Assembly: GCA_964343265.1 (NCBI GenBank)
Contig: CAYFIW010000001.1
Span: 6,709 to 70,708 of the forward strand
Direction of reading: 5' to 3'
DNA from: an uncultured Dehalococcoidia bacterium
GTDB taxonomy: Bacteria > Chloroflexota > Dehalococcoidia > Lucifugimonadales > UBA826
Length of the DNA stretch: 64,000 nucleotides
Shown here: positions 1 to 64,000 of the stretch, one piece after another
Position numbering within the stretch: position 1 is the stretch's first letter
Layout of the letters: every line of letters starts with the position of its first letter
Translations under genes and position numbers: made by a program
Notes under the pieces: generated by a model
The model's input: the letters and a program-made list of their open reading frames with translations, nothing else
Told to the model about the DNA's origin: nothing
Databases searched by the model: none

Positions 1-148
1 AGCCGCCTACTCCACCAACAACATTCCCACCATAAGTTTTTTTTGCAACTTCCTTAATCTTTTCCTTTATTCTTTGAGAGGCTGAAAGGTCTACACCTGC
101 ATCTCGATATGTAACACCTTGTTTATCTTTCTGATTACTCACATTCAT
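1..148 (-). CDS. purM: Phosphoribosylformylglycinamidine cyclo-ligase (AIR synthetase), N-terminal fragment running off the window edge
   Basis: Not in the ORF track because it is partial. Reverse-complement translation from the ATG at 148 gives MNVSNQKDKQGVTYRDAGVDLSASQRIKEKIKEVAKKTYGGNVVGGVGG. This matches the PurM N-terminal pattern Y-[KR]-DAGVD followed by a Gly-rich GG.GG stretch. GAGG lies just upstream. It follows purF-purN on the same strand. Confidence 0.75.
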   Translation of the reverse strand, partial: MNVSNQKDKQGVTYRDAGVDLSASQRIKEKIKEVAKKTYGGNVVGGVGG

Positions 149-175
149 TTACCTCAAAAAATTACGGCCAAACTG

Positions 176-850
176 TCATAAAGTTTTCAAAGAAATTTCA
201 CCCAGATCTATTTCTTTTTTTCTGATTCTCTCTATGGTTTGGATCCAAAAAGAATGTTCTTCTTTTTGGATCCGGTTCCTTAAAGAAGAGACGGAATCAC
301 TAGGTGAAACACACACTTTTGTCTGAGATACTATAGATCCATGATCATATTCTAAGTCAACCAAATGGATTGTAATTCCGGTTTCTTTATCTCCTGACTT
401 GAGAACCGAATCATGAACTCTATCTCCATACATTCCTCTCCCTCCATGAAGAGGTAAAAGTGATGGATGACTATTGATAACTTTGTTTGGAAAAGACTCC
501 AAGATCCATTTTCCCAGGCGCTTCATATAACCTGCCAGAATCACCAAATCTACTTTATGTCTTATCATCACATCTCTGATCGCCATATCCAGTTCTTCAG
601 GATTGGAATGAGTATGCGAGCTCAAATGAATTGCCTCTATACCTACTTTACGGGCTCTCTCCAATGCGTATGAATTAGAATTATTACTAATTACTACAGC
701 AACTTCACCATAAATAATGCCACTGGAGCATGCATCCAAAATTGCTTGAAGATTTGTCCCTCCATGAGATGCCATCACTCCAAGCCTGATAAAAGTACCC
801 GCGGCATTATTCAAATCGGGAGATCTTGATGGATTAGGCTTCGAGAACAA
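176..850 (-). CDS. purN: Phosphoribosylglycinamide formyltransferase
   Basis: Motifs LGVMASHGGTNLQAILDA, NSHPSLLP and HLVDLEYDHG are typical of GAR transformylase. The TTG start at 850 overlaps the purF stop by 17 nt. An in-frame TTG at 814 is an alternative start, so the exact start is uncertain. Confidence 0.85.
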   Translation of the reverse strand: MFSKPNPSRSPDLNNAAGTFIRLGVMASHGGTNLQAILDACSSGIIYGEVAVVISNNSNSYALERARKVGIEAIHLSSHTHSNPEELDMAIRDVMIRHKVDLVILAGYMKRLGKWILESFPNKVINSHPSLLPLHGGRGMYGDRVHDSVLKSGDKETGITIHLVDLEYDHGSIVSQTKVCVSPSDSVSSLRNRIQKEEHSFWIQTIERIRKKEIDLGEISLKTL

Positions 851-2219
851 GCTTGTCCATCTCTAGTTGGACTGGAATCGGATAACTACCTGTAAAACAC
901 CCCATACAATACTGACTCTTTTGTCCGCCAACAGATCTTAATAGACCTTGACGACTAAGATACCCCAATGAGTTCGCATCAATGAAGTCACAAATCTCAT
1001 CAACAGACATTTTTGCACCCACAAGTTCATCCTTAGTAGCCATATCAACTCCGAAATGACAAGGAGATATTATCGGAGGAGCACATATCCTAAAATGAAT
1101 TTCTTTTGCCCCACCTTTTTTTAGAAGTTTTACAACATGTGGAGTAGTTGTACCTCTCACGATACTGTCATCAACTACAACAACTTTTTTCCCTTCAAGG
1201 ATTTGTGGCAAATAATTCAGTTTTCTCCGAACACCAAGTTCTCTAAGTCTTTGGTCAGGCAGTATAAAAGTCCTACCAACATACCGATTTTTTACTAATC
1301 CTTCACTGAACGGTATGCCAGATTCTTGAGAATATCCAACGGCAGCAGCTGTAGCTGAATCAGGAACTCCAATAACAACGTCAGCCTCAACAGGGTGTTC
1401 TTTGGCGAGCTCTGCTCCCATTGCCATTCTACTACTATAAACAAGTTTATTATCTAATAGGCTATCAGGACGGGCAAAATATATCTGCTCGAATATACAA
1501 TTTCCTAGCTGATCGTCTAATTGCCTTTTATATACAGAATGAAGGCCTTCATCATCAATCACAACAGCCTCTCCTGGAGCAATTTCTCTCACATAATCTG
1601 CACCTATATGATCTAAAGCGCATGACTCAGATGCAAGTACCCATCCAGAACCTAACTTACCAACACAAAGAGGCCTAACTCCTAAAGGATCTCTCATTCC
1701 GACGAGTTGATCTTTTGTCATCATGACAAGGGAGTAGGCACCTTGTAATCTCCTCATAGTATATGCAGCGCGACCAGCCCAATTATCTGCAGGAGCATTG
1801 GATATTAGATGAGCTATGATTTCAGAATCCGCTGATGAGTCAAATGACAATCCCCAATCATATAATTCTTCTCTAAGTTCCACAGCGTTTATCACGTTCC
1901 CATTGTGACCGAGAGCAATCTCAACACCAGTACCTTTTGAAATTATTGGCTGCGCGTTACTTATGTTGCTAGAGCCAGTCGTCGAATAACGAGTATGCCC
2001 AACCGAAATGTATCCCGGCAGCCTAGAAAGATCATATTCTTGGAACGCCTGTCCTACCAAACCCATTTCGGTATGAGTCCTGATCATTCGGCCGTCACTA
2101 GCTGCTATACCAGCACTTTCCTGACCACGATGTTGTAAAGCATATACCCCAAAGAATGCCGCTCTGGCAGCATCTTCACCCCTTGCATATACCCCAACAA
2201 CTCCGCAGGCTTCTTTCAA
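834..2219 (-). CDS. purF: Amidophosphoribosyltransferase (glutamine PRPP amidotransferase)
   Basis: N-terminus MKEACGVVGVY carries the catalytic Cys after a short propeptide. Also present: ALQHRGQESAGI, a PRPP-binding loop VVVVDDSIVRGTT, and C-terminal Cys residues (CMGCFTG). The start codon is TTG. Confidence 0.95.
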   Translation of the reverse strand: MKEACGVVGVYARGEDAARAAFFGVYALQHRGQESAGIAASDGRMIRTHTEMGLVGQAFQEYDLSRLPGYISVGHTRYSTTGSSNISNAQPIISKGTGVEIALGHNGNVINAVELREELYDWGLSFDSSADSEIIAHLISNAPADNWAGRAAYTMRRLQGAYSLVMMTKDQLVGMRDPLGVRPLCVGKLGSGWVLASESCALDHIGADYVREIAPGEAVVIDDEGLHSVYKRQLDDQLGNCIFEQIYFARPDSLLDNKLVYSSRMAMGAELAKEHPVEADVVIGVPDSATAAAVGYSQESGIPFSEGLVKNRYVGRTFILPDQRLRELGVRRKLNYLPQILEGKKVVVVDDSIVRGTTTPHVVKLLKKGGAKEIHFRICAPPIISPCHFGVDMATKDELVGAKMSVDEICDFIDANSLGYLSRQGLLRSVGGQKSQYCMGCFTGSYPIPVQLEMDKLVLEA

Positions 2220-2467
2220 AATCCACCTACCTGGGTCGTTTTGGTTCTCACACCATCGACACCGACAACAGTTTGAAGGCTTTTTACTGTCATGTATGAC
2301 CTCTCAGGAAAAGATCTCTCTTTATCTCGGAACCAATTATTTCTCTTGATTACCAACTCTCCCTGTAGGTATCACAAACCATATAACGACTATGGAGACC
2401 AATTCGATTATACGTCTCTCTTGAATAGAGGGTCAATCAAAAACCACGAACTTTACTAACATATGAA

Positions 2468-3565
2468 TTAATATATTTTTCCCGTGGATAAATAGTTTGA
2501 CAGATTTTCTTCGGACATACCGGTTATACCAAATTCCCTAGGTCCTCGACCTACACTCCATCCGTCAAATCCCATCACTAAACTTCCAATACTAACTAGA
2601 GAGTCAATCACTTGGGTTTCAACGGAAAATTGAGATCCCAGCTTACTCCATGCCGCTATTCCATATGGAATATCTTCAGTTAGCCACCTGCTTTCTAGGC
2701 TACCTGGAGCTTTTAGCCTAGTGAGCATATGACTTCCATTTATAGTCTCCCAAATTGACCCCTTAGGCCCAAATCCAGCCTTATGAAAGGATTCTCCCAC
2801 TGGAATGAGGTCATATCCAAGGGCTTCTCCCACGGCCATTCGCTCGCTATCAACAGCTTCAATTACTGTAGCTACGGATTTCGATACTCCTTCTTCATAG
2901 AAATAAAATTCTCCCCTAGAATATTCAATTCTCCCCGCATTCATTAAAACACCAGCAGGGTGTACAACGGGATTCATAGATGATAATCCACACTCCAATA
3001 CATCTTGATATGAAACTATTCCCGGAAAAAGAACACTTAGTTCCTCTTCAATAAATTTAGTCTTATTCGAAGGAAACACACCCATTCCAAGACCTGTAAT
3101 CTCTCCCCATATGATTGCGCCCGTTGCTGAAGTTTTTCGGCAAACATACGGAGCTGTATCGACTTCTGCTATTGTCAAACCAGAAATACCAAAATCAGAC
3201 ACTACTGCAGCAAATTCCATAGACCCTAAAGTACCGGGCATAATTACAACCTTGTGCCCACTCTGTAGATAAGGACCTACAAATTCAGCAAAGGGCCGAT
3301 GTGCATAAGCAGGAACTATTAATAACAACAAATCCGAAAAATCCAGAGCCTCTTTTGGATCTATAGTCACCAATGTTATTGGTGCAGGCCCAGTCTCCAT
3401 AACTCCTTCTAGATTAATTTCTTTGGTTTTGCTTAAATCAGTAACTGACTCTGCAAAATCAGGATGTTCCAAGAGACATATGTCATTACCAATATGACTC
3501 AATCTAGCGGCAACCGCAAAAGCGGTATTACCACCTCCTAAAATAGTTATTTTTTTTTCAACCAT
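2468..3565 (-). CDS. NAD(P)-dependent octopine/nopaline (opine) dehydrogenase family oxidoreductase
   Basis: N-terminal Rossmann motif ITILGGGNTAFAVAARL. Length and overall pattern resemble the opine or glycerol-3-P dehydrogenase-like family. The substrate is unknown. Confidence 0.6.
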   Translation of the reverse strand: MVEKKITILGGGNTAFAVAARLSHIGNDICLLEHPDFAESVTDLSKTKEINLEGVMETGPAPITLVTIDPKEALDFSDLLLLIVPAYAHRPFAEFVGPYLQSGHKVVIMPGTLGSMEFAAVVSDFGISGLTIAEVDTAPYVCRKTSATGAIIWGEITGLGMGVFPSNKTKFIEEELSVLFPGIVSYQDVLECGLSSMNPVVHPAGVLMNAGRIEYSRGEFYFYEEGVSKSVATVIEAVDSERMAVGEALGYDLIPVGESFHKAGFGPKGSIWETINGSHMLTRLKAPGSLESRWLTEDIPYGIAAWSKLGSQFSVETQVIDSLVSIGSLVMGFDGWSVGRGPREFGITGMSEENLSNYLSTGKIY

Positions 3566-3571
3566 AAATGT

Positions 3572-3799
3572 TTAGCCACCCATAAACATGTCAAGAATAT
3601 TTCCCATTTTTCCGCTACGCCTTTTAAAAAACTCAGTGAATCCACAATTGTCACATGTGATGTGAGAAAATTGTTGATTCTGAACATCAAAGAATCTCGA
3701 AAACCCTCCACCGGTGGTTCGTATAGTGCCTGTTTCATAAGTAGTGTTCTGACATTTAACACACTCGAATTGCGTGATCGTTTCAGGTTCGCTAGACAT
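3572..3799 (-). CDS. Small zinc-ribbon protein (DUF2082/Zn_ribbon_13-like)
   Basis: Two CxxC pairs (CVKCQ ... CDNCG) flank GGGFSRFFDVQNQQF, as I recall for this zinc-ribbon family. It sits 6 nt upstream of the opine dehydrogenase-like gene. Confidence 0.65.
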   Translation of the reverse strand: MSSEPETITQFECVKCQNTTYETGTIRTTGGGFSRFFDVQNQQFSHITCDNCGFTEFFKRRSGKMGNILDMFMGG

Positions 3800-3835
3800 G
3801 ATGCCTCCTTTTGTATTCCGTATAAAATTTACTAA

Positions 3836-5440
3836 CTACCCATTCCTTTTTTGAAAACCGGTCTTATTCAGAAAAAATCCTACTACTATGGCTACTAACA
3901 AAACGGCCAATGCCACATTAAAAACATCCGTAATTGCCCCGCTTAGACTACCCTTCAAAACCTCCACTACAATGTTGAAAGAATCAGAACCAATTTCCGC
4001 CGAAGCAGCGTCAAGAACAGATGATTTGGACTCAGAATCAATTAAGGCCCTTGGATTATTTTTCAATTCCTCTAAAGCCTGAGGCAGTATTTCAATTTCC
4101 AAACCCATAATACCTTTTTCAAGTTTATCTTCAAATCTCGTTGATAAAACAGAACCTAGCGCTGAAAGACCTATCAAGCCTCCTATGGTTCGCGCAAATT
4201 GGGTGAGGCTTGTCGCAGCACCAATTGTATCGGGCGAAGTGAAATTCTGGACCGCCAGAGTTAGAGTAGGAAAGGTTGAACCCAAGCCAAATCCAAGAAT
4301 AATAATAAAGGTAACGGCCATTCCATAAGCAGAATCACTGCCTAAATTACTGAATAGAAAAACCCCAAGCGCCATCACTCCAATGCCCAATAATCCCTGG
4401 ATTCGAAAATGTCCCCCAGTCCTTGATAAAACTTGGCCAGATATTGAAGCACCAGCTACGACCCCCAACATCATTGGAGTCAAAAATGTGCCACTGCTCG
4501 TAGCCGATGCTCCAAGAACTCCCTGGAAATATAACGGAATAAAAATTATGGCGCCAAACATTGCAAATCCGGTCAAAAGAGTTAAAACAAGACCAACAGA
4601 AACCATACGTTCTTTAAATAATCTGAGTGCAAGAACTGGATTGGTAACGCGTAATTCAACATATATCAATACAGCCGCAGATAAGAGGCCAACCATAATT
4701 AATCCAATTACTTGAGGGGCATTCCATGCATACTGCACTCCTCCAAGTGAAATTCCCAGTATGAAGCTCACTACAGAGATAACTAGAAGTCCCATCCCGA
4801 CGTAATCTAGTCTACGTTTTTCAGGATCTGATTCGATAGACGAATCAGGAAAATATTTGATCAATAAAAAAATTACTGGCCCGGCCAAAGGTATATTGAC
4901 AAAAAAAACCCAGTTCCATGAAAGCGAATCCGTTAAAAACCCGCCTAAAGTTGGACCCACGACAGATGAAATCCCAAAACAAGCTGCCAATATGCCCATA
5001 TATTTACCACGTTGCTCAGGGGAAAATAAATCTGCAATAGAAATGAAGGTGACAGCCATTATCGTTCCACCTCCAAGTCCCTGAATAACTCTGGATACAA
5101 TAAGTTGCGTCATGTCCTGGCTTATGCCACAGAGTATAGATCCTATGATGAAGAGAACCACAGAGCCAACGAAAAACCACTTTCGTCCATATATATCTGA
5201 CAGCCTGCCCACTATTGGAGCTACTGTGGTTGATGCAACGAGGTAGCCCGTCGTGATCCACACATACCTATCAAATCCACCTAGTTCAGCAACAATCGTA
5301 GGAGTAGCTGTACTAACTATAGTTTGATCTAGAGCAGCGAGAAACATTGTTAAAAGGATACAAACAAGGGTAATTACTACCTGAGCCTTGGGAAGCTCAA
5401 TAAAATCCTCATTTTCTGTTTTCTCACTTGCCTGGGCCAT
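3836..5440 (-). CDS. MFS transporter, DHA2 (EmrB/QacA-like, about 14 TMS) family
   Basis: Motifs LDQTIVSTATPTI and GRLSDIYGRKW (MFS motif A-like). Many hydrophobic segments in a 534-aa protein. Confidence 0.85.
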   Translation of the reverse strand: MAQASEKTENEDFIELPKAQVVITLVCILLTMFLAALDQTIVSTATPTIVAELGGFDRYVWITTGYLVASTTVAPIVGRLSDIYGRKWFFVGSVVLFIIGSILCGISQDMTQLIVSRVIQGLGGGTIMAVTFISIADLFSPEQRGKYMGILAACFGISSVVGPTLGGFLTDSLSWNWVFFVNIPLAGPVIFLLIKYFPDSSIESDPEKRRLDYVGMGLLVISVVSFILGISLGGVQYAWNAPQVIGLIMVGLLSAAVLIYVELRVTNPVLALRLFKERMVSVGLVLTLLTGFAMFGAIIFIPLYFQGVLGASATSSGTFLTPMMLGVVAGASISGQVLSRTGGHFRIQGLLGIGVMALGVFLFSNLGSDSAYGMAVTFIIILGFGLGSTFPTLTLAVQNFTSPDTIGAATSLTQFARTIGGLIGLSALGSVLSTRFEDKLEKGIMGLEIEILPQALEELKNNPRALIDSESKSSVLDAASAEIGSDSFNIVVEVLKGSLSGAITDVFNVALAVLLVAIVVGFFLNKTGFQKRNG

Positions 5441-5563
5441 AAAATCTCCAATAGTTTAGAAAAATCGATAGCTTTTGCCATTGAGAATATTAAACCCAGT
5501 TAATTGAACTATTACAGCATTAATTACACACGATATATCGCTGTTTAAACAACACCATATCCT

Positions 5564-7192
5564 TTAATTTACTAAGGGTTGAGAAATTATCCAGAGACTG
5601 ACAGCAGTATAAAAAACCATCAGTACGAGCATCGGATATTGACTTCTAACAGCTAATTTATGATTAAGCATCCGCTTAAGTGATATAGCATGCGCTATAT
5701 AAACTGAAATTATATGTCCCACAACAATTGAACTGACGGAAAGTATCCAAGCGAATCTAGCATCCACTATGGCAATATTAGGCTTGTAATTAGCGGTGCC
5801 AAACAAATCCCAATCGGCAGTAGACAAGCTTCTAACTGAACAGATACTTCCTGACCAGTCACCGATACCACACCCAAAAGGATTTGAAATAAGAGGTATT
5901 ATCTGCTGACCAGTAATTAATAAAAATGAGAAATAGTGAGAAAGGTTATACACAAGTGCTATGGGCACCAAGGCAAACACAAAACTGTGGATAACAGCAT
6001 CAGTTCTCAATGACCTACTGGACAAAATAGATACATATCTACATATCAAGACATATGCCCCAGCAAAAAACAAAGGTATACATAGAACCCCTAAGGATTC
6101 AATAGCTGAAATAGCAGACCCTGGAAAAGGATCTAATATAGGCCACAAAAACGTCTGTACAGAAACCCAAACAGGGGTTTCCGATAGTCCATCATAAGTT
6201 ACTGTGGCTAAAGCAGTTATATGAAAAACAACCAATGAAGTCGATACTTGATCTCCCCTTAACAATCCTGATGCCCAAGGCCGGAAAGAAAAAGACCTAA
6301 ATTGCCTATACTTTGGATCTCGGCCGCTAATCTCCCAACATTCATAACAATCAACACAAGCATAGGCCTGAATTTCCTCTTGACATCCTGAACTACACTC
6401 CAAACAAATTTCAGAGCGTTTATGGTTATTTTCAATCCTGACTTCTGTTGGTGAAAATCGAGAAAACAGGGAGAACAATACAAAAAAAGGATCAGCCTTT
6501 TTCAGCCAAATATAACGTCCAAAAAGAAACATACCGACCCACGTGTACACGGTATATAGGAGAATCAAAATAGATAAACTAGCAGGACTAGACGCTCCCG
6601 TATAAACATTTTCTATCCAGGCAAAAACTACAAACCCTATTAGGGCTGGCCATGACTCAAGTCGAGCTGGCCATCTCAATATGCCAACATATTTCGATCT
6701 ACCAGGTATGAACAATTTTTCATAATATTTGAAAATAACTTGCCATGGATTTGCGATAGCCCAAACGTTACCAACAAGCGCGACAACATAACCAACACCA
6801 ACCCACCAAATTATCCAAACAAAAGTCGGGACAAAATTATCAAGTGCACTCGGTGTTCCCACCAAACCTGAAAAAACACTTAATATAAGCAAAATTATCG
6901 ATAATACAGACACGGTAAAAGCGATTAATCTACCCAGTAATCTGAAAAGCAAAAATTGCCACAAATTAACACGAACATAATCTGAACGTTCGTTATTTTG
7001 TCTGATAAACCATCCGATTAAAACAAATGACAAAGCCACCGTAAGTGCTCCGCCTACTAAGAAGTAGTTAAGGGGAATCGGCAAATCATATCTCTCACCA
7101 AACCCATGCGCATATGCTCTATCACCAGAAATCAAGAATCCCAGAATTGCAGCAAATATACCTACCGTCACCCATACAGATTTCATTTGCAA
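5564..7192 (-). CDS. Polytopic membrane protein of unknown function with a signal peptide, a predicted mature N-terminal His and a six-Cys loop
   Basis: Signal-like N-terminus ends in AYA, followed by HGFGERYDLPIPL. There are more than 10 hydrophobic segments. Cys cluster C-x2-C-x3-C-x8-C-x2-C-x2-C lies at residues 263-285 (nt 6338-6406). I recognised no family. Confidence 0.6.
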   Translation of the reverse strand: MQMKSVWVTVGIFAAILGFLISGDRAYAHGFGERYDLPIPLNYFLVGGALTVALSFVLIGWFIRQNNERSDYVRVNLWQFLLFRLLGRLIAFTVSVLSIILLILSVFSGLVGTPSALDNFVPTFVWIIWWVGVGYVVALVGNVWAIANPWQVIFKYYEKLFIPGRSKYVGILRWPARLESWPALIGFVVFAWIENVYTGASSPASLSILILLYTVYTWVGMFLFGRYIWLKKADPFFVLFSLFSRFSPTEVRIENNHKRSEICLECSSGCQEEIQAYACVDCYECWEISGRDPKYRQFRSFSFRPWASGLLRGDQVSTSLVVFHITALATVTYDGLSETPVWVSVQTFLWPILDPFPGSAISAIESLGVLCIPLFFAGAYVLICRYVSILSSRSLRTDAVIHSFVFALVPIALVYNLSHYFSFLLITGQQIIPLISNPFGCGIGDWSGSICSVRSLSTADWDLFGTANYKPNIAIVDARFAWILSVSSIVVGHIISVYIAHAISLKRMLNHKLAVRSQYPMLVLMVFYTAVSLWIISQPLVN

Positions 7193-7235
7193 ATCTCCAC
7201 TTAACTACTTTGATTTGAGAAACGTACCTATAAAA

Positions 7236-8000
7236 TTACGGTCGCACCTCTATTGAAATCAAAACCTTTTCATCTTCTTCATGCTCATCCGAATCGTCAT
7301 GGCCTGCATGTCCACCATGGTGATCAGTCTTTGCAGATGTGGGCGGCTCACCGCTAGTTATTCTTATTTTACGATTTTTCTGATTTGCCCACTCGATCGT
7401 TGCGCCAGGTACAGCTATAACATCCAATGGATCGAAAGAAACATCGCCCTCCGTCACTATTACTTTAATAATCCCTGATTGGCCATCATTAGAAATTTTG
7501 ATACTGCCTTTGACATCATGAGACATATGATCGTGATAAAAAATAGTCGTATCCAACATATCTGTTGGAATAGTGTAAGAAAAAGATTCTCCATTCTCCA
7601 ACGTTTCAGATTCAAAAAGAGCTGCATGGTCGTTCATATTTGCGGAGTGGGCATGACTATCATGTTTATCGTGACCCTCATGGTCACTCTCGTGAGATGT
7701 CAAAACATATAATCCCGTAGCGATGGCATCAAAGTCCAAATAGGTTACAACCCCTGATTCTAAATCTTTCTTGATGTCATAACCATGGAGGTGAACTGAC
7801 ATATCTTTATCTGAAGTCAATGAAAGTCTGACGTTATTCCCCTTTTTTACCTCTATTGGGTTTGTTACTCCTTGTACCTCATTTGCTAGAATTTGGATCT
7901 CAATTTCTATATCTTCGTCACTACCACTTCCACACGCAAAAACTATCACACTGATCACAATTAAAAATGTTAGACGACCAGCATTAAAAAATGATTTCAT
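7236..8000 (-). CDS. His-rich lipoprotein with cupredoxin-like domains (putative metal binding)
   Basis: Lipobox VFAC-GSG. The segment VHLHGYD ... LYVLTSHE resembles the uncharacterised HxHGYD cupredoxin-like family. FYHDHMSHDVKGSIKI looks like a Cys-less plastocyanin C-terminal loop. Several His/Asp/Glu-rich tracts are present (HESDHEGHDKHDSHAH, DHHGGHAGHDDSDEHEED). Confidence 0.55.
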   Translation of the reverse strand: MKSFFNAGRLTFLIVISVIVFACGSGSDEDIEIEIQILANEVQGVTNPIEVKKGNNVRLSLTSDKDMSVHLHGYDIKKDLESGVVTYLDFDAIATGLYVLTSHESDHEGHDKHDSHAHSANMNDHAALFESETLENGESFSYTIPTDMLDTTIFYHDHMSHDVKGSIKISNDGQSGIIKVIVTEGDVSFDPLDVIAVPGATIEWANQKNRKIRITSGEPPTSAKTDHHGGHAGHDDSDEHEEDEKVLISIEVRP

Positions 8001-8055
8001 TGGTTATATTCCTAATTAAAATTGATAAGCTCTGGAAAACGTAATTCCCTCAGGC

Positions 8056-8646
8056 CTATTTTCTGTTTTTCCTCGTATAACTATTTTTTCTATATTCTTT
8101 AACCCATGCTCTGGCAGACACTCCCAATATCACCAACACTGCTAGCAAAGCAGAGACCGTCAGAATAGGGACTATCGGATTTGGCTGTTGCACGTTAATC
8201 TCATAACTGACAGTGTTTTTCCCACTAGGCGTCTGAACTTCAATCACTATGAGCCATAACCCTTCCTCATCTAGAGAAGTATTTAATTCATAATAGGTAG
8301 GGTCCATGATGGAGTTGATCATGGGCATAGGGCCGATATCCGAATTCTGCGAATAAGTAGCTGAGGCCACGAGACTTATCTCGGCATCCGTGAAAGAAAC
8401 TCCCGTTTCTAAATCCTTCACATACACCACGAAGTGAACCACACCCACAGTTGGTGAAGCAGGTACAGTTCCAAGACCAATTTCATGGCCTCCTATGTTT
8501 TTGATTTCATAGCGACGTACAGAGCCATTAGCATCCACATATAGGAAGGTAATAAATACCGTCATCCATAAAGCTATTGTTGTGGCGATTATGGCTTTAA
8601 AAAAATTACCGGTATCGCTCAATCTAACAAATCCCATGTACCTCAT
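8056..8646 (-). CDS. Bitopic membrane protein with an Ig-like (FixH/YtkA-like) extracytoplasmic domain
   Basis: It has N-terminal and C-terminal TM helices. The central beta-rich segment (HFVVYVKDLETG ... WLIVIEVQTPSG) resembles FixH/YtkA-type domains. The assignment is tentative. Confidence 0.4.
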   Translation of the reverse strand: MRYMGFVRLSDTGNFFKAIIATTIALWMTVFITFLYVDANGSVRRYEIKNIGGHEIGLGTVPASPTVGVVHFVVYVKDLETGVSFTDAEISLVASATYSQNSDIGPMPMINSIMDPTYYELNTSLDEEGLWLIVIEVQTPSGKNTVSYEINVQQPNPIVPILTVSALLAVLVILGVSARAWVKEYRKNSYTRKNRK

Positions 8647-8695
8647 TTACCAATCATGAAGCCAGTACTTACACAAATATTTCTCAGCCATAAAT

Positions 8696-9076
8696 TCAAG
8701 TGATTGGAGGTTTGAACATTGGAACCAGGAATGGATCATCCAGAGAATCTAGATCAGAGGCAATCTTGATCAAGGAATAGGTATGGCCTTTATCTGTATC
8801 AACAAAATTACATACTCCATTTATCTGGGATAGGGAATAAGCTGATGCCTCTAAGTTACTTATAACAGTCAATTCTGAAACATTGATGTTTTCTGGAACT
8901 TCGTGATGATCTGATATCAACTCAAAGGAATGTGTGTGCATTTGATATGCTATGGCGTGATTGTGCCCAGGATTTCTTTCAGCGAAATGGTGGTCAAAAA
9001 GTGCCCACGTATAAGGAGCTAAAACAGCCAAACTAATTAAAAACGCGGGTACTCGCCACATAACGGAGTGAATCAT
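8696..9076 (-). CDS. Small secreted or anchored His-rich protein, unknown function
   Basis: Hydrophobic N-terminus followed by DHHFAERNPGHNHAIAYQMHTHSFELISDHH. It starts 6 nt after the trpB stop. Confidence 0.45.
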   Translation of the reverse strand: MIHSVMWRVPAFLISLAVLAPYTWALFDHHFAERNPGHNHAIAYQMHTHSFELISDHHEVPENINVSELTVISNLEASAYSLSQINGVCNFVDTDKGHTYSLIKIASDLDSLDDPFLVPMFKPPIT

Positions 9077-9082
9077 ACAAAG

Positions 9083-10285
9083 TTAGCTCGAAATCTTCAT
9101 AGCATTAACTACCGTTTCCATATCCTTATCCCCACGCCCAGATAATCCAACAAGTATTATCTGATCTCCACTTAAAGTAGGAGCTAACTTAGAAACGTAA
9201 TAGATAGCATGGGCGGGCTCAAGGGCGGGAATTATTCCCTCTGTTTCACACAATAATTTGAACCCGTCAAGGGCATCATCATCATTCACACTAACATATT
9301 CCGCTCTACCTACATCACTAAGCCAACTATGCTCCGGTCCTACACCAGGATAATCAAGTCCAGCGGAAATGCTGTGAGTTTCTATAATCTGACCATTTTC
9401 GTCTTGAATCAAGTATGTCTTACTCCCGTGTAAAACTCCTACATCTCCCGCAGTTATTGTTGCCGAGTGCCGCCCCGTATTAACACCTTCACCCCCCGCC
9501 TCAACTCCCACCAATCTTACATCTGGGTCTTTTATAAAGTCATAAAACAATCCGATAGCATTACTTCCGCCACCTACACACGCAATAGCATAATCTGGCA
9601 ACCTTCCTACTTGACGCAAGATCTGTTCTTTTGCTTCCAGTCCTATAATTTTCTGGAAATCTCGAACGATCATCGGATACGGATGCGGACCTATGGCACT
9701 TCCAATTAGGTAATATGTATCACCCACATTTGTAACCCAGTCTCTTATCGCTTCATTCACCGCATCTTTCAAAGTTTTACTACCAGAACTTACAGACCTC
9801 ACTTCAGCCCCGAGTAGTTTCATTCTAAAGACATTTAACTCCTGACGACGAATGTCTTCTTCACCCATGTACACAATACATTCCAGCCCCAGCATTGCAC
9901 AGACAGTTGCCGTTGCAACCCCATGTTGACCAGCTCCTGTTTCAGCTATGATGCGTTTCTTGCCCATCTTTCTGGCCAATAATCCCTGTCCAAGTGCGTT
10001 GTTAATTTTATGAGCACCCGTGTGTGAAAGATCTTCTCTTTTCAGATATATTTGAGCGCCTCCTAACTTATTAGTTAGGTTTTTGGCAAAATAAAGTTCT
10101 GTGGGACGACCCACAAAACTTTTGAGCAGATCATTCAGTTCCGAATGAAAATCCTCATCATCCATAACTTCCCTGTAAGCAGACTCTAGTTCATATACAG
10201 CGGGCATTAGGGTTTCTGGAACAAATCGCCCTCCATATTCTCCAAATCTACCCAGATTATCAGGAAGATCATTTACGTTTTGCAT
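9083..10285 (-). CDS. trpB: Tryptophan synthase beta chain
   Basis: Motifs [16 protein letters not shown] and [11 protein letters not shown] (PLP lysine), plus a GGGSNAIG loop. No trpA is adjacent. Confidence 0.95.
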
Positions 10286-10556
10286 ATTCGCTCATACCCC
10301 TGTGTTTGTTGGGAATCTTTGGATCATGCTAAATAAACTATGACTAATTATATCGCTCAGCACATCATTCTGGACAACTATTTTTTGAAATCATGGATTA
10401 TTTGGTAGCAAGGACAGCTAATACTAGATCTAGATGAAGTCAAAAAAACTAAGAGCACCATATGCTTGCCTTAATAGGTTTTTAAATTTACCTACCTAGC
10501 ACAACAAACACTCAGATCGTGAAAAATATGGCTATGGTTACAGATTTGAGATAATA

Positions 10557-11378
10557 CTAGGACTTTACAGCCACCACATCCAACCAGTTTCTCGGAACAT
10601 GGGTGACGCCTAATTCAGAATATGTTTGCCTAACACCTTCCTGAAGTGCTGCCGAGGCCTTATCAAGTGGTACTCCGGGCATTGTGCCTTCAATGAAATC
10701 AGAAAATGTACTTATATCCAACCATCCCTCTATAGGCACAGAAACAGTATCAACTTCTTGTTTCACTATAGTGAGGCCATTTCGGGACATCAACTCACCA
10801 TATTCTTCAGGAGTCAATTGCTTTCGTGATTCAACCTTATGAGCATCTCTCTGAGGCTTTAATCCGTATTCTTTCCTAAGTATTCTCATCGCCTTTAACA
10901 TCCATTTGCTATAAAAGGCAGCAGAATCCTCATGCTGACCTCCCTCATAAAAAGATGTGTTAAAAGCAAACTTCCCACCGGGTCGCAACGAGTTTGCAAT
11001 ATCAGCAACTACCGCATCTTTATCCGGCACATAATGAATTGCATTGCAATACACTATAGTATCAACGGACTCCTTAAGAGCATCTGAAACGTTTTCAACC
11101 CCGAGCTGGACATACTTGACCGCGTTATTAGATATATCCTTTAACTCGTCCATCGCGGATTTTAGAGCAATCGATGAGTGATCCAAGGCTATCACAACTG
11201 TGTCACGAGTCCGATTGATTCTCTCCAATATTAATCTTGTCACACCACCGGCACCGCAAGCCAGATCAACAACTCTTTTATCAGAGCTGACGTCAGCCAT
11301 ATCTACCAGACGTGCATTAAGGCTTGCATAAAATTCATTCTTAGAAAATGTTGCAAATGTAAAATCGCTACCTGCCAT
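10557..11378 (-). CDS. Class I SAM-dependent methyltransferase
   Basis: Motif I VVDLACGAGGVT, downstream acidic residue (ALD) and a LRPGGKF motif. Confidence 0.8.
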   Translation of the reverse strand: MAGSDFTFATFSKNEFYASLNARLVDMADVSSDKRVVDLACGAGGVTRLILERINRTRDTVVIALDHSSIALKSAMDELKDISNNAVKYVQLGVENVSDALKESVDTIVYCNAIHYVPDKDAVVADIANSLRPGGKFAFNTSFYEGGQHEDSAAFYSKWMLKAMRILRKEYGLKPQRDAHKVESRKQLTPEEYGELMSRNGLTIVKQEVDTVSVPIEGWLDISTFSDFIEGTMPGVPLDKASAALQEGVRQTYSELGVTHVPRNWLDVVAVKS

Positions 11379-11571
11379 TTCCCCTATTCCCCTGTAACCA
11401 TTAATCTAGTTTATTGTCGACTTACTATTTTCTACAAATAAAACATGATGAGATAACTCAAACTGTGTCCCTCAAACCATGTTTATTAACATTCGCTCAA
11501 TGTTGCTTTCAGTATAGCAGAGGTATAAACCAACGTCTTTACATGACATAGACTCTATACATGCCTATTTC

Positions 11572-13041
11572 TTAATTACTATGCTTTACCAGCCTGTGTG
11601 GCGTCCATAATGTGATAACGCCCCCAAAAGCAACTAGAAATACACCTAGTATAAAAGCCCTCCGCATCCCTGCTGTAAATGCCATAGACAAACCATCAAT
11701 AACTACTCCGCCAGCTGAGTTGCTCAAAGCTGAAAGATCAGGCATGAAGCCTTTGGATGCCATCATCAAAACAACCAACGTAGTTCCAACTGAGATTCCT
11801 GTTAAATTGCCAGAGGTTCTCACCATATTTACCAAAGCAGATACAACACCAAATCTTTGCCTTTCTACAACGCTCATTACAGACGCAGTGTTTGGAGATC
11901 CAAATATACCGTTACCTACACCCATCATCATCATACCAACGGAAGCAATATATGGAGAAGATCCAACCTCAAGAGTTGAAAGAATAATCAGACCGATCGT
12001 CCAACACATAAGACCACCTACAGCGGGCCATTTCGTACCTATCCGATCGGAGAGCTTTCCACTTAAAGGGCCTGCCAAAGCCATCATTACGGAACTCGGT
12101 GCAAGAAGAAGTGCGGCTTTGTATTCTTCCATCCCAGATACTTGTATAAGGAAAAATGGAAGTAGAAAGTAAGCTGGAGATCCAGCCATGAAAGCCAAAT
12201 ACCTTGAGGCCATCCCTATAGAGAAAGTTGGGATTTTAAACAGCCTTAAATCAATCATTGGGTCGGCGTAGGTTAGCTCTCGATAAACAAACAAGATTGC
12301 AAGAACTGAGAATGCAGAAAACCCTACCAAAACTGGCCAACTAGTCCAGCCCAACCTATATGAATAAGTCATGGACAAAAGAAAAACTGTCAAGGCCGAG
12401 GCAGAAAGCAATGCCCCTGCCCAATCAAAACTCGAAATTTTAGCTGGTCCGTCTTTATCCTCCCTTTCTTCTACATCTTTTATGACAAATAAAGACACTC
12501 CCAAAGCGATCATCCCAAGGGTTAATGTTCCAATGTATATTGATCTCCACCCAAAAAAGCCGATTAAGGTTCCACCAATCACGGGGCCTCCAACAGCACC
12601 TAGGCCTATAATCGTCATGTATAAACCAATTGCCATTCCTCGCTGTCGATCAGGAAATGCTTCCGCCATAAGAGCCATCCCATTTGCCTGTACCATCGCA
12701 GCCCCAATTCCCTGCAGAGCTTTAGCAGATAGGAGAACAAGTAACCCAGAGGAAAAGTAAGCAAAAAAAGCTCCTAGGGAAAAAATTAGCAATCCGCAAC
12801 AGTAGATAAACCTCCTCCCAAAAAGATCTGAGATTCGTCCCATTGGAAGTAAAAGAGCGCTAATACATAGAGTGTATAGAAGATACATCCATTGCACCGT
12901 AGGAATATCTACAGTTAATTCATCGCTTATAGCAGGTAAAGCAATATTAGTGCCAGTTTGGTCGGCCACTGTAACAAATGCGCCCAGGGCTACCGATGTG
13001 TAAACCCACCATTTTCGTGATCCAGATATATTTTTACGCAT
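11572..13041 (-). CDS. MFS transporter, DHA2 family
   Basis: Motifs GRISDLFGRRF and ADQTGTNIALPAI, with about 14 hydrophobic segments. The track start at 13101 is a TTG giving an atypical extension. The ATG at 13041 (MRKNISGSRKWW...) gives the usual short cytoplasmic N-terminus. Confidence 0.8.
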   Translation of the reverse strand: MRKNISGSRKWWVYTSVALGAFVTVADQTGTNIALPAISDELTVDIPTVQWMYLLYTLCISALLLPMGRISDLFGRRFIYCCGLLIFSLGAFFAYFSSGLLVLLSAKALQGIGAAMVQANGMALMAEAFPDRQRGMAIGLYMTIIGLGAVGGPVIGGTLIGFFGWRSIYIGTLTLGMIALGVSLFVIKDVEEREDKDGPAKISSFDWAGALLSASALTVFLLSMTYSYRLGWTSWPVLVGFSAFSVLAILFVYRELTYADPMIDLRLFKIPTFSIGMASRYLAFMAGSPAYFLLPFFLIQVSGMEEYKAALLLAPSSVMMALAGPLSGKLSDRIGTKWPAVGGLMCWTIGLIILSTLEVGSSPYIASVGMMMMGVGNGIFGSPNTASVMSVVERQRFGVVSALVNMVRTSGNLTGISVGTTLVVLMMASKGFMPDLSALSNSAGGVVIDGLSMAFTAGMRRAFILGVFLVAFGGVITLWTPHRLVKHSN

Positions 13042-13149
13042 GCAGTCAATTGAAACCTTTTTGAAAAAATAAAGGGTAATTAGCTTAAATAAATCAAACA
13101 ACCAGCTAATAACTTTTTAGAAAATTACACCAGGTCACATCATGCAAGG

Positions 13150-15126
13150 CTACGGATCTACAGGAACAGTATCTATCTTGATTGAAGTTGGGTGAATTGT
13201 ATCCCGAGAGGTTCCAGAAATCACCATTACTGCTTCATCCACACTAGTACCAAATCCCTCTATTTCGAACCTAGCACGATTAAATTCATCAAAATTTATC
13301 TCAGAGACTGCAAAATCACCATCAGTTTTAAAAGTTATGAGCCGGCCAATAAAATTTTGCTTACGGGGAGCGTCAATCAAAACAAATCCCTCTGAATCCC
13401 ACCTTGTATCATCCGGTTCCAACCGTAGTTCAAGGGCAGGTAATTCTACCGCCCCTAACATAAACCCATCTCTATGAACTGCATCATCAGTAACGTATTC
13501 AAACCTCAACTTTATCTCTTTGCCTGAGTAATTATCTAGGCCTACCAAACGAGTATCCCAATTTCCATATCCCGTGTAACCATAACCATAGTTGTTTCCA
13601 GAAGGATTCGAATCAGTTGTACCGGAAGCTCTTGTTGTCTTCCAAGTTTCACCGTTATCTTCAGAAACTGAAACGTAGGTATAATCCCAATCTTTTTCAA
13701 TGTCGTACCACGCTTCAAACGAAAGATAAGGATTAATAACATCTCTAAGATCAAGATTTAAAGTCAACTTTGTATTAATAGAGTCGCCACGATTGGACCA
13801 CCAGCATTTTGAAGAACATTCCGTCAAGAATCTTGGGGAAATTTGGTCACCCCTTAGAGATACTAACGTTTTTTCACCTGGAGCATCTCCCTGTCTAGGA
13901 ATTTTGAAATACCTAGCACCATATTGCGGAATCTGATGCCTAGATCCACCCCATGGAATTAGAGACTCCTTAGCAGTAATAGCTAATGCCCAGTCAGAAT
14001 ATGAATAAACCCCTTCCACAGACCCAACATAATTAGCAACTATCCAATCCGAGAATTCATTATCAAAACTAGTCCCTTGTTTGGTAAGCCAAGAATCAAC
14101 TCCATTAATGCCGTCCTCTTCGAGCTCAGCTAGTTCACCCAGGCTATCAATACCACCATTTCTTCCTGCAGAAAACATAAAAAACAGTGATGAAGCCCCA
14201 TAGTGTGGAACTGTCTCCGATGGGTCATCCGGCCAGTGGACAAGGGAAATAGATGGAGAATCTAGAAAATATTTTGTAAAAGAACTTTCAAATCCAGCAA
14301 TGTAGGAAGCTACTTCTGACAGTCCTTCGTTGACCCAAGACTCTTCACCTCGATCCAAATTGTCGTGAATAGCGTGTTGATACTCATGTGTTAAAACCGC
14401 CAAATATTTAGATGTTAGTGGAGAGATTTTTAAAGGGTCCATATAAACCATCTCCCTTTGATTACTGGAAGGATGCACCCATTTGTACTGAGTATCTTGA
14501 CTTCCAAAATAACCGGCAGCTCCATTTAGGGGCGTATTTAGGACAACAAGCCTGTCATCACCATCGATACCAGGTTTGTTTATGTCACCAAATGTGGAAA
14601 TGATGATTGGGCGAATATCGGTTTCCCATCTTTCAGATGCTGCATCAAAAGAACTTGGAGATATATCGAGAGAAGTATCTAAGTACCAGTAAACATTCTC
14701 CGTAATTTTTATAAGTTCAGCCTCAATTTCATACGTTTGAGCACTCAGAGGATCAGTGACTGTAAAAAATACCTCCTCACCAACTTTTCTAGCGTCTTCT
14801 ATTCTTGAAGGCACTGTTGCCTGTTGATTCAAAGTCTCATTCGAGCGATATCTTTTGGCCAAACTTTCTAAGTCACGTTCAGGTGGAACATCACCTAGAT
14901 TTTTATTATCGGGGATAGGAGTAACAGTTGGCTGTACCTTCAGTTTTATAGGATTCTGAGGCTGATTTTTTACGGACACCTCTTGCAAATTCTCATTCTT
15001 CTTATCAGAAGTATCAACATATACCTGTGTATCTTTTACTTCACTAGTTGAACAGCCAATAAAAACGCTCAAAATGACAAGCCAAAACCAAGACCTTGGA
15101 AAATTCATAATTCTAATTGAATTCAC
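13150..15126 (-). CDS. Secreted lipoprotein zinc metallopeptidase (HExxH, clan MA; M30/M6-like features)
   Basis: Lipobox FIGC-S. The zinc site is LTHEYQHAIH ... WVNEGLSE (HExxH plus a downstream Glu). The C-terminal motif WYDIEKDWDYTYVSVSEDNGETW resembles the domain seen in immune-inhibitor-A-type proteases. Confidence 0.7.
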   Translation of the reverse strand: MNSIRIMNFPRSWFWLVILSVFIGCSTSEVKDTQVYVDTSDKKNENLQEVSVKNQPQNPIKLKVQPTVTPIPDNKNLGDVPPERDLESLAKRYRSNETLNQQATVPSRIEDARKVGEEVFFTVTDPLSAQTYEIEAELIKITENVYWYLDTSLDISPSSFDAASERWETDIRPIIISTFGDINKPGIDGDDRLVVLNTPLNGAAGYFGSQDTQYKWVHPSSNQREMVYMDPLKISPLTSKYLAVLTHEYQHAIHDNLDRGEESWVNEGLSEVASYIAGFESSFTKYFLDSPSISLVHWPDDPSETVPHYGASSLFFMFSAGRNGGIDSLGELAELEEDGINGVDSWLTKQGTSFDNEFSDWIVANYVGSVEGVYSYSDWALAITAKESLIPWGGSRHQIPQYGARYFKIPRQGDAPGEKTLVSLRGDQISPRFLTECSSKCWWSNRGDSINTKLTLNLDLRDVINPYLSFEAWYDIEKDWDYTYVSVSEDNGETWKTTRASGTTDSNPSGNNYGYGYTGYGNWDTRLVGLDNYSGKEIKLRFEYVTDDAVHRDGFMLGAVELPALELRLEPDDTRWDSEGFVLIDAPRKQNFIGRLITFKTDGDFAVSEINFDEFNRARFEIEGFGTSVDEAVMVISGTSRDTIHPTSIKIDTVPVDP

Positions 15127-15691
15127 TCATTGCAGCGTCTATATCATTTGAAAGTAGGTACGGCATAATTTGAACAGCGTTTTCAAGAGTAATACCTATT
15201 TTTTCCATTTCTTCTTTATTTGGTTTGCCCAAGACGTACCCAATTTGATCTTCATTAATTGAGGGAGAGCCAACACCGATCCGTATCCGCGGAAAATCGC
15301 TTGTATTTAAAGAAGATATGATTGATCTCATGCCATTATGCCCACCAGCGCTACCTTTTGCCCTAAGTCTAAGTTTTCCAGCCGGAATATGAATATCATC
15401 ATAGACAACCAAAACATGACTAAGTTCTAAGTTGTATCTAGAAACCAGATATCTGAGACTGTCTCCACTATTATTCATGTAAGTTCTAGGTTTACACAGC
15501 AAAATAGATCCCTCTTCAGACCATACAAGTTCTGAAATGAGAGTTGACCGATGAACGCGTGAAAAGCTGGTTCGATTCTTCTTCGCTATAAGGTCCACTA
15601 GCCAAAATCCAGCATTGTGCCTAGTTTGATTATACTTGGACCCAGGATTACCCAAACCTACAATCAATAAATCTGGTTTACCGTTTTCCAT
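15113..15691 (-). CDS. pth: Peptidyl-tRNA hydrolase
   Basis: Motif LIVGLGNPGSKYNQTRHNAGF. The track start at 15754 adds 21 atypical residues. The ATG at 15691 (MENGKPDLLIVGLGNPG) is more typical. The gene overlaps the downstream peptidase gene by 14 nt. Confidence 0.9.
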   Translation of the reverse strand: MENGKPDLLIVGLGNPGSKYNQTRHNAGFWLVDLIAKKNRTSFSRVHRSTLISELVWSEEGSILLCKPRTYMNNSGDSLRYLVSRYNLELSHVLVVYDDIHIPAGKLRLRAKGSAGGHNGMRSIISSLNTSDFPRIRIGVGSPSINEDQIGYVLGKPNKEEMEKIGITLENAVQIMPYLLSNDIDAAMSEFN

Positions 15692-15883
15692 AACTCGGAA
15701 GTCCTTTTCTACGCAATAAGTCCGCAATTCTACCTGGTCTAGATCGAAATTCATTTAGGAAAACTATCTAGAATCCGCTCAATCTGTAAATCATGTACTG
15801 ATAGTTTAACAATAAGCAAAAAGTAGATGAGTGATCAAGAAATGTCTGTGATAAATACTAAGATGGACAAACAGAATACAAAG

Positions 15884-16399
15884 TTAAACCCCAATAGCAT
15901 TGTCAAAAGCGTCTTCAGAGTAAGTAGCTCCTGAAAGAGAGATTCTTATAACATCGGCGCCTGTGAAATCAGCTCCACTCAGATCTGCATTATCCAGACG
16001 AACCCGGTATAAAGAAGCACCTTTAAAATTAGCTCCCCTGAGATCTGACCCGTGTAAGTCCGCACCTATCACCCTTGCGGTAGTTTGAATAGAATTAGAA
16101 GCGGCACCACTTAAATTGGATCCCTCAAAATTTGCATTCCTAAGATTCACATTTTTCATTTCAGCTACCGAAAAATTGGCTCGAACTGCCGTAACATGCT
16201 CCATATTTGCCCCATTTAACAGAGCACCTCTAAGGTTTGACCTGGAAAAATCACACCAACTTAGGTCAGATTGTTGAAAATTTGCACCAGCCAGATTTGT
16301 CCGTGACAAATCTATGCCAGATAGACACAAACCAGCCATAGACTTTCCCAGAGAAGCCATCTCAATCACCATTTCTCTCGTCAAATTCTCCGAGTCCAT
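15884..16399 (-). CDS. Pentapeptide-repeat protein
   Basis: Tandem A(D/N)LxG-type pentapeptides run throughout (LSRTNLAGANFQQSDLSWCDFSRSNLRGALLNGANM...). Confidence 0.85.
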   Translation of the reverse strand: MDSENLTREMVIEMASLGKSMAGLCLSGIDLSRTNLAGANFQQSDLSWCDFSRSNLRGALLNGANMEHVTAVRANFSVAEMKNVNLRNANFEGSNLSGAASNSIQTTARVIGADLHGSDLRGANFKGASLYRVRLDNADLSGADFTGADVIRISLSGATYSEDAFDNAIGV

Positions 16400-16416
16400 A
16401 TAAGCCTTTTTGATTT

Positions 16417-18153
16417 TTATTTCATTCGGTACTGTTTATCTGCTATCCCACCTTCTGGAAGCCCTATGGGCAATTTGAATTCCAATAAATAAGGCCGATT
16501 CTCTTCTGTAACTATTTTTAGACCCCGCTCAACTGCCTCTTGAACCTTGTCTTCATCATCGATTGATTCTCCATCCATCCCAAATGCATTTGCTATCTTG
16601 AGAGGATCAATGCCGTCTAGTACTACTCCACCATATTTTCCTGTATCACTCATAGAACCACCTGCCCTCCCATAGAATCCTGCCACAATTCCATAGGCTC
16701 CATTGTTGGTAATTATGTATAAAACCGGAATATTATGATGAACTGAAGTCCACAATCCGGAATCCGCATAATAAAGTGAACCATCACCAACAAATCCCAC
16801 TACAGGGGTATCTCCTGCCGCGAGTTTTGCACCAATCGCTGCCCCTACTCCCCAACCCTCAGATCCACCACCTGCACGAAGGTATGTATTCATATTTTCA
16901 GATAGCCCAGGATTCAGCGCTTCATGTGATGCGGCGAACTGTTCATTAGTTACGATCCCACCACCAATCGCCTCTAAAGCATCATCAACGGCATCAATGA
17001 GTATCCCAGGGCGAACCTTGCCTTTAACAGGATCAGGCAGCATCGCTTCCCTTCTACCATTTCTCCAATCGGCTGCCACAGAAAGAGCTTCCTTCCGCCT
17101 ACCGTCATACTTAGAAGAAGGATATTCGTTTCCAGCTATACTAAGCAGTCGTGATAAAGCATCTCTTTCATCGGCAATAATACCCAAGTGTATGCCGGGA
17201 TAATGTGATATGTAGTCCATATCAGAACCCAGGGCGATATGTTTACCAGATCTTTCCCATAGCCTTCTAAAACCCGCATAGTCTGTAGGTTTACCAGCAC
17301 CCTGATGTCGAACTCCTATCGAAAGTATTAAATCAGGGTCATAGGACTGAGAGGCCAACTCAAATCCCCCCATATGTTGAGGATGCTTTATCGATATACC
17401 TCGATGTTCAACATATGCAGTAGTTGTCACTCCAGTTCCAAAATGAGTTGCCAAGTTCTCAGCCAACCTATCGGCACTACTTTTCCAAATGCCATCACCG
17501 GCAAAAATTAATGGACGTTCAGCCGCATCCAATGCCTCAACTATTTCTTCCAACTCAGAATCCAAAGCTATGCCTGTGCGTATTCCGATATCCGTATCTT
17601 CAATGATATCTGTCGTTACCTGACGATTTTCCAAAAGTCTATCGTATACAGCCAGATGTACAGGCCCAAACGGAGGAGTTCTTGCTACTCTTAAAGCCCT
17701 TTCTACTGCTGAAGGAAGTCCTTCTGGATCGATGACAGTCCAGGTCGCTTTTGTCATAGGTGCTGAGATAGAAGCCGGCCCATATGAATGATCCAAATCT
17801 AAATTAATTCGATCAGTCCAGCTGCCAGTATCCCCATAAAATGTAATTACTACTACAGGGAGCCCTCCATACCAAACGTTTATTAGTTGACCCATACATT
17901 GAGCTAAACCAGCTCCCAAGTGAACCAACATTACCGCAGGTTCATTGTCGACTTGGCTGTAACTACCTGCCATAGCCGTCACTGTTCCTTCATGAAGCCC
18001 TAATATACCTTGTATATTTGGGTTTCGATGCAATGCATCGAAAAATAATGCCTCACGAGATCCCGAGTTGTAGAAAAGATACTTAACATCTGATGCCACT
18101 AGTTGCTCAACCAATATTTCAGATGGGGTTCCAGTAATAGATCTCAATCTCAT
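16417..18153 (-). CDS. Thiamine-pyrophosphate-dependent enzyme (acetolactate synthase / sulfoacetaldehyde acetyltransferase-like)
   Basis: TPP motif GDGSLYY...(x)...ITNNGAYG, and an N-terminal Pyr domain YLFYNSGSRE. The refined start is the ATG at 18153, preceded by AGGAGA 7 nt upstream. The track start at 18270 adds 39 non-homologous residues and overlaps the divergent MFS gene. Confidence 0.8.
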   Translation of the reverse strand: MRLRSITGTPSEILVEQLVASDVKYLFYNSGSREALFFDALHRNPNIQGILGLHEGTVTAMAGSYSQVDNEPAVMLVHLGAGLAQCMGQLINVWYGGLPVVVITFYGDTGSWTDRINLDLDHSYGPASISAPMTKATWTVIDPEGLPSAVERALRVARTPPFGPVHLAVYDRLLENRQVTTDIIEDTDIGIRTGIALDSELEEIVEALDAAERPLIFAGDGIWKSSADRLAENLATHFGTGVTTTAYVEHRGISIKHPQHMGGFELASQSYDPDLILSIGVRHQGAGKPTDYAGFRRLWERSGKHIALGSDMDYISHYPGIHLGIIADERDALSRLLSIAGNEYPSSKYDGRRKEALSVAADWRNGRREAMLPDPVKGKVRPGILIDAVDDALEAIGGGIVTNEQFAASHEALNPGLSENMNTYLRAGGGSEGWGVGAAIGAKLAAGDTPVVGFVGDGSLYYADSGLWTSVHHNIPVLYIITNNGAYGIVAGFYGRAGGSMSDTGKYGGVVLDGIDPLKIANAFGMDGESIDDEDKVQEAVERGLKIVTEENRPYLLEFKLPIGLPEGGIADKQYRMK

Positions 18154-18268
18154 AAATTTTCTCCTGACTATTAGCCTGTCTTTTACAAGCGTTTTTGCGT
18201 GAAGGTCAGTATATCTGAACGATATGGATATTTTCGAACTTACCACTGCAAGGTATAACATAGCGTCC

Positions 18269-19753
18269 ATGCAATCGCACGTCTACAATTCTACCCACTA
18301 TAAATGGATGCTGTTTTTCGCTCTCGGGCTTGGATCTGTAATAAATGTTGCACATCACGGTAGTGTCGGAATCGCTCTACCAACAATCGCACAATTTTTC
18401 GGAGTATCGCTGACGACAATTCAGTGGGTAGTGCTAGCAGAATCTTTGACAATAAGTGCCATGTTGCTCCCTATGGGGAGACTTTCGGACATGATTGGTC
18501 GAAAGTCTATGTACATAACCGGAATCATACTCTTTGGAGTGGCATCTTTTTTAACCGGTATTTCTCCAACGTTGTCTACCTCACTAAGCGTTGGGTCACC
18601 AATTGTTCTAATTATTATTTTTAGAATATTTCAAGGTTTGGGAGCCTCTATGACTCAAGCAACAGGTATGGCAATGATAACTGCCGTATTTTCTAGTGAG
18701 GAACGTGGGAAAGGTCTAGGAGCACATGGTGCAATTATTGGAACCGGGGGAATAATTGGGCCGATAATAGGTGGGTTTCTAATCACCTATGTAGGCTGGC
18801 AGTGGGTCTTTTGGATAAATGTTCCGTTGTGTACCTTGACGTTCATAATCACTATTTTTTTAATTGATCCCGCAAGGTTCAACAAAAAATCTTCAACAAA
18901 TCAAACATACGACTGGATTGGTGCAGGATTATCAACAACAGTCTTACTTACATTCCTCATTACATTGTCGAACATAGGCAGGATCGGACTTATCTCCTTT
19001 CCAATGCTTGCAGGCACTTTGATCTTTATTGCGACACTGGTGACATTTATAAGATGGGAACTGAACAACGAATCTCCAATACTTGACTTAAGATTGTTCA
19101 ATAGCAAACTTTTCTCTATTGGTATAGTTACTAATTACCTTTCCTTTCTTGGCGTAACATCTTTTCGATTTCTAATCCCTTTCTACCTGCAAGCAGCATT
19201 AAAACTAACCCCTGCACAAATCTCATTAGTTCTCATTCCAAACGCTGTAAGCAGAATTATCCTCGGTCCCATATCAGGAAATATCTCAGATCATTTTGGA
19301 ACAAAATTATTCACAACATTAGGTCTTGGTTTATGCGCCGCCGGCTTATATCTAATGGCACTTATGGGAGAAAGCACCTCAGTTTTTTATGTTGTCGGTG
19401 CAATTCTCATTTTCAGTACCGGATCCGGGATTTTTATGTCTCCAAATAATGCTGCTATCTTCAAGTCATCGAACCAAGATCGCCACGGAGTTGTTTCAGG
19501 ATTAGTTAATCTTTCTAGAAATGCAGGAAATGTCACAGGTATAGCAATAACAACAGCTACAATTTCGGGAATTATGTTTGCTCAAGGTTATTCATCGGAC
19601 GTGGAAGCAGTACTTGGAGCTGGAGAAGGAAGTCAGCTTCTTAAAACTTTCATATCAGGAATGAAAACAGTGTACATAATAATGGGAACAATACAGATGT
19701 TTTCTGCCATGTCTCATTTTCTAGTGCGGCATCCTACTCTAATCAAATCTTAA
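18269..19753 (+). CDS. MFS transporter, DHA2 family
   Basis: Motifs GRLSDMIGRKS and LPTIAQFFGVS, with about 14 hydrophobic segments. The ATG at 18269 (MQSHVYN...) is preferred over the track start at 18224, which overlaps the divergent gene. Confidence 0.8.
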   Translation: MQSHVYNSTHYKWMLFFALGLGSVINVAHHGSVGIALPTIAQFFGVSLTTIQWVVLAESLTISAMLLPMGRLSDMIGRKSMYITGIILFGVASFLTGISPTLSTSLSVGSPIVLIIIFRIFQGLGASMTQATGMAMITAVFSSEERGKGLGAHGAIIGTGGIIGPIIGGFLITYVGWQWVFWINVPLCTLTFIITIFLIDPARFNKKSSTNQTYDWIGAGLSTTVLLTFLITLSNIGRIGLISFPMLAGTLIFIATLVTFIRWELNNESPILDLRLFNSKLFSIGIVTNYLSFLGVTSFRFLIPFYLQAALKLTPAQISLVLIPNAVSRIILGPISGNISDHFGTKLFTTLGLGLCAAGLYLMALMGESTSVFYVVGAILIFSTGSGIFMSPNNAAIFKSSNQDRHGVVSGLVNLSRNAGNVTGIAITTATISGIMFAQGYSSDVEAVLGAGEGSQLLKTFISGMKTVYIIMGTIQMFSAMSHFLVRHPTLIKS

Positions 19754-19945
19754 AATTTATCCAAACATCTGGTTTATATCCCAATCTTCATCACGGCCAG
19801 TCATAAACTAGAAGATTATGCATTGTTCTCAAATATTCATACATATGTATTCTAATTTAAACTTAAATAGTTAATAAACTAGTCATATTTACTTTATATT
19901 GTAACTAAGATAAAATTTTTATTAGTCATATTTGGGAGGTATATT

Positions 19946-20140
19946 ATGTTAGATGATCTGATGACAACCAAGGAATTAGCGGAGTATTTACAACTCGATA
20001 GGATGACCATTTACAAACTCCTAAAATCGGGAGATATTCCAGCAAATAGGGTAGGGCATCAGTGGCGATTTTTCAGGTCTGATATCGACTCTTGGATTCG
20101 CTCAAAACAGACGTCAGAAAGTATAACAACAGCTAATTAG
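19946..20140 (+). CDS. Small helix-turn-helix DNA-binding protein (excisionase/MerR-like HTH_17 family)
   Basis: Segment TTKELAEYLQLDRMTIYKLLKSGDIPANRVGHQWRF is the classic excisionase-family HTH. GGGAGG lies 7 nt upstream of the ATG. Confidence 0.8.
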   Translation: MLDDLMTTKELAEYLQLDRMTIYKLLKSGDIPANRVGHQWRFFRSDIDSWIRSKQTSESITTAN

Positions 20141-20144
20141 AACT

Positions 20145-20182
20145 AAAAAGAGGGGCTGCACATATCAGGCTCCTCTTTTTTT
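20145..20182. terminator. Bidirectional rho-independent terminator between convergent genes
   Basis: Sequence AAAAAGAGGGGC-TGCACATATCAG-GCTCCTCTTTTTTT. It forms an 8-bp stem (one G.U pair) flanked by an A-run and a T-run. Confidence 0.75.
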
Positions 20183-20209
20183 AGTTCATCACCACAATGC
20201 CCCCAGAGA

Positions 20210-22513
20210 TCAGTCACCTTTGTCAGTATTTCCAACTTGAGGTAAGAATGACTCGAAGCTACTGACCTTTCCTTTCTCCAATTCTTTTGCATTTTCTAAT
20301 GCCCCGGATATGACGTTAATTAGACCAGTTTCTGCTTGCCTATCCAGATCTCTTACCCTTTTTTCTATTTCCCCTAATTGAGAGGTCAGCTTTTCCTGCT
20401 CAGTATATAGATCATCCAAACTATTCCACTTATTTTCCAACTCAGCATCTAACTCTTTAGCCAGGGTTTCCAAAGGAGCCATTTTTTCAGCGAAGAGTTC
20501 ATCTTTTTTGCCTTCAAGTTCATCGCGCTGCGATTCCATTTCTTTCTGAAAGGCCTCCTCCAGATTATCTCTTCTTCCATCCAATTCCCTGTATCGATCT
20601 TCGAGACCCGAAAACATTGCCTCAATTTCTTCTTCTATTTTCTCTCTAATATCTTCATTCTGGTCTTCCAGATTGTTGCGGATATCCCTGTTCTCATCTT
20701 CAAACTCATCCCACATGTCCTGAGTGAGGTCTTCGACTTCACGTCTGCGTTGTTTTTCCCATGCCATCAGTTCATCCCGGATTTCTTCTCTTAAATCCTC
20801 ACCTCTCCGTTCCATCTCCTCTCGTCTCTCATCAAGGTCATCCCATTTCGATTCAAGTTCCATACGTTCTTTGTTAAAAGACATCTCCTCTCTTCTTAAC
20901 GGACGTTGTTCTAATTGGAGTGCCCTCTGTGCATCTTGTAAAGGGTCAATCAAGTTTTCGATTTCACGAATCTGTTTCCTTATACCTTTAGCGTCTTCCT
21001 CTTTGGATTTATGGAATGAATCACTTTCATCCCATAACTTTTTAATTTCTGCCTCTAGAAGGTCAATCTGTTTTTCAATATCTGCGACCCCATCAGGTTG
21101 CGAGGACGACGACCCATACATGTCTTCATCTATCTTCGCCAACAGCGAATTTAAGTCATCTTCAGCATTTTTTTGCATATCTTTGAATTTTGCTTCTTCG
21201 GAAGCAATATCAACCGATCCGACATTAGAAATTGAAGCTTCAAGAATTTTTTTCCTGTCATCATGACTTTTCTTAAGATCCACAAGTATCGATGAGTATT
21301 CAGAGCGTTTATCGGAAATTGTCATCACTTCAGAATCATCATCTCCTTTGCCCGCGGCTTTCAAGTCAGTAATCTTGCTATCTGCCTCTTCTATAAGTTT
21401 CTTGTAATTATCGACATCTAATTGATACTGATCATTAAGTGATTCTAAGTCCACTGAAGCATCTGCTGAAGCAGCCGCAGCATCGGCTTTGTTGTATGCA
21501 TCAGATCTCTGATTCTCGATGGCCCTCAATTGCTCTTCATACTGACCCCACGCTGCTTCTATTTTTTGATCATATTCTTGAAAATCTCTATCCTTCTTCT
21601 GATCAAAAGCATCCCACGCATCATTTACAGTCTCTCTTAAAGCATCAATTTGCTTATGTTTATCATCTATTAAGGTATCAAAATCTTTCGGTTCATCTCT
21701 CTCCCAAACATCTCTTTCTTGCTCCCAAAGTTCCTCACGCTGGTCTTCTAATGGATACCTCTGATCTTCTATATCCATTTGTTTTTCTTCTATGTTCATC
21801 AATTTCTCACGAAGATCATTGCTACGCCTGTCTATGTCTTTCCGCTGATCTTCTAACAGGTTAAATTCGTCCTTCAAAGCTTTCGCTTCAGCCTTGAAAT
21901 CATCGGGCCCATCTTCCGCTTCCTCCATCCGTTCTTGAATCTCATCATCAAGGGATCTCCATATAGCTTGAATTTCCTTATCTTTACTCTTCCGAGATTC
22001 TTCAAATTCAGCCTCAAATTTCCTCCAGAGATCTTTCTGCTTGTCCTCCACTTGAGTTTCAAACAGATCCTCAGCTTTATCCTCTATCTCCTTTCGCTCT
22101 TTTTCCAGGTTGTCATACTCAGCTTCTATTTCGTCTTCAAATTTGTCTCGTCCTTCCCCTTCTTTCATAAAAAGGACATCGAATTTATCTCGCATCTCAT
22201 CTTCAAATTCATCCCCAAGTTCCCTGCCTTGATCGTAAAGATCCTCTCTTTGCGATTCGAGAGCTTCGATCTCCTTTTCTAAAGGCTCTATTGATTCTTG
22301 AAGCAACGCAATTTGGTCAATCAAGGGATCCAGTTCAGTGGTTTGTATCTCTAAAATTTGCTTTTTTATATCTAAAGCCGCCTGTGCTTCCTCCTCGTCC
22401 ACTATTCCGCACCCTAAAAGGGCTATTGCAACCAAAGAAACAAGGGATACCATCATCTTTATGTTCATAACGTTAGCTACCCATCCATTTCTTTTACTGA
22501 TATTGTGACTCAA
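20210..22513 (-). CDS. Very large, highly charged (E/D/K/R-rich) predicted coiled-coil lipoprotein, unknown function
   Basis: Signal plus lipobox (VSLVAIALLGC-G). The remaining ~730 residues are almost entirely charged, heptad-like sequence. The true start may be the ATG at 22468 (MNIKMMVSL...). Confidence 0.7.
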   Translation of the reverse strand: MSHNISKRNGWVANVMNIKMMVSLVSLVAIALLGCGIVDEEEAQAALDIKKQILEIQTTELDPLIDQIALLQESIEPLEKEIEALESQREDLYDQGRELGDEFEDEMRDKFDVLFMKEGEGRDKFEDEIEAEYDNLEKERKEIEDKAEDLFETQVEDKQKDLWRKFEAEFEESRKSKDKEIQAIWRSLDDEIQERMEEAEDGPDDFKAEAKALKDEFNLLEDQRKDIDRRSNDLREKLMNIEEKQMDIEDQRYPLEDQREELWEQERDVWERDEPKDFDTLIDDKHKQIDALRETVNDAWDAFDQKKDRDFQEYDQKIEAAWGQYEEQLRAIENQRSDAYNKADAAAASADASVDLESLNDQYQLDVDNYKKLIEEADSKITDLKAAGKGDDDSEVMTISDKRSEYSSILVDLKKSHDDRKKILEASISNVGSVDIASEEAKFKDMQKNAEDDLNSLLAKIDEDMYGSSSSQPDGVADIEKQIDLLEAEIKKLWDESDSFHKSKEEDAKGIRKQIREIENLIDPLQDAQRALQLEQRPLRREEMSFNKERMELESKWDDLDERREEMERRGEDLREEIRDELMAWEKQRRREVEDLTQDMWDEFEDENRDIRNNLEDQNEDIREKIEEEIEAMFSGLEDRYRELDGRRDNLEEAFQKEMESQRDELEGKKDELFAEKMAPLETLAKELDAELENKWNSLDDLYTEQEKLTSQLGEIEKRVRDLDRQAETGLINVISGALENAKELEKGKVSSFESFLPQVGNTDKGD

Positions 22514-22635
22514 GGCAAAATAATATTTTCAGATACAACTCAATTATCTCACAATAAAATTCCCTTATGACAATAATTAGCGTTAAGTCACATTTGATAA
22601 CGGCGTTAATAGATCTAGCTAATTAGGAGAAGAAA

Positions 22636-23664
22636 ATGGCATTTGGCGGAAATGACTGGTTATCCCAAACTAAGGAAAAACCTATAAATCCTAATCTCCC
22701 TATATGTGATCCACACCATCATCTATGGGACTATCGTCAAGTACGAATTCCTTATCAACGATATCTTTTAGACGAACTTTTGGAAGATACAAATTCGGGA
22801 CATAACATCAGGTCAACTGTGTTTATAGAAGCTGAATCCATGCTAAAAGCTTCTGGGCCAGAGGAAATGAAACCTGTAGGAGAAGTCGAATTTGTTCAGG
22901 GCATATCCGCTATGTCAGCCAGTGGACTTTACGGAGACTCAAGAATTGCAGCCTCAATAATAGGATCGGCCGACTTGAACCTAGGAGAGGGCGTCAAACC
23001 TGTCTTAAACAGATTAAAAGAGGCAAGCCCAAACAGGTTCAGAGGAATAAGGCATAGGTTAACTTGGGATTCAAATTCAGAATTCGCTTCATCCTCGTCA
23101 AAGGGTGGACCTGGCCAGATGAAAAATGAGCGATTTAGATTAGGAGCTCAAATTTTAGCGGATATGGATTTGAGCCTCGAAGGCTGGATGTATCACCACC
23201 AACTTAAAGATCTTGCAGACTTTGCGAAATCTGTCCCCAATTTAACTATTATCCTGAACCATATCGGTGGCTTGTTAAGAACCGGGCCTTATCTTGGTAA
23301 AGATGATCAGACCATATCAATTTGGAAAGAAGGTATAGCTGCTGTGTCTGAATGTCCAAATGTCGTGATTAAACTGGGAGGAATGGGAATGCCTATGATG
23401 GGGTTCGATTGGCATCTCAGGGACATACCGGTAGGATCGGAAGAACTCGCTCACGACATGGAACCATTTATCTCTTACTGTATTGATAAATTTGGCCCAA
23501 CCCGGTGCATGTTCGAAAGTAATTTTCCAGTAGACAAAGTGTCATTTTCTTATCATGTGATGTACAACGCTTTTAAGAAAATATCGTCTGATTTCGACGA
23601 ATCGACGATAAATGCGCTTTTTCATGACACTGCGGTGAAAACTTACAAAGTGACAGTAGACTGA
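22636..23664 (+). CDS. Metal-dependent amidohydrolase-2 (TIM-barrel hydrolase/lactonase/decarboxylase) family protein
   Basis: N-terminal ICDPHHHLWDY metal-binding motif, then NHIGG and a late Asp (FESNFPVD). These are typical of the COG3618-type amidohydrolases. Confidence 0.75.
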   Translation: MAFGGNDWLSQTKEKPINPNLPICDPHHHLWDYRQVRIPYQRYLLDELLEDTNSGHNIRSTVFIEAESMLKASGPEEMKPVGEVEFVQGISAMSASGLYGDSRIAASIIGSADLNLGEGVKPVLNRLKEASPNRFRGIRHRLTWDSNSEFASSSSKGGPGQMKNERFRLGAQILADMDLSLEGWMYHHQLKDLADFAKSVPNLTIILNHIGGLLRTGPYLGKDDQTISIWKEGIAAVSECPNVVIKLGGMGMPMMGFDWHLRDIPVGSEELAHDMEPFISYCIDKFGPTRCMFESNFPVDKVSFSYHVMYNAFKKISSDFDESTINALFHDTAVKTYKVTVD

Positions 23665-23749
23665 CAAAGAACCTCAAAGAGTTAATCTCATGATAATTTT
23701 CAACGTCATAAAAAGCGAAGGCTGTTATTAGCCAGCTTAAATTGGATAA

Positions 23750-23791
23750 ACACATGGCAAACAAAACTTACATAAGCTACTTGCCATGTGT
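23750..23791. terminator. Perfect 11-bp inverted repeat (hairpin) in a convergent intergenic region
   Basis: ACACATGGCAA - 20 nt - TTGCCATGTGT. There is no clear U-tract, so the terminator role is inferred from position only. Confidence 0.4.
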
Positions 23792-23801
23792 TAAATGAGA
23801 G

Positions 23802-23828
23802 AGTCTCCTAGAGTAATCTAAGGAGACT
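23802..23828. terminator. Hairpin just downstream of the RRM-protein gene
   Basis: AGTCTCCTAGA-GTAA-TCTAAGGAGACT forms 11 bp with one bulged A and a GTAA tetraloop. It lies 12 nt beyond the stop of the minus-strand gene. Confidence 0.45.
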
Positions 23829-23839
23829 AGGAGACGGAT

Positions 23840-24091
23840 TTATCTGGGTTCTCGGGGCCTAGCCTCGTTAACCCTAATGTCACGTCCCATGAAGTCATTG
23901 CTATCTAAAGCGCTAATTGCTTCTTTGGCCTGATCATCATCAGTCATCTCGACAAAGCCGAAACCTTTCGACCTGCCTGTATCTCTATCGGTAATCACTC
24001 GTACTGCAGTAACCTCACCGTACCGTGCGAAAAGGTCCCTGAGATCGTCCTCAGAAGTACTGTACGAAATATTCCCAACATATATATTCAC
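23840..24091 (-). CDS. RRM-type RNA-binding protein
   Basis: RNP-2 motif IYVGNI and RNP-1 motif KGFGFVEM. It is 83 aa with a GTG start. Confidence 0.9.
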   Translation of the reverse strand: MNIYVGNISYSTSEDDLRDLFARYGEVTAVRVITDRDTGRSKGFGFVEMTDDDQAKEAISALDSNDFMGRDIRVNEARPREPR

Positions 24092-24252
24092 GCGATTCTT
24101 CCACTCCGAAACTAAACGGTCACCCTATAGGAGCAACCTGCTGATTTAAAGACGCGAATTCTACCACATTTGGCAAATCGCCTTATAAAAGATACCTCAA
24201 TATAGTTCGTTTAGCCATACCTCCCCAAATATATAAAGCTAAATTCCTCCCC

Positions 24253-25161
24253 TTGGGGTACTATAAAACGACTAATTTTCAGGTGCAGCAGAGACAAATG
24301 TACGATCCAAATGACTTATTCGACATAACTTCCTCCGATACCACTTATCTAGAAATAGGTTCAGGTTCTGATAAAAGATCTTTCCGTGCGACGATCTATC
24401 GTCCTAACATTAAATCTAAAGAGAGAGCTTTCCCTGCTTTCATAGATGTTCATGGCGGTGCCTGGCAAGGAGGCTCGCGCAGCGACGGAGAATATATAGA
24501 CAGATCGTTGGCAGCAAGTGGTATGGTCGTTGCCGCGGTAGACTTTAGAGTAGCTCCCCAAGATCCATACCCAAGACAAGTACAGGATGTTAATTATGCG
24601 GTTAGGTGGTGGAAAACAGAATGCTTTAATTACGCAGGAGATCCCTCAATTTTTGGAGGAATGGGAATATCGAGTGGGGGCCATACCCTAATGCTAAATT
24701 CATTAAAACCTCACGACCCTGCCTACACCAAACATACGTCGGAGAAATTATCTGGAACTGATTCAACACTCAACTATGTTATAGGCGTGTCAGCTGTTTT
24801 AGACTCATATGAACGCTACATTTACGCCAAGGGAGCAGCTATTGAGAATTTGATCCGAGGCACTGAAACATATTTTATTACCGAAGAAAATATGCAATTA
24901 GCAAACCCTCAAACCGTGTTGGACTCCAAATCCCATCAGCATCTGCCTTCATGCCTACTAATTCATGGCACTGTGGATGGAAACGTACCAAATGAAATAC
25001 CAAATAGGTTCTCTAAAACCTATGCTGATTTAGGAGGTGACATAGACCTAAGACTATTTGAAAATATGCCGCACAGCTTTGTTAGAACTCCGCAACCAGA
25101 ATCTCACGCCGCAATTCAAATGATGAAAGAGTTTATTGCAACTCAGGTTAACTCCAGATAA
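24253..25161 (+). CDS. Alpha/beta hydrolase (esterase/lipase, hydrolase fold-3 type)
   Basis: Oxyanion-hole-like motif VHGGAW, nucleophile elbow GISSGG, and late HGTVD / H residues. The track start is TTG. The ATG 45 nt downstream (MYDPND) is an alternative. Confidence 0.7.
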   Translation: MGYYKTTNFQVQQRQMYDPNDLFDITSSDTTYLEIGSGSDKRSFRATIYRPNIKSKERAFPAFIDVHGGAWQGGSRSDGEYIDRSLAASGMVVAAVDFRVAPQDPYPRQVQDVNYAVRWWKTECFNYAGDPSIFGGMGISSGGHTLMLNSLKPHDPAYTKHTSEKLSGTDSTLNYVIGVSAVLDSYERYIYAKGAAIENLIRGTETYFITEENMQLANPQTVLDSKSHQHLPSCLLIHGTVDGNVPNEIPNRFSKTYADLGGDIDLRLFENMPHSFVRTPQPESHAAIQMMKEFIATQVNSR

Positions 25162-25190
25162 CGCCAGACTTTCAACGATGAAAGCTTATT

Positions 25191-26402
25191 TCATATCACC
25201 TTATATCCATGTGACATCACTGACATTACCTTATTCTCATCCCAGGGATGTGCCCTCGCAATATCTTCATTAATTTCAGTTCCCCAACCAGGAGCTGACG
25301 GTACCGTCATATAGCCGTCAACTATTTCAGGAACGCTAGTTGTTAATTCATCTTTCCAAGGAACATCATCAATATCTATTTCCATGATTCTTACATTGGG
25401 CAAGGATGCACACAAAGATGCACTCACAAAACTGGACAGGTGACTATAGTAATTGTGTGGAGCTACGTTATGTTGAAATACTTCAGCTAAATCACCAATC
25501 TTCTTAGATTGACTAAACCCATTCCAAGGAACGTCTATCATAAATATGTCAGCAACATGTTCCTCAAAATAAGGCAGATACTGATCCATGTAGAAAAGAT
25601 TTTCACCTGTGCAAATTTTGGTGGATGTAGAGTCTTTAATTTGACGTAAACTTGATGGATCATACATGTCAATTTCAAGCCACAACATATCGAATTGTTC
25701 TAAAACTTTAGCAATCCTCAAACATCCTTCGGTTTTAAAGTGAAAATTCAGATCCAGATTGATGTCTATGTCATCCCCCACGGCATCTCTAAACGTCCCA
25801 ATTAGAGTTTCTATATGCGGAATAAGCCACTTGGGTGCTATTTGATCAGTCGTACCAGCTCCACCAAATGAACCGCCGCCGAATGTAGCTCCTTCACCCG
25901 GAAGTAAAACATTAGTCTTCAAAGCAGTGAAGCCCCTCTCTTTTACTTCCTTCCCCAGAGCAGTTACATCCGCCCATGAATTAATGGGTGGAGTCCCCAA
26001 AATGTCCGAATGGCGGATCCTGCTGGACCCACAATGAGACCAATAAACCCTAACCTTATCTCTTGTCGGACCTCCGAATAGTTCAGCAACTGATATACCA
26101 AGAGCTTTTGCTTTGATATCAATAAAAGCACAATCCAGTCCAGCTAGTGCTTTAGCCGCAACTCCCCATCTACTCTGACGTGTATTGATTAACATTTCTG
26201 TAAACCGCATTTCGAATGCCCTCGGATCCTTGCCTATTAGCACGGGCTTTAGATCTCTTATAACTCCATCTATCCCATTAGGTAATTTTCCGTCACTACA
26301 TTCTCCCCACCCATAAATTCCTTCATCCGTTTCAACCTTCACAAACATCCAAGGTCTCCAACCGGCATCTACGATAAATGTTTTTATGTCAGTTATCTTC
26401 AA
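25191..26402 (-). CDS. Enolase-superfamily enzyme (mandelate racemase/muconate lactonizing family; mannonate/galactonate dehydratase-like)
   Basis: N-terminus MKITDIKTFIV...FVKVETDEGIYGWGE is typical of the acid-sugar dehydratase subgroup. Metal-ligand-like acidic residues occur in DINLDLN, WLEID and ENL contexts. Confidence 0.8.
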   Translation of the reverse strand: MKITDIKTFIVDAGWRPWMFVKVETDEGIYGWGECSDGKLPNGIDGVIRDLKPVLIGKDPRAFEMRFTEMLINTRQSRWGVAAKALAGLDCAFIDIKAKALGISVAELFGGPTRDKVRVYWSHCGSSRIRHSDILGTPPINSWADVTALGKEVKERGFTALKTNVLLPGEGATFGGGSFGGAGTTDQIAPKWLIPHIETLIGTFRDAVGDDIDINLDLNFHFKTEGCLRIAKVLEQFDMLWLEIDMYDPSSLRQIKDSTSTKICTGENLFYMDQYLPYFEEHVADIFMIDVPWNGFSQSKKIGDLAEVFQHNVAPHNYYSHLSSFVSASLCASLPNVRIMEIDIDDVPWKDELTTSVPEIVDGYMTVPSAPGWGTEINEDIARAHPWDENKVMSVMSHGYKVI

Positions 26403-26445
26403 TTTGTCCCCCTATCGAAATACACCAAAAAAATAATGACGCATT

Positions 26446-27483
26446 TTAAAGCCACTCGGACCATAACCCATGTGCATCGCTGTATCCCATTAAAATTTGG
26501 TATGTTTTTCCGGACTTTGCTACGGTGAGTCGAATCTCGGCTGGTATGCTTAAACCACCAACGGAAATTCTATATATATCCCTTTGCTTACTACCAGCAA
26601 GAATAATTCGATCTAACTCAGCACGATCATCTATCGAAAATTGATTCATTACATGGGTATCAAATAAGAAAACATTAGACTGGGGCGGAATATCATTTAA
26701 CAACATAGGAAGTAATGAGATGGCATTACCTTTCTTGAGTTCGTATAAATTACTATTTAGTGCATAATCCACCGCACTCAGTAAAACTTTTTCTTCCTCA
26801 ATACGTTCTGGCCACACAAGAGAACGCAACCACAACAGGTCTTTTGGGTCTGATAAATTTATTGGATTTAAATCTATCCCAGTTCTGCTAGCCACTTGAT
26901 ATGTATGGGATCTTCCAGCCAGTGGACTTTCTCCTTTAAAGGTGCTTTTAATATGTACCGGAGACAAAGGATTACCATGGGTCTCATCAGAGTAATCGTA
27001 GTAATAATGATCCCAAAGTAAATTTAAACCTGCGCTAGCCCCAATTTCCACAACATGAAAATTCACAATATTGAATCTTTCGCACATTTTTGAAAAAGCG
27101 GGCATTAGGTACGAACATCTAGCAGGAACATTGGTTTGAACAAGTTTTTCGCTCATGGTTTGTCTGATCAAACCCACATTGTCTAGGCAAAAAGAGTGCA
27201 ATTGTCTATAGGCATACTCATAATCAACAGGCTGACCATTTTGAATTTTTTTATATATATCTCCGAGCGAATGTGTTAATCCACTAAGCAGATGAAATCT
27301 TATGGCACCAAAAAAAAGATTCGGCACAGGTTGGCCCTTCTCTACTACAGAACAAATCGATTTAAGCTCTCCATCTGCAGCAACACGCTCTGAAAAATAC
27401 TGGTACATCGGTGCAAACAAGATTTCGCACTCATCGGCAAAATCTACAAATTTATCACGTAATAAATCTGTGTTTGATGGCAT
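26446..27483 (-). CDS. DUF2332-family protein
   Basis: The N-terminal pattern (F..FA..C......MY...S..VA.D.EL) and the ~345-aa length recall DUF2332. This is recognition from memory only. Confidence 0.5.
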   Translation of the reverse strand: MPSNTDLLRDKFVDFADECEILFAPMYQYFSERVAADGELKSICSVVEKGQPVPNLFFGAIRFHLLSGLTHSLGDIYKKIQNGQPVDYEYAYRQLHSFCLDNVGLIRQTMSEKLVQTNVPARCSYLMPAFSKMCERFNIVNFHVVEIGASAGLNLLWDHYYYDYSDETHGNPLSPVHIKSTFKGESPLAGRSHTYQVASRTGIDLNPINLSDPKDLLWLRSLVWPERIEEEKVLLSAVDYALNSNLYELKKGNAISLLPMLLNDIPPQSNVFLFDTHVMNQFSIDDRAELDRIILAGSKQRDIYRISVGGLSIPAEIRLTVAKSGKTYQILMGYSDAHGLWSEWL

Positions 27484-27488
27484 ATATT

Positions 27489-28481
27489 CTAAGAAAAGAT
27501 CTCTTTTCGCGCCGTAGCTATTTTTCCCAAAACCTCTTCCTCTAGAGGGCCTTTCTCTACGGCATTAACCGCATGTTCTAAATGATTTAAATTAGACAGC
27601 CCTATTAAAGCGGTGTGTACTTTCTCATTAGTTACTGCAAACCGAATAGCTGCTTCGGACAAGCTCTCGACATATCCTTCATCAACCAGAAAAGAGTAGT
27701 TAAGAGATTGGGATACATCATCTTTCATTGACTTCCCGGTCGATATAGGAGCCACCTCCTGCGCGGAAATAGGATGTCGTTCAGATGAACCGGTAAGTGC
27801 GCCTCCAGCGAGTATACGAATTGCTACAGTTCCAATTCCGGTCAAGTTACACTTATCAATCACCGAATCATAGTCTTGGTAGGGAAATTGCGGGCTTACA
27901 GGCTCTCCAGCCGAAGGATTCAGTAGATTGTAGCAAGTATGTATGCCAGCTGGGCTGAACTGTTTGATAGTGTCTGTTACAGAAGCCGTAGATCCTAACC
28001 CATTAAAACCCCAGTATCTAATTTTGCCTTCAAAAACAGCCTTCTCAAAAGCGATCACAACATCTTCCATGTCTGATTGATTAAGATCCTCGCTATTCTC
28101 TAATGAGTCATCTGTAATCCGATTGTGGGTATAAACAATATCCACGGATTCGGCACCAAGCCTCTTAAGACTATTGTTTATTTGTTCTGACACCTCATTT
28201 TGTATAGAACCCGAGTGTTCTTTGTTTAACTTAACTTTGGTTCCTATAATTACATTAGGACTACCTAATTCACGTAAAAGCGCGCCCAAATGAATTTCAG
28301 AAAGACCGTCACCATAAGCTCGAGCCGTGTCGAAATAATTCATCCCCGCATCTAGAGCAAATTCAACAGTTTTTAACATTTCTTTATGTTCTCCACGAAC
28401 CATCAACCCGCCAACAGCACCACACCCAAATCCCAAAACAGAAATATCAAGGTCAGTTTTTCCAAATTTCCTATATTCCAA
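27489..28481 (-). CDS. Aldo/keto reductase
   Basis: Segment MEYRKFGKTDLDISVLGFGCGAVGG ... NYFDTARAYGDG, with the catalytic Tyr context AYG. Confidence 0.85.
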   Translation of the reverse strand: MEYRKFGKTDLDISVLGFGCGAVGGLMVRGEHKEMLKTVEFALDAGMNYFDTARAYGDGLSEIHLGALLRELGSPNVIIGTKVKLNKEHSGSIQNEVSEQINNSLKRLGAESVDIVYTHNRITDDSLENSEDLNQSDMEDVVIAFEKAVFEGKIRYWGFNGLGSTASVTDTIKQFSPAGIHTCYNLLNPSAGEPVSPQFPYQDYDSVIDKCNLTGIGTVAIRILAGGALTGSSERHPISAQEVAPISTGKSMKDDVSQSLNYSFLVDEGYVESLSEAAIRFAVTNEKVHTALIGLSNLNHLEHAVNAVEKGPLEEEVLGKIATARKEIFS

Positions 28482-28692
28482 TTTCTACTCTCCATACGGT
28501 ACATCTAACAAGCCTAAAAATGATTTATCCCAGTATAAAATTCTTATAAAACATTCTTGTAACAATTTCTATGCTGACAGAAGATAAGAATATATCTTCT
28601 CAGCGAAAAGTTTCTCAACAGTGAAACCAAAAGTAAACCTGCCCAATTAATAGAAGTAAGTTAATCACACTAACTAGTTGGAAGGTATCAAT

Positions 28693-30093
28693 ATGAAAGA
28701 ATCCGACTTACTTGAAAACAAAAGATATAACGGATTAGATGCTTTGCGCGCAATGGCAATGTTTTTAGGAATTTTGCTTCACGGCTCGCTGACTTATTTT
28801 TCACAACTTTTCAGTATGGAATTATTCTGGCCAGCAGACAATGATCAATCTCTCAATTTGGCATTATTGTTCGATTTTATACACACTTGGAGAATGCCTA
28901 CTTTTTTTCTCCTGGCAGGATTCTTTGCTCATCTAGTAATTGAGCGCAAACATTTTTTTTATTTTTTCCGTGACAGATTAAAAAGAATACTTCTTCCGCT
29001 CCTGATTTTTGGTCCGATTATGGCACTTGTGTTACCGGCCATCTGGCTATATGGCTGGAAAGGGTATTTTTCGTTCGGATTAGTTCAAGAGGTTGTTCAA
29101 AACACAAATGACTTAGGTTCTAGCGGAGAACTTATAGGACACCTATGGTTTCTCTATTACCTATTAATTATGTACTTTAATCTAGGTATTATTTGTTTTT
29201 TCGGTAAATCAAAATATTCACTTATCCTGTTGCTCTTTACATGGATAGGATTCTTATTATTGTTGGCTTACGTATATGGCTTCGGGCCATTCACCGGAAT
29301 TAGCACCCTGTCTGCAATGGGACTGGTTATTCTTGGCTTTCTTATAGCAAGTTTCATAACTATTACCATCACCTTAACCAATCTTTTAAAATTTCTATTC
29401 CTATCCAGAATAGGTGTCATATTTACAAAAACAATCTATTCAAGAATTCCTATCTTGTTTGTAATGGCAGCTTGTTTGTTGCTTATATTTAGAGGAGATA
29501 ACGAATCAAAACCTATTTGGCCAATAAACGTGCCCGACTTTTTATATTCATTCCTTTTCTTTCTTTATGGGTACGGACTCTGGTCAAATAGAGATTTAAT
29601 TAATCGCCTAAAAGGGTCCTCTCATTTAGTACTTTCATGCCTGAGTGCCTTCTTTTTTTACGTTTCTCACTTAGTTTGTGTGAGCGTTATCGATTCACTC
29701 AACTCAAGAAACGATCTCAACACAATTCCAATTTTTGAATTTCTAGATTTGTTTTGTTACGGATCTTCAGCAGTACTAATTACACTTTCATTAATTGGCG
29801 TCTTTGAAGCCTCGATGAATAGCTCAAAGAAATGGGTGCGATGGCTTTCCGATTCCTCATACTGGATCTATATTATCCACCTGCCACTAGTATCGCTGAC
29901 AACCTTTTATTTAGGTCACATGGATAGAAATCAGTGGTTGAAGAAATTGACCGGAATTGAATGGAATGCAGAATCAAAATTCTTGATATCTTGCATCTTC
30001 ACCATGGTGGTGTGTCTGGTGACTTACAGATATCTGGTTAGATACACGCCAATCGGGCTATTACTAAACGGAAGAAAATCTAGAAGTCCATAA
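28693..30093 (+). CDS. Membrane acyltransferase family 3 protein
   Basis: Motif LDALRAMAMFLGILLHG, with about 10 TM segments. The ATG at 28693 has GGAAGG 7 nt upstream. The track TTG at 28678 overlaps that SD. Confidence 0.75.
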   Translation: MKESDLLENKRYNGLDALRAMAMFLGILLHGSLTYFSQLFSMELFWPADNDQSLNLALLFDFIHTWRMPTFFLLAGFFAHLVIERKHFFYFFRDRLKRILLPLLIFGPIMALVLPAIWLYGWKGYFSFGLVQEVVQNTNDLGSSGELIGHLWFLYYLLIMYFNLGIICFFGKSKYSLILLLFTWIGFLLLLAYVYGFGPFTGISTLSAMGLVILGFLIASFITITITLTNLLKFLFLSRIGVIFTKTIYSRIPILFVMAACLLLIFRGDNESKPIWPINVPDFLYSFLFFLYGYGLWSNRDLINRLKGSSHLVLSCLSAFFFYVSHLVCVSVIDSLNSRNDLNTIPIFEFLDLFCYGSSAVLITLSLIGVFEASMNSSKKWVRWLSDSSYWIYIIHLPLVSLTTFYLGHMDRNQWLKKLTGIEWNAESKFLISCIFTMVVCLVTYRYLVRYTPIGLLLNGRKSRSP

Positions 30094-30098
30094 CACGG

Positions 30099-30959
30099 TC
30101 ACTGGATTTTTGTTGAAACAGCTATATTTTGTATGACCTCCAACGGGTCTTTATACGGAGATGAGTCCACAATAAATACAACTCTATTTGCACCTGCTTC
30201 AAAATAATTTCGGGCCTGCATCTCTATTTCATCTTCGTTTCCCGGATCAACGAAAACCGTTATCTCTATTTCTGAAGGATCTCTCCCTATCTTCTGGCAT
30301 TCTAGTGTCAAATTTTTCCGCCCATCAGATATAGCCTCTGTAGAAACTTTAAACGGAGCCCACCCATCTCCCCACAAGGCTGTTCTCTGAAAGACTCTCG
30401 GCCCACGGCTACCCAAAATAATAGGAGGATGGGGCGAAGAGACAGGTTTTGGATCAAATCTTAAAGGTGGAAAACTATAGTAATTCCCTTGGTATTCTGG
30501 TTGGTCCTCCGTCCACATTTTCTTCATGACTTCAATAGACTCCGTAGTTTGTGTCCATCGACGAGGAAAATCTCCACCCAACGCCTTAGTTTCCTCGGGT
30601 TGCCAACCAGCACCAATACCAAATAAGAATCTCCCCTTCGAGTATAAATCCAGGGTTGAAATCCTTTTTGCGAGATCTATTGGATGATGCTCAGGAACCA
30701 AACAAACCCCTGTTCCTAACATCATTTTTTCTGTCACTGCCGCCACGATACTCAATCCAATCAAAGGATCCACCATCTTTAGATACGATTCAGGTATTGG
30801 AGCACCCACAACACCACCAGGGCCAACAGAAGGATTCACAGGTATGACGACATGTTCAGGTAGCCAAATAGATTCGAACCCCATTCCCTCTGCAGTTGAA
30901 GAGAAGTTAGCTAAATCTACGGAATTAGAATTAAATGCAGAATGCAATCCTATCTTCAT
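30099..30959 (-). CDS. LLM-class (luciferase-like) flavin/F420-dependent oxidoreductase
   Basis: Segment MKIGLHS...GFESIWLPEH ... GRFLFGIGAGW. The refined ATG at 30959 is preceded by GGAGGA with a 4-5 nt spacer. Confidence 0.8.
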   Translation of the reverse strand: MKIGLHSAFNSNSVDLANFSSTAEGMGFESIWLPEHVVIPVNPSVGPGGVVGAPIPESYLKMVDPLIGLSIVAAVTEKMMLGTGVCLVPEHHPIDLAKRISTLDLYSKGRFLFGIGAGWQPEETKALGGDFPRRWTQTTESIEVMKKMWTEDQPEYQGNYYSFPPLRFDPKPVSSPHPPIILGSRGPRVFQRTALWGDGWAPFKVSTEAISDGRKNLTLECQKIGRDPSEIEITVFVDPGNEDEIEMQARNYFEAGANRVVFIVDSSPYKDPLEVIQNIAVSTKIQ

Positions 30960-31197
30960 ATTTTCCTCCGAAACATGCTCTAAAAACGATCCCACAATGT
31001 AAATTACTACAAAAGCGGGTCATTGATCGGTCCCCTAAATCCCTGTGAAAACTAAAATGAACTGTATAATTGTAGTGCCGGGTCGTCTAATCTACTCTAT
31101 TTACCCATTTGGGTCTCCAGAATTTCACTATTCGGTACACTGAATATCAATTTCAATATACTGAATTCAATCCATAGTAATTCTTGGAGGACACGTT

Positions 31198-32514
31198 CTG
31201 AAATTCGAACAACTAAACCTATCAAAGACGATTCTATATGGAATCCAAAAAACGGGGTATGCGGAAACTACTCCTATTCAAGAGAAATCGATTCCACTCG
31301 CACTAGAAGGGAACGACATATTAGGGCTTGCACAAACCGGAACCGGAAAAACAGCTGCGTTTGCATTACCCATCCTTGAAAAACTGTTATCAAGCCATGT
31401 TGGGCAAAAAAAACAACATCCCAGATCTTTGATTATCGCACCTACCAGAGAACTAGCAGATCAAATAAATCAGTCGATACAACAACTGGGAACAAAAACA
31501 AACCTCAAAAGTACAACTATCTATGGGGGCGTAAACAAAAATCCTCAAAATGAAGTTTTATCTAAAGGGGTAGATATTGTAATTGCCTGTCCCGGAAGGT
31601 TATTGGACCACATAAGAGAGAAGACCATAACCCTTTCAAAAATAGAAATGTTGGTGATCGATGAAGCAGATACCATGTTTGACATGGGATTCCTCCCAGA
31701 CATACGCAGTATACTTTCCCATCTTCCAGTAGAAAGGCAAACAATGTTTTTTGCGGCAACCATGCCTCCACCAATAAAAACACTGGCATCTGAAATTCTG
31801 GATTCTCCTAAATCTGTCCAGATAGGAATCATAGCTCCAGCAAAAACCGTCAAACATGCTCTCTATCCAACCACTGACAAAATGAAAAAACGTATGATCA
31901 TGCATTTGTTGAAACAGACCGCAACAGGGCAAGTCATGATTTTTACGAGAACAAAACGAAGAGCTAGATTTCTTGCCAGCGACCTTGAAAATGACGGATT
32001 TAAAGTGGCTCCACTGCAAGGAAATATGTCTCAAAATAAGAGACAGCAAGCGATATCGGGTTTTAGGAAAGGCAAGTATGACATCCTTGTAGCTACTGAC
32101 ATTGCCTCCAGGGGGATAGATGTCTCTGATGTAACTCACGTCATTAACTACGACATGCCAAATACTGTCGATACCTATATTCACAGGATAGGAAGAACCG
32201 GGAGGGCAGAAAATATTGGAGAAGCTTTCACTTTTTCAACTAGAGAAGACGAGCCACTAATAAGGAAAGTTGAAAAGATACTTGGTTCAGAAATTGAACG
32301 AAGAACTATAGAAGATTTTGACTACGGGGGATTTACTCCAAAACAAGATCATCACAACCCATCAAGGGGTCAAAGACAGGAAAGACAACACAGAAACGGA
32401 TCTAACCCAAATTCAAATCGGAACAATAAATCCGGAAGATCGTGGGGCAAATCTAAATATAGAGGAACCAGAAACAAAAGATCCTACAGAGACCGAACTG
32501 AAAACAAAAGATAG
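31198..32514 (+). CDS. DEAD-box ATP-dependent RNA helicase with a basic C-terminal tail
   Basis: The frame is open from 31165. Q-motif GYAETTPIQ and motif I AQTGTGKT lie upstream of the track start (31429). Also present: DEAD (VIDEADTMF), SAT-like motif III (AAT), HRIGRTGRA, and an R/N/K-rich tail. The only SD-supported start is CTG at 31198, with GGAGG 7 nt upstream. Confidence 0.85.
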   Translation: MKFEQLNLSKTILYGIQKTGYAETTPIQEKSIPLALEGNDILGLAQTGTGKTAAFALPILEKLLSSHVGQKKQHPRSLIIAPTRELADQINQSIQQLGTKTNLKSTTIYGGVNKNPQNEVLSKGVDIVIACPGRLLDHIREKTITLSKIEMLVIDEADTMFDMGFLPDIRSILSHLPVERQTMFFAATMPPPIKTLASEILDSPKSVQIGIIAPAKTVKHALYPTTDKMKKRMIMHLLKQTATGQVMIFTRTKRRARFLASDLENDGFKVAPLQGNMSQNKRQQAISGFRKGKYDILVATDIASRGIDVSDVTHVINYDMPNTVDTYIHRIGRTGRAENIGEAFTFSTREDEPLIRKVEKILGSEIERRTIEDFDYGGFTPKQDHHNPSRGQRQERQHRNGSNPNSNRNNKSGRSWGKSKYRGTRNKRSYRDRTENKR

Positions 32515-32578
32515 TTGCTGTAATATTCTCCAAATCTAAGTTTCGCCTAGAACAATTTTATGGAGAAGTTAAAGGTAT

Positions 32579-33631
32579 ATGAAGTTCGGCTTGTTTTGGC
32601 AAGTTCCAGGCCATGAAAAATCTGACGTGCAGGAACGTCACTGGGAAACAGTTGAGGAGATAATACTTGGCGAAAAACTCGGTTTCTACGAAGCCTGGTT
32701 AGCAGAATCTCCGTTCTACCCGACCAGACCGATGTCACAGCCTTTATTTGTCATATCCGCAGCCGCACAATACACTTCTAAAATTAGGTTCGGAACTCTG
32801 GCAACACAGGTCCCAATGCATCACCCCATTGAATACGCTACTTCAGCAGCGACATGTGACATCATGACGAAGGGCAGATTAGATTTATGCCTAGGTGGAA
32901 GGTATGGCGGAGGATCGAGTCACGTCATGGGAGTATCTGATCAAATAAGTTCTGATCAAAGCAGAAGAATGGTCAGAGAATTCACAAACATACTCCGTAG
33001 AGCCTGGAAAACTGACAGGTTAGACTTTAACGGTGAGTTTTGGAAATTCCAAGATGTGCCTGTACTACCAAAACCAGCTCAAAGTGAGGGACCATCATTG
33101 TTAATGGCTGCAAATAGCGACGGAAGTTTCGCATTCGCGGCGCAACAAAATATGGGAGTGATAGGCACGACGCTGAGTCAACCATTAGCAAATATAGAAA
33201 AACACTCTAATACTTTTTCCAATATATATTCCAACAACAATTCTTTAGATCCTCAACCATTTCATCTGGCAATTTCTTTTTTCGTTGCTGAAACAAAAGA
33301 AAAAGCACATCAAATAATGTCCAGAAATTGGCTTAAATCCGATGTTATATCCGATGGACCACCTGTGCACACCACCGCTATTGGCGGAGGAAGACATGAT
33401 TTTTCTTCCGGAGAAGGGGGATGGGGAACTTGGGATTTCGAATCAGCCACTAAACATTGTATTTACGACAGTCCAGAAGGATGTGTGGAACGATTAAGAG
33501 AAATTCAAAAACGAGTACCCGTCTTGGATCAATGCATTCTCGAATTTAATAGACGCGGCAGGCTTACTACTCGAGAAGTCCAAGACTCAATGAAATTATT
33601 CGCAGACAGAGTATTGCCCGTTTTCAACTAA
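32579..33631 (+). CDS. LLM-class flavin-dependent oxidoreductase / monooxygenase
   Basis: Segment MKFGLFWQVP...GFYEAWLAE, with the luciferase-like TIM-barrel pattern. Confidence 0.75.
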   Translation: MKFGLFWQVPGHEKSDVQERHWETVEEIILGEKLGFYEAWLAESPFYPTRPMSQPLFVISAAAQYTSKIRFGTLATQVPMHHPIEYATSAATCDIMTKGRLDLCLGGRYGGGSSHVMGVSDQISSDQSRRMVREFTNILRRAWKTDRLDFNGEFWKFQDVPVLPKPAQSEGPSLLMAANSDGSFAFAAQQNMGVIGTTLSQPLANIEKHSNTFSNIYSNNNSLDPQPFHLAISFFVAETKEKAHQIMSRNWLKSDVISDGPPVHTTAIGGGRHDFSSGEGGWGTWDFESATKHCIYDSPEGCVERLREIQKRVPVLDQCILEFNRRGRLTTREVQDSMKLFADRVLPVFN

Positions 33632-33653
33632 CCTTTCTAGGGAGACAAAAAAA

Positions 33654-36176
33654 TTGGAACAAGTTCTCAGCGGTTTGAGAATAGTTGAATTTGGAAATGA
33701 CGTAGCTGCCGCTAACGTTGGAAGGTTACTGTCGGCCTATGGTGCAGAAGTTATACTCGTTGAACCACCGGAAGGAAATATCCTCCGACATCTTCCTCCC
33801 TATGCAACCAAAACCTCAACCTCAGAACCTGACCTTGAGAAAAGCATCCTTTTTGCATACATGAGTACAGGGAAAAAATCCGTTCTCCTAGATTTAAATC
33901 AACCTCAGAACATACAAATATTAAGAGACCTTGTTCTCAGCTCAGACGGCGTAGTTGATAGTTACCAACCAGGATATCTGACCAAATTAGGCATTGATCT
34001 AGAAGAACTTTCGAACATAAAACCATCACTATGCGTCACAAGGATATCTCCTTACGGACAGACTGGGCCTAAATCCTCATGGAAAACCAGCGCACTGACA
34101 AGTTTTGCATCTGGTGGACAGATGTACTTAACAGGTGACCCAGACCGAGAACCACTCATGACGGCAGGACATCAGGCACACATACAAGGAAGTCTTCATG
34201 CACTCGGTGGTACATTAACCGCTTTATTTGCAGCAGAAAAAACCGGTAAAGGAGATGTTCTTGACATCTCTCTACAAGAAGTTCAGCTTGCTACCCTTGA
34301 GGGAGCAGGACCAGCCGCCCTTTGGTATGGATCTGAACAACCGAGGGGAGGCAACAATCCAAGGGCTTTATGGGGCGTCCATCCTTGCAAAGACGGATGG
34401 ATTGGCGTTGCATCCATGCCTCGCCAAACCCACTCTGTTTTGGACACCATAAACGCCTCAGCATTAAAAGATGACCCTCTTTTCAAAGACAATGCCTGGA
34501 GCCAAGAAGCTGACGATTTATTAAGACATTTAGTGCCGTTGTTTACTTTAGAGCATGACGCTGAGGAGATTTTTAAAGTCGCAAATTCTTACCGAGCCCC
34601 GTTTGCCATGATTCCTGAACCTAGTGACCTTTTGAAATGGCGCCACTATCAAGAAATAGATTTCTGGCAGAAAGTTACTCATCCAGTACTGGGTGAGCAT
34701 CCCGTTCCATCCGGACCAATATGGTTTAGCCCTGATGAAGGAGGGGAAAAACCACTTCCAGATAAAGGAATGTTTAGACCCGCTCCGACCCTAGGACAAC
34801 ACACAAAGGAAGTACTTGAAGCTTTAAATAGCCGATCTAAAACCTCTAAAACTATCAATAACACCACAGAATCAACAAAATGCGAAGACCCATATGGTCC
34901 TCCTTTAAAGGGCCTTCGTGTTATTGATATGACTCAAGTTTGGTCAGGCCCCTACGCCGCCCGCTTCCTGGCAGATATGGGCGCGGATGTTATAAAAGTA
35001 GAAGGACCTACTTTTCCGGACCCAATCAGAACCGCCACAAGACAACATCGCGCCGGGGAACCAGACATAAATGTATCCGCATACTTTAGTGAATATAACC
35101 GGGGTAAGAGAGGATTTGCTGTCGACATAAAACAAAAAAGTGGTCTAGAAGCGCTAAGAAAGCTAATCGCAACCGCAGATGTGTTCCTTGAAAATTGGTC
35201 TTCCGGTGTAGCTGATCGAAACTCTTTAGGTTATGAAGACATAAGATCAATCAATCCCAAAATCATATATGTCACTATGCCAGGTTTCGGTCACCAGGGT
35301 TCAGATTCATCCATGGTAGGATTTGGGCCGACTATAGAGCAAATGGGAGGGCTTGTCGCACTTCAAGGATATAAGGGAGGAGAGCCACACAAAACAGGGA
35401 TCTCTTATGGCGATCCAATCGCAGGGGCCACCTGTGCTGCTGCTATCGCCGCCGCCCTGTTAAGAAGAGAGAAAACAGGCTACGGGTGTTATTGTGTCTT
35501 GCCTCAAAGGGATGGAGTCACTGGTCTTGTTGGGGAATTCTTTATAGCAGAATCATTGGGCTTTCCGATGGAATTAAGGCTAGGCAACAGTTCCAATTTT
35601 TCTACTCCTCATAATATATACCCATGCAAGCCAGATGATAAACCGAGAATAGTTCTTGGACCTGACGGAAATCCTGTAGGCGAATTGTTTGATAGATGGA
35701 TCGCTATTGATTGTCAAAGTGACAAAGAGTGGGATGCACTAAAGAAAACCATAAATGATCCCAGACTCAATAACCAAGAATATTCGACTCTGCAGGGCAG
35801 ACTCAAATATACGGAACAGATAGATAAAGTAATATCAGAATGGACCTGCGAGAAAGATCCTCACGAATTGGAGAACTTACTTCAGTCAAAACAAATCACA
35901 GCGTCATCAGTGGCGACAGCTGCTTCACTTCTAAATGATAATCATATCAAGGAAAGAAACGTTTTTATCTCTGTGATTCACTCTATTGTAGGTACTCACA
36001 GTACAGCTAGGCCGACCTGGAGATTCTCTAAGCGTACTAGTCTTCCATCTAAATCTAGCCCATTGTTTGGGGAACATAATGAAGAAATACTAAAAGACCT
36101 AGGATACGACGAGGAGATTATATCTTCTATGAAACAAAGTGGCGCGATATCTAAAACACTCCTAGGAAACAGGTAG
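33654..36176 (+). CDS. Tandem (duplicated) family III CoA-transferase (CaiB/BaiF) fusion protein
   Basis: Two complete modules in one 840-aa ORF. Module 1 starts LSGLRIVEFGNDVAAANVGRLLSAYGAEVILVEPP. Module 2 starts near residue 420 with LKGLRVIDMTQVWSGPYAARFLADMGADVIKVEGP. TTG start with GGGAGA upstream. Confidence 0.8.
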   Translation: MEQVLSGLRIVEFGNDVAAANVGRLLSAYGAEVILVEPPEGNILRHLPPYATKTSTSEPDLEKSILFAYMSTGKKSVLLDLNQPQNIQILRDLVLSSDGVVDSYQPGYLTKLGIDLEELSNIKPSLCVTRISPYGQTGPKSSWKTSALTSFASGGQMYLTGDPDREPLMTAGHQAHIQGSLHALGGTLTALFAAEKTGKGDVLDISLQEVQLATLEGAGPAALWYGSEQPRGGNNPRALWGVHPCKDGWIGVASMPRQTHSVLDTINASALKDDPLFKDNAWSQEADDLLRHLVPLFTLEHDAEEIFKVANSYRAPFAMIPEPSDLLKWRHYQEIDFWQKVTHPVLGEHPVPSGPIWFSPDEGGEKPLPDKGMFRPAPTLGQHTKEVLEALNSRSKTSKTINNTTESTKCEDPYGPPLKGLRVIDMTQVWSGPYAARFLADMGADVIKVEGPTFPDPIRTATRQHRAGEPDINVSAYFSEYNRGKRGFAVDIKQKSGLEALRKLIATADVFLENWSSGVADRNSLGYEDIRSINPKIIYVTMPGFGHQGSDSSMVGFGPTIEQMGGLVALQGYKGGEPHKTGISYGDPIAGATCAAAIAAALLRREKTGYGCYCVLPQRDGVTGLVGEFFIAESLGFPMELRLGNSSNFSTPHNIYPCKPDDKPRIVLGPDGNPVGELFDRWIAIDCQSDKEWDALKKTINDPRLNNQEYSTLQGRLKYTEQIDKVISEWTCEKDPHELENLLQSKQITASSVATAASLLNDNHIKERNVFISVIHSIVGTHSTARPTWRFSKRTSLPSKSSPLFGEHNEEILKDLGYDEEIISSMKQSGAISKTLLGNR

Positions 36177-36177
36177 C

Positions 36178-36936
36178 CTACTCAAACATGGCAATGGCCA
36201 CAGTTATGTTGTCATGTCCACCATTGTCATTTGCTTCTCCAATTAGCCGATCAATCATCTCTTCAATCGATCCCTCTCTCAAAATATCACAAATTGTTGA
36301 ATCCTCTACCAAGCCGTGAAGCCCATCCGAACATATCAGTAATCTATCACCAGAATGTGTTTCTAATTTTAGGAAGTCTGACTCCACATCATCGTCAATG
36401 CCAAGAGCCTTAGTTATAACATTGCGGTTCGGGTGAACTCGTGCTTGCTCATTAGTTATATGACCATCTTTCACCAACTGAGCTACCCAGCTATGGTCAT
36501 CAGTTAATTGCTTCAGGTCTCCATCTCTCATCAAGTAGGCCCTGCTATCACCAACATGGCCTATGTGACACTCACCAGCAATAAAGATGGCAACTGTACA
36601 CGTTGTTCCCATTGACCCTTCAGGGCTAGCCTTTCCTCTTTTGACAATTTTCTCGTTAGCCATCGAGAATGTATCCTTCAGCAAATCCTTAATATGCCGA
36701 TGCCCGATATCAGTACTAGAAAACACTTCCTCGAAAGTTTCAGCCGCTATTCTACTGGCAACATCTCCTGCAGTATGCCCACCCATCCCGTCAGCAACTC
36801 CCAAAACCGCATCTATTTCTCCAATAGATTTTGATTTTGCAAGCTGAATGAAATTATCCTCGTTTCTGGATCTTTTTTGTCCCACATCAGTTTTAGCCAA
36901 TATTTCCATGTCCAAATTCTGGCTAATGTAATCCAA
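36178..36936 (-). CDS. PP2C-family Ser/Thr protein phosphatase
   Basis: Motifs TDVGQKRSRNEDN, VADGMGGH, CSDGL and a terminal GGHDNITV. Confidence 0.85.
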   Translation of the reverse strand: MDYISQNLDMEILAKTDVGQKRSRNEDNFIQLAKSKSIGEIDAVLGVADGMGGHTAGDVASRIAAETFEEVFSSTDIGHRHIKDLLKDTFSMANEKIVKRGKASPEGSMGTTCTVAIFIAGECHIGHVGDSRAYLMRDGDLKQLTDDHSWVAQLVKDGHITNEQARVHPNRNVITKALGIDDDVESDFLKLETHSGDRLLICSDGLHGLVEDSTICDILREGSIEEMIDRLIGEANDNGGHDNITVAIAMFE

Positions 36937-37007
36937 AACTATCTCCTCTCATTAACTTGCACTCAGTTTTTATAAAAAGTGAGAATAAAATATTCCCACA
37001 AAATTGA

Positions 37008-38309
37008 CTAAGAGCTTACCTGATGTTGTTTTATCAGATCATCTATGCCCCTAACATTTGAATTTAGTAGTCCACAACCTATTGAGAACATCGACACAAG
37101 TACTCCCCCCACCGCCACAGTCGTGGCTACACCTACGCTACCGTTTTCAAAAAATCCTGCTAGTCCTCCTGCATACATTGCACCCAAAGGCATAATACTA
37201 AACGTCATCCCATGAAATCCCATCACTCTTCCCCTCATACGATCAGGAACCAGCAGTTGAATTGTGCTCATTATAGATATCAAGTAGGCTGAATTACTTA
37301 AACCCATGATCAACATAAAGATCATAGCAAGATAATAATGCTCATATTTTAATGAAGTTAGGGAGAAAACTGTAAGAGTCAGCCCAAATAACACAGATCC
37401 CGCAATGAGCAACAACCGCGTCCTTCCAGCCGTACCTATTCGACCCAATAAAAGACTCATAGCCAAGGCACCCATTCCACTAATGCCAACTAATACACCT
37501 TGGCCGTCCGCACCTACTCGTAAAATATCAGTTGCAAAAACTGGCATCATAGGGATGTATGCCATTCCAAAAAAGCTGTTAAAAAACGTCATTAAAATCA
37601 ATATTAAAAAAATGTTATTTGCCGTCAAAAATTTAACAACGACAAATAACCCACGATCCTCGGTCAAAAGATCTTTGGGATCCGTAAATCTATTGTCAGA
37701 GTTCGTAGATTTCCTTACCTGCAATGTCATCACGACAAATACCATGACGAAAAACCCAGCAGATGAGATTAAAAAAGATACTCCCTCTCCCACCCAAGTA
37801 ATTATGAACCCCGCGAAAGCCGGAGCAATTATTCGATTACTCATCCATATGGTTGAGTTGAGTGCAACTGCGTTACTCATCGCTGAACGCTCAATTAGGC
37901 TAGGATAAAGAGCCTGTCTCGCTGGCTGGTCAAAAGCATTGACCCCACCAGCAAGAAAAGCAATAACTATGACATGTGATGAACTCACAATATCTGTAAA
38001 AGTCAGAGTTCCTAAAATCAGTATCAGAAACCCATTTGTGGATTGTGTGATCGCGATGAGGCGTTTTCGATCTATCCTGTCAGCCAAAACACCACCAAAA
38101 AGATTTAAGGCGATCGCGGGTCCCGCATTAGCAAGGCCGACATATCCTAGAAAAATAGGGTCTTCTGTAAGTCGATGTATCAACCAAAATTGAGTAAACG
38201 TCAACATTTGAAAACCTGTCACAGACGCCAAAGTTCCAAACCAATAGGACCTAAATGAATCGAATCCCATAGCCGGACCTAACAATCGCACAAGAAATGA
38301 TGACATCAT
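37008..38309 (-). CDS. MFS transporter (12 TMS, ENTS/MFS_3-like)
   Basis: Motif GGVLADRIDRKR (motif A-like), with about 12 hydrophobic segments. Confidence 0.75.
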   Translation of the reverse strand: MMSSFLVRLLGPAMGFDSFRSYWFGTLASVTGFQMLTFTQFWLIHRLTEDPIFLGYVGLANAGPAIALNLFGGVLADRIDRKRLIAITQSTNGFLILILGTLTFTDIVSSSHVIVIAFLAGGVNAFDQPARQALYPSLIERSAMSNAVALNSTIWMSNRIIAPAFAGFIITWVGEGVSFLISSAGFFVMVFVVMTLQVRKSTNSDNRFTDPKDLLTEDRGLFVVVKFLTANNIFLILILMTFFNSFFGMAYIPMMPVFATDILRVGADGQGVLVGISGMGALAMSLLLGRIGTAGRTRLLLIAGSVLFGLTLTVFSLTSLKYEHYYLAMIFMLIMGLSNSAYLISIMSTIQLLVPDRMRGRVMGFHGMTFSIMPLGAMYAGGLAGFFENGSVGVATTVAVGGVLVSMFSIGCGLLNSNVRGIDDLIKQHQVSS

Positions 38310-38425
38310 GAGAAAATACTTTAACTCATAGCATTTGTATAAACTAACTTGTGCACTAATCCTATTAGTGATGCTACGATTCTTCTAACTCCGCACGCAT
38401 AGGCGGGTTTTAAGGGAGTTGACAA

Positions 38426-39442
38426 TTGACATGTTCTGACGAAAGTCATATCTACGAAGCAACAGATGATGACACTCCAGCTTTTGTTGGAATTGATACT
38501 TTTTTGCAAGGTCCATTTGTTAAAACGCCAAGCCAACTACGTGAATATAAAGCCGACGTTGCTATAATTGGCGCGCCATTTGACCTAGGTGTCGTACACA
38601 AACCAGGCGCGAGATTTGGCCCTCGTGCCATCAGACAGGCAGGATATTTTGGGGCTCCAAATGATGATATATATCATATAGGCTTAGGTATATACCCAAC
38701 GGACGAACTGAAAGTCGTTGATTATGGCGACGCCAATTGTCCTCCCAATTCTATTGAATTGAGCCACCGAGCCATAGAAGAGAAGGTTCGACAAATTCTC
38801 GATACAGATACAATTCCCGTAGTTATCGGGGGCGATCACTCCATCACCTTGCCTTCAGCGACAGCCGTTGCGAATCATTTTGGATTTGGAAATGTTGGCA
38901 TGGTTCACTTTGATGCTCATGCTGATACAGCCCCTTCATCTTACGGAGGTGTGCTAGAGTCACATAGCACTCCGATGCGTAGGTTGATTGAATCCGGAGC
39001 AATACCAGGCAAAAATTTTATCCAAGTCGGTCTTAGAGGATATTGGCCACCCCACACTTTATTTGATTGGATGAGAGAGCAAAAAATGAGATGGCATCCA
39101 ATGTCTGAAATCGAGACAGATGGATTTGACTCTGTGATAGATAAAGCAATAAATGAAGCACTTGATGGACCGGACAAAATATATTTATCGGTGGACATTG
39201 ACGTACTAGATCCCGCATTCGCTCCCGGTACTGGAACCCCGGAGCCAGGCGGGTTAAGTTCATCACAATTATTACGTGCTATAAGAACGATATCCAAATC
39301 GGTTGAAATCGTTGCAGTAGATATTGTTGAAGTTGCACCACATTATGAAGGACCCGCGAGTATCACAGCAGAGGCAGCACACCGTATGATGCTGGAAGCA
39401 ATTAGTGGTATTGCAGTTTATAGGAAGAATAATCGTACCTAG
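38426..39442 (+). CDS. Ureohydrolase-family enzyme (agmatinase / guanidino-acid hydrolase-like)
   Basis: Mn-binding motifs GGDHSIT, HFDAHADT and SVDIDVLDP. TTG start with AAGGGAG 7 nt upstream. Confidence 0.85.
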   Translation: MTCSDESHIYEATDDDTPAFVGIDTFLQGPFVKTPSQLREYKADVAIIGAPFDLGVVHKPGARFGPRAIRQAGYFGAPNDDIYHIGLGIYPTDELKVVDYGDANCPPNSIELSHRAIEEKVRQILDTDTIPVVIGGDHSITLPSATAVANHFGFGNVGMVHFDAHADTAPSSYGGVLESHSTPMRRLIESGAIPGKNFIQVGLRGYWPPHTLFDWMREQKMRWHPMSEIETDGFDSVIDKAINEALDGPDKIYLSVDIDVLDPAFAPGTGTPEPGGLSSSQLLRAIRTISKSVEIVAVDIVEVAPHYEGPASITAEAAHRMMLEAISGIAVYRKNNRT

Positions 39443-40353
39443 CCAAGATAGATATCCCCCGATCTGCCTCCCTTCTTACTAAGAAGTTTCGTACTCATCT
39501 CCATACCCTTGTCAACAGCCTTACACATATCGTAGATGGTTAAAGCGGCTATAGAAACCGCAGCTAATGCCTCCATTTCCACTCCAGTTTTACTCTGGGT
39601 TCTAGCCACGCTTTTAATTTCTATGGCCGAATCATTTTCATTTATTTCAAAACTTATATCTACGTGTGTTAGAGGTAATGGATGACAAAGAGGTATGAGG
39701 TTGGATGTTTGCTTTGCGCCCATAATGCCTGCGATTTTGGCAATCGCCAGCACATCACCTTTCTCAAAAGAATTCTCTTGAACTAATTGTAAAGTGCTTG
39801 GTAGCATTTTGACCGTGCCAACCGCCTCCGCAACCCTCTCCGTATCCGGTTTTGCTCCCACATTTACCATACTTACTTTGCCGGCAGCATCAACGTGAGT
39901 AAGCTTTTCTTGGAGGTCTACCTTTAAACCACTCATTCTTCCCTCATCTCTATTTTTTTTTGAATCTATGTTTCCCGTCGCCTCTCCATGAGCCAACCTA
40001 TCCGCCTCCTCATTCAATGGATCTCCAGCATGACCCTTAACCCATTCCCAATTTACTTTTCTTATCTGAACTTCTTTATCTAAAAGGTCCCACAAATCAT
40101 TATTTTTTTTTCGCTTCCAGTTTTTTGTCATCGTATTAATTACATAGGAAGAATCGGAAAAAACCGTTACTTGTGACTTCGATGGAATACTCTGTAGAGC
40201 CTCTACTACTGCCTTTATTTCCATTCTATTGTTTGTCGTATCAGGATCGTTACCATGAATAACTCGACGAGGTCCATCACCTATAATCACGGCTCCCCAA
40301 CCACCTGGACCAGGATTACCTAGACAGGCTCCATCTGTGTATATAGTGATCAC
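39439..40353 (-). CDS. rnhA-moaC: RNase HI fused in one ORF to cyclic pyranopterin monophosphate synthase MoaC
   Basis: Residues 1-~130 are RNase HI: IYTDGACLGNPGPGGWG, NNRMEI, SDSSYV, WEWVKGHAG and EEADRLA. Residues 140-304 are MoaC: LTHVDAAGKVSMVNVGAK, LIPLCHPLPL and GVEMEAL. An internal ATG at 39936 is preceded by GAGGGA. Confidence 0.8.
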   Translation of the reverse strand: MITIYTDGACLGNPGPGGWGAVIIGDGPRRVIHGNDPDTTNNRMEIKAVVEALQSIPSKSQVTVFSDSSYVINTMTKNWKRKKNNDLWDLLDKEVQIRKVNWEWVKGHAGDPLNEEADRLAHGEATGNIDSKKNRDEGRMSGLKVDLQEKLTHVDAAGKVSMVNVGAKPDTERVAEAVGTVKMLPSTLQLVQENSFEKGDVLAIAKIAGIMGAKQTSNLIPLCHPLPLTHVDISFEINENDSAIEIKSVARTQSKTGVEMEALAAVSIAALTIYDMCKAVDKGMEMSTKLLSKKGGRSGDIYLG

Positions 40354-40358
40354 TCTAA

Positions 40359-41375
40359 CTATCCACCAATGTGATACATTTCTACTTTTTGTCTGGTATC
40401 TGTCATTTCAGTTCTCTTTTCCGAATATTTATCTTCCCGTACTCTCCAAATGTTTTGTATAAGTTCCAATAATTCAGCCTTGCCAGCACCATTTCTTAAA
40501 GGCGTCCTGAGATCAGTACCTTTTTCTGCAAACAGGCAAGTTACTGCCTGGCCCTCCGGAGAGAGACGCATTCTAGTACAGTCTCCACAAAATGGTTGAG
40601 TGACTGACGAAATTACACCAAATTCACCTTTCCCATCTTTGTATTTAAAACGTTTCGCTACTTCACCTCCGTAGGAAGACTCGATTGGTTCAACTGGAAA
40701 TACATTACCGATAAGTTCAACTATAGCTTGAGCTGGCACCACCTCTTCAAGCTTCCAGTTATTCAGGTTACCTACATCCATATACTCAATAAATCTGGGA
40801 ATGTAACCACCTTCACGACACCATCGAGCCAAATCAATCACAGATTTGTCATTAACGCCTTTTTGTACTACGGCGTTTATTTTGATAGGAACTAATCCTG
40901 CATCTTTAGCAGCACTAATTCCATCTATAACTTTTGCTGTACTAAAACCCCTACCGTTCATTTTCTGAAAAACGTCATCATCTAGAGAATCCATACTAAC
41001 GGTAATTCTATTTAATCCAGCATCTTTCAAGGTCTGAGCCATTCCAGCTAGAAGGTATGCGTTTGTTGTCATTGCGATATCATCGATTCCATCTATACTC
41101 GCCAGCATCGCTATGAGTTGATGGACATCCTGTCTAACCAAGGGTTCTCCTCCAGTCAACCGGATTTTTCTTACGCCAAGTTCCACACAAGCTTCCACCA
41201 CATTGGTTATCTCCTCAAAGGTAAGTAGGTCATTTCTTGGGAGAAACTGATACCTTTCGCCATATATTTCTGCAGGCATACAGTAAGGACACCTGAAATT
41301 ACATCTGTCAGTAACAGAAACTCGTAAATCCCTCAAGGGTCTTTTGTATTGATCGATTATTTGTCTGCTTTTCAT
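40359..41375 (-). CDS. moaA: GTP 3',8-cyclase (radical SAM)
   Basis: Motifs CNFRCPYCMP and LTGGEPL, a C-terminal Cys cluster (CGDCTRMRL) and a terminal GG. Confidence 0.95.
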   Translation of the reverse strand: MKSRQIIDQYKRPLRDLRVSVTDRCNFRCPYCMPAEIYGERYQFLPRNDLLTFEEITNVVEACVELGVRKIRLTGGEPLVRQDVHQLIAMLASIDGIDDIAMTTNAYLLAGMAQTLKDAGLNRITVSMDSLDDDVFQKMNGRGFSTAKVIDGISAAKDAGLVPIKINAVVQKGVNDKSVIDLARWCREGGYIPRFIEYMDVGNLNNWKLEEVVPAQAIVELIGNVFPVEPIESSYGGEVAKRFKYKDGKGEFGVISSVTQPFCGDCTRMRLSPEGQAVTCLFAEKGTDLRTPLRNGAGKAELLELIQNIWRVREDKYSEKRTEMTDTRQKVEMYHIGG

Positions 41376-41379
41376 TTAT

Positions 41380-41988
41380 TTATATGTTCTTCTGTGTAGA
41401 CGCTTGCAAAATTAGGTATTCTCTAGCTTTTCTGACTGCAGAGCCTCTATGGGAAACCTCATGTTTTTCATAGGAAGGTATTTCCGCTAGAGTCTTTCCT
41501 TTCGGTGGGTAAAAAAACAGGGGATCATACCCAAACCCATTATTTCCTCTTTGTTCCCGGGTAATGTATCCCTCCACTTTACCATCAAATGTTATTGTCT
41601 CCTGACATGGTTGGTAGATTGCTACAACGCACCTAAATCTAGCCGTCAATAGTTCTTCCTCTACACCTGTTACATTTTTTAAAAGCAAATTATTCCGATC
41701 TTGGTCATCTAAACCATCTCCACCATACCTTGCCGAAAAGACACCTGGCTGACCTCCCAATGCGTCTACTTCTATTCCTGAATCGTCCGCGATCGTCATC
41801 ATAGACGCCAAAGAGCCGTATTCTTCAGCTTTGAGAATCGCATTTTCTTCAAATGAAGATCCCGTTTCGTCAACTTCATGATCGATATTTAAATCAACGA
41901 GGGACACTAGATCGTAGGGAAGATCCTTTAGCATTTCAGCCAATTCTTTAATTTTTCCTTCATTTCTCGTCGCCACAAGCAATTTCAT
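41380..41988 (-). CDS. rdgB: Non-canonical purine NTP (dITP/XTP) pyrophosphatase
   Basis: Motifs MKLLVATRNEGKIKE and FGYDPLF. The ATG at 41988 gives the canonical N-terminus. The track start at 42084 adds 32 residues. Confidence 0.9.
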   Translation of the reverse strand: MKLLVATRNEGKIKELAEMLKDLPYDLVSLVDLNIDHEVDETGSSFEENAILKAEEYGSLASMMTIADDSGIEVDALGGQPGVFSARYGGDGLDDQDRNNLLLKNVTGVEEELLTARFRCVVAIYQPCQETITFDGKVEGYITREQRGNNGFGYDPLFFYPPKGKTLAEIPSYEKHEVSHRGSAVRKAREYLILQASTQKNI

Positions 41989-42178
41989 TACGTCAGCCTT
42001 TATTGTGAAGTCATCACCATTACCCAGAATTATACCGTTACAACTCTCCCTGATTTTAAGGTTTGATACTGTAAACATAGACAAAACCTTAAATTTATGA
42101 CCTCTTGTATAATCACGATGAATTAATGAAATATATGAGCGGTCTATAAATAATTAGATATATATGCGGAGGATCAAT

Positions 42179-43822
42179 ATGCACCTTCTTGAAGTTTCAA
42201 ACCCAGTTGCTCAGCAACGAGGCATGATGAATGTACTAAAAACTAATCCTCGTCCAAGTACCTTGAATGACTTAACAATAGGCTTAGTATGGAGTGGAAC
42301 CCATGGTGGGGACTTAGCTCTCAATAGGGCGGGAGAGATAATTCAGGAAAGATTTTCTAACGTTAAAATCAATTTTTATACTGGGGGTAATTATCCTACT
42401 CCTCCAGCCATAGTGAAACAGGCTGGAGAGGAATGCGACGTTGTAATCGGAGCTACAGCGGATTGAGGGACCTGCGCGTCGTGGATGTGCCACGACATGA
42501 TAGAAATTGAGAAAATGGGAAAACCTGCGGTTCCAATTGTATCTGGGCGTTTTAAAGACGATGCAATTGCAAGTAGCAAAACCTTCGGGATGCCAGATCT
42601 TCAATTTGTTATTGTTCCTCGTATTTATCGCAATCTAGCGGATGACCTGTGTGTCGCCCAAACTGAAGAAGCCATAGACGATCTTATAGATTGCCTGACA
42701 TCGGAGGGAGCCTCATCGGCAACAGAGAAAGAAGAAGAATCCAAAATACGATTTGAAGGAGAGGATAGATACGACGCTGTTTTGAAGATGAACGCGGAGT
42801 TCAATAGAAGAGAGTGGTCGGATGCCCTTCCTTTATATCCCGCAACAGATGAAGCAGTGGCTGACTTAATTTCTGGAACAGGTTTAAAATCGGACGATGT
42901 TGTTTGTGATATGCCTCCAGGTTTTGGTGTCGCAACCGTTGAAAAAATAGCCATAAACTCCGCTCTCGCCGGGGCGAAGCCCGAACACATGCCAATTATA
43001 ATCGCAGGCGTGAAATGCTTATCAGAAATGGGCTCCCACGGGGGCAAATCTTTACTTATGTCTACTAGCCCGCACGCCCCTATTCTCGTTGTTAACGGCC
43101 CAATCGCCAAAGAGGTTGGCTTGAACCCACGGTCAGCTCTTGGACCAGGAAAAGAAAACGAGATAAACATAACCATAGGTAGAGCCTTTTATTTATGTCT
43201 CAGGAATATAGGCATGTGGTATCCGAACAAAATGGATATGGACACCATAGGAACAACAAGAAAATTTATTCAATGCGTGGCTGAAAATGAAGATATGAGC
43301 CCCTGGCCGAGCTATTCTCAGGATCGTGGTTTTGACGAAAAAGAGAGTGCTATTTCTATTTTTGTTACGGATGGAGAACTTGATGTTCAAGACCAAGGTA
43401 ATACATCAGCAGAAGGATTGCTAAAGACGCTGGCATACGGCATAACCTTTGGAAATACTACCTTGGGCGGTAGTCACGCACAGGGTCATGAGAGACTTAT
43501 ATTCATGCCCCCGGACGTAGCAGGACCGGTAGGCAAGGAGGGCTTCACAAAGCAAGATGCCAAAGAGTTTATACACAAGCATGCCAACCACAGTCTCGGA
43601 AAGATGATTCAGTATATGCCGCTTAATGATGCGAGAGTTGATGAACAATGGCACTATCTCAAAGACAAGACGGAAAAGGAAAGGTTGGCAATTGAAGTAC
43701 CCTTGCTTCATAGTGCAGACAATATCGATCTAGTAGTAGTCGGAGCAGATAGAGCCAAAACACTGGTATTTCCATCTGGTCCCACAGCTGCTACCGTCGG
43801 AATAGACCAATATCGCAAATAA
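42179..43822 (+). CDS. Putative selenoprotein. An N-terminal UxxC (UGSC-family-like) redox domain is fused to a ~400-aa domain of unknown function, with in-frame UGA at 42464-42466
   Basis: ORFs 42164-42466 and 42485-43822 share one frame, and TGA is the only interruption. Read-through gives ...VVIGATAD-U-GTCASWMCHDMIEIEKMGKPAVPIV. GGAGGA lies 5 nt upstream of the ATG at 42179. A hairpin follows the TGA. Confidence 0.7.
42478..42496 (+). promoter_or_regulatory. Candidate bacterial SECIS element (recoding hairpin)
   Basis: GTCGTGG-AUGUG-CCACGAC forms a perfect 7-bp stem with a 5-nt G/U-containing loop. The stem begins 11 nt after the in-frame UGA. Confidence 0.55.
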
Positions 43823-43917
43823 TTGATCAGTTACAGATGGGTCCATCATGGAGCAGAAAAATGGGACCCATCTATAACTCGGCAAGATTTACTGATTACT
43901 AGAAAGGCATATTTACA

Positions 43918-45000
43918 TTGGGTGTCCTAGATCAATTTAAGGTAGTCGAACTTAGTAACTATCCTGCGGGTAATATTTTGGGCATGCTGTTGGCAGACCA
44001 AGGTGCCGACGTGTTAAAAATTTTCCCTGAAGAGGGAAACCCCCTAGAAGGCACTGCTGAACATGCTGTTTGGAACAGGGGTAAAACTCAAATTAGGACT
44101 TCATTTTCCTTAGAAACTATTCTTGAATTTCTTAGTGCCGCTGACGTTTTAATCGAGTGTCTAAACCCACATCAGGCAGATAATATAGGCCTGACATCAG
44201 ATATCCTGTCTAAAACAAATGCAGGCCTGATTACTGCCTCGTTACCTGCATTCCGAGAAGGCCATAAGTACGAAAATATACCCGCCAGAGAAGAATTAGT
44301 AGCCGCATCTTCAGCTATCTATGCTCTCAATCCTTCAGGTGAACTTCCCGTTGAAGGAGAGGGACCCTCTTTTCATAGTCTTTACTACGCCAGTACCTTT
44401 GCCGCCATGACTGCTGCTCCCGCAGTCGTAGCAGCTCTTATTCAAAGAGATCTCACAAAAAAAGGTCAAAAAATCACAGTACCAATACATGATGCTATGT
44501 TCCAAGGTATGGGAACCGCTCTAGTCCGCCATGCAAAGAGGAAACATGGAAGACAAGAAGGCCATCCAATCATCGAGAGGTTCTATGAATGCTCAGACAA
44601 TAGATGGGTAAATGTAAATCTATCGATCCCTAGATTTTTGGAGATATTTCTTGATGTTATAGAGCATCCTGAATGGATGAAAGATATTTCTAGCATCGGG
44701 CTCTCAAATCCTGACTCTTCGTTAATAGATTCTTGGAAATACAAAATTAATGCAGTTTGGAAACAACGGACAGCTCTGGAGTGGGAATCTTTAATGTCAG
44801 ATGTGGGCCTACCGGTTACTATGTGTCGAAGTATCGACGAATGGGTTAATGAAGAGCACGCTTTGCAATCTGGTGCGATTATAGAAATCAATGACCCTCA
44901 TTTTGGGAAAATGAAACAACCCGGGATTTTAGTTAGGACCCTGTCTAATCCAGGCATAGTTTCTGGCTCTGCACCTTACATTGGAAATATCCATGAATAA
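43918..45000 (+). CDS. Family III CoA-transferase (CaiB/BaiF) protein
   Basis: N-terminus LDQFKVVELSNYPAGNILGMLLADQGADVLKI. TTG start. Confidence 0.75.
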   Translation: MGVLDQFKVVELSNYPAGNILGMLLADQGADVLKIFPEEGNPLEGTAEHAVWNRGKTQIRTSFSLETILEFLSAADVLIECLNPHQADNIGLTSDILSKTNAGLITASLPAFREGHKYENIPAREELVAASSAIYALNPSGELPVEGEGPSFHSLYYASTFAAMTAAPAVVAALIQRDLTKKGQKITVPIHDAMFQGMGTALVRHAKRKHGRQEGHPIIERFYECSDNRWVNVNLSIPRFLEIFLDVIEHPEWMKDISSIGLSNPDSSLIDSWKYKINAVWKQRTALEWESLMSDVGLPVTMCRSIDEWVNEEHALQSGAIIEINDPHFGKMKQPGILVRTLSNPGIVSGSAPYIGNIHE

Positions 45001-46210
45001 CAGAGATCAGGTTCCAATGACTGAACCACCTCCTTTGAAAGGAATACGAGTTCTAGATCTCTGTATTGTCCTTGCAGGTCCTACTTGTGGAAGAACTTTG
45101 GCACAGTATGGCGCAGAAGTTATAAAAATAGACCCAGATCATCGTCTTCCGCAACTTACACCATGGCTTGACGTTGGGCGTGGAAAGAGAAGTATTTCAC
45201 TTAATTTGAATAAACCAGGTGGTATTGAAGCGTTCCTAAAATTGACAGATTCTGCTGATGTAATCATAGAGGGATTCAGAAAAGGAGTTACAGAACGACT
45301 TGGAATCGGATACGAAAGGCTCTCCGAGAGAAATCCATCTCTTATTTACGGCTCAATCAATTGCTTTGGACATGAAGGACCGTGGCAACTGCGACCAGGG
45401 TTTGAACAAAATGCTCAGGCCGCCACAGGAGTACAACTGCGAAATTCTGGGATCCCACTCGATCTCAATAGTGAAAATGTTAAACCCCGTCCAGCTACAT
45501 TTACTTTAAATGATTACGGAACAGGAATATCAGCAGCATTCGCTATTATGTTAGCTATATTAGAACGCAACAAAACAGGTATAGGACAAAAAGTCGAAGC
45601 CGCCCTTTCGTATACCTCATCAACAATTACCGGTTCTAGTAACATTGACTACGATGGGTTCAATAGGGAAGAGATAGGTGGACCCGGGGCTAGAGGTAAA
45701 GACTATTTCAACAGGCTTTACGAATGTAGTGACGGATGGATCTTTATTTCTGCTTCTACTGAATTAGAACGTGATAATCTGAAGGCCATTCCTTATTTTT
45801 GTCAGGCAATACAATTAGGTGAAGTTCATTCAATAGAGAAAATCTTTAAAACAAAGTCTGTTTCAGATTGGCAAATTATTTTGAATAACTCAGGAATTCC
45901 TGCTGTTCGTAATAACACAGCTCTAGACCTTCATGCAGATCCTTACAACCAAGAGAATGAACTAGTTATAAAAACAGATTATGAATATTCCTCTTCTGAT
46001 ATTCCAAAAGATCAAACAAATTGGGGAAATACTACCTGGCCTGGCAACCCTGTATCTATGTCAGGAACTAACCTAATCGACGTTGTTGCCCCTTCATTTG
46101 GAGCAGACACTCATCAAGTTCTTAAGGAGATAGGCATTTCTGACATAGATATCTCACGTATGGTACAAAATGGAACTATTCCTGCTGACCTACCTATTCC
46201 TCTAATCTGA
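44993..46210 (+). CDS. Family III CoA-transferase (CaiB/BaiF) protein
   Basis: Segment LKGIRVLDLCIVLAGPTCGRTLAQYGAEVIKIDP. The ATG at 44993 overlaps the upstream stop (ATGAATAA), and the track TTG at 44981 is in the same frame. Confidence 0.8.
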   Translation: MNNRDQVPMTEPPPLKGIRVLDLCIVLAGPTCGRTLAQYGAEVIKIDPDHRLPQLTPWLDVGRGKRSISLNLNKPGGIEAFLKLTDSADVIIEGFRKGVTERLGIGYERLSERNPSLIYGSINCFGHEGPWQLRPGFEQNAQAATGVQLRNSGIPLDLNSENVKPRPATFTLNDYGTGISAAFAIMLAILERNKTGIGQKVEAALSYTSSTITGSSNIDYDGFNREEIGGPGARGKDYFNRLYECSDGWIFISASTELERDNLKAIPYFCQAIQLGEVHSIEKIFKTKSVSDWQIILNNSGIPAVRNNTALDLHADPYNQENELVIKTDYEYSSSDIPKDQTNWGNTTWPGNPVSMSGTNLIDVVAPSFGADTHQVLKEIGISDIDISRMVQNGTIPADLPIPLI

Positions 46211-46223
46211 ACAAAAAGAGACT

Positions 46224-47552
46224 TCACAACTTTGAAGCAATTTTCCTGCCTTTTTTTGCATAAATCTCTGCAAAATATGTCGATAAGCCAATATAGTGCT
46301 CGGGATTAAGAAGATCTGTGATCTGCTCTAGGGTTAGTCTGCTTGACACCTCGCTTTCCTCCGACAGTGTTTCCCTAAAAGGTCGTCCTTCATTAACAGA
46401 TTTTTGGGCTGCATCATAAACAACATCATGAGCTTTTTGTCTTCCCATTTCCTTCCCTAGCTCTAACATTATTTTCTCGGACATTATCAATCCCCCCGAT
46501 AAATCTAGATTGATTCTCATCCTGTCCGGAAACAACGTGAGGCCTGAAAATATCTCATTAAGATTATCTAAAATCTCAGCGGTTAAAAAACACACCCTGT
46601 CAATTGCTGAATTTATCATCATACTTGTAGTTTTATCAGCCTCATGTTCAGTTTGCATAGCCTCCAACGCCATAGGCACAAATGTCCTAACTTCTGACGC
46701 CCAAGCCACCACATCTTGGCTCAATCGTGGGTTCCGCTTCTGAGGCATCGTAGAAGATCCAACAGCTCCCAGAGGAACCGGCTCCTCAACTTCGCCAAAT
46801 TCCTGCTTCATCATTGTGTATACCTCACGAGCCATCTTGCTCGAGGTAGCCGCCAGCATTGCTAAAAGAGTGATATATTCTGTGAGATGATCACCAATTG
46901 TCCGAGAAGGCATAGGCATTGACGCTAATCCCAATTCTTTTGCCATGAGATTTTGAGTTTCTATTCCCTCTAATCCTACAGATGCCATAGTCCCGGCACC
47001 TCCTCCTAGCATTGCTACAAATACACGACCTTCACATTCTTTTAATCGTGATACATGCCTAATTAATTCATCAATCCAAACAGCAACCTTGTATCCAAAC
47101 GTTGCGGGAACAGCATGTTGCCCGTGTGTCCTTCCTGGCATTGGATAGCTCTTAGATTTTTCCGCCAAGTCACTCAAGGTAAAAAGCAATTCACCTAAAC
47201 CCTTTAAATAAAAATCATGGCATTTCTTAACTACTAAAAGTTTTCCAGTTTGCGTTATGTTCTGAGTCGTCGCTCCCCAGTGTATGTAGCCACCTGCATC
47301 ATCTCCGCACACCCTATCTAATTCCCAAATTAAAGGAACAAGCGGATGCCCAGTCTTTTTTAATCCAGCATCAACATTCTCTATGTCTAATAATTCTAAT
47401 TTCCCTTTTTCTTGAATTTTTTTTGCTGCCCACAAAGGTATTATTTCTTGTTTTGCTTGTGCTTTGGCAAGCGCCACTTCCACATCGAGATAAGCTTGGT
47501 AAATCGATTCCCTGGTAAGAAGATTTTTGATTGATTTATTTATTGATGACAT
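46224..47552 (-). CDS. Fumarate-lyase superfamily enzyme (adenylosuccinate lyase / 3-carboxymuconate cycloisomerase-like)
   Basis: Superfamily signature GSSTMPQKRNP, plus a TQNIT motif and a HGQHA region. Confidence 0.8.
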   Translation of the reverse strand: MSSINKSIKNLLTRESIYQAYLDVEVALAKAQAKQEIIPLWAAKKIQEKGKLELLDIENVDAGLKKTGHPLVPLIWELDRVCGDDAGGYIHWGATTQNITQTGKLLVVKKCHDFYLKGLGELLFTLSDLAEKSKSYPMPGRTHGQHAVPATFGYKVAVWIDELIRHVSRLKECEGRVFVAMLGGGAGTMASVGLEGIETQNLMAKELGLASMPMPSRTIGDHLTEYITLLAMLAATSSKMAREVYTMMKQEFGEVEEPVPLGAVGSSTMPQKRNPRLSQDVVAWASEVRTFVPMALEAMQTEHEADKTTSMMINSAIDRVCFLTAEILDNLNEIFSGLTLFPDRMRINLDLSGGLIMSEKIMLELGKEMGRQKAHDVVYDAAQKSVNEGRPFRETLSEESEVSSRLTLEQITDLLNPEHYIGLSTYFAEIYAKKGRKIASKL

Positions 47553-47825
47553 ATTTATTTTTCTCCAATATTAGCTACAAACATTCAAGTGCATATATTT
47601 TGTTGAAAAGTACCAAATACTGTCTATTAAATAAACACTTTTCCACAATTTCTATCGATTTTATTTTTTATCCACAATTTAGACATTCCTACTCACATTT
47701 GTTCCACTAAAAACAACAACAATATTTCTAGCTATTCTCCTTCTTTTGCTCATAGTTTCCACAGAATCTACAGTATTATGAGATATTGTTATTATCTTAA
47801 AAAATAGATATTTCAAATTGAAGAT

Positions 47826-49154
47826 ATGATCGATAAAGTAAAAATAACAATTAAGAGTGGGGATGGCGGGGATGGTGCTGTAAGTGGTAGACATGAAAAA
47901 TTCGTGCCTAGAGGTGGCCCTGATGGCGGAGACGGAGGAAAAGGAGGAGACATTGTCATTATTGGAGATACTAATGAGAACACTCTACTGGGCTTTAGAT
48001 ATAAAAGAAATTTTGCTGCTGGTCACGGAGGAAATGGCGCAGGAGCTAAAAAACATGGGGCAGATGGTAAAGACGTATTAATACCGGTACCTCTAGGAAC
48101 TCAACTCGTTGATCAAAACCAAAACATCATTGCGGATGTGGAGAGAAATGGCCAGAAATTTGTAGTAGCTAATGGTGGAAGAGGTGGCTATGGAAATGTT
48201 AAATATGCCTCATCAACGAATCAATATCCGGTAATTGCGCAAGCAGGTGAAACAGGGGAAGAGTTTGAAATAAGCCTTGAACTCAAGTTGTTAGCAGATG
48301 TAGGTATAGTAGGGAAACCAAACGCAGGCAAGTCGACACTGTTGTCTTTCGTGACGGAAGCTACTCCTAAAATAGCTAACTACCCTTTTACAACCCTAGA
48401 ACCTAATCTTGGTGTAGTTGATCATAGAGATATGGACTTTGTGATGGTAGATATACCTGGCCTGATTGAGGGAGCAAGTGAAGGAATAGGGCTGGGACAT
48501 GAATTCCTAAGACATATAGAACGTACAAAAGTATTGGTTCATTTAGTTGATGGATCGGATGAAGACCCAGAGGATTCCTATAACCAGATTATCAGTGAAT
48601 TAAAATTTTACGATGAGAGTTTATTAGATAGGCCGAGGGTTGTTGCGATAAACAAGATAGATATCAACGACGTTAGAGTTTTGATAGACGACATAGTCGA
48701 TGTTATTAAAGATAATGATGTTAACTGTCATATTATCTCTTCGGCGACAGGTGAAGGAGTTGAATCTCTAATGGACGAAGTAGTTCGACTTTTGGAAGCA
48801 CCAGAGGTTGAGATTAACAGAGGTTTTAGACCTTTGTTTAACAAACCAAAAATAGATTTGGAATCTACAAACTTTGTTGCTGATTCAACGACAAATTTTG
48901 ATGAAGATTTGCCTGTTATTAGGCCTGAACCTCGTAGGAGAGGAGTCCGTGTTCACGTCCAAAATGAAGTTTTCATTGTCGATGCCCCAGGTGTTGAAAG
49001 AATTGCTCAAAGAATCGATTACGAAGATTGGAAAGCAAGGATGCAATTCTATAAGCACCTACAAAAAACAGGGGTTGTCAGAGCCTTAGAAGAAGCAGGA
49101 ATACAGGCTGGGGACACTGTTCAAATAGGAGCAGTTGAATGGGAATGGGACTAA
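47826..49154 (+). CDS. obg: GTPase Obg/CgtA with a C-terminal OCT domain
   Basis: Gly-rich Obg fold GDGGDGAVS...GGPDGGDGGKGGDIV, G1 GKPNAGKST, G3 DIPG and G4 NKID. The C-terminus VERIAQRIDYED...VQIGAVEWEW is the OCT domain. Confidence 0.95.
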   Translation: MIDKVKITIKSGDGGDGAVSGRHEKFVPRGGPDGGDGGKGGDIVIIGDTNENTLLGFRYKRNFAAGHGGNGAGAKKHGADGKDVLIPVPLGTQLVDQNQNIIADVERNGQKFVVANGGRGGYGNVKYASSTNQYPVIAQAGETGEEFEISLELKLLADVGIVGKPNAGKSTLLSFVTEATPKIANYPFTTLEPNLGVVDHRDMDFVMVDIPGLIEGASEGIGLGHEFLRHIERTKVLVHLVDGSDEDPEDSYNQIISELKFYDESLLDRPRVVAINKIDINDVRVLIDDIVDVIKDNDVNCHIISSATGEGVESLMDEVVRLLEAPEVEINRGFRPLFNKPKIDLESTNFVADSTTNFDEDLPVIRPEPRRRGVRVHVQNEVFIVDAPGVERIAQRIDYEDWKARMQFYKHLQKTGVVRALEEAGIQAGDTVQIGAVEWEWD

Positions 49155-49218
49155 ATGGCTGTCACTTGATCAAGTAAGTGACATCTAACCGTCCTTACTG
49201 GGTTATAATTTCTCTCAT

Positions 49219-49293
49219 GCCGACGTAGCTCAGTGGTAGAGCAGCTGTTTTGTAAACAGCAGGTCATCAGTTCAATCCTGATCGTCGGCTCCA
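49219..49293 (+). tRNA. tRNA-Thr (anticodon UGU), CCA encoded
   Basis: Hand-folded cloverleaf: acceptor GCCGACG/CGTCGGC, D arm GCTC-AGTGGTA-GAGC, anticodon arm GCTGT-TTTGTAA-ACAGC, T arm ATCAG-TTCAATC-CTGAT, and discriminator T followed by CCA. Confidence 0.9.
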
Positions 49294-49299
49294 CCTAAT

Positions 49300-50556
49300 T
49301 TAGTCTAAGATTTTTTCGAACGCCTTTCGGAGACGTTTTCCTGACTCCTCAATATGTTCAAATGAAGCCCTAGTGAAAGCTAGCCTGAAGTGATCGTCAT
49401 TGGGTTCTTTATCTACGAAGAACACATTACCCTCGGGGAAAATTAGGCCCTCATCCGTCGCGGCTTTTACCAATTCGCTAGCTTTACCCAAGCGGGCTCT
49501 AACCCACAGGAAATATCCCCCCTCTGGAGTATCTACCTCGGTGTATGGTTCGCAATGCGTTTTCAGAGACTCAAGCATAGCGAAACATTTTTCTCTATAC
49601 AGTTTCCTCATGGATTCAACGTGAGTGTCGAGACGACCCGATTTAATAAAATCTTCTAGAACAAAATGAACTAGAGGGCTGTTTCCCATATCAAATCGGA
49701 CGCGCGTAAGAACATCCGCATAATCTTTTCTCGCTTGGATCCATCCCGCACGCAAGCCAGTAGCAATTATCTTGCTAAAGCTACACATTCTCAATACACC
49801 GTGACCATCTGATAGCGCATAGTAGGAAGGAGGAGGTGGGACGTCATAATGAAGTTCAGAATAGGCTGCGTCCTCAGCTACAATAATTTTATGTTCACCG
49901 CAGGTTTGTAGAATGGATTGCCTAATCTCTAAATCGGTGACATTCCCCATTGGGTTGTGGTAGTCCGGGATTGTATAAAAAAGCTTTACTCTTTTCCCTT
50001 GGGATTTTAGTTGGAGGACCGTTTCTGCGAACAGATCAGGATCTATACCATGTCTATTCATCGGGACTTCAACAACCTCTGCTTGATAACCGAGTATAGC
50101 CCTAACGGTACCTGAGTAGCTAGGCGATTCTACAATTACAACATCCCCTGGTTGTACAAAAGCTCGGAGAATGTTCTCTAAACATCCTGAGGATCCGTTG
50201 TGCATTATTATGTTGGACTCCGTTAAGTGTGTGCCTTCGAGTTTGTTTTGCCTCTCGGCTATTGCCTCTCGACATCCACTGTATCCAAACCAACCCCCAT
50301 ACATTAAAGACTCAGCAGATTGATTTTTAATCGCCTTTGTGAATCCCTGTATTAGGTCATCAATCGGTAAGGCTGTGTCATCGGGTATTCCTCCGGCTAG
50401 GAAAATGGGATCAGGGTGATTTGTGGGTATTTTTCCGAATCTTCCCGAATCAGTTGCACTTCCTGCTTCTATTCCTTGGGCAGCCTCAGAAAGCAACGAT
50501 TCTACGTCTAGAGATGACCATCTATCGGTAAGCGATTTTTTGTTGAAGCTAAGCAA
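49300..50556 (-). CDS. PLP-dependent aminotransferase, class I/II fold
   Basis: Segment SFSKIIATGLRAGW (PLP Lys) and an N..NP.G motif (YHNPMGN). TTG start. Confidence 0.8.
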   Translation of the reverse strand: MLSFNKKSLTDRWSSLDVESLLSEAAQGIEAGSATDSGRFGKIPTNHPDPIFLAGGIPDDTALPIDDLIQGFTKAIKNQSAESLMYGGWFGYSGCREAIAERQNKLEGTHLTESNIIMHNGSSGCLENILRAFVQPGDVVIVESPSYSGTVRAILGYQAEVVEVPMNRHGIDPDLFAETVLQLKSQGKRVKLFYTIPDYHNPMGNVTDLEIRQSILQTCGEHKIIVAEDAAYSELHYDVPPPPSYYALSDGHGVLRMCSFSKIIATGLRAGWIQARKDYADVLTRVRFDMGNSPLVHFVLEDFIKSGRLDTHVESMRKLYREKCFAMLESLKTHCEPYTEVDTPEGGYFLWVRARLGKASELVKAATDEGLIFPEGNVFFVDKEPNDDHFRLAFTRASFEHIEESGKRLRKAFEKILD

Positions 50557-51091
50557 TTCTAATACCTTACTGTGATACCTGTATATTCTCGATAACCGTT
50601 AAATCAATTCCGCGCATAGAATTCTTCGACAACTATGTGACCTTGAAAATTAGTCCGTAAATGTTACTCACCGAAGGTTACTTTGGCAAAATATTTTGCC
50701 AGAAAGAGGTTAATTTTTTAAAAAACAGAAAGATATTAGGCCAATAAAACTGATTTGTTTTTTGATTTTGATTGATAAAACTCGAAAATTTGCTAGACTA
50801 TCACCCCTGTTTTAAATGAAACGGGATGTAAATTAGCGATATGTTTCACAAATAGGCTATTTTTCTTCACGAATAATTGAAGATTCAGGTTAAAAATTTA
50901 TTAGTAAGACGTTGAAACTGGTTTAATCCATGTTAAGGTGAATGCTCGGGTTGAAGAAACCTCGCCTCGAATATATGGTGATTGGTAAACATAGTATGCC
51001 AATGGGCTATCATAAAAGTTGAATGGGATGGTAACATCGCCAAGTTAAGAAAGTTTTAGAAAAGTACGGACTAGTCATGAGGGTTTAAGAA

Positions 51092-51898
51092 ATGAGTATT
51101 GGACGAAAATTTACAATCGCCCTGCTTGCTTTGTTTTCGATCTTGGGAGTGGCATGCGGATCTTCGGGCTCTAGTGAATCAGAATCAGACCTCGGTTCTG
51201 GTACATCTAATAGGGTCTCCACAACAGCTTCGTCGCTTTTCCCAGACGGGACTCTTGCAAAAAACATCAGGCTGAAATTGAATTTACCTGAAGGGGCGGA
51301 CATTCCTGCAGATACGGACTTCACGCAATTTACAGTTTTCAATGCGGCGCTTGAGTTGTATATTGAAGATCTGACCGGTTTAGAGAGATTGTCCAATCTT
51401 GAAGATTTGGATCTTGCTCAAAATAAACTTGTTGATATTACTCAGGTTGGCCAGCTGACTAAAATGAAACGACTTAACCTCAGCCAGAATGCTATTGTCG
51501 ATATCTCGGCCTTGGCACCGTTGACAGATGTGTATTATCTTCATCTTATGCAGAATCAAATAGCTGATATCTCTGCTTTGGCTGGTATGACAGAGATAAC
51601 AGAGATAAACATACAAGATAACTTGATTAGTGATATTTCACCTCTAGCCAACATGAAAGGTTTAGAGGTAATCAGATTGAATACAAACCAAATAACTGAT
51701 TTGTCACCTCTGGCGGGTCTTCCAAATGTTAAGGCGTTGGAATTTTCAAAGAATAATGTGACTGACTTGTCTCCCCTTCTAGAGGCGGGATGGGGCGAAG
51801 GGACTGAGATTAGGTGTTGGGGAGTTCCATTAGACGATAATTCAATCAATAACGTTATCCCTGCGCTTGAAGCAGCAGGCGTCGATGTTAAATTTTAG
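51092..51898 (+). CDS. Leucine-rich-repeat (internalin-like 22-residue LRR) lipoprotein
   Basis: Lipobox LGVAC-GSS. There are about 7 tandem repeats of L..L..L.L..N.I.DIS.L (nt ~51374-51797). Confidence 0.8.
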   Translation: MSIGRKFTIALLALFSILGVACGSSGSSESESDLGSGTSNRVSTTASSLFPDGTLAKNIRLKLNLPEGADIPADTDFTQFTVFNAALELYIEDLTGLERLSNLEDLDLAQNKLVDITQVGQLTKMKRLNLSQNAIVDISALAPLTDVYYLHLMQNQIADISALAGMTEITEINIQDNLISDISPLANMKGLEVIRLNTNQITDLSPLAGLPNVKALEFSKNNVTDLSPLLEAGWGEGTEIRCWGVPLDDNSINNVIPALEAAGVDVKF

Positions 51899-51913
51899 AG
51901 GTTAAATAGCAGT

Positions 51914-52879
51914 ATGCGAACTTATATAGCCAGAAGGCTGCTCTTACTTTTTCCTACAGTGCTCATAGTGGTAGCTTTGGTGATGGTAATTATCAGGCTC
52001 ATACCAGGGGACGCGATAGACGTTCTAGTAGGCCAGATGGACTTATCAGGTAAGGAAAATAGAGCAGAACTTCGAGCACAATTAGAAAAAGAATTGGGAT
52101 TGGATGCACCAATATACATACAGTATTTGAGATTCTGGAAGGATGTCATTCTTCATGGGAATCTAGGAGAGTCTATATTTATTGGTGGTCCAGTAAGGGA
52201 TCACGTCGTGGAGAGACTTCCAATAACTTTTCAATTGGGGGTTATGGCCCTGATAATAGCAATGCTTATATCGTTTCCTGTGGCTATTTATTCTGCGATT
52301 AGGCAGGATACCATAGGGGATTATCTTGCTAGAAGTATAGCCATTTTATTGATCAGTGTTCCTTCCTTTTGGGTTGGTATTATGTGCGTTGTGTTCCCGT
52401 CGGTTTGGTGGGGGTGGTCACCTCCGATAATAAACATATCTCTGTGGGATGATCCATGGGGTAATTTTAAGATGTACATACTTCCAGCAGCGATTATGGG
52501 AATGGCAATTAACGGCGTTAATATGAGACTTATGAGGACGATGATGCTTGAGGTGGTGAGAGAAGACTACATCAGAACCGCATATTCTAAGGGACTTGTG
52601 GAAAGAGTGGTTGTTCTCCGACATGCCGTCAAAAACGCATTGATTCCTGTTGTAACCGTGATAGGGCTGAATGTACCGGTTGTAGTTGGCGGGTCAATTA
52701 TTATTGAACAGATCTTTGGTCTTCCGGGAATGGGAAGATTAGCCGTTGAAGCGGCCTTCATTAGAGATTTCCCGTTGATGGTAGGGGTGGCGTTAGTGTT
52801 TAGCATATTCGCACTTATTATCATTCTAATAACAGACATAAGTTACGCTCTACTTGATCCGAGGATTAGGTACAGTTAG
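51914..52879 (+). CDS. ABC transporter permease (DppB/OppB-type)
   Basis: N-terminus YIARRLLLLFPTVLIVVALVMVIIRLIPGD, and an EAA-like loop VREDYIRTAYSKGL. Confidence 0.9.
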   Translation: MRTYIARRLLLLFPTVLIVVALVMVIIRLIPGDAIDVLVGQMDLSGKENRAELRAQLEKELGLDAPIYIQYLRFWKDVILHGNLGESIFIGGPVRDHVVERLPITFQLGVMALIIAMLISFPVAIYSAIRQDTIGDYLARSIAILLISVPSFWVGIMCVVFPSVWWGWSPPIINISLWDDPWGNFKMYILPAAIMGMAINGVNMRLMRTMMLEVVREDYIRTAYSKGLVERVVVLRHAVKNALIPVVTVIGLNVPVVVGGSIIIEQIFGLPGMGRLAVEAAFIRDFPLMVGVALVFSIFALIIILITDISYALLDPRIRYS

Positions 52880-52896
52880 AAGAGGACTTCGATAAT

Positions 52897-53832
52897 ATGG
52901 TTGAAAGTACAGTAGATAACCAGCCAGGGTCTGAAATAGAGTTTCCTGGACAAAGAAGAAAGAAATTAAACCCGTTTGCTCAATTTTTTGTAAGGCTCTA
53001 TCGAGAAAAACCGCTTGGAACCGCTTCGGCCGTCATAGTAATGATATTTTTCTTTGTCGGCGTGTTCGCTAACTTTGTTGCTCCATATGGTTTCAATGAA
53101 CAATTTAGAGGTGAATATCTTGAAGGGCCGTCCTGGAAGCATCTGTTGGGTACAGATAATCTGGGGAGAGACATATTCAGTAGAATTGTCTATGGGGCAA
53201 GGATTTCGATGATTGTTGGGGTTGTGGGTAGTGTATTCTCGCTCATAATATCTTTGCTAATTGGATTGCCTTCCGGCTATTTCGGAGGGAAATTTGACCT
53301 TATAGTACAAAGAGTAATCGACTCATGGATTTGTCTCCCTGAACTCATCATATTGATATTGATGGTAGCTGTTGTTGGTCCGGGTTTGTGGACTATCGTA
53401 TTTATCTTGGGTATATCGTATGGCTTAGGTGGATCAAGGTCTGTGAGGGGTGCTGTGATAGGTATTAGAGAGAATGCCTATGTTGAGGCAGCCGAGGCAA
53501 ATGGAGCCAATACGCCGCGAATTCTTTTAAGGCATCTGCTTCCTAACGTTGCCCCATTCCTTCTGGTACTTGTGACTACAAGGATGCCTGGCATGATGTT
53601 ATCGGAAGCCGGTCTGAGTTTCCTTGGTTTAGGAGTTCCTCCTCCGGCACCGAGTTGGGGAGGAATGCTTAGTGGCTCGGGAATGAATCATATATTCTCG
53701 TCGCCTATGTTGTCCGTATGGCCTGGCCTGGTGCTTAGCATTGTGGTTTATGGAAGTAACATGTTTGGGGATGCTTTGAGAGACCTTCTAGATCCTCGCT
53801 TGAGAGGCAAAGGAAGTGGGGGAGGATTTTAA
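52897..53832 (+). CDS. ABC transporter permease (DppC/OppC-type)
   Basis: Segments HLLGTDNLGRDIFSRIVYGARIS and ENAYVEAAEANGA. Confidence 0.9.
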   Translation: MVESTVDNQPGSEIEFPGQRRKKLNPFAQFFVRLYREKPLGTASAVIVMIFFFVGVFANFVAPYGFNEQFRGEYLEGPSWKHLLGTDNLGRDIFSRIVYGARISMIVGVVGSVFSLIISLLIGLPSGYFGGKFDLIVQRVIDSWICLPELIILILMVAVVGPGLWTIVFILGISYGLGGSRSVRGAVIGIRENAYVEAAEANGANTPRILLRHLLPNVAPFLLVLVTTRMPGMMLSEAGLSFLGLGVPPPAPSWGGMLSGSGMNHIFSSPMLSVWPGLVLSIVVYGSNMFGDALRDLLDPRLRGKGSGGGF

Positions 53833-54030
53833 ACCCACGCACAAAATAGGTTTGGATAACTTTAATATTCGGTTAATACCCCTTTAAAATTTGAATACTG
53901 CTGTGATATAGTGTCCGCTGCGAACTTTGGATTCGTCATTTTATGACTGATTCAAATTCAGTTGGTTTTCAGATTTTCTGTTAGGAAGATTAGAAAAATA
54001 GTAGCTTTAATTAGCTTGAGGAGAAAAAAT

Positions 54031-55950
54031 ATGAGTATTGGACGAAAGTACGGGATTGCGGTTTTGGCTCTAGTGGCCTTGATCTCGATCATCGGGACTG
54101 CGTGTAGTTCTGCTGATGATGAAGCAGAAGCTCCTGCAGCCCCTGCTGCTGCCGCCCCGGCACCTGCCGCGGCTGCCCCAGCACCTGCTGCTGCTGCACC
54201 AGCAGCCCCTGCTGCACCAGCCCCTGCTGCACCAGCAGCGAATCCTACTGCTGTACCAGCAAAGCCGGTGCAAGGTGTTACAACGGCACCTAAAAAGCTA
54301 TCGGAATCTGTCAAGGTGGTTGAGACCACAGGCGGACCTGAGTATGGTGGAACATTAAGAGTTGTTCTGGGTGCTGACCCAGGATCAAAGTGGGATATGT
54401 GCGAGTTCAAGGCGCAGAGTATGCTTTCATACCCTGTTGAGAACTTCCTAATGGGTGACTATCACAAAGGCCCATCTGGAGATGGATCCACAACATTCCA
54501 ACCACGTCTTGGTATTGGTACGGACAAGCTTGCTATCGGCGCCCTAGCTGATGCATGGGAAGTTCCAGACCCATTAACCTATAGCTTCCATTTGAGAGAA
54601 GGCATAAAGTGGCAGCCTAACGAAGTAACTAACGGTAGGCCTGTCAATGTCGACGAACTCGTTGCTGAAGCAATAAGAATTTGGGATTGCAGATTCCCCA
54701 GACACGACTTTGTTGATGACATAACCGGTGATGACACGGATGGTGACGGTGTAAATGACACCCTTACCTTCCACACAAACATGCCTATATCCTTCTGGGG
54801 ATATGAGTTTGCTTGGGGTCCATATTTCATATATGCACCGCCGGAAACCATTGAACTTGGTACTGACAACCCAGACAACCAGTCGGGTACAGGCCCATGG
54901 ATGACAAAAGACTACACAGCTGGTAGCACAATTGAGTTCGAAAAGAACCCAGATTACTGGCAAAAGTACACCTATGAAGGTGAGACATATGATCTTCCTT
55001 TCCTAGACGGTGTGACAGAAGTTATTATTCCTCAGGAAGCCACTAGGCTTGCTGCTATCAGGACTGGTCAAGTAGACCACGTCATGAGGGTGAGAACTGC
55101 TGACAGGCCTGTACTTGAGAAGTCTAATCCTGAATTAGGAAGAGCTCTTGCTCTAGAAGACTCATTTGGCTACTTCATGCCTATGAACAAGCCTCCATTT
55201 GACGATATCAGAGTCAGGAAGGCTATGAGCATGGCTATTGATAGACAGGTATACACTGACGCTCTATTTGAGGGTGACTCTGTTGTCTTGTCTTTCCCAT
55301 TACAGCCTGAGTGGCCATTGCACTACGAGTCACTTGAAGAACAGCCCGCTGATGTTCAGGAAGGATTTGCCTATGACCCAGCTGGCGCAGAAGCTTTGCT
55401 GGATGAGGCCGGCCTTACCAGAGATGGTGATGGCGTTCGATTTGAAATTGACATGTTGATTAGGAATACCAATCAGATGGAACTAGAAGCTGCTGAAATA
55501 TCAGTTGGTTTCTGGGATGACATCGGAGTTAAGGTAAACCTCGAGCTTGTTGATGGTCCTGTTCACCAGAGCAGACTATTTGAGAAGCAGTTTGACTTCT
55601 TTGCAAATAACGTAACAGGGCGACCTAACGCTTTGAATGACTTCAGAGCGGGACACCAGTGGAATAGGTCAAACCTGAACGACACAGACTTCCACGAAAT
55701 GTGGGACGACGTGCTTGTTGCAACCGACTCGGCCAAGCAGGCTCAGTTGATCAAAGAAGCCGCGACAGGCTACCTGAAACTATTCCCGTCGGTCCACACA
55801 CCGGCTGGTCTAGGTGGTGACTACTGGCAACCCTGGTTGAAGAACCACAATGGTGAGCGTGTATTGGCATTCGTCGACTACGCTTCCAGGTGGATGTACG
55901 TCTGGGTTGATCGGGAGCACAGAGAAAGAGAGACTGGTTTCGCTGACTAA
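54031..55950 (+). CDS. ABC transporter substrate-binding lipoprotein, family 5 (peptide/nickel/opine type) with an Ala/Pro-rich tether
   Basis: The ATG at 54031 is preceded by GAGGAG. Lipobox IGTAC-SS. A 37-residue A/P linker is followed by an SBP_bac_5-like body (YTFHLREGIKW-type segment SFHLREGIKWQ). The track start at 53962 is an over-extension. Confidence 0.85.
   Translation: MSIGRKYGIAVLALVALISIIGTACSSADDEAEAPAAPAAAAPAPAAAAPAPAAAAPAAPAAPAPAAPAANPTAVPAKPVQGVTTAPKKLSESVKVVETTGGPEYGGTLRVVLGADPGSKWDMCEFKAQSMLSYPVENFLMGDYHKGPSGDGSTTFQPRLGIGTDKLAIGALADAWEVPDPLTYSFHLREGIKWQPNEVTNGRPVNVDELVAEAIRIWDCRFPRHDFVDDITGDDTDGDGVNDTLTFHTNMPISFWGYEFAWGPYFIYAPPETIELGTDNPDNQSGTGPWMTKDYTAGSTIEFEKNPDYWQKYTYEGETYDLPFLDGVTEVIIPQEATRLAAIRTGQVDHVMRVRTADRPVLEKSNPELGRALALEDSFGYFMPMNKPPFDDIRVRKAMSMAIDRQVYTDALFEGDSVVLSFPLQPEWPLHYESLEEQPADVQEGFAYDPAGAEALLDEAGLTRDGDGVRFEIDMLIRNTNQMELEAAEISVGFWDDIGVKVNLELVDGPVHQSRLFEKQFDFFANNVTGRPNALNDFRAGHQWNRSNLNDTDFHEMWDDVLVATDSAKQAQLIKEAATGYLKLFPSVHTPAGLGGDYWQPWLKNHNGERVLAFVDYASRWMYVWVDREHRERETGFAD
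54130..54240 (+). repeat. GC-rich low-complexity tract (GCN/CCN codons) encoding the Ala/Pro linker
   Basis: Protein sequence APAAPAAAAPAPAAAAPAPAAAAPAAPAAPAPAAPAA. It includes an imperfect 21-nt duplication (GCACCTGCCGCGGCTGCCCCA / GCACCTGCTGCTGCTGCACCA). It stands out strongly against the AT-rich background. Confidence 0.9.
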
Positions 55951-55977
55951 TCTCTCCGACTAACACACGATAAGTGT

Positions 55978-56020
55978 GGGGGTGTGATGGCTATAAGTCG
56001 TCACACCCCTCTTTAGTTTT
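55978..56020 (+). terminator. Rho-independent terminator after the ABC binding-protein gene
   Basis: GGGGTGTGA-13 nt-TCACACCCC forms a perfect 9-bp GC-rich stem, followed by TCTTTAGTTTT. Confidence 0.8.
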
Positions 56021-56034
56021 AGGCAGAGCACTTT

Positions 56035-58917
56035 ATGTTTCTTTTTAGCTCAGTTATAGGACGAATATTTCCTCTGACTGATACGTCTTTAAAAAAGCGC
56101 CGCTTGGTAGGGGTATTGATTATCCTGGTTATTCTTGCGGCATTTCTTTCTTTAAATAGATTTCCTAAGATCGACACCATTGACGCTGATTTAGCAATAG
56201 TAGCGTCGCCTGATTCTCAGTGTTTCCAAGGGTTCTGTATTGAAGACTTGGAAGAAAGATCCTTGTTGGAAAGGTGGTGGGATTTTTCTTTAGAGTATCT
56301 TAGAAATGTCTCCATCGGAATGTTATTTGCATTCGTGATGGCCGGATTGACAGAAGCTTTTATTTTTCCTCCTGACAAAAGAGAGAGATTTATTGGTTCC
56401 GGATTCAAGGGTGTAGTAAAAGGAGTATTGATTGGTCCCGTAGTTAATTTGTGTTCGGCATGTATTGTGCCTATCGCAAATGGATTTAGAAGAACGGGGT
56501 CAGGATTGGAAACTACGGTAGCAATAACCCAGAGTTCTTCTACCTTGAATTTATTGGCATTAGTCATGGCGGCGATAGCTTTTGCTCCGACGATCAGTGT
56601 AACTCGCATATCCCTTAGCTTGGCTGGGGCCCTTTTATTAGGTCCATTAGTTGCCTGGGTTTCCAGATCATCTGTGAGTTCAGGCGCGGAAGACGATGCG
56701 TTTGGGGATATTCCAACTTTGATAGAGATCCCTGATGAATCTGGATGGGTTGAGACTCTTTATACTGCTTCTCTTCAATTTGTGAGGGCTACTTTTGGAT
56801 ATTTTATTCGTCTCGGACCGATAATGTTAATTGCTGGGTTTGGAAGTGGATTCGTAATACAGTGGATAAGTCCTCAAACTGTTACGACATGGATTGGGGA
56901 TGACATTTTAGGGGTTTTGGTAGCTGCGACTATTGGGGTGTTTATCAACGTCCCTCTTATGTTTGAAATTCCGCTGGTGGCGGCAATGTTATTAGCTGGA
57001 ATGGGTACGGCACCTGCGGGCGCTATATTATTCACGGCCGCGGCAGGTGGTCCGATTACGTTTTGGGGATTGTCTAAAGTGATGCCTAAACGTGGGGTTT
57101 TAACACTCTTTTTCGCAACATGGTGTCTGGGTGTATTAGGTGGATTGATTCTTTTGTTTGTGACTTCAATTATTGAAGAGGATAGAAATTTTACTTTTAG
57201 AGAGGACTATGACAACCGAACCAGGGATCATGTGAATTTTGATTTCAGAGAACCCTTATATCCGAATCGGCCTACTAACCTAAGGTTCACGGACGTCACT
57301 CTCGACTCCGGAATAATTTCTAAACATATGGTGACCGACGTAGTGGAAGGTAGAACTGAACCAAGAGATATGATCGCCGGGGCTGTTGCAGAAGACTTCG
57401 ATGGAGATGGTTGGATAGATATATTTATTCTCACTGGAGAAGGCCCAGCGTTTTTGTATATGAATGATAAAAACTCTGGCTTTGTAGAGGAAGGGAGTAA
57501 GAGAGGAGTGTCGTTAGTTGAGAATCTCAAAGTATCTGCTGCGGCGGCAGATTATGACAACGATAATGATGTTGATATCGTCGTGACCTATGAAGATTTA
57601 TCTCCAACACTTTTGAGGAACGACGGTAAAGGCTATTTCACACCTGACTTCAATTTGTTTTCTCAGCCGGAAAAATTATCAACTAGCCCAAGTTGGGGTG
57701 ATGTCGATAATGATGGCTTTTTGGAATTGGTGGTAGGTGAGTGGAATTCTTCCCGTGCTGAAGAGTATGACTTTTTTTCAAATCAATCATCGGAGTTGGG
57801 AGCTATCCCGGCAGCTGATGGAGATTTGAGAAAACCGAGGCTCAGATCTGATTCTAAGATTGGGAAAGACGCATTGGCTCCTGTTTTCATGTACAAAAAT
57901 TTAGGTGATGGCCAAATGGTAGCCTATGAATTCAGAAAAACCAGAGAGATAGACCTTTGGGTATTTGCCCCTAGGTTTGCCGATATGAACGGTGATGGAT
58001 TGGTTGATTTACCTGTAGTGAGTGATTTCAATAGTTCAAAAGTGTATTTGAATGTTGGTGATGGAATGTTTGAGCTGGATGTGTCAGCGACTCGGTCATT
58101 GACCGATGAGAATGGTATGGGTTCTGCAATCGCAGATTATGATAACGACGGTGATCTTGATTGGTTTATATCCAGTATCTTCGGTCAACATGATCCAATT
58201 AAAGATAGTCATGCTGGAACAGGGAACAGGTTTTATAGAAATGATGTTGGTTTCCAGTTAACAGATGTTACTGAGGAATCAGGTGTTCGCAGAGGAGGTT
58301 GGGGATGGGCCGCAAGTTTTGGTGACTTTGATAATGATGGTGATTTGGACCTTTATCATGCTAATGGTTGGATTCAAGATGAAGAAGAAGGAGATCCTCT
58401 AGAATTTCATAACGAGTCAAACAAGTTGTTTGAAAATGTTGAGGATGGGCAATTTCAGGAGGTGGGAATGCAGTCTGGAGCGGGGCTTAAATCTCAGGCT
58501 CGAGGAGTAATCGTATTCGACTATGATAATGACGGAGACTTAGACATTTTTGTAACAAATAATCAGGAGTACGTTGAAAAGAATGGAAATTTGCAAAGAA
58601 ATCCGGCTGGTCCAATACTGCTTCGAAACGACACATTAAATGAAAATCACTGGATGAAAGTGATGTTGGAAGGCAAAGGTACGCATCATACGCACGGCAT
58701 AGGAGCGCGTATTTATGTTACTACCGATGGGGTTACTCAATTAAGGGAGCTACATGCGTCTACAAATTATGCTAGTCAAGAACCCGGACGTGTAGCTCAC
58801 TTCGGTATTGGGGAGAGTAGTTTGGTAGAGGAAATCAGAGTGGAGTGGCCTAACGGTGAGGTGTCAGTTGAGACCCAGGTGCCGGTAGACAGACTGATAG
58901 TTATTTCAAGCCCGTAA
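56035..58917 (+). CDS. Fusion protein: a polytopic permease domain (ArsP_1/DUF318-like) joined to an FG-GAP/VCBS beta-propeller and an ASPIC/UnbV domain (CRTAC1-like)
   Basis: Residues ~20-390 are multi-TM and contain GPVVNLCSACIVPIANGF and a second pseudo-repeat, INVPLMFEIPLVAAMLLAGMG. Residues ~430-960 hold repeated D.D.DGD.D calcium-loop FG-GAP motifs (DFDGDGWIDIF, DYDNDNDVDIV, DVDNDGFLELV, DMNGDGLVDL, DYDNDGDLDWF, DFDNDGDLDLY, DYDNDGDLDIF). The C-terminus GIGARIYV...SQEP..HFGIG is UnbV/ASPIC. Confidence 0.7.
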   Translation: MFLFSSVIGRIFPLTDTSLKKRRLVGVLIILVILAAFLSLNRFPKIDTIDADLAIVASPDSQCFQGFCIEDLEERSLLERWWDFSLEYLRNVSIGMLFAFVMAGLTEAFIFPPDKRERFIGSGFKGVVKGVLIGPVVNLCSACIVPIANGFRRTGSGLETTVAITQSSSTLNLLALVMAAIAFAPTISVTRISLSLAGALLLGPLVAWVSRSSVSSGAEDDAFGDIPTLIEIPDESGWVETLYTASLQFVRATFGYFIRLGPIMLIAGFGSGFVIQWISPQTVTTWIGDDILGVLVAATIGVFINVPLMFEIPLVAAMLLAGMGTAPAGAILFTAAAGGPITFWGLSKVMPKRGVLTLFFATWCLGVLGGLILLFVTSIIEEDRNFTFREDYDNRTRDHVNFDFREPLYPNRPTNLRFTDVTLDSGIISKHMVTDVVEGRTEPRDMIAGAVAEDFDGDGWIDIFILTGEGPAFLYMNDKNSGFVEEGSKRGVSLVENLKVSAAAADYDNDNDVDIVVTYEDLSPTLLRNDGKGYFTPDFNLFSQPEKLSTSPSWGDVDNDGFLELVVGEWNSSRAEEYDFFSNQSSELGAIPAADGDLRKPRLRSDSKIGKDALAPVFMYKNLGDGQMVAYEFRKTREIDLWVFAPRFADMNGDGLVDLPVVSDFNSSKVYLNVGDGMFELDVSATRSLTDENGMGSAIADYDNDGDLDWFISSIFGQHDPIKDSHAGTGNRFYRNDVGFQLTDVTEESGVRRGGWGWAASFGDFDNDGDLDLYHANGWIQDEEEGDPLEFHNESNKLFENVEDGQFQEVGMQSGAGLKSQARGVIVFDYDNDGDLDIFVTNNQEYVEKNGNLQRNPAGPILLRNDTLNENHWMKVMLEGKGTHHTHGIGARIYVTTDGVTQLRELHASTNYASQEPGRVAHFGIGESSLVEEIRVEWPNGEVSVETQVPVDRLIVISSP

Positions 58918-58925
58918 GTTTGAGC

Positions 58926-60347
58926 TCACTTAAGAGCGTATAAAGTTCCCCCCAACGTAGATATATATATCATGTCGTTAGCAAGTACGGGGGTAGATGA
59001 TATTTGAGCATCTGCCTGGAAGGTCCATTGAGGTTTTCCTGAGGCTGAATTAATGGAATAAAGGATTCCAAATTCGTCTCCTACGAAAATGGAGTTTGTT
59101 GAAGCGGAAATAGGACTTGTTATTGAGGACTGTGTCTCAAAAGTCCAAATAATGGAACCATTTGATTTGTCCAAGGCAAATAGAGTTCCTTCTCCATTTT
59201 TGCTATTCGTAGAACCCGCATAGAGCAACTCATTTGCTATTACTGGTGCTCCTATAAAACTTTCATTCTTTTCTTGAAACCCCCAAACAAATCCTTTGGT
59301 TGTAGGTAGAGTATCCACTAATCCGAGTAAATATAGTTGTGTTCGCAAGCGGCGTGCACCTTTTTCGAAAGGGACTTCTTTTTTATGCCAGTCTATGGCC
59401 CTTATAGCCCCTTTTTCATCAGCGATGAAGATTAGGTTGCTGTGGAATGTTGGAGAAGTTCCCCCTCTTGATGTTCTGAAGTCAAGTCGGCGTTTCCCTG
59501 TGGCGTGGTCTATCATATATAGATAAGAATCTTGAGACATGACGGCTGTAACTTCCCTGTTTACAGCAGGGCTGGAGGTAATTCTTCCCCTGGTTAAATG
59601 TGTCCATCTAGATTCACCTGTTTTAGCATCCAACGCGTGTAAAGTTCCGTCACGAGCCCCTATGTAAAGAACACCTTGGTAGACAGCGGGGGATGAATAA
59701 ATATTAGATCCAGTCTCGTATTCCCAAATTCTTGTGCCGTTGGTTTTGTCTATGGCGATTATCGTGCCATCCCGCAACCCGGCAAAAACATAATCTCCTG
59801 CAACCGCCGGCGACGAATTTACAGGACCTGTGACAAAATGTTCCCAGACCAGTTCTCCAGAGTCTGCATCTAAAGCTAATATACGTTCGTCCCCTGTGCT
59901 TACATATACATTATTTCCAACGACGGCGGGGGAAGCATAGAAAGGAGCATCTATCTTGAATGTCCATTTAATTTCAATGTCGTTCGGAGTGGAATAATCG
60001 GAGGAAAGGCCCGTATGAAGCGGGTCACGTTGGAACATAGGCCAGTCACCTTTTTCTGGTTTGGCACTGATAAGTGTTTCAGGAGGCTCCAAAAACCTAG
60101 CTGATCCGAAGTAAGATAAGGCGATCCAGCCGAAGACTAAGATGAAGACAAAAGTTCCGGCTATTGAGTAGATTAGACGCTTCTTTTTCAAGGAAGATCT
60201 CTCTTTGGCCAAGATGTCTGTCGATTCTTCGTTGGTTATTAAAGTGCCTTTGGATAGCCGAGCGCGACAATGGGAGCAATGCCTGGACTGTGCGGGGTTG
60301 TGCAGCCCACAAAGGCCGCAAATGATGGTCATGTTTGCTTTGGTCAT
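58926..60347 (-). CDS. Zinc-ribbon / single-TM / PQQ-like beta-propeller repeat protein
   Basis: N-terminus CGLCGLHNP...CSHCRARL, then one TM (IYSIAGTFVFILVFGWIALSYF). This is followed by repeated SSPAV..., G.LYALD and W-type PQQ-like blades. Confidence 0.75.
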   Translation of the reverse strand: MTKANMTIICGLCGLHNPAQSRHCSHCRARLSKGTLITNEESTDILAKERSSLKKKRLIYSIAGTFVFILVFGWIALSYFGSARFLEPPETLISAKPEKGDWPMFQRDPLHTGLSSDYSTPNDIEIKWTFKIDAPFYASPAVVGNNVYVSTGDERILALDADSGELVWEHFVTGPVNSSPAVAGDYVFAGLRDGTIIAIDKTNGTRIWEYETGSNIYSSPAVYQGVLYIGARDGTLHALDAKTGESRWTHLTRGRITSSPAVNREVTAVMSQDSYLYMIDHATGKRRLDFRTSRGGTSPTFHSNLIFIADEKGAIRAIDWHKKEVPFEKGARRLRTQLYLLGLVDTLPTTKGFVWGFQEKNESFIGAPVIANELLYAGSTNSKNGEGTLFALDKSNGSIIWTFETQSSITSPISASTNSIFVGDEFGILYSINSASGKPQWTFQADAQISSTPVLANDMIYISTLGGTLYALK

Positions 60348-60512
60348 GTATCTATTCTTTCAAAATAGCCGTGTATGTGATTGAAAATAATTATCAAGCC
60401 ACGATTGTAACAAGTAAATTATAGATATTGGGGAAAGTTACGAGACAGATTAGCAATTTTATCAGTAGTCTAAATGAGATTCGAGTTCCTATATAAAAAT
60501 GAGTTAGTTCAA

Positions 60513-61508
60513 TTAGATGTTGAATTGTGGATCTGAATAATTCTCAAGTTTGTTGTAGATTTGAATTCTCCACCTTTGTGAATCTATTGCCAAAAGTCTT
60601 GATTTGGATTCGTCGAACAACACACAGGTCGGAAGTGCAAAGAATTTTTCTGGTTCAAGTGAAGCTACCCGGCGCCGTGCTTTATAAACGTCTGGGTTAC
60701 CTTGGACATATTGTTCTTGCCATTTTGACAGTTGGTAGGCCGATCCTTTAAGGCCTCCGATATGGTATCCGTCAGGATCGTAAATCTGTATTCTGTTATT
60801 CGCCCAATCTGCCACGTATATGTCTCCTGCAGGGTCGACGGCGACATCAGATGGATGATTTAGGGTTTCATAGTCCGTTCCGATATTCCCAAAGGAAAAA
60901 AGAAAATTTCCTTCGGGGTCAAATTTTTGAATCCTATGATTTAAGTGATCCGAAACAAAAATATTGTCGGCATAGTCGGTAGTAATTCCCCAGGGAGATA
61001 ATAGTTCTGAGTCTTTGGACCCTTCTCGACCAAAAGATGATATGTGTGTTCCATGGGTATCAAAAATTTGAATTCTATGATTCATGGTGTCTGACACTAA
61101 TATTTGGCCGCTAGTGTTAGAGGTGATTCCAGAAGGTCGATCTAATTTACCGACGGTGTTGCCTGGACTTCCAAATTTGCGGAGAAGTTTGCCTTCAGGT
61201 GTAAAGACTAATATTTCGCTGTTAAGCTCATCTGTGACTAATATTTCATCTTGGTAAAATACTGCACACGCGGGCCAGGTGGCATCGAAAATGCCTGGGG
61301 ATGTGTCGTTAAAAGACAATATTTCTGATTCATCATCAGGATCATTTCCTATGTGTAATTTAACGATTCCTGAGTTGTATGAGTCTCTCAGAACAACGTA
61401 GACATTGTCTTCCTCACCTATTGTGGCGTTGACTATTCCTCTGAAAAGTCTACCTCCAACAACTCTTGAGTAATCTAGAGCTCTTCCTTTGATTGATGTA
61501 GTCAGCAT
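60513..61508 (-). CDS. NHL-repeat beta-propeller protein (no signal peptide seen)
   Basis: Repeated blades end in NHRIQIFD, NHRIQKFD and NNRIQIYD. Confidence 0.8.
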   Translation of the reverse strand: MLTTSIKGRALDYSRVVGGRLFRGIVNATIGEEDNVYVVLRDSYNSGIVKLHIGNDPDDESEILSFNDTSPGIFDATWPACAVFYQDEILVTDELNSEILVFTPEGKLLRKFGSPGNTVGKLDRPSGITSNTSGQILVSDTMNHRIQIFDTHGTHISSFGREGSKDSELLSPWGITTDYADNIFVSDHLNHRIQKFDPEGNFLFSFGNIGTDYETLNHPSDVAVDPAGDIYVADWANNRIQIYDPDGYHIGGLKGSAYQLSKWQEQYVQGNPDVYKARRRVASLEPEKFFALPTCVLFDESKSRLLAIDSQRWRIQIYNKLENYSDPQFNI

Positions 61509-61520
61509 TTTTCCGAGTAC

Positions 61521-62651
61521 CTATATAATAAAAGCTGGTTTTTCGAAGTTTCCCCCCACGATTGGGATTGGGTCAAGATTCATCCAATCTTCGGAAATAG
61601 TCGTGTATACGCTGCGAAAATCGATGCTAGGGACGAGATCTCCTTGGTCTAGATCATTTTCCTTCATTGACGGATATTCACCGTATTCTCCACCTTTCAC
61701 ATTATCACCGATAACCAAACAAGCACCTCCGGCTCCATGATCCGTACCGGCACCATTGTCGTACACTCTTCTACCAAATTCAGAGAATAGAAGCATAACC
61801 ACGTTGTTCGCTGCATCGTGTTCTCTAAGATCGTCGAAAAAATCTCGTATTGCATTGGAGGCAGATGACCATAAATTCGCGTGGGTATCTAATTGGGAAG
61901 CATGTGTATCAAAACTACCCAAATCACAGTAGAAAATTCGAGTCCCCAAGTTTGCTAAATGTATTTGGGCGATTGATTTTAGTTTTTGAGAAATCGAATT
62001 GGTTGAATATTCTATACTTGATGAATACATCTCAGGAGCAACATTAAGGATGTCTGCTCCCTTTATTGCATCGAGGCCTGTTTGTCCCAGGAAGTCCATT
62101 ACGGGACCAGAACCTATCATTGGCGAATACATACGTTTGTATCGATCTAGAACGCGATTTCTCTTTTCGTCCGGAGTTATGTCAGTAAGTAGACCATAGT
62201 TGTTCAGATTTTCTACGGTGGCCACGGGCACTCCAGGAGCGACAAGAGCTCTGTATAGAGACGGGCCCATACTTACCGCCGTAACAACGTTTTCTTTGGC
62301 GGGATCCAATTGCTTTACCGCTCTTCCTAACCAACCCTCTGTTCCTAGGGTGTCAGGTTCACATGTGTGCCATATATCCATTGATCTAAAGTGAGACCGG
62401 GGTGAATTTTCATACCCAACCCCATGTACTATGGCGACCTTACCTTCTTTGAACATATCCGCAATGGGTTTCATTGCAGGGTGGAACCCAATATTGTCAT
62501 TGAGACTGAGGATTTCTTCTTCTGGAACATGTACAACTGGACGATAATCCCAATATTTTGAATCGGCATAAGGAACTACGGTATTCAAATAGTCGTTACC
62601 TCCCGTCAGCTGCACAACAACTATGACCGGATCAGTGTTTTGAGTACTCAT
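61521..62651 (-). CDS. DUF1501-family protein (sulfatase/phosphatase-like fold), lacking the usual Tat signal
   Basis: The pattern VVVQLTGGNDYLNT ... GSFDTH ... FSEFGRR ... GTDHG is typical of DUF1501. The N-terminus starts directly at the conserved core. AAGGAAAA lies upstream of the ATG. Confidence 0.75.
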   Translation of the reverse strand: MSTQNTDPVIVVVQLTGGNDYLNTVVPYADSKYWDYRPVVHVPEEEILSLNDNIGFHPAMKPIADMFKEGKVAIVHGVGYENSPRSHFRSMDIWHTCEPDTLGTEGWLGRAVKQLDPAKENVVTAVSMGPSLYRALVAPGVPVATVENLNNYGLLTDITPDEKRNRVLDRYKRMYSPMIGSGPVMDFLGQTGLDAIKGADILNVAPEMYSSSIEYSTNSISQKLKSIAQIHLANLGTRIFYCDLGSFDTHASQLDTHANLWSSASNAIRDFFDDLREHDAANNVVMLLFSEFGRRVYDNGAGTDHGAGGACLVIGDNVKGGEYGEYPSMKENDLDQGDLVPSIDFRSVYTTISEDWMNLDPIPIVGGNFEKPAFII

Positions 62652-62706
62652 GACGTTTTCCTTGAAAGGTTTTCAATATTTGTATCAGGTATTGTGAATT
62701 GAATGA

Positions 62707-64000
62707 TTAGGCAAACTGGTATTCTCTTGTAGATACGACTAGTTGCATTAATTCAACTAATCTCTCTAACCCTGATGTTGACCAATTAAATCTACCTAGC
62801 TTACTTACGTGTGCAACTAGTTCATCTTGGGTTTCTTTTGACATCTTAAGGGGGCCCATGATGTCTAAGATTGCTTCAACGACATCATGGGGATCTGTAC
62901 CAATTTGCATCACTCTTTCAACAATGTCATGTACTCCCGACAAGGATGTCTGCGATATCATCTCTGATACAAAGTTGGTCCTTTTCATAAGAGTTCCACT
63001 GTTGATCCACTCTATGCCGTTGTGCCACCCTTCCACACTGGGTGGATTAAGTAGGTCCTGGCCCATGTAAGCGATTTGACTAGTCCAATCCATAATTTTA
63101 GGTGAAGGAAATAGGCCTTCTCCAACTAGCCTCACGGTTCCTACAACAACTTCAGTCGGATTTTTGACTTTGCTAAATCTCTGTTCTTTGAAAAATTTAC
63201 TCTTGAATAGTGCTTCCAAGGTCGTTCCCATATGAAAACCAGACTCTTGAAGAGTATCTGCCAAGAATTCAACTGCTGCGGGGTCTTTAGGCGGAGTTAC
63301 CGACCACGCAGGAACTTGAGGTTCATCAGAAACAAAAAAGCTGTATAGATGTCGAGCAATGAACAATGAGGTAGCTCTTTTGGATAAAATTATGTCTATG
63401 ATTTCCTCTCCGTTAAAAACGCCTTTTTCCCCGAGGAATTCTTTTGTACCATAGTCGTGGTCTTCAGGTACGAACTTGAATTGCCAATCCCATCTACCCA
63501 TATGAAATCTCGGTAACTTATGTTCTAGAGTCCACCCTGTGAATGCTCTAGAGCATTCACGCACATCTGTCTCTGTATAATTCCCTACACCCATGGTAAA
63601 AAGTTCAAGAAGCTCTCTTCCCCAATTTTCATTTACAGAATCGGAATGGTTTTCGTTGTTATCTAGCCAGTAAATCATGGCGGGACTTTTTGCAACTTCG
63701 AGTAAAATGTCTTTGTAGTTTCCAAAGGCATTTTCTCTAAACATGTCTATCATGTCTTGAATTTCATCGTAGTGGTCTACTTTCGCTACCCCTGTTGCGA
63801 AAATATTGTGATAGAACAAGCACATTTTTTCTTGTAATGGCGCAGTAGTATTAATCATTGACCATACCCAAGGGGCTTGTCCCAATCCCCCCATGGTTCC
63901 CGGCTTCCACCACATTGGGTAATATCGAAGAAATTTGTAAATGTCCACTTGGTCATCTGATTTAGGGTTCAATAGTTCATCAACTGTAGATTCATATCCA
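62707..64000 (-). CDS. DUF1800-family protein (5' end probably beyond the window)
   Basis: The pattern LHNHFAT-like segment YHNIFAT, MIYWLDN, NENWGRELLELFTMGV and YTE.DV...AFTGW is typical of DUF1800. The frame stays open from the track TTG (63972) to position 64000. Confidence 0.75.
   Translation of the reverse strand, partial: GYESTVDELLNPKSDDQVDIYKFLRYYPMWWKPGTMGGLGQAPWVWSMINTTAPLQEKMCLFYHNIFATGVAKVDHYDEIQDMIDMFRENAFGNYKDILLEVAKSPAMIYWLDNNENHSDSVNENWGRELLELFTMGVGNYTETDVRECSRAFTGWTLEHKLPRFHMGRWDWQFKFVPEDHDYGTKEFLGEKGVFNGEEIIDIILSKRATSLFIARHLYSFFVSDEPQVPAWSVTPPKDPAAVEFLADTLQESGFHMGTTLEALFKSKFFKEQRFSKVKNPTEVVVGTVRLVGEGLFPSPKIMDWTSQIAYMGQDLLNPPSVEGWHNGIEWINSGTLMKRTNFVSEMISQTSLSGVHDIVERVMQIGTDPHDVVEAILDIMGPLKMSKETQDELVAHVSKLGRFNWSTSGLERLVELMQLVVSTREYQFA

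Follow-up and report, generated by a model that had tools for sequence, protein, structure and literature searches.

A hyper-acidic coiled-coil lipoprotein of marine SAR202 bacteria with a probable antiparallel hairpin fold

Within a 64,000-nucleotide stretch of DNA from an uncultured Dehalococcoidia bacterium of the SAR202 group, analysed here as a whole and referred to below as the window, a gene on the minus strand encodes a predicted lipoprotein whose mature chain most probably forms one intramolecular antiparallel two-helix hairpin, with ~350 residues per arm and a length of ~50 nm, as judged from aligned homologs and structural models. The gene is real, constrained and conserved in marine SAR202 (Dehalococcoidia, Chloroflexota), and its product belongs to a small, unnamed and lineage-restricted protein family whose members have a lipobox and strong acidity in common. 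The function that we propose for this acidic lipoprotein, that of a strut or brush in the cell envelope, is tentative and more doubtful than assured; the complete statement, hairpin structure together with strut or brush function, falls a little short of an even chance in our estimate.

The gene and its predicted product

The features that are relevant to the analysis, with residues numbered according to the 767-aa open reading frame (ORF), are as follows:

20210..22468, minus strand: likeliest coding sequence of the acidic coiled-coil lipoprotein, 752 aa plus stop, starting with the ATG at 22468 (Met16 in the numbering used here)
22469..22513, minus strand: upstream extension of 15 codons to the first TTG, probably untranslated, common only to the near-identical homolog L007
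22409..22468, minus strand: predicted signal peptide and lipobox (MNIKMMVSLVSLVAIALLG then C) with the predicted lipidation site Cys35, from the sequence and the homolog alignment
21350..22408, minus strand: predicted N-terminal arm, residues 36-388, from AlphaFold helices, conservation profile and compensated indels
21338..21355, minus strand: predicted tip loop, residues 387-392 (AGKGDD), from the AF2 loop (trimmed residues 372-377) and the indel mirror centre
20213..21349, minus strand: predicted C-terminal arm, residues 389-767, from AlphaFold helices, identity profile and invariant columns
about 20141..20188, no strand assigned: inverted repeat GAACTAAAAAGAGGGGC...GCTCCTCTTTTTTTAGTTC, with an A-run on one side and a T-run on the other, between convergent genes, read directly from the sequence

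The ORF at 20210..22513 on the minus strand spans 767 aa, with a mature part of 733 aa. The TTG at 22513, which the initial annotation took as the start, is probably too far upstream: all homologs except the near-identical L007 begin at the equivalent of Met16, so the ATG at 22468 is the likely translation start. Comparison with L007, a 95%-identical ortholog, gives a dN/dS ratio of 0.081, inside the range of the neighbouring enzyme genes (0.02-0.15); the gene is chromosomal, evolves under strong purifying selection and is syntenic with this ortholog.

The N terminus reads MNIK-MMVSLVSLVAIAL-LGC and has the pattern of a lipoprotein signal, with a basic n-region and a hydrophobic h-region followed by the lipobox [LVI][ASTVIL][GAS]-C. 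The signal peptide and the A-L-L-G-C lipobox proposed initially are thus borne out, the cysteine being residue 35. All 20 GTDB homologs have this cysteine, with [AGS] immediately before it and G-[ILV]-[VI]-D after it, and the more distant relatives also carry a signal peptide and lipobox, so that the prediction of an exported protein, with Cys35 as its putative lipidation site, is strongly supported by the sequence comparison. Canonical lipoprotein signal peptides also occur in three further ORFs of the window (13150-15108, 51092-51898 and 54031-55950), all of them acidic too, which suggests that the lipoprotein pathway is in use.

The gene stands alone, as originally described, in the sense that there is no conserved neighbour across the homolog loci; the neighbours in these loci are unrelated metabolic genes that differ between lineages, and no functional link was found among them. 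Genes of the enolase superfamily and pentapeptide-repeat genes do recur, at varying distances and in varying orientations; because both families are massively expanded in SAR202 and their placement varies, this recurrence reflects paralogy and not synteny. The bidirectional terminator that had been placed next to the gene is partly corroborated. The sequence between the convergent genes does contain an inverted repeat bordered by an A-run and a T-run (about 20141-20188), which makes a bidirectional intrinsic terminator plausible. Its loop is too long for the consensus terminator scan, which for this reason did not report it, and its fold (-19.3 kcal/mol for 81 nt) has a z-score of only -0.6.

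A lineage-restricted protein family

The homolog search suggested by the initial annotation did recover a family. Among the 21 GTDB loci, all but one belong to Dehalococcoidia, Chloroflexota or SAR202 metagenome-assembled genomes, and the remaining one (L025) is labelled just 'uncultured bacterium'. The first, word-indexed homology search was dominated by low-complexity words and returned two proteins; the second, with the C-terminal 113 residues as the query, returned mostly fragments. A search of 1.84 billion representatives yielded 82 matches, mostly fragments of the same protein family. Family members range from ~370 to ~1085 aa, so that the rod differs in length about threefold in the wider family and a single fixed ruler length is not conserved.

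Scans against Pfam and NCBIfam yielded no family above the cut-off, with sub-threshold coiled-coil matches only (SF-assemblin, SMC, Rad50, HlyD and ZorA). A profile search of PDB sequences found no solved relative, with marginal matches to SNARE and haemagglutinin coiled coils only, and a literature search found no paper that describes the family. Two homologs carry the automatic name 'chromosome segregation ATPase'; homologs with this label, or labelled 'hypothetical', merit renaming.

Acidity, periodicity and the tryptophan motif

The mature part contains 127 Glu, 98 Asp, 65 Lys, 50 Arg and 42 Gln; the initial description of a hyper-charged chain with scarce Gly and Pro is accurate (46% charged residues; 3.1% Gly, 1.4% Pro), whereas the claim that it has almost no aromatic residues besides Trp is wrong, given that 21 Phe and 12 Tyr are present against 11 Trp. 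The net charge of -110 is evenly distributed over both arms (about -14 per 100 residues); it corresponds to -14.5 per 100 aa, whereas the remaining ORFs of the window range from +6 to -10. In all full-length members of the family, the charge is between -6 and -16 per 100 aa; a 251-aa fragment (P0088) has only -1.4 charges per 100 aa.

The autocorrelation of hydrophobic residues peaks at lags 7 (z 7.4), 11 (z 5.3), 14 (z 4.4), 18 and 22, the hydrophobic spectrum peaks at 3.6 residues (z 10), and opposite charges are enriched at i+3 and i+4. The autocorrelation also contains a lag-29 signal. The AF2 model is all-helical (pLDDT 78, pTM 0.30), with helices of up to 165 residues: 40-196, 205-271 and 278-386 in the N arm and 393-428, 436-466, 476-568 and 583-747 in the C arm. 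Together, these observations confirm that the spacing is heptad-like and that the chain is not random low complexity. Of the two structural types for which predictions had been proposed, the coiled coil is genuine according to the autocorrelation, but the single alpha-helix is rejected: core hydrophobic residues make up ~25% of the sequence along the whole chain, and the only run of at least 12 residues without one is 341-353. Sequence periodicity and model thus strongly support a mature chain that is almost wholly alpha-helical, with an unbroken hydrophobic seam of heptad and hendecad periodicity.

The count of 11 Trp in the mature part, exactly seven of them in the context W-x-x-[FLY]-[DE] (WRKFE, WRSLD, WDAFD, WGQYE, WDDLD, WDEFE and WNSLD), holds, and the motif is far from random: composition-preserving shuffles contain 0.46 instances on average, and none of the 20,000 shuffles reached seven. 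Five of the 11 Trp columns (W163, W270, W300, W585 and W696) are kept aromatic in homologs; relatives carry 0 to 15 Trp, and the motif is specific to the subfamily of the window protein. What does not hold is its interpretation as a separate repeated module: read from the sequence, the motif is an a/d-type core signature of the coiled coil, [hydrophobic]-W-x-x-hydrophobic-acidic. Pairing of Trp across the predicted arms was considered and rejected, the Trp residues of the two arms not being opposite each other under the mirror rule described below. The Trp and other aromatic core residues probably help to fix the register of the two low-complexity arms.

A predicted antiparallel hairpin with a distal tip

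We infer a single intramolecular antiparallel hairpin from mirrored indels, correlated arm lengths, mirrored breaks in the AF2 model and matches to known folds. Among 19 homologs, the lengths of the N-arm segment 125-241 and the C-arm segment 538-655 co-vary with r = 0.96, and the difference between them is 1-7 residues with a single exception. Five distinct insertions or deletions are balanced by counterparts at the mirrored positions of the opposite arm, where i+j is ~780; the mirror centre accordingly lies at ~390 (388-391). The helix breaks of the model are mirrored as well (197-204 versus 569-582), strongly supporting a predicted elbow at these positions; the predicted tip loop at 387-392 coincides with both the indel mirror centre and the insertion site in the homologs, and P254 and P524 are opposite each other under the mirror rule. 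The best Foldseek matches in the PDB are antiparallel coiled coils, namely MukB, the MukB elbow, Smc5/6, Rad50, PrgA and chemoreceptors, all at low TM-scores (0.1-0.35). Support for the hairpin comes from the indel co-variation and these low-TM fold matches, the pTM of the AF2 model being 0.30; the mirrored compensating indels amount to a clean demonstration of hairpin topology by sequence only. The initial estimate of a ~100 nm rod presumes one unbroken helix, whereas the evidence points to a hairpin of about half that length.

An internal repeat had also been suspected, and a degenerate duplication was detected between residues 45-273 of the N arm and 507-700 of the C arm (hhalign probability 96.6%). 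Concerted evolution of such a tandem duplication was considered as an explanation of the equal arm lengths and rejected because the pair of deletions in the L012 group (about 205-225 with about 557-578) fits the mirrored mapping only and is not explained by direct mapping.

Residues 36-135, in which P63 and P77 are invariant, form the conserved membrane-proximal portion of the N arm; the most conserved block of the protein, RDLDRQAE-GL-NVISGAL-ELEK, lies at 716-747 (identity 0.68 over 716-740) and is accompanied by the C-terminal tail F-x-S-F-L-P and the C terminus ...TDKGD. Because the two halves pair as a hairpin, the conserved ~100 N-terminal and ~100 C-terminal residues would lie side by side at the lipid anchor. 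The variable middle, around residue 390, would accordingly be the distal tip, where most homologs are predicted to have an additional bundle of short helices, an assignment that the alignment and the models strongly support. The corresponding insert of 140-300 aa is lacking in the window protein; in the model of a homolog that contains it (P0001), the basal helices are 145 and 146 residues long and the short helices occupy 363-563.

Possible roles in the SAR202 envelope

SAR202 bacteria, cultured only recently, rank among the most abundant bacteria in the dark ocean; the cultured representatives are monoderm, have no peptidoglycan genes and possess an outer layer that resembles an S-layer (PMC10444878). 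Tepidiforma, which is related, has its S-layer about 40 nm from the membrane (PMC10284905). Once exported by the Sec pathway and lipidated at Cys35, the rod would stand on the outside of the single membrane that bounds such peptidoglycan-free cells. There, it could act as a polyanionic strut or brush that holds open or fills the gap beneath the outer proteinaceous layer, and could concentrate counter-cations in this gap. In other envelopes, comparable tasks fall to lipoteichoic acid, Braun's lipoprotein or archaeal S-layer stalks, of which the rod would be a protein counterpart. The roles suggested in the initial annotation (envelope spacer or ruler, cation binding, surface fibril) are compatible with this anatomy but speculative, with neither a context gene nor a domain match favouring any of them. 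At ~50 nm, it may be longer than the actual SAR202 envelope space.

A lineage-restricted acidic rod of this length is a concrete candidate component of the SAR202 envelope, be it a spacer, an S-layer pedestal or a cation reservoir, and a specific target for cryo-electron tomography and metaproteomics; if it is merely a generic acidic surface protein, the gain in annotation is modest. The most far-reaching version of the proposal, for which we see only a slim chance, is that the family is the principal architectural element of the envelope, a lawn of ~50 nm lipid-anchored, polyanionic hairpins in place of a cell wall and teichoic acids. If true, the hairpins would set the extracytoplasmic width, support the outer protein layer and generate a compartment rich in cations, and this would be a mode of envelope construction not described before in bacteria.

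Several other roles have to be weighed. The hairpin could be a dedicated S-layer anchor or stalk, a membrane-bound pedestal for the outer layer by analogy with the archaeal SlaB or tetrabrachion stalks or the Thermotoga Omp-alpha, with its length setting the width of the pseudo-periplasm. The peptidoglycan-free, S-layer-like envelope of SAR202 and an anatomy with a lipid anchor at one end and, in most homologs, a distal tip domain suit this role, and the 40 nm gap in Tepidiforma is of the same order as the predicted rod; however, the would-be S-layer binder, the tip, is the least conserved part and is absent from the window protein, no S-layer gene is linked in any homolog locus, and the rod varies about threefold in length in the wider family, so we regard this role as unlikely. 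The even negative charge of both arms, together with acidity that is kept family-wide while length and Trp content are not, could instead point to a cation trap or buffer with a chiefly electrostatic function. In this view, a dense lipid-anchored polyanion would enrich the membrane surface of an oligotroph in Mg2+, Ca2+, trace metals or cationic substrates, and the coiled coil would be no more than a soluble scaffold for carboxylates. A precedent is the marine oligotroph Nitrosopumilus, in which a negatively charged surface layer is reported to enrich cations (PMC11153153). Nevertheless, the Pfam and NCBIfam scans contained no recognisable metal-binding motifs or domains, the strict arm register and conserved termini suggest that the architecture itself matters, and part of the acidity may be a general seawater adaptation because other exported proteins of the genome are acidic too; cation trapping as the primary role therefore appears improbable.

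The Foldseek match to PrgA (6z9l; E 3e-3, probability 0.99), a protein that acts by steric hindrance (bioRxiv 10.1101/2020.06.18.156562), together with the opposed prolines P254 and P524 and the variability of the tip, raises by analogy the prospect of a steric shield or anti-adhesion spacer that would repel cells, particles or phages or present an outward binding tip. Yet the TM-score to PrgA is just 0.20, with no sequence similarity, there is neither a CAP or other domain at the tip nor an LPXTG motif, and, unlike a typical variable defence or exclusion gene, the gene is chromosomal, syntenic with its ortholog and subject to purifying selection, which leaves this role quite unlikely. Still different would be a membrane-parallel exoskeletal filament or lattice, in which hairpins polymerise through their conserved ends into an external, SF-assemblin- or spectrin-like support for a wall-less cell. 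Here, the lag-29 autocorrelation, the strongly conserved termini as potential polymerisation interfaces, the lack of peptidoglycan in SAR202 cells and a near-threshold Pfam match to SF-assemblin/beta-giardin (29.1 bits versus a cut-off of 30.6, residues 606-755) can be cited, but the score is under the gathering threshold, such matches are typical of coiled-coil composition, and a rod with a net charge of -110 should be repelled by an anionic membrane, making a lattice very improbable. Finally, the automatic names of two homologs, weak NCBIfam matches to SMC and Rad50 (36-38 bits) and the Foldseek matches to SMC arms might suggest a cytoplasmic SMC/Rad50-like chromosome protein, for which there is next to no chance: a conserved signal peptide and lipobox occupy the N terminus, and ATPase head and hinge domains are missing. 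An SMC, Rad50 or MukB identity is effectively refuted, with NCBIfam scores of 14-38 bits, on coiled-coil segments only, far under the cut-offs of 567-1087 bits.

Comparison with known systems

The arms of SMC, MukB and Rad50, the best fold matches, resemble the predicted hairpin in that they fold within a single chain into antiparallel coiled coils, measure about 50 nm and bend at an elbow, and in these proteins as well the lengths of the N and C arms co-vary. They differ in being cytoplasmic and in having an ATPase head and a hinge, both of which are absent from the window protein; its NCBIfam scores for them are 36-38 bits against cut-offs of 567-729 bits. In wall-less or otherwise unusual envelopes, the archaeal SlaB and tetrabrachion and the Thermotoga Omp-alpha are long coiled-coil stalks, anchored in the membrane, that keep an outer protein layer at a constant distance; these, however, are parallel oligomers with transmembrane or SLH anchors and have no homology to the window protein. 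Lipoteichoic acid is a lipid-anchored polyanion that projects from the outer face of the monoderm membrane and binds cations, but the analogy would be functional only, given that it is a glycerol-phosphate polymer and not a protein.

Braun's lipoprotein, Lpp, likewise combines an N-terminal lipid anchor with a coiled coil, and its length sets a spacing within the envelope. It is, however, a parallel trimer of 58 aa that is covalently linked to peptidoglycan through a C-terminal Lys in diderm hosts, whereas the window protein has a mature part of 733 aa that ends in ...TDKGD. There is no Pfam or NCBIfam match to Lpp in the window protein, and SAR202 bacteria have no peptidoglycan genes (PMC10444878). 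SF-assemblin/beta-giardin (PF06705), a segmented coiled coil, is the best Pfam match of the window protein (E 8e-7) and is precomputed also for a fragment of the family (P0003); it is a eukaryotic cytoskeletal family, and membership is rejected, the sub-threshold match most likely reflecting periodicity and composition.

The enterococcal protein PrgA is anchored at the cell surface and forms an antiparallel coiled coil of two helices, 385 A long, that is kinked at paired prolines and bears a tip domain (bioRxiv 10.1101/2020.06.18.156562). The likeness lies in a single surface-anchored chain, the N- and C-terminal segments of which form a long antiparallel coiled coil, with mid-sequence residues at the distal tip. 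PrgA differs in its C-terminal LPXTG anchor to peptidoglycan, its CAP protease tip domain, its plasmid location and its lack of hyper-acidity; the window protein, with no LPXTG, no domain match, a TM-score of 0.20 and no sequence similarity, falls outside a PrgA-like class. The predicted hairpin would extend the single-chain antiparallel coiled coil of the PrgA and SMC type to an N-terminally lipidated, hyper-acidic form.

The gene and its neighborhood

The 767-aa open reading frame is present as originally annotated; residues are numbered here from its TTG codon, but translation more probably begins at the ATG at 22468 (Met16), where every non-identical homolog has its start. A divergent amidohydrolase gene lies upstream, and downstream a small DNA-binding protein gene converges on the lipoprotein gene, which by layout is monocistronic. 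The bidirectional terminator proposed in the initial annotation can be read in the sequence as a hairpin at ~20141-20188, common to the two convergent genes and bordered by an A-run and a T-run on opposite sides; however, it is not statistically distinctive when folded and was not called in a terminator scan.

The lipoprotein gene and other genes of the window (L numbers denote GTDB loci encoding relatives of the window protein)
15884-16399, reverse strand: pentapeptide-repeat gene (also at L001, L018, L021-L023)
19946-20140, forward strand: 64-aa stand-alone HTH_17 (excisionase/MerR-like) DNA-binding protein
20210-22513, reverse strand: acidic coiled-coil lipoprotein
23840-24091, reverse strand: 83-aa single-RRM RNA-binding protein (PF00076, 86.5 bits)
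25191-26402, reverse strand: enolase-superfamily (MR_MLE) gene (also at L007, L012, L014, L017, L023)
49219-49290, forward strand: tRNA gene (72 bits), the sole Rfam match in the window

The flanking genes in other lineages are unrelated metabolic genes that provide no functional hint. Several lineages have MR_MLE and pentapeptide-repeat genes in the vicinity of the lipoprotein gene, at varying distance and orientation, which probably reflects large paralog expansions in SAR202 rather than linkage.

Distribution of the family and selection

A scan of GTDB with one genome per species identified 21 loci with relatives of the window protein, all but one in metagenome-assembled genomes labelled Dehalococcoidia, Chloroflexota or SAR202 cluster; the exception, L025, carries no label beyond "uncultured bacterium". 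When 1.84 billion cluster representatives were searched exhaustively with a profile, only 82 hits emerged at E <= 1e-3, mostly fragments of the same proteins, along with a fringe of shorter relatives (370-810 aa) that have N-terminal and C-terminal blocks in common with the family. No Pfam or NCBIfam model reached its cut-off for the window protein, no solved structure is related to it by sequence, and no publication describing the family was found in the literature; the database names of its members ("hypothetical protein" or, spuriously, "chromosome segregation ATPase" and "FtsB") are not meaningful. One of the loci, L007, holds an ortholog that matches the window protein at 95% identity along its full length, and the two regions are syntenic. 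The dN/dS ratio for this pair, 0.081, falls within the range for the flanking enzyme genes (0.02-0.15); therefore, the lipoprotein gene is subject to ordinary purifying selection.

The OSU_TB40 SAR202 genome (L008) carries a tandem pair of paralogs: a typical acidic, Trp-containing upstream copy cut by the contig end (L008:69-2201) and an 862-aa downstream copy (L008:2453-5041) that is rich in Lys, almost devoid of Trp and far less acidic (net -70). A near-identical 863-aa copy of the downstream type (net -72) is encoded in OSU_BB04 (L009), where a similar tandem arrangement may apply.

Export signal and predicted lipid anchor

As initially noted, the protein has a signal peptide with a lipobox: the hydrophobic leader ends in A-L-L-G-C, with the cysteine at residue 35. 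All 20 GTDB homologs that have an N terminus show a basic n-region and a hydrophobic core ahead of [AGS]-C, and then G-[ILV]-[VI]-D-x-E; the cysteine column is invariant in the homolog alignment, and lipoboxes extend to distant relatives (for example, GC-DF and SC-GV). Because cultured SAR202 are monoderm and lack genes for peptidoglycan synthesis (PMC10444878), the predicted lipoprotein would sit on the outer face of the sole membrane.

Canonical lipoprotein signal peptides also begin three further open reading frames of the window, two of which are followed by a large acidic protein; GC content reaches its maximum for the window (0.495) at 54-56 kb.

Other predicted lipoproteins and an adjacent acidic protein
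13150-15108, reverse strand: 652-aa predicted lipoprotein (leader ...VFIGC) with an immune-inhibitor-A-like MAM domain (PF20773, 95.6 bits), possibly an exported metalloprotease-like protein
51092-51898 and 54031-55950, both forward strand: two acidic predicted lipoproteins with near-identical leaders (MSIGRK...)
56035-58917, forward strand: 960-aa acidic protein, net -62

Composition and periodicity

The 733-aa mature part is highly charged, as described initially, with 127 Glu, 98 Asp, 65 Lys, 50 Arg and 42 Gln (46% charged residues, net charge -110), 3.1% Gly and 1.4% Pro; aromatic residues other than Trp, previously thought nearly absent, are not rare (21 Phe and 12 Tyr). Its charge of -14.5 per 100 residues, even along the two arms, is the most extreme in the window; the other open reading frames lie between +6 and -10, with the other predicted lipoproteins at -6 to -7. 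Full-length family members carry -6 to -16 charges per 100 residues regardless of length, and acidity is thus a conserved property; the 251-aa fragment P0088 has -1.4.

The heptad-like spacing reported earlier is borne out: hydrophobic autocorrelation peaks at lags 7, 11, 14, 18, 22 and 29, and the spectrum has its peak at 3.6 residues (z = 10), the pattern that interspersed heptads and hendecads produce. Opposite charges are over-represented at i+3 (z 4.2) and i+4 (z 2.1), and AlphaFold2, run on a shallow alignment (pLDDT 78, pTM 0.30), predicts seven helices over nearly the whole mature chain, the longest of 157 and 165 residues. These features mark the protein as a coiled coil and bear out the view that the sequence is not random low complexity. 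A single alpha-helix can be rejected: core hydrophobic residues occur throughout, the Ala-rich segment 341-353 being the only stretch of at least 12 residues that lacks them.

Eleven Trp residues follow the lipobox, exactly seven of them in the listed motif W-x-x-[FLY]-[DE], compared with 0.46 expected on average; none of 20,000 composition-keeping shuffles reached seven. Nine of the 11 are preceded by a hydrophobic residue or Ala; for the seven in the motif, the third position after the Trp is hydrophobic and the fourth acidic, which gives a widened a/d-type core signature. Five columns (163, 270, 300, 585 and 696) hold W, F or Y in most homologs, two (185 and 601) fall within paired lineage-specific inserts, and the remainder are specific to the species of the window. 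The motif is therefore neither a separate repeated module nor a defining repeat. With 0-4 motifs and 0-15 Trp per homolog, it is a subfamily flavour of the coiled-coil core, where bulky aromatic side chains may help keep two charged helices of otherwise low complexity in register.

Evidence for an antiparallel hairpin: conserved base, variable tip

Several independent lines of evidence strongly support an intramolecular antiparallel hairpin. The lengths of the N-side segment F125-I241 and the C-side segment P538-F655, each delimited by conserved anchor residues, co-vary across 19 complete homologs (r = 0.96; pairs 116/117, 93/95, 100/102, 72/73, 106/113 and 125/128), a correlation not matched by any permutation of the length classes. 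The indels of the two arms are mirrored, not parallel, and all pairs satisfy i+j ~780, where residue i of the N arm lies opposite residue j of the C arm.

Mirrored length changes in the two arms
Heptad insert after ~133, paired with a heptad insert before ~650: both in L010 and L013
22-residue insert at ~167-188, paired with a 17-28-residue insert at ~597-616: window protein, L007 and L018 group
10 extra residues at ~153 in the L018 group, paired with 11 extra in the C-side insert of that group
21-residue deletion at ~205-225, paired with a 22-residue deletion at ~557-578: L012 group
Unequal insertions at ~204 and ~578, coinciding with the predicted elbow: L013 and L016

The mirror center, ~390, is the site of a 140-300-residue insert in most homologs and coincides with an AlphaFold2 loop at 387-392; the model's two internal breaks of lowest confidence, at 197-204 and 569-582, are likewise mirrored, with a sum of ~776. 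In the model of the homolog P0001 (pLDDT 63), the first and last long helices span 145 and 146 residues, with the insert forming helices of 25-36 residues. The best PDB matches in Foldseek (MukB, a MukB elbow fragment, Smc5/6, Rad50, PrgA and chemoreceptor cytoplasmic domains) are antiparallel coiled coils, with the low TM-scores (0.1-0.35) expected for long flexible rods. The arms also retain a degenerate direct duplication (hhalign probability 96.6%; autocorrelation lag ~468-475), so that concerted evolution of a tandem repeat might have matched their lengths; direct duplication leaves the L012 deletion pair unexplained, and concerted evolution is therefore not the cause. At ~350 residues per arm and ~0.15 nm per residue, the hairpin comes to about 50 nm, or some 25 nm when bent double at the elbow, and not the ~100 nm initially suggested.

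The best-conserved blocks, residues 36-135 and 666-750 (the latter including RDLDRQAE-GL-NVISGAL-ELEK), are accordingly placed side by side by the hairpin, adjoining the lipid anchor, and the variable tip would point away from the membrane. P254 is invariant in all 19 sequences whose residue at this column could be called; the mirror rule sets it opposite P524, a position that holds Pro in the window protein and in P0001 but not in P0002. This pairing recalls the paired-proline kink of PrgA (bioRxiv 10.1101/2020.06.18.156562).

In most homologs (P0001, P0002 and P0015-P0020; alignment columns ~417-560), the tip contains 3-5 repeats of a ~35-45-aa unit that begins with N-P-[EA]-[FYW], often ends with T-P-E, is predicted to form short helices and matches no Pfam domain; the window protein lacks the insert entirely. 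In P0017, tandem G-F-D-N-P-D-G-G-D-G-Q repeats after the conserved C-terminal block form an extra acidic, Gly-rich tail.

Possible role and comparison with known systems

There is strong evidence for a hyper-acidic, exported protein that bears a lipobox and folds as an antiparallel coiled-coil hairpin, its base conserved and its tip variable. We infer that, in a monoderm without peptidoglycan, it would stand on the outer side of the membrane and serve as a polyanionic strut or brush reaching from there to an outer proteinaceous layer. The literature lends this plausibility only: SAR202 isolates possess an outer layer reminiscent of an S-layer (PMC10444878), in Tepidiforma, a related Dehalococcoidia genus, membrane and S-layer lie about 40 nm apart (PMC10284905), and the negatively charged surface layer of the marine archaeon Nitrosopumilus is described as concentrating cations (PMC11153153).

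More specific roles appear less attractive. A pedestal dedicated to the S-layer, which the layer and gap bring to mind, is unlikely, and so, to the same degree, is a primary cation trap of the kind that the Nitrosopumilus surface and the strong acidity of the hairpin might suggest. A steric shield like PrgA, one of the structural matches, is rather less probable, and an exoskeleton lying parallel to the membrane slightly less so again. An SMC-like cytoplasmic protein is excluded by the absence of ATPase heads and the presence of a signal peptide and lipobox. The function of the hairpin could turn out to be generic.

The inference of topology is clean, and the window protein is a concrete candidate component of the SAR202 envelope. 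Judged by the defining features of each, it is not an Lpp, SF-assemblin or SAH-domain protein. The architecture works like that of the PrgA stalk and the SMC arm, but the protein belongs to neither family, lacking the LPXTG and CAP domain of PrgA and the ATPase heads of SMC. The known part is best described as a surface-anchored coiled-coil stalk; the new part is its N-terminally lipidated (as predicted from sequence), single-chain antiparallel, hyper-acidic form, which is restricted to Chloroflexota, mainly SAR202.

Follow-up and report, generated by a model that had tools for sequence, protein, structure and literature searches.

A two-domain family III CoA-transferase from an uncultured Dehalococcoidia bacterium, predicted to resemble a covalently joined BbsEF-like heterodimer with one nucleophile

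[quoted passage not shown] We estimate the probability of this reading at about 80%. Two modules of about 400 residues each would pack within one chain like the subunits of an interlocked dimer; the fold is predicted, and the interlocking we infer. The protein adds no new architecture and is of modest importance. It does give a testable picture, that of a BbsEF-like pseudo-heterodimer made of one chain and having a single nucleophile (D587), for a very abundant but uncharacterized enzyme class of the SAR202/Dehalococcoidia bacteria, which are thought to oxidize recalcitrant marine dissolved organic matter.

The open reading frame begins with TTG, ends with TAG and contains no internal stop codon, and the residue equivalent to its start is also the start of the homologues (consensus MLxGxRVIE). 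The Pfam model PF02515 (CoA_transf_3) scores 544.7 bits on the protein (cut-off 23.3, E = 1.4e-163), the match being broken into several stretches that cover both halves, and all matches in the PDB are family III proteins. An earlier note on this DNA had read the frame as two full-length, divergent family III modules, and this is borne out: the N half (residues 1–405) and the C half (residues 406–840) each align end to end with single-domain family III enzymes of about 400 residues and are 24% identical to each other. The possibility raised in the note that the second half might be an incomplete module is thereby removed. The N-terminal Rossmann motifs, which had been placed at residues ~5–40 and ~420–455, lie at residues ~8–38 and ~423–452.

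Table 1. Features of the two-domain CoA-transferase locus (coordinates in the window)
Feature	Position	Strand	Basis or remark
Luciferase-like (LLM) flavin/F420 oxidoreductase gene	32579..33631	+	PF00296, E = 1.6e-42; below all NCBIfam cut-offs
Shine-Dalgarno-like GGGAGA	33640..33645	+	sequence reading; 8 nt 5' of the TTG
Two-domain family III (CaiB/BaiF/Frc-type) CoA-transferase gene	33654..36176	+	ORF list, translation, PF02515, homologues
N module, residues 1–392	33654..34829	+	complete family III fold, nucleophilic Asp missing; most similar to chain A of BbsEF
His176 codon CAC, N-half residue in the catalytic-Asp column	34179..34181	+	alignments with SUGCT, YfdW, Frc-like enzymes and the BbsEF chains
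Inter-module linker, residues 393–417	34830..34904	+	Ser/Thr/Asn-rich here, unconserved in relatives
C module, residues 418–840	34905..36173	+	predicted canonical catalytic family III module
Asp587 codon GAT, predicted catalytic nucleophile, motif ISYGDPIAG	35412..35414	+	alignment, invariance
20-residue insertion PDDKPRIVLGPDGNPVGELF, residues 660–679	35631..35690	+	small domain of the C module

The short Ser/Thr/Asn-rich linker described in the note is also present. It begins at residue 393 with SRSKTSKTINNTTEST, comprises about 25 residues (22–40 in the relatives) and is the least conserved stretch of the protein, with a mean frequency of the top residue of 0.18. Among the structural regions the large domain of the C module is the most conserved (0.75), followed by the small (0.65) and large (0.64) domains of the N module and the small domain of the C module (0.57). 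The values for the large C domain and the small N domain fit one working site built from these two domains. The insertion in the small domain of the C module is absent from single-domain enzymes, being a gap in all reference enzymes of the MAFFT alignment; it is predicted to form two short strands (residues 665–668 and 674–678) and is partly conserved in the clade consensus.

The catalytic Asp, which the earlier note could not place in either half, was located by aligning each half with characterized family III enzymes as the note had proposed. In the C half it is D587, which shares its column with the catalytic Asp of YfdW/Frc (native Asp169, also the number in CaiB), the Asp of SUGCT and D178 of BbsEF chain B, and which is invariant in 119/119 close homologues, in a further set of 73/73 sequences and in 133/133 two-domain cluster representatives. 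The N half has His176 in this column, and its motifs GHQA(H/Y) and (D/E)S stand where the canonical xxxD and EN are found. In the 119 homologues the column is occupied by Tyr (70), His (31), Phe (6), Gln (4), Gly (2) and Met (1) and never by Asp or Glu; across the 133 two-domain cluster representatives Asp accounts for 9% and Glu for 15%. Judged from these alignments it is quite probable that of the two sites at the interface only the one of the C module can carry out catalysis. The idea that the fusion allowed two active sites to diverge thus holds as far as divergence is concerned (D587 versus His176), but what the column records is the loss of one nucleophile and not two diverging active sites. 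The pocket around the vestigial N-half site is itself well kept, with G172 and Q174 invariant and H173, A175 and Q178 at 89% or more in the 119 homologues. This conservation exceeds what a passive scaffold would need and may mean a second function.

Of all solved structures the succinyl-CoA:(R)-benzylsuccinate CoA-transferase BbsEF (PDB 9fn0, 9fol, 9fun) is the best match of both halves in sequence and in structure, and the match is reciprocal. The N half is closest to 9fn0_A (128 bits; next match 96 bits, 9fn0_B 74 bits), and the C half scores best with 9fn0_B (155.5 bits) and SUGCT (155.0 bits) followed by Frc-like enzymes and YfdW, with 9fn0_A at 104 bits. The design and its order are the same: chain A lacks the Asp and has Tyr in this column and, as in the N half, ES in place of EN, whereas chain B has D178, the residue that bears the CoA adduct in entry 9fol (title "D178-CoA adduct"). 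From the chain lengths chain A is presumed to be BbsE and chain B to be BbsF. In the hetero-oligomer BbsEF each pair of subunits has a single competent nucleophile, and the resemblance is one of design only, since BbsE and BbsF are separate polypeptides and the identity to the 840-residue protein is only 27–28%. Furthermore no bbs-like neighbors, as in the bbs/bss operon (bbsA-H beside bss genes), were found near the gene, and the source organism is no known anaerobic toluene degrader. The homodimeric enzymes Frc, YfdW, CaiB, SUGCT, YfdE and Rv3272 share the fold of each module (target-normalized TM 0.8–0.9), the nucleophile motif of the C half and the Rossmann-type N-terminal motif. They possess two identical active sites, in contrast to the two unlike modules and the one nucleophile of the fused protein.

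An AlphaFold2 model of the whole 840-residue chain, calculated with an alignment of 119 sequences, gave one compact fold with a mean pLDDT of 93.4 and a pTM of 0.94; disorder is confined to the linker, where residues 400–405 are the only part with a pLDDT below 50. When the model was compared with the PDB by Foldseek every top match was a single-domain chain of about 400 residues spanning half of the query. Each half superimposes on whole subunits of interlocked dimers with a target-normalized TM of 0.80–0.92; for the threading of the two modules the high pTM of the whole chain is only indirect evidence. The best matches were BbsEF chains D and B (0.91–0.92, the values of the C half) and SUGCT (0.91). 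The covalent pseudo-heterodimer proposed in the earlier note is thus supported by two complete modules, by the model of the whole chain and by halves that match whole subunits. No two-domain member was among the solved structures searched, so that an experimental structure would be new.

We propose that the protein moves CoA from a donor thioester onto a carboxylic acid without using ATP. By analogy with Frc, YfdW and BbsEF, Asp587 of the C module would attack the acyl-CoA donor, giving anhydride and enzyme-CoA thioester intermediates, in a site closed by the small domain of the N module. The N module would have lost its nucleophile (His176) and remained under selection, most likely as an obligatory structural partner that shapes the substrate site. 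Succinyl-, formyl- or similar dicarboxylyl-CoA thioesters serve as donors in the nearest relatives, and a CoA transfer of this kind would fit the breakdown of carboxylates that has been proposed for SAR202/Dehalococcoidia. No particular donor or acceptor can be named, because the scores of all NCBIfam equivalogs (formyl-CoA transferase, succinate-glutarate, succinyl-CoA:mesaconate, CaiB and mesaconyl-CoA isomerase) remained far below their cut-offs, the best scores and cut-offs being 325.8/442, 310.3/504, 299.3/750, 273.8/700, 155.2/413 and 82.4/725. The same fold is also used by racemases and intramolecular transferases of the family.

The acceptor might be a product of the LLM oxidoreductase encoded next to the transferase. 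As the earlier note had pointed out, the transferase gene follows the LLM gene with a gap of 22 nt from the stop codon to the TTG; a consensus scan of this gap revealed no promoter-like or terminator-like site above the shuffled expectation, and the two genes are probably co-transcribed. We scored the association across the relatives by tblastn. An LLM orthologue lies directly upstream in L088 (98%), L089 (65%) and L001 (62%) and is absent from L090. At the 80 loci from GTDB species genomes an LLM gene is found directly upstream only in L028, with a weak partial match of 33%, and downstream in L074. The arrangement described in the note is therefore correct for this locus, but the wider link does not hold, being kept only down to about 62% identity and missing in a 60% relative. 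The gene context differs among the relatives; the other neighbors here are a DEAD-box helicase, a PP2C phosphatase, an MFS transporter, an arginase-family protein and MoaC/MoaA.

The tandem two-domain architecture has already been described. [quoted passage not shown] The 840-residue protein agrees with this class in its tandem CoA_transf_3 domains of about 400 residues, in a homology that peaks at the N terminus of each domain, in the poorly conserved linker and in a catalytic Asp situated in the C-terminal domain, where the PtmU4 homologues also keep it (PMC6006322). It belongs to an uncharacterized clade centered on Dehalococcoidia/SAR202. Identity to the plasmid-borne examples from Actinobacteria and Proteobacteria does not exceed ~35%; the tblastn search of plasmids yielded only genes named "CoA transferase", and many of the matches were single-domain genes aligned to both halves.

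As DddD, the first characterized two-domain member, is a CoA-transferase/lyase (PMC6006322, PMC10664990), the fused protein might likewise be bifunctional, with the C module transferring CoA and the Asp-less site of the N module carrying out a lyase, hydratase or isomerase step on the new CoA thioester. The residues G172-H173-Q174-A175-x-x-Q178 together with K74, R231, N234, R257 and Q258 are invariant or nearly so, and Landry et al. speculated on lyase functions for DddD-like paralogues of SAR202 (PMC5395668). However, the D587 site spans the interface and itself requires residues of the partner module, and this explains the conservation without a second activity. Chain A of BbsEF has the same QAY-type motif and this enzyme is known only as a transferase; moreover the second chemistry of DddD is not known to reside in its N domain. 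We therefore consider a bifunctional enzyme unlikely. The same low expectation applies to the more specific proposal that the strictly conserved N-module pocket G172-H173-Q174-A175-[Y/H]176-x-Q178, capped by the clade-specific hairpin of residues 660–679, is a second catalytic (non-transferase) or channeling site. If it were, the protein would be a two-step enzyme that couples, for example, CoA activation to a lyase, hydratase or isomerase step on recalcitrant carboxylates supplied by the LLM oxidoreductase, and selection for a fixed 1:1 pairing would account for the repeated fusion of tightly linked gene pairs.

That the gene is itself a DddD orthologue, encoding a DMSP CoA-transferase/lyase with which a marine bacterium would release dimethyl sulfide, is much less probable still. 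The DddD proteins of Marinomonas, Endozoicomonas and others share, by their published descriptions, the marine setting and the plan of two CaiB domains; in Endozoicomonas DddD these domains occupy residues 1–416 and 439–821 (PMC7174347). The source here is marine as well and a Tara Oceans metagenome holds a homologue of 65% identity, but relatives also occur in MAGs from groundwater, soil and peat. DddD is the best Swiss-Prot match for a subset of the SAR202 CoA-transferases (PMC5395668), probably because it was then the sole characterized two-domain enzyme (PMC6006322). No DddD model is among the NCBIfam matches of the 840-residue protein, DddD reportedly branches outside all other two-domain proteins (PMC6006322), and the operon partners of dddD, namely a LysR regulator, a BCCT transporter and dehydrogenases for 3-hydroxypropionate and malonate semialdehyde (PMC10664990, PMC7174347), are absent nearby.

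Hardly any weight can be given to a PtmU4-like reaction, in which the Asp of the C domain would turn an acyl-CoA into a thiocarboxylic acid with the help of a sulfur-carrier protein. PtmU4/PtnU4, which form the thioacid of thioplatensimycin, are two-domain type III enzymes whose activity likewise depends on an Asp of the C domain (D430 mutants; PMC6006322). They differ by their sulfur transfer, by their place in an actinomycete natural-product cluster and by the position of the Asp, D430 against D587, which points to an N domain of different size. The "thioacid group" has members only in Actinobacteria and Beta-/Gammaproteobacteria (PMC6006322), and no gene for an acyl-CoA synthetase or a ThiS/MoaD-type carrier lies beside the 840-residue gene.

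Since many relatives are split pairs with a single in-frame stop codon between the genes, one base error could mimic a fusion, but a sequencing or assembly artefact that joined two adjacent genes is for practical purposes ruled out: nearly all of the best 120 database homologues, which represent independent assemblies from ENA, JGI, NCBI and Logan and reach down to 43% identity, are full-length with 810–847 residues (the exceptions being three shorter, probably partial proteins and one of 936 residues), all classifiable GTDB relatives of at least 43% identity are fused, the 840-codon frame recurs on a 98% identical contig from another assembly, and the linker, variable in length and sequence, is read through in frame. 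The stop or frameshift between the halves that the earlier note had envisaged is thus absent.

A stand-alone 405-residue protein resembling the N half (P0121; 53% identical by HMMER, 51% by tblastn) is encoded on a single 3-kb contig of about twofold coverage without a C-half gene following, and is too weakly documented to be interpreted.

The note had suggested a survey of how common the architecture of about 800 residues is. The architecture is abundant in the databases; of the 72 classifiable related loci in GTDB species genomes, 36 are fused and the other 36 consist of two adjacent genes that keep the order of the modules. Gaps of 0–20 nt or small overlaps separate most of the split genes, and in 13 pairs a single in-frame stop codon lies between them. 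One split pair is present in the window itself; its first gene has Ser and its second gene Asp. The fused form would derive from such tightly linked pairs, in which a variable subunit is followed by the Asp-bearing subunit, and apparently arose more than once; a neighbor-joining tree (calculated without support values) hints at several events of fusion or fission. With fused and split forms in a ratio of about 1:1 and often one stop codon apart, these loci are a convenient natural system for studying the fusion and fission of obligately interlocked dimers.

The earlier note had described, from the sequence alone and with the catalytic Asp left unplaced, a tandem fusion of two family III CoA-transferase modules, and our analysis confirmed this observation in every element. 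PF02515 (CoA_transf_3) is the sole Pfam family in the 840-residue product (E = 1.4e-163), and single-domain family III enzymes of about 400 residues match residues 1–405 and, separately, residues 406–840 end to end. One ORF thus holds two full modules, whose sequences are 24% identical. The linker, beginning at residue 393, is the segment of lowest conservation (mean top-residue frequency 0.18) and is 22–40 residues long in relatives; both the linker and the short gap to the upstream luciferase-like (LLM) oxidoreductase gene were borne out. An assembly artefact is ruled out by full-length homologues in independent assemblies and by the same ORF in L088, a contig of another assembly (98% identity) in which the 840 codons and their neighbours are as in the window. 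The 120 best database matches (43–98% identity) stem from independent ENA, JGI, NCBI and Logan assemblies, their named sources being SAR202 cluster, Dehalococcoidia or Chloroflexota bacteria, and nearly all are full-length with 810–847 residues; the exceptions are three shorter, probably incomplete entries and one protein of 936 residues.

Features of the window discussed in the text
Feature	Position	Strand	Remarks
Two-domain CoA-transferase gene	33654..36176	+	single ORF, 840 codons, TTG start, TAG stop
Shine-Dalgarno GGGAGA			8 nt 5′ of TTG start of fused gene
LLM oxidoreductase	32579..33631	+	PF00296, E = 1.6e-42; stop ends 22 nt before TTG
LLM oxidoreductase	30099..30995	-
Enolase superfamily (MR/MLE)	25191..26402	-
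Aldo/keto reductase	27489..28481	-
Alpha/beta hydrolase	24253..25161	+
MFS transporter	18224..19753
MFS transporter	37008..38309
Unfused CoA-transferase, first of pair	43918..45000	+	360 aa; Ser at nucleophile column
Unfused CoA-transferase, second of pair	44981..46210	+	409 aa; Asp kept
Adenylosuccinate-lyase/fumarase-type lyase	46224..47552	-
ORF, 767 aa	20210..22513	-	no real Pfam match
DEAD-box helicase	31198..32514	+	homology to 506-aa L001 counterpart starts at CTG 31198
RNase H (residues 2-123) + MoaC (162-296) fusion	39439..40353	-	one ORF, 304 aa
MoaA	40359..41375	-

Alignment of each half to known enzymes (HMMER, MAFFT) placed D587 of the C half and His176 of the N half in the Asp column. 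D587, within the motif I-S-Y-G-D587-P-I-A-G, falls into the nucleophile column of YfdW/Frc (native Asp169), which also holds the Asp of SUGCT and D178 of chain B of the benzylsuccinate CoA-transferase BbsEF, a residue that PDB entry 9fol names in its title as the site of the CoA adduct. It is invariant in 119 of 119 close homologues, in 73 of 73 C-type modules (GTDB loci and references) and in 133 of 133 two-domain cluster representatives. At the corresponding N-half column no acidic residue occurs in the 119 homologues (Y70/H31/F6/Q4/G2/M1); among the 133 two-domain representatives Asp is present in 12 and Glu in 20. The N half furthermore has D-S where the canonical 'ENF/WxxG' motif has E-N, and (A/G)(G/A)A in place of the 'AGP' of the N-terminal motif. 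By these alignments the nucleophile is kept in the C module only. An Asp is found at the N-type nucleophile column ('GGYQADYQGG') in the split loci L040, L044, L045, L052, L053 and L073 (Tepidiformaceae and related, about 35% identity), and the fused query clade has 'GHQA(Y/H)YQ' there. Since these split relatives lie near the query clade, loss of the N-half Asp in the query lineage may postdate or accompany the fusion.

The two halves differ in their likeness to BbsEF. For the N half, chain A (9fn0_A) is the best match by far (128 bits, next 96, chain B 74), whereas the C half matches chain B best (155.5 bits, chain A 104), with SUGCT nearly equal at 155.0 bits. Chain A carries a Tyr at the Asp column within 'QAY', like the clade consensus 'GHQAYYQ' of the N half, and 'ES' instead of 'EN'. 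Given these chain preferences and motifs, the fused protein looks like a BbsE-type module without nucleophile followed by a catalytic one of BbsF type; from the chain lengths (410 and 409 residues) we presume chain A to be BbsE. We regard the N module as BbsE-type; it lacks the Asp yet is still conserved.

An AlphaFold2 model from the 119-sequence alignment was confident (mean pLDDT 93.4, pTM 0.94, pLDDT below 50 only at residues 400–405), each half matching a whole single-domain chain. The top Foldseek matches in the PDB were all chains of about 400 residues covering half of the query (query-normalised TM about 0.45), with target-normalised TM values of 0.91–0.92 (SUGCT, BbsEF chains B/D) and 0.80 (BbsEF chain A). 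No two-domain chain occurred among the PDB sequence matches (E <= 1e-10) or the 50 best Foldseek matches. In CaiB and Frc, one subunit's large domain faces the small domain of its partner across the CoA site, and by analogy the small domain of the N module should close the D587 site. The conservation by domain (C-large 0.75, N-small 0.65, N-large 0.64, C-small 0.57) is consistent with this arrangement. We infer an interlocked threading of the two modules in one chain. The covalent pseudo-heterodimer suggested in the earlier note is supported, with the refinement that it would possess one nucleophile, in the C module.

The architecture of about 800 residues is widespread. With the N half alone as query, HMMER searched 1.84 billion cluster representatives exhaustively and gave 28,217 matches at E <= 0.001 and 1,644 at E <= 1e-30. 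From the 150 best matches 149 sequences were obtained: 132 have at least 720 residues with two or three matched stretches each, 10 are single-domain proteins of about 400 aa, and the other 7 are fragmentary or of intermediate length. A word-indexed search yielded 1168 matches at E <= 1e-10 among 8000 candidates scored. Relatives are encoded by at least 598 stretches in GTDB species genomes; the best 80 come chiefly from Dehalococcoidia and other Chloroflexota, and the rest from Acidimicrobiia and other Actinomycetota (Pseudonocardia, Mycobacterium), Acidobacteriota, Myxococcota, Methylomirabilia, Binataceae and Alpha-, Beta- and Gammaproteobacteria.

By locating the halves and seeking stops between them we classified these 80 loci as 36 fused, 36 adjacent split pairs and 8 unclassifiable. 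The split pairs always run from N-type to C-type (36/36), mostly spaced by 0–20 nt or slightly overlapping. The same frame is used in 20 and a different frame in 16, a same-frame share above one in three (binomial p = 0.005) which is only suggestive in view of the phylogenetic relatedness of the loci. Thirteen of the 36 pairs (L017, L021, L022, L023, L025, L026, L029, L033, L054, L059, L063, L078, L084) have just one in-frame stop between their genes, in L033 and L054 as TAA followed immediately by ATG; one substitution would be enough to turn such pairs into fusions. All classifiable relatives of at least 43% identity are fused and form one clade in a rough NJ tree, with split pairs as nearest neighbours. 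Additional fused clades elsewhere in the tree hint at several fusion or fission events.

A stand-alone N-half-like protein of 405 aa (P0121, L091 1278..2495; 53% identity by HMMER, 51% by tblastn) contains the motif GHQAYYQ and terminates inside the linker region, and no C-type gene follows it on its contig. As this contig has only 3 kb and about 2x coverage, a chimeric contig or a truncated gene may account for this. The window itself contains an unfused pair 8 kb downstream of the fused gene, overlapping by 20 nt, in the same order as the fused modules and adjoining a lyase gene; an equivalent pair, also with the lyase gene, is present in the 62%-related genome (L001, 12046..14326).

The gene context of the transferase is unstable among relatives. 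The LLM gene lies directly upstream in L088 (98%), L089 (65%) and L001 (62%), with gaps of about 100 and 200 nt in the latter two, and is absent upstream in L090 (60%) and in the contexts of the homologues P0014 (58%), P0021 and P0045. Among the best 80 GTDB loci an LLM gene is directly upstream only in L028 (weak 33% partial match), and one is downstream in L074. An enoyl-CoA hydratase gene adjoins the transferase gene in some relatives. The LLM product remained under every NCBIfam subfamily cut-off, and for the transferase the formyl-CoA, succinate-glutarate, succinyl-CoA:mesaconate, CaiB and mesaconyl-CoA isomerase equivalogs all stayed well under theirs. No ddd, bbs or thioacid-cassette genes were found near the fused gene in the window. 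Those characterised enzymes that come nearest use succinyl- or formyl-CoA as donor and dicarboxylates as substrates. The best-supported reading is a predicted ATP-independent acyl-CoA:carboxylate CoA-transferase, which would take part, possibly together with the LLM enzyme encoded next to it, in carboxylate catabolism as proposed for SAR202. The neighbourhood has a high density of the paralogous catabolic families that typify SAR202, here LLM oxidoreductases (two), enolase superfamily, aldo/keto reductase, alpha/beta hydrolase and MFS transporters.

A CaiB/BaiF paralogue expansion in SAR202 has been reported, with DddD as best Swiss-Prot match for some paralogues (Landry et al. 2017, PMC5395668). 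DddD, whose Endozoicomonas form has two CaiB domains (1–416 and 439–821; PMC7174347), was the only characterised two-domain member when PtmU4 was shown to need the conserved Asp of its C-terminal domain and 2401 two-domain sequences were analysed (Dong et al. 2018, PMC6006322). The architecture is thus already established, the query clade being an uncharacterised member, and novelty is low. Of some interest are the strong conservation of the vestigial pocket of the N half, a clade-specific 20-residue insertion in the C small domain (residues 660–679) and the frequent interchange of fused and split forms.

Three other genes of the window deserve mention. The 767-aa ORF has as its sole Pfam match a sub-threshold coiled-coil hit to SF-assemblin. 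The DEAD-box helicase likely starts at a CTG codon, since homology begins there, GGAGGA lies 6 nt 5′ of it, and a start at the first in-frame ATG/GTG/TTG (31429) would lose the Q motif and motif I (GTGKT); the alternative is a truncated gene. The start is arranged alike in L088. RNase H and MoaC form an unusual domain combination, encoded directly downstream of MoaA, and this fusion is also called in L088.

Follow-up and report, generated by a model that had tools for sequence, protein, structure and literature searches.

The window analysed here is the whole 64,000-nucleotide (64-kb) stretch of DNA from an uncultured Dehalococcoidia bacterium. On its minus strand, a gene for an rdgB/Ham1-family NTP pyrophosphatase is followed by moaA and then by a single open reading frame in which a type-1 RNase H (RNase HI) is joined to MoaC (Table 1). 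An earlier note on this DNA had placed both enzymes in one 304-aa ORF at 39439–40353, and Pfam finds both domains there, RNase_H on residues 2–123 (E 7.9e-36, 123.8 bits vs a threshold of 25.8) and MoaC (PF01967) on residues 162–296 (E 4.9e-55, 185.7 bits vs 27). The Pfam hits upstream agree with its statement that rdgB and moaA precede this gene. The three genes form a tightly packed operon, rdgB-moaA-rnhA::moaC, which ends with the fusion gene. In relatives, moaA lies directly upstream in 40 of the 55 assessable fused loci and in 13 of the 16 loci with separate rnhA and moaC genes, and the synteny of rdgB is also seen. On the coding strand, the junction between the two domains reads GAT TCA AAA AAA AAT AGA GAT GAG GGA AGA ATG. 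The A9 homopolymer, and the GAGGGA Shine-Dalgarno (SD) sequence a few nucleotides before an in-frame ATG, are present where the earlier note had located them.

Table 1. Positions of the features of the rnhA::moaC locus in the window.
Feature	Positions	Strand	Remarks
rdgB/Ham1-family NTP pyrophosphatase	41380..42084	(-)	first gene of the cluster; PF01725, E 1.5e-61
moaA (radical SAM + Mob_synth_C)	40359..41375	(-)	Pfam; stop 5 nt before the fusion GTG
rnhA::moaC fusion ORF	39439..40353	(-)	304 aa, 915 nt; ORF list, Pfam
GTG start of the fusion ORF	40351-40353	(-)	
TAG stop of the fusion ORF	39439-39441	(-)	
RNase HI domain, aa 1-125	39979..40353	(-)	PF00075, phmmer vs E. coli structures
Second A9 run (K-R-K-K-N-N codons)	40103..40111	(-)	inside the RNase H domain; internal control
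Inter-domain linker, aa 126-150	39904..39978	(-)	predicted disordered
A9 run (TCA AAA AAA AAT)	39953..39961	(-)	lineage-specific
Out-of-frame TAG	39950..39952	(-)	in frame if the run is A10
SD-like GAGGGA	39940..39945	(-)	3-nt gap to the internal ATG, 5 nt when counted from GAGG
In-frame ATG, Met140	39934..39936	(-)	codon 140; MoaC LTH motif 11 codons further on
MoaC domain, aa 151-304	39442..39903	(-)	TIGR00581, PF01967

The two domains and their linker

In the RNase H half, residues D7, E45, D67, H108, and D118 align with D10, E48, D70, H124, and D134 of the E. coli enzyme in a phmmer alignment, and in sets of 26 and 87 homologues each of them is either invariant or conserved to at least 90%. 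The best PDB matches of this half are the RNases HI of E. coli, Shewanella, Thermus, and Chlorobium; against the E. coli structures the phmmer E-value is about 1e-30, and the alignment leaves a gap of 14 residues at the handle. The E. coli-type basic protrusion is incomplete, since about 14 handle residues are missing in the alignment, and the handle is shortened throughout the family of these RNase H sequences. In the NCBIfam profile search, the domain did not reach an equivalog-level RNase HI match (NF001236, 142 bits vs a cut-off of 160). The earlier description of a complete RNase HI is therefore right for the catalytic residues, all of which are present, but not for the handle or the profile score. 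Judged from these alignments, the RNase H half is a type-1 enzyme with an intact catalytic D-E-D-H-D set and a shortened substrate-binding handle, and it is predicted to cleave RNA/DNA hybrids.

The MoaC half is matched at equivalog level (TIGR00581, 193.7 bits vs a cut-off of 141.5; NF006870, 213.5 vs 162), and its alignment with the E. coli MoaC structures (4pyd/1ekr; E 1.6e-42) starts at residue 3. Residues K198, H224, E259, E261, D275, and K278 are invariant in the 26 and the 87 sequences. They correspond to K51, H77, E112, E114, D128, and K131, the active-site residues of E. coli MoaC. The profile score and the invariant residues bear out the claim of a complete MoaC. By homology, this half is a cyclic pyranopterin monophosphate synthase with intact catalytic residues, for which both the activity and a hexameric assembly are predicted.

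In an AlphaFold2 monomer model, both domains have pLDDT values >90, while residues 131–152 of the linker are at about 31 and the pTM is 0.50. Among fused relatives, the linker ranges from 10 to 70 aa and its sequence is unalignable across clades. The linker is thus predicted to be disordered, and it varies among relatives in both length and sequence. Identity to near relatives is similar for the two domains. Their catalytic residues are invariant or nearly so in the 26 and in the 87 sequences, and both domains are under selection. From sequence only, we infer a bifunctional protein that combines RNase HI and MoaC. In such a protein, the RNase H domain would act on RNA/DNA hybrids and the MoaC domain on the product of MoaA, each independently of the other, and oligomers of MoaC, which are hexamers in solved homologues, would bring several RNase H domains together. 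As far as is known, the two activities have no functional relation, as the earlier note has it.

Distribution of the fusion and the A9 run at the junction

The run at the junction raises the question of whether the fusion exists at all, and the earlier note had offered a homopolymer error merging two genes as one explanation. If the true run were A10, rnhA would end at the TAG, moaC would start at the ATG at 39936, and the fusion would be a collapsed homopolymer. A9 runs are error-prone, and related lineages with separate rnhA and moaC do exist. One added A gives a clean RNase H of 134 aa, with the SD and ATG 17 nt further on; the simulated A10 product ends in DSKKK, so the hidden stop is indeed reached as had been pointed out. 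Other data speak against an artefact. Two further assemblies (L170, L171) contain the 915-nt ORF with identical DNA, and the fusion is also seen in relatives from other samples at 95% nucleotide identity, where a G follows the A9. Comparison of orthologues had been set beforehand as the test, and relatives lacking any homopolymer proved to be fused: a sister lineage at 86% nucleotide identity (L002–L004) reads TCG AAA GGA AAG GGA, and L005–L011, with a GC content of 45–69%, are also fused. Of the 120 homologues that rank highest in the database, from 94% to 54% identity, all have both PF00075 and PF01967. Moreover, the frame continues across conserved residues at the second A9 of the ORF, which lies between the invariant W79/K80/R81 and N84 and is A6 or A8 in relatives. 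We regard the chance that the fusion is an artefact as negligible.

The fusion is common to many marine SAR202/Dehalococcoidia bacteria and is no sequencing error. It is conserved from 94% to about 46% identity and in genomes of 35–71% GC. As a reading of the locus as a whole, a real two-domain gene that marine SAR202-type Chloroflexota have conserved, placed in an rdgB-moaA-rnhA::moaC operon and encoding a bifunctional protein, is highly probable. The earlier suggestion of a genuine fusion created by a 1-nt deletion is right about the fusion but not about its origin, because the fusion is much older than the run and was therefore not created by a deletion at the A9 in this lineage.

It had also been proposed that slippage at the run yields both products. 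In such a programmed mechanism, RNA polymerase or the ribosome would slip on the A9, and A10 or A8 forms would give a separate RNase H and MoaC beside the fusion. Runs of 9 A or 9 T belong to a class treated as slippage-prone in bacteria (PMC1088944), and the +1 and −1 products both stop within 0–17 nt of the internal ATG; with A8, too, the RNase H frame comes to an end, at a TGA overlapping that ATG (ATGA). The run is, however, limited to sequences at least 94% identical, namely the identical L170/L171 and, with a following G, L168, L169, and L001; it is absent from L002–L004 (TCG AAA GGA AAG) and from all more distant fused genes. The alternative-frame outcome is not conserved either, as L001, L168, and L169 read AAG AGA and lack the TAG, and in L001 the next stop of that frame falls past the LTH motif. 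Hidden stops are in any case expected by chance: off-frame stops in the fusion ORF have a median spacing of 6–7 codons, and the chance of an immediate off-frame stop is about 0.09 and that of a stop within six codons about 0.5, so those at the junction are unremarkable. Slippage on the second A9 would merely truncate the enzyme. The window holds three homopolymers of at least 9 bases, two of them in the fusion ORF. The comparison shows the A9 run and the hidden TAG to be incidental, lineage-specific by-products of Lys and Asn codons in a 42% GC genome, and programmed slippage is very improbable. Slippage of an unprogrammed kind may still occur to some extent.

The breadth of the fusion depends on how relatives are sampled. 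A scan of a genome collection by full-length alignment, with patterns from MoaC motifs, gave 8 fused loci out of 80 among the matches listed, and the fusions were all from Chloroflexota/Dehalococcoidia/SAR202. This MoaC-motif scan says little on breadth, and therefore metagenomes were searched with an alignment limited to the short RNase H handle. Of 96 loci sampled from the matches listed, all with an RNase H of this short-handle type, 66 are fused in frame, 19 have separate, adjacent rnhA and moaC genes that overlap or lie 2–34 nt apart, and 10 have no MoaC nearby. The fused or separate class of ten loci (L010, L097, L108, L113, L115, L120, L130, L133, L145, and L153) was assigned by tblastn frame comparison; five of these (L010, L097, L115, L133, and L145) are included in the tblastn-based linker analysis, and the other five (L108, L113, L120, L130, and L153) are left out of the separate-gene junction listings, which rely on motif-based parsing. 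The top hits of a representative search comprised only about 20–25 clusters (50% identity) that contain both domains, the other top hits being single-domain MoaC or RNase H.

The separate genes are closely spaced. In L012, rnhA and moaC overlap in a TAATG, in L101–L103 the moaC ATG lies 5 nt before the rnhA stop, and other separate loci have 2–34-nt spacers in which AGGAGG or AGAGGAG precedes the start codon, a GTG or ATG. Fused genes interconvert with separate, adjacent, translationally coupled rnhA and moaC genes. On a simple neighbour-joining tree of about 280 columns with midpoint rooting, Fitch parsimony places the fused state at the root in 40 of 40 bootstrap replicates and needs 3–4 changes; a fission-only history takes 4 events and a fusion-only history 11. 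Parsimony thus favours an ancestral fusion followed by 3–4 later fissions.

The internal start codon in the linker

The remaining proposal of the earlier note was internal initiation at 39936. In the window, the duplex of GAGGGA with the anti-SD has an energy of −6.4 kcal/mol, compared with a mean of −2.8 kcal/mol at other internal start-type codons. An in-frame ATG, GTG, or TTG with an SD 4-mer 3–12 nt upstream is found in 21 of the 26 distinct linkers of low-GC fused genes, where 3.9 are expected from equal-length windows elsewhere in the same genes; because the 26 linkers represent about 12 lineage groups (our own grouping, with the signal in 10 of the 12), the enrichment statistics overstate independence. 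Background windows from folded domains could be biased by linker composition, so a within-linker codon shuffle was added, and the signal held (5.8 expected, maximum 13 in 1000). The best candidate start in each low-GC linker lies 8–15 codons before the LTH motif, and the mean SD duplex energy at these starts is −7.7 kcal/mol, vs −2.8 at other internal start-type codons. At their own starts, the fusion genes have weaker SDs than in the linker. Changes in the encoded residues leave the SD in place (GGPVM with gggaggg in L086, GEVEM with ggagagg in L089), and within one sub-clade no start codons but ATG, GTG, and TTG replace one another (L150, L135, L167). In the separate-gene lineages, moaC has an ATG or GTG start with an SD 6–10 codons before LTH, a distance comparable to that in the linkers, and most of the proteins begin M/V-S as here. 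From these comparisons, the SD and ATG at the junction are no incidental feature, and the Met140 ATG is probably a retained moaC start codon.

The signal is uneven across the family. In high-GC fused genes, the internal start was not enriched (6 of 31 observed vs about 5 expected), so that in those lineages MoaC function must be provided by the fusion protein alone, and the fusion architecture as such does not demand internal initiation. In the sub-clade of the window itself, the SD is of moderate strength only (−6.4 kcal/mol), and it is weaker in L001 (−4.9 kcal/mol, GACGGAAGC); L109 and L133 have weak SDs too. The proposal thus gains comparative support from the conservation of SD and start in low-GC relatives but finds none in the high-GC ones. 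If used, the in-frame start would yield a free MoaC of about 165 aa beside the 304-aa fusion.

Whether the retained signal is still read divides two interpretations. On balance, the comparative evidence leads us to favour GAGGGA-N3-ATG as a retained moaC ribosome-binding site that is still used, giving both the fusion and free MoaC. Alternatively, the linker SD and ATG may be a relic of an old moaC start, with the 304-aa protein as the sole product and the fusion fixed by drift. This is a serious possibility, if a less probable one. The high-GC genes that lost the signal evidently manage with the fusion alone, the SDs of L001, L109, and L133 are weak, the separate-gene relatives show where the signal came from, and a relic left by repeated recent fusions would look alike. 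For the RNase HI-CobC protein of mycobacteria, fixation by drift is what its authors conclude (PMC7466739). A neutral relic, however, should decay in a linker that has diverged past alignment, whereas about 10 of 12 low-GC lineage groups still have both SD and start; there the SD survives nucleotide changes that alter residues, the start codon is replaced by other start codons only, and the linker SDs outdo those at the fusion genes' own starts. With the fusion placed deep in the tree by parsimony, the signal would also have to be an old fossil.

A functional coupling of the two activities has to be weighed as well. The RNase H could have been recruited to Moco or purine metabolism, or the MoaC hexamer could supply the handle-less RNase H with substrate affinity. 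It would fit this idea that rnhA sits between moaA and moaC, beside rdgB, in fused and separate lineages alike, and that the handle is shortened across the whole family. In E. coli, both rdgB and Moco-dependent enzymes protect against the base analogue 6-hydroxylaminopurine, a shared protection that would point the same way. On the other hand, the separate-gene lineages and the 10 loci lacking a nearby MoaC indicate that the RNase H needs no covalent attachment. The linker is disordered and unconstrained in length at 10–70 aa, inter-domain contact is not indicated in the monomer model (pTM 0.50), and a link between the two activities was not found in the open-access literature. We therefore find such coupling improbable.

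The preferred reading, in which the internal start is used, can be extended into a two-product locus, a speculative step that we think unlikely to hold in full. Excess free MoaC would co-assemble with RNase HI-MoaC into mixed hexamers, multivalent scaffolds displaying a few handle-less RNase H domains, and the fusion would be reversible. Because the internal start would be kept alive, a single indel or nonsense change could split the gene without loss of function. If true, this would explain the 3–4 independent fissions and make the fusion an unusually reversible one.

Significance and comparison with known systems

NCBI and JGI label these proteins plain 'MoaC', so that in a large group of abundant deep-ocean bacteria the RNase HI escapes notice in genome annotations. 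Automated pipelines could also take the fusion for a frameshift error. The locus forms a clean natural series that shows one junction in all its states: genes apart, genes overlapping, and fusions that have a retained internal start or none. Fissions are apparently more numerous than fusions in this series. It is thus a tractable case for asking by what steps gene fusions arise, last, and are undone, and whether they stay reversible where an internal ribosome-binding site is retained. For biochemistry, the locus provides an RNase HI whose substrate-binding handle is naturally truncated. It is also a second example, after RNase HI-CobC, of an RNase HI joined to a cofactor-biosynthesis enzyme. 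An RNase H-MoaC fusion was not found described in the open-access papers searched, which is no proof of absence, and the finding does not overturn current understanding.

The RNase H half resembles the stand-alone E. coli-type RNase HI (rnhA; PF00075, NF001236) in its fold family and in all five active-site residues. It differs in having about 14 protrusion residues fewer and a score under the equivalog cut-off, and in this clade the RNase H is usually joined to MoaC. MoaC tolerates fusion to other domains. Known cases are MoaC/MoaB (NF002947), MoaC/MOSC (NF011069), and MoaC/MobA (NF011070), in which MoaC is likewise joined to another domain, but the partners there are enzymes of the molybdenum-cofactor pathway, whereas here the partner is an N-terminal nucleic-acid enzyme. 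The fusion protein scores far under the cut-offs of all three of these bifunctional models.

A close parallel is the bifunctional RNase HI/CobC-type acid phosphatase of actinomycetes (NF005567), represented by M. tuberculosis Rv2228c and M. smegmatis MSMEG_4305 (RnhC). Its two domains are functionally dissociated in vivo and its linker is highly variable (PMC7466739). Both systems combine an N-terminal type-1 RNase H, a variable linker, and a cofactor-biosynthesis enzyme; in both, the partner has no evident connection to RNA/DNA hybrids and the fusion is confined to one bacterial clade. Here, however, the partner is MoaC and not a CobC-like phosphatase. The NF005567 model reaches 44.7 bits against a cut-off of 326, on the RNase H part only. 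The RNase H is of the E. coli sequence type, with an E-value of about 1e-30 to the E. coli structures and 1.6e-09 to Rv2228c. The abstract on the actinomycete fusion (PMC7466739) reports no conserved internal start.

Programmed transcriptional slippage is known from 9A/9T runs in IS elements, dnaX, and mxiE (PMC1088944). The junction shares with these sites an A9 run within coding sequence and alternative-frame stops nearby, but here there is no conservation among relatives, either of the run or of the alternative-frame outcome. A further known system is in-frame internal initiation. IF2, ClpB, and CheA are the classic bacterial cases in which it gives two proteoforms. In-frame internal starts have been mapped genome-wide by retapamulin Ribo-seq (bioRxiv 10.1101/520783). 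As in the known cases, an SD and an in-frame start lie within the ORF and would give a shorter C-terminal proteoform. The evidence here is comparative only. In contrast to those cases, the short form is predicted to be a complete, separately functional enzyme, and its start plausibly corresponds to the start of the free-standing moaC of the sister lineages.

The fusion ORF and its relatives

The earlier note had described a single 304-aa ORF holding both RNase HI and MoaC, and this is confirmed by the ORF list and by Pfam hits to both domains. The junction reads GAT TCA AAA AAA AAT AGA GAT GAG GGA AGA ATG on the coding strand, exactly as first transcribed, and its A9 run, hidden TAG, GAGGGA, and ATG have all been located. 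The window has a GC content of 41.6% and holds three homopolymers of at least nine bases, two of which fall inside the fusion ORF.

Features of the fusion ORF and its surroundings (window positions unless residues are given)
Feature	Position	Strand	Remarks
Fusion ORF	39439-40353	-	304 codons, GTG start (ORF list)
RNase_H domain	residues 2-123		Pfam, E 7.9e-36
MoaC domain	residues 162-296		Pfam, E 4.9e-55
RNase H handle	40089-40146	-	RNase H residues ~70-88
Second A9 run	40103-40111	-	in RNase H domain, codons for K-R-K-K-N-N
A9 run	39953-39961	-	junction
Out-of-frame TAG	39950-39952	-	junction
GAGGGA	39940-39945	-	junction
In-frame ATG	39934-39936	-	junction, codon 140
moaA	40359-41375	-	upstream of fusion ORF; stop 5 nt before fusion GTG
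Ham1/rdgB gene	41380-42084	-	upstream of moaA and fusion ORF
Arginase-family gene	38426-39442	+	convergent with fusion ORF
CoA-transferase family III genes	33654-36176, 43918-45000, 42164-43822	+	near fusion ORF; positions cover these and the UGSC-family gene pair

A homopolymer error in sequencing or assembly had been offered as one explanation of the ORF. In a simulated A10 the RNase H frame closes immediately (134 aa), and in a simulated A8 it closes at a TGA overlapping the internal ATG (139 aa). Two other assemblies encode the same protein, with DNA that matches at 100%, both A9 runs included (loci L170 and L171, the contig of the latter coming from a Tara Oceans run). Three relatives from other samples (L001, L168, and L169; 94–95% nucleotide identity) are also fused and have A9 followed by G (AAG AGA), so that the hidden TAG is gone. 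In the next lineage (L002–L004, 86% nucleotide identity) the junction reads TCG AAA GGA AAG GGA, a homopolymer-free sequence in a gene that is fused all the same, the outcome that the earlier note had set as proof of a genuine fusion. Both Pfam domains are present in 120 of the best 120 homologues from a search of 5.8 billion proteins; these are 94% to 54% identical, 289–446 aa long, named only MoaC at their source, and assigned to SAR202, Dehalococcoidia, or Chloroflexota. The GC content of the fused genes ranges from 35% to 71%. The second A9 run, whose counterpart in close relatives is A6 or A8, reads in frame between the invariant residues W79/K80/R81 and N84, so mis-assembly is not affecting A9 runs here. 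Based on these sequence comparisons, the fusion is established as real and an assembly artefact is ruled out.

The 3' end of the fusion ORF overlaps the arginase-family gene by 4 nt at the stop codons, and this arrangement is retained in L002–L004, L168, L170, and L171. Several CoA-transferase family III genes lie nearby, including one for an 840-aa protein whose size suggests two CoA_transf_3 domains; gene calls of the relatives list one CoA_transf_3 match only. The neighbourhood also holds a UGSC-family gene pair, one small and one large, and the gene order of this CoA-transferase/UGSC region is kept among relatives. An MFS transporter encoded by one 433-aa gene in the window and in L002 is called in two pieces (109 and 290 aa) in the 93%-identical relative L001 (6045-7346), probably because of a frameshift or assembly error in that contig.

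The MoaC and RNase H domains

The MoaC part scores 193.7 with the TIGR00581 equivalog model, above its cut-off of 141.5, and aligns with E. coli MoaC starting at residue 3 (E 1.6e-42). In an alignment of 87 homologues, its residues K198, H224, E259, E261, D275, and K278 are invariant. An AlphaFold2 model made from this alignment has two confident domains (pLDDT mostly >90), with a pLDDT of ~31 for residues 131-152 and a pTM of 0.50. The model fits two domains placed independently on a flexible tether.

The RNase H part most resembles RNase HI of the E. coli type (E ~1e-30 against solved structures); in the alignment its D7, E45, D67, H108, and D118 match catalytic residues D10, E48, D70, H124, and D134 of the E. 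coli enzyme. Alignment to structures shows a shortened basic protrusion, in which ~14 residues are absent compared with E. coli RNase HI. As a result, the NCBIfam rnhA equivalog score is 142, under the cut-off of 160. The short handle, of which only TKNWKRKKNNDLW is left, is common to the whole family. In two divergent fused genes, L010 (4001-4951) and L011 (3901-4806), GDSENPFHKEAH replaces the family GHAGDPLNEEAD, with Asp and His in place of E. coli His124 and Asp134, respectively, and the activity of their RNase H domain may therefore be altered or reduced. Between RNase H and MoaC, two homologous proteins, P0093 (446 aa) and P0121 (464 aa), have an insert of ~150 residues that resembles another, degenerate RNase H-like domain, which would give the order RNase H - RNase H-like - MoaC.

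Junction states and the putative linker ribosome-binding site

Metagenome contigs were scanned with an alignment limited to the short RNase H handle of the family and pooled with the earlier loci. Among the matches listed, 96 loci have a short-handle RNase H: it is fused in frame to MoaC in 66, rnhA and moaC are separate and adjacent in 19, MoaC is absent nearby in 10 (ORFs of 130-198 aa, e.g., L106, L132, L134, and L139), and one runs off the contig end. The separate forms include a TAATG overlap (L012), a moaC ATG lying 5 nt ahead of the rnhA stop and itself preceded by GAGGGGG (L101-L103), a 26-35-nt spacer with AGAGGAG or AGGAGG before GTG (the L117 group, L141, L143, and L128), and a 2-nt spacer (L148 and L152). 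The gene order rdgB-moaA-rnhA-moaC is common to the fused and separate states, and among the matches listed moaA is the adjoining upstream gene at 40 of the 55 fused loci that could be assessed and at 13 of the 16 with separate genes. In L012 (3974-4941, Dehalococcoidia MAG CBDESO010000017.1), rnhA, whose 158-aa product has a longer handle, overlaps the 163-aa moaC by one base; the two are flanked by DNA methyltransferase-like ORFs, and moaA is ~2.3 kb upstream and not adjoining. Two other Dehalococcoidia MAGs (L013 and L022) have rdgB-moaA-moaC with the RNase H gene absent between moaA and moaC; rnhA is therefore not obligatory in this cluster.

The direction of change was assessed with a neighbour-joining tree of the concatenated domains from 80 loci, in which separate-gene lineages sit nested inside fused ones. 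Fitch parsimony after dereplication to 58 taxa places a fused state at the root in 40/40 bootstrap replicates and counts 3-4 changes of state; with fissions alone the tree takes 4 events, with fusions alone 11. Since the tree is crude, midpoint-rooted, and built from the matches listed, it favours, short of proof, a fusion that is old and later split several times.

The earlier note had also raised the possibility that the junction yields two products, through slippage or internal initiation. For slippage, the A9 run and hidden TAG were sought in the relatives, and neither persists past the closest ones. Off-frame stops are frequent in the fusion ORF, the next one lying a median of 6-7 codons off, and by chance an immediate one has P ~0.09 and one within six codons ~0.5. 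A programmed slippage site, of which there is no sign in these comparisons, is rejected along with slippage as a source of two products. Some unprogrammed slippage at A9 is possible, since runs of 9 A or T belong to a class held to be slippage-prone in bacteria (PMC1088944). On the other hand, internal initiation is supported by comparative evidence, namely a Shine-Dalgarno (SD) motif and start conserved at nucleotide level in low-GC linkers. Linkers are 10-70 residues long and unalignable between clades. The signal was defined, in distinct linkers of fused genes, as an in-frame ATG, GTG, or TTG with AGGA, GGAG, or GAGG 3-12 nt upstream. It occurs in 21 of 26 low-GC (<50%) linkers, against 3.9 expected when windows of equal length are taken from other parts of these genes and 5.8 when codons are shuffled inside each linker (maximum 13 in 1000); for high-GC linkers the figures are 6 of 31, 4.9, and 5.2. 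By our own grouping of the low-GC linkers, it is present in ten of ~12 lineage groups. The best candidate start in these linkers is 8-15 codons ahead of LTH, a motif of MoaC. Most stand-alone MoaC proteins start M/V-S..., 6-10 codons ahead of LTH, and Met140-Ser141 of the window protein, 11 codons ahead, matches these starts.

The mean predicted SD/anti-SD energy in low-GC linkers is -7.7 kcal/mol against -2.8 at other internal start-type codons, and is stronger than at the start codons of the fusion genes themselves; the site of the window, gagggaagaATG, is moderate (-6.4). From these data we conclude that selection acts on the putative moaC ribosome-binding site in the marine fused genes of low GC. 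The simplest account would be continued translation of free MoaC from this site, a reading toward which we lean modestly. Its main rival, to which we give a real if minority share of belief, is that the SD and start are a slowly decaying fossil. The high-GC fused relatives lack the enrichment, so a fusion can work without an internal start. Among fused genes with changed residues, the SD motif is retained in L086 (gggagggccagtaATG, GGPVM) and L089 (ggagaggtagaaATG, GEVEM), and in one sub-clade the start is ATG (L150 and L166), GTG (L135), or TTG (L167), all of them start codons.

Proposed working and comparison with known systems

The sequence establishes that the two-domain ORF and its operon context are conserved and that each half keeps its catalytic residues intact; the linker is predicted to be disordered and is unconstrained, and among relatives the fused state interconverts with coupled separate rnhA and moaC genes. 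In the proposed working, RNA/DNA hybrids would be the substrate of RNase H and the MoaA product that of MoaC, each enzyme acting independently; several RNase H domains would be borne on one MoaC oligomer, and continued internal initiation would supply additional free MoaC. Nothing in this analysis ties the two activities together functionally beyond a single hint, the placement of rnhA within the rdgB-moaA-moaC cluster in all states. The rdgB gene, for a non-canonical purine NTP pyrophosphatase, consistently sits in one cluster with moaA, rnhA, and moaC. RdgB and molybdenum-cofactor-dependent enzymes both guard E. coli against the base analogue 6-hydroxylaminopurine, and for this reason the cluster might, speculatively, be a purine-damage module.

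Profile comparison rules out membership in the MoaC/MoaB, MoaC/MOSC, and MoaC/MobA fusion families, and in the RNase HI-CobC family (NF005567 score of 44.7 against 326). No description of an RNase H-MoaC fusion was found in the open-access literature; the architecture is visible in public databases, where the proteins carry the name MoaC only. In-frame internal initiation is already known in bacteria (bioRxiv 10.1101/520783). Among described proteins, the actinomycete RNase HI-CobC (Rv2228c, MSMEG_4305) comes nearest; it shares with RNase HI-MoaC an RNase HI, a highly variable linker, and a cofactor-biosynthesis enzyme. Its domains are described as functionally dissociated in vivo, and the authors ascribe the fusion to drift (PMC7466739). 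RNase HI-MoaC, too, joins RNase HI to a cofactor enzyme, here with a retained putative internal start and a reversible junction.

Follow-up and report, generated by a model that had tools for sequence, protein, structure and literature searches.

What does the selenoprotein encoded in the window, the 64-kb stretch of bacterial DNA analysed here, do in the cell, and are the CoA-transferase and lyase genes beside it part of the same pathway? The initial annotation had proposed that all of these genes form a dedicated organic-acid catabolic module. We address this proposal by asking in turn whether the selenoprotein is genuine, what its two domains are, which genes accompany it in other genomes, and which function best fits these observations.

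The window encodes a genuine selenoprotein

The gene, of marine SAR202 type, occupies positions 42179-43822 of the plus strand. It comprises 547 codons and a stop in a single frame and fuses a UGSC redox domain to a second domain, which we call Unk1. The open frame in which it lies (42164-43822, frame 1) has a single interruption, the TGA codon at 42464-42466 (context GATAD-U-GTC), and its translation contains all four peptides quoted in the initial annotation. Translation probably starts at ATG 42179, which has GGAGG 7 nt 5' of it and is also the start chosen by the gene caller used on the source scaffold. The product is 547 aa long and has selenocysteine at residue 96, in the motif Sec96-Gly-Thr-Cys99.

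Comparison of this codon across loci shows that the site alternates between TGA and cysteine codons. Among 80 genome loci it is TGA in 75 and Cys (TGC or TGT) in 5. Outside the window's clade, 141 of 162 related loci have TGA; in a further seven the site carries no stop, and five of these were seen with a Cys codon. The motif U/C-G-[STG]-C, represented by U-G-T-C in the window protein, is present in every locus with a readable site. Folding predicts a SECIS-type hairpin, GUCGUGG-AUGUG-CCACGAC, at 42478-42496 of the plus strand, its first base 11 nt after the UGA. Across 130 distinct sequences, 97% of cells in its 7-bp helix are paired and five of the seven pairs show compensatory changes; none of 500 shuffles matched the observed pairing and covariation values. 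We considered whether the frame might instead be two separate genes or a pseudogene. Conservation of the TGA, Cys in orthologues and covariation in the SECIS helix exclude both readings, and the case that the window gene is a genuine selenoprotein gene is strong.

The SECIS helix overlaps conserved codons (S-W..H-D), where base changes fall at synonymous sites. The only tRNA gene found within the 64 kb is a tRNA-Thr. Homologues of the selenoprotein number 925 at 90%-identity clustering, and there are 3579 clusters at 50% identity.

A predicted flavodoxin-like domain joined to a domain outside named families

The N-terminal domain (42197-42700, plus strand) matches Pfam PF24696 at 98-102 bits, with a cut-off of 25, and contains the motif AD-U-G-T-C-A-S-W-x-x-H-D. 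Its score against NCBIfam NF041046, a model whose 147 positions correspond in size to the UGSC domain alone, is 88 bits, under the cut-off of 125. On the basis of the Pfam match and the U/C-G-x-C motif, we assign the window protein to the UGSC family.

Structural information comes from a full-length model of a natural Cys homologue, P0126, which is 39% identical to the window protein (pTM 0.92). The UGSC part of this model (pLDDT 91.5) matches flavodoxin, WrbA and flavorubredoxin-type structures with E values of about 1e-3 and probabilities of about 1.0, and none of its top 50 matches has a thioredoxin fold. As modelled in this homologue rather than in the window protein itself, the UGSC fold would therefore be flavodoxin-like and not thioredoxin-like, the latter being the fold suggested for UGSC by Zhang and Gladyshev (2008; PMC2398784). 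The same model predicts that UGSC and Unk1 pack against each other in a fixed arrangement.

The C-terminal domain had been estimated at about 400 aa; the part left after UGSC spans 42746-43819 of the plus strand, so that Unk1 is closer to 350 aa. The view that it lies outside named families holds: searches of Pfam (E<=10), NCBIfam, PDB sequences and PDB profiles gave no match. AlphaFold2 predicts an alpha/beta domain with high confidence (pLDDT 92.8, pTM 0.92). Foldseek against the PDB returned only weak matches to hydro-lyases and hydrolases, namely class I fumarate hydratase (E 4e-4), cyanuric acid hydrolase and RidA, all at TM ~0.2, and we could demonstrate no homology of Unk1 to any reductase. 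Invariant residues in its alignment include D, T, N, R and two E; the alignment contains no invariant Cys or His cluster. Two Cys positions are kept in most Unk1 sequences but not all, and the first of them is missing from the window protein (AGAKPEH vs AGC). Judged by its model, Unk1 is a well-folded domain, and it has no named or solved relative; this is a large family, at 3579 clusters, to be without a Pfam model.

UGSC and Unk1 are near-constant partners

Across bacteria, in hundreds of genomes, Unk1 is almost always fused to UGSC or beside it, in either order. Of the 162 loci outside the clade, 152 have the two side by side and in the same orientation; UGSC precedes Unk1 in 145 of them and follows it in 7. 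UGSC fusions, two of them in reversed order, make up 71 of the best 150 cluster representatives; even where UGSC and Unk1 are separate genes, as in L087 and L089, they remain adjacent. Occasional Unk1 fusions that lack UGSC carry another redox domain in its place. In P0213 and P0218 this is a thioredoxin-fold AhpC/Redoxin domain, with the motifs CATC and CPTT respectively; in P0251 it is a domain resembling the ferredoxin-thioredoxin-reductase beta subunit (FTR-beta-like). At locus L088 the gene for an Unk1/FTR-beta-like fusion precedes those for a fumarate-reductase-like flavoprotein and a 2Fe-2S protein. The thiol-redox module beside Unk1 is interchangeable: UGSC can be replaced by a Redoxin or FTR-beta-like domain.

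The initial annotation knew of no characterised module of this kind. Zhang and Gladyshev (2008) described a "UGSC/Unknown_1 fusion", without a function (PMC2398784), and this is very probably the same architecture: it shares the U-G-x-C motif, and a conserved further domain comes after its N-terminal UGSC domain, so that Unknown_1 is probably our Unk1. According to the same paper, Sec forms of UGSC outnumber Cys forms by 255 to 21 in the GOS data, and the family is abundant in aquatic metagenomes (PMC2398784). Since 2008, UGSC proteins have been counted with the commonest selenoproteins in such metagenomes. What we add is Unk1 as the constant partner, the size of the family, the replaceable redox module and the Cys forms. 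A search of the literature turned up no relevant work on selenoproteins or selenocysteine in SAR202.

The CoA-transferase pair and the lyase

Downstream on the plus strand lie two family III CoA-transferase homologues, as had been recognised. CoA-transferase 1 (43918-45000, 360 aa) matches PF02515 at 174 bits over profile positions 1-364 of 366, and CoA-transferase 2 (44993-46210, 405 aa) at 241 bits over positions 1-366 of 366. The second start overlaps the first stop by 8 nt (ATGAATAA), and this overlap makes translational coupling of the two plausible. In alignments, CoA-transferase 1 and its four orthologues have Ser in place of the catalytic Asp (YYAS vs xxxD of active enzymes). CoA-transferase 2 retains the Asp (LNDYGTG), as do its orthologues, except that an ambiguous base leaves an X there in L009. 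Benzylsuccinate CoA-transferase (PDB 9fn0) is likewise encoded by two coupled paralogous family III genes. Both of its chains (A and B) match CoA-transferase 2, and chain A also matches CoA-transferase 1; identity is only ~25-30%, and the alignments place the Asp in one window subunit, subunit 1 being Asp-less.

The pair does not follow the selenoprotein gene immediately, as had been stated: a 95-nt spacer intervenes, containing a stable hairpin at 43835-43873 on the plus strand (dG -23.9 kcal/mol, z -2.67). There is no T-run 3' of this hairpin.

On the minus strand, converging on the pair as described, lies a gene of the fumarate-lyase superfamily (46224-47552); 13 nt separate its end from the CoA-transferase 2 stop. 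The product has Lyase_1 and ADSL_C domains and the sequence GSSTMPQKRNP, which is the superfamily signature GSSxMPxKxN, and belongs to the adenylosuccinate lyase/PcaB/XcbD branch. Its best NCBIfam matches all score below cut-off: PRK08937 392/626, XcbD 352/600, PcaB 332/595 and purB (TIGR00928) 294/326. Since 294 bits falls short of the equivalog cut-off of 326, we rejected a confident identification as PurB.

Genomic context argues against a CoA-linked module

If selenoprotein, CoA-transferases and lyase formed one organic-acid catabolic module, the selenoenzyme would reduce a CoA thioester or its precursor. We mapped neighbouring genes in related loci with HMMs on six-frame segments. The arrangement, lyase included, is kept in L007, L008 and L010, and the spacer between the selenoprotein and CoA-transferase genes shrinks to ~15-25 nt in L007, L009 and L010. 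The neighbourhood conservation on which the proposal turned holds in L007-L010, the closest relatives (76-85% identity), of which L009 lacks the lyase, but not in the wider set of loci: an orthologous pair 3' of the selenoprotein occurs in these four only. They also share the entire block from Ham1/MoaA/MoaC to Obg, including unrelated housekeeping genes, so that this is ordinary synteny within the clade. Among the 162 loci outside the clade, a CoA-transferase lies somewhere in the flanks of just 13, within 3 kb in 6 against 6.9 expected from random placement in the flanks (P = 0.8), and none is orthologous to the window pair (<=30% identity). None was found near the gene in about 60 SAR202 loci at 60-75% identity. 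SAR202 genomes contain large expansions of CaiB/BaiF paralogues (PMC5395668), similar genomes are likewise very rich in them, and the window alone carries four CaiB/BaiF-type (CoA-transferase) domains, so that the adjacency is likely due to chance. Some signs of a CoA link remain. A different CoA-transferase directly adjoins UGSC/Unk1 in L011, L061, L087 and L148; acyl-CoA synthetase, MaoC-like, enoyl-CoA hydratase and thioesterase genes are also present in L087 and L089; and in L023, L088, L105 and L117, which are unrelated loci, an Asp-containing and an Asp-less CoA-transferase are paired 2-5 kb from UGSC/Unk1, a weak residual signal. Overall we regard a single module as improbable, and have set aside the tempting link to CoA-ester metabolism as unsupported.

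Different neighbours do recur. Dpp/Opp-type solute-binding proteins lie within 3 kb in 15 of 18 loci, compared with 9.1 expected (P = 0.003), and are the only significantly concentrated neighbour. In Intrasporangium and Mycobacteriaceae the gene heads an apparent operon, followed by a binding protein, two permeases and one or two ATPases. The association with TctC binding proteins is not statistically significant, nor is that with thioredoxin-reductase-like genes, which are present in 14 loci. These transporter neighbours come from several families (Dpp-type, TctC, SBP_bac_1), which leaves room for more than one substrate.

These neighbours bear on two further explanations. UGSC-Unk1 might traffic or detoxify an inorganic species (metal, metalloid, sulfur or selenium), with Unk1 as the carrier. 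Some arsenate reductases have a flavodoxin-like fold, the fold that the homologue model predicts for UGSC, and according to reviews many UxxC selenoproteins are metal- or metalloid-related. Yet no ars, mer or cop genes recur near UGSC/Unk1 loci, what recurs there instead is binding proteins for organic solutes, and Unk1 offers no invariant Cys or His cluster; we consider this very unlikely. Less unlikely, though still doubtful, is that Unk1 catalyses a non-redox reaction, for example as a hydrolase, isomerase or lyase, and that UGSC merely regulates or protects it by thiol switching, or that the two form an antioxidant or peroxidase-type system. The hydratase and hydrolase fold matches point this way, as do the fusions of Unk1 to AhpC/TSA-like domains in two clusters and the two Cys positions common in Unk1. 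Those fold matches reach only TM ~0.2, however, and the window protein lacks the first common Cys. Moreover, Sec at 141 of 148 readable sites and the constant 1:1 pairing suggest that Sec is catalytic rather than an occasional regulator.

A proposed selenol-dependent reductase

The reading that we prefer, and to which we assign a probability of about one half, is that the protein is a two-domain selenoenzyme, working as a self-contained reductase driven by selenol and thiol, with Unk1 as the substrate-binding part, and that the CoA-transferase pair and lyase are a separate unit, found next to the selenoprotein gene in this SAR202 sub-lineage alone. Unk1 would bind a small organic substrate imported by the cell, a step proposed because of the concentration of Dpp/Opp-type proteins and the transporter operons. 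Sec96, predicted to lie at a helix start of the flavodoxin-like UGSC domain, would attack the substrate or an oxidised intermediate; Cys99 would resolve the adduct to give a selenenyl-sulfide; and a thioredoxin/glutaredoxin-type system, suggested by the thioredoxin-reductase-like genes, would re-reduce this bond.

The proposed logic resembles that of the glycine and proline reductases, or of Msr-Trx fusions. In glycine/sarcosine/betaine reductase protein B (GrdB/GrdE) and D-proline reductase (PrdB/PrdA), a UxxC Sec component likewise works with a separate substrate-binding component. The glycine and proline reductases receive electrons from the thioredoxin system, often encoded nearby. The UxxC motif of PrdB is among those listed by Zhang and Gladyshev (PMC2398784). 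Unlike GrdB and PrdB, UGSC-Unk1 is a single polypeptide, mostly from lineages described as aerobic heterotrophs; neither domain matched GRDB or Gly_reductase in Pfam (E<=10) or the Grd and Prd models in NCBIfam (E<=0.1), and we saw no sign of a pyruvoyl group. The MsrA/B-Trx and Prx-Grx fusions follow the same logic, a catalytic partner (here Unk1) being fused in either order to a swappable thiol-redox module, although Unk1 is related to neither Msr nor Prx and lacks an invariant catalytic Cys.

More tentatively, UGSC-Unk1 could represent a new class of Sec-dependent reductase, combining a flavodoxin-like Sec domain with a catalytic domain of unsolved fold and acting on small imported organic compounds in SAR202, actinobacteria and betaproteobacteria, which are generally described as aerobic. 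If so, it would be a counterpart, outside anaerobes, of the Stickland-type reductases, and would account for an orphan selenoprotein family that ranks with the most abundant in metagenomes from ocean and fresh water. The constant partner, the large family, the swappable redox modules and the Cys forms make the function experimentally testable; such Cys forms occur in possibly tractable organisms, for example in Georgenia daeguensis JCM 17459, where the gene lies beside a Dpp-type transporter.

Selenocysteine in the window gene

The selenoprotein gene occupies an open frame (frame 1, 42164-43822, plus strand) whose sole interruption, at 42464-42466, is the TGA of GATAD-TGA-GGG-ACC-TGC, giving U-G-T-C. 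The four peptides quoted in the initial annotation were all found in this translation, and its observation as a whole was confirmed. The start codon is probably the ATG at 42179, which is preceded by GGAGG; the gene caller chose the identical start on the 196-kb TARA Oceans source scaffold, and homologues' N-termini (MHLLEV or MYTLEV) are in line with it. The predicted product has 547 amino acids, with Sec at residue 96. The window's closest genomes are Chloroflexota/Dehalococcoidia/SAR202 MAGs.

Judged by comparative sequence evidence, this is a real selenoprotein gene. Of 80 related genome loci, 75 have TGA at the aligned position and five a Cys codon (TGC/TGT), the latter coming from Georgenia daeguensis, Intrasporangium, a Mycobacteriaceae MAG, Geminicoccus and Actinophytocola. 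A further 83 loci were added to this set, 80 from metagenome contigs and three from contig look-ups; TGA occupies the Sec site in 141 of 162 loci, all outside the window's own clade. A SECIS-type hairpin of 7 bp (42478-42496, plus strand) begins 11 nt 3' of the UGA. Across 130 distinct sequences, 97% of cells were paired and five of the seven pairs showed compensatory changes (22 cells); these values were attained by 0/500 shuffles, and in slid controls pairing dropped to 18-51%. The helix lies over the conserved codons Ser-Trp ... His-Asp, and its compensatory changes are synonymous, as in UCG/CAC to UCA/CAU. By an HMM-based count, one of the related loci L004-L086 has TGG at the Sec position, rather than TGA/TGY, which might reflect a substitution by Trp or else an error of sequencing or alignment.

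UGSC and its partner domain

The N-terminal ~175 residues score far over the threshold of Pfam PF24696 (UGSC) and under that of NCBIfam NF041046, whose model has 147 positions. The C-terminal ~350 residues (Unk1; 42746-43819, plus strand) had been left without a named family in the initial annotation, and our searches bear this out: there was no Pfam match at E<=10, no NCBIfam match and no match among PDB sequences, either with the sequence or with a 54-sequence profile. Unk1 is, by homologue counts, a large family. A word-indexed search returned 925 clusters at 90% identity, and an exhaustive one, with clustering at 50% identity, gave 3579 (E<=1e-3), of which 2094 reach E<=1e-10; every source name is 'hypothetical protein'.

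A 'UGSC/Unknown_1' fusion was described by Zhang and Gladyshev (2008; PMC2398784), who also found Unknown_1 alone in a few aquatic organisms. Their Unknown_1 is probably Unk1. Reviews from 2022 and 2026 still class the UGSC family as uncharacterised, and the window protein adds a member to this described, functionally orphan family. A full-length model of P0126, a natural Cys homologue (pLDDT 91.5), has a pTM of 0.92, suggesting that the two domains are held in a fixed arrangement. The UGSC portion of the model resembles domains of the flavodoxin-like type (flavorubredoxin, WrbA, flavodoxin), and the thioredoxin fold suggested for UGSC in 2008 is absent from its top 50 matches.

The conserved pair is UGSC with Unk1. 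Fusions of the two make up 71 of the best 150 cluster representatives (51 of them cut short by gene callers where Sec is encoded, 18 full length and two reversed, Unk1-UGSC), alongside ~58 apparently stand-alone forms or fragments and five Unk1-Unk1 tandems. The 80 metagenome loci were retrieved with a profile built from the 'stand-alone' forms; a UGSC element directly adjoins Unk1 in 73 of the 83 added loci, mostly split by TGA. Over all loci, UGSC is adjacent to Unk1 on the same strand in 152/162, upstream in 145 and downstream in seven. Two homologues, P0213 and P0218, have an N-terminal AhpC/Redoxin domain fused to Unk1 (motifs CATC and CPTT, respectively), and a third, P0251, has a C-terminal ferredoxin-thioredoxin-reductase-beta-like domain; both partners are thiol-redox modules non-homologous to UGSC. 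Mainly from this pattern of partnership, we take Unk1 to be a client, catalytic or substrate-binding, of a dithiol/selenothiol donor.

The best-supported reading is that UGSC-Unk1 would be a self-contained reductase, in which Sec/Cys would drive reduction of a small molecule imported into the cell. Dpp/Opp-type binding proteins concentrate near the gene, with 15 of the 18 lying within 3 kb versus 9.1 expected (P = 0.003). Two actinobacterial loci, L065 and L066, carry on one strand UGSC-Unk1, a binding protein, two permeases and ATPase(s), with a thioredoxin-reductase-type gene just upstream of UGSC-Unk1 (divergent in L065). TctC binding proteins and thioredoxin-reductase-like genes each recur in 14 loci, with no significant concentration near the gene by the placement test.

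The locus of P0251 (L088, 6452-10619) contains, in order, a UGSC fragment, the Unk1 fusion, a fumarate-reductase-like flavoprotein and a 2Fe-2S protein, an apparent electron-supply operon; the genes flanking this stretch encode solute-binding proteins, UbiD, an OYE-family enzyme and two CoA-transferases. In P0213 and P0218, the linker between redoxin domain and Unk1 has a common 'PGCGS' motif, similar to C-G-S in the UGSC motif. Some loci (L070-L073, from one groundwater Chloroflexi MAG, and L089, L096, L105, L144, L148, L151 and L160) each have a cluster of several copies of Unk1 or of the whole UGSC-Unk1 module, and in proteins of ~715 aa (P0172, P0178, P0194, P0196) two Unk1 domains stand in tandem; these arrangements suggest paralogue expansion or hetero-oligomers.

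Gene neighbourhood and the proposed CoA module

The initial annotation had suggested, from adjacency, that the selenoprotein, the CoA-transferase pair and the lyase form one organic-acid catabolic module. Conservation of the neighbourhood holds within the nearest relatives (L007-L010, 76-85% identity): the block Ham1-MoaA-RNaseH/MoaC, selenoprotein, CoAT1-CoAT2, lyase and Obg is common to L007, L008 and L010 as far as contigs reach, and L009 has it without the lyase. It fails beyond them, neighbours being wholly different in three complete-genome relatives (~70% identity) and likewise different in ~60 further SAR202 loci. Of the 162 loci outside the clade, 13 have a CoA_transf_3 gene and six have one within 3 kb, against 6.9 expected from uniform placement in the flanks available (P = 0.8), and none of the 13 loci has an orthologue of the window's CoA-transferases (<=30% identity). 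SAR202 genomes carry dozens of CaiB/BaiF paralogues (PMC5395668). A selenium-plus-CoA module finds no support past lineage-specific synteny; we keep it, as improbable, since four unrelated loci also have CoA-transferase pairs at a distance of a few kilobases.

CoAT1 (43918-45000, plus strand) and CoAT2 (44993-46210, plus strand) are both full-length family III members overlapping by 8 nt. By alignment, CoAT2 keeps the catalytic Asp (LNDYGTG), and CoAT1 and its four orthologues in L007-L010 have Ser at that position. The pairs of L023, L088, L105 and L117 also combine one Asp-containing and one Asp-less member, which suggests heteromeric transferases with a single catalytic subunit each; the likeness to benzylsuccinate CoA-transferase (PDB 9fn0) and other two-subunit enzymes is by analogy only. 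The lyase (46224-47552, minus strand) belongs to the adenylosuccinate-lyase/PcaB/XcbD branch and scores under every equivalog cut-off, purB included. Between the selenoprotein gene and the CoA-transferase pair, the window has a stable hairpin without a T-run, 3' of the selenoprotein stop (43835-43873, plus strand; dG -23.9 kcal/mol, z -2.7). The spacer in L007, L009 and L010 is only ~15-25 nt and lacks the hairpin, so the gene and the pair may be co-transcribed in the clade.

The 64-kb window holds four CoA_transf_3 domains. An 840-aa protein (33654-36176, plus strand) has two complete ones (545 bits, 3 stretches), the double-CaiB architecture of DddD-type enzymes. Directly downstream of MoaA, residues 2-122 of a single ORF (39439-40353, minus strand) form an RNase H domain and residues 161-295 form MoaC; the fusion is retained in L008, and in L009 the matches fall as separate pieces. 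Finally, 51092-51898 (plus strand) encodes a 268-aa bacterial protein made up nearly entirely of leucine-rich repeats (LRR_4, LRR_8).
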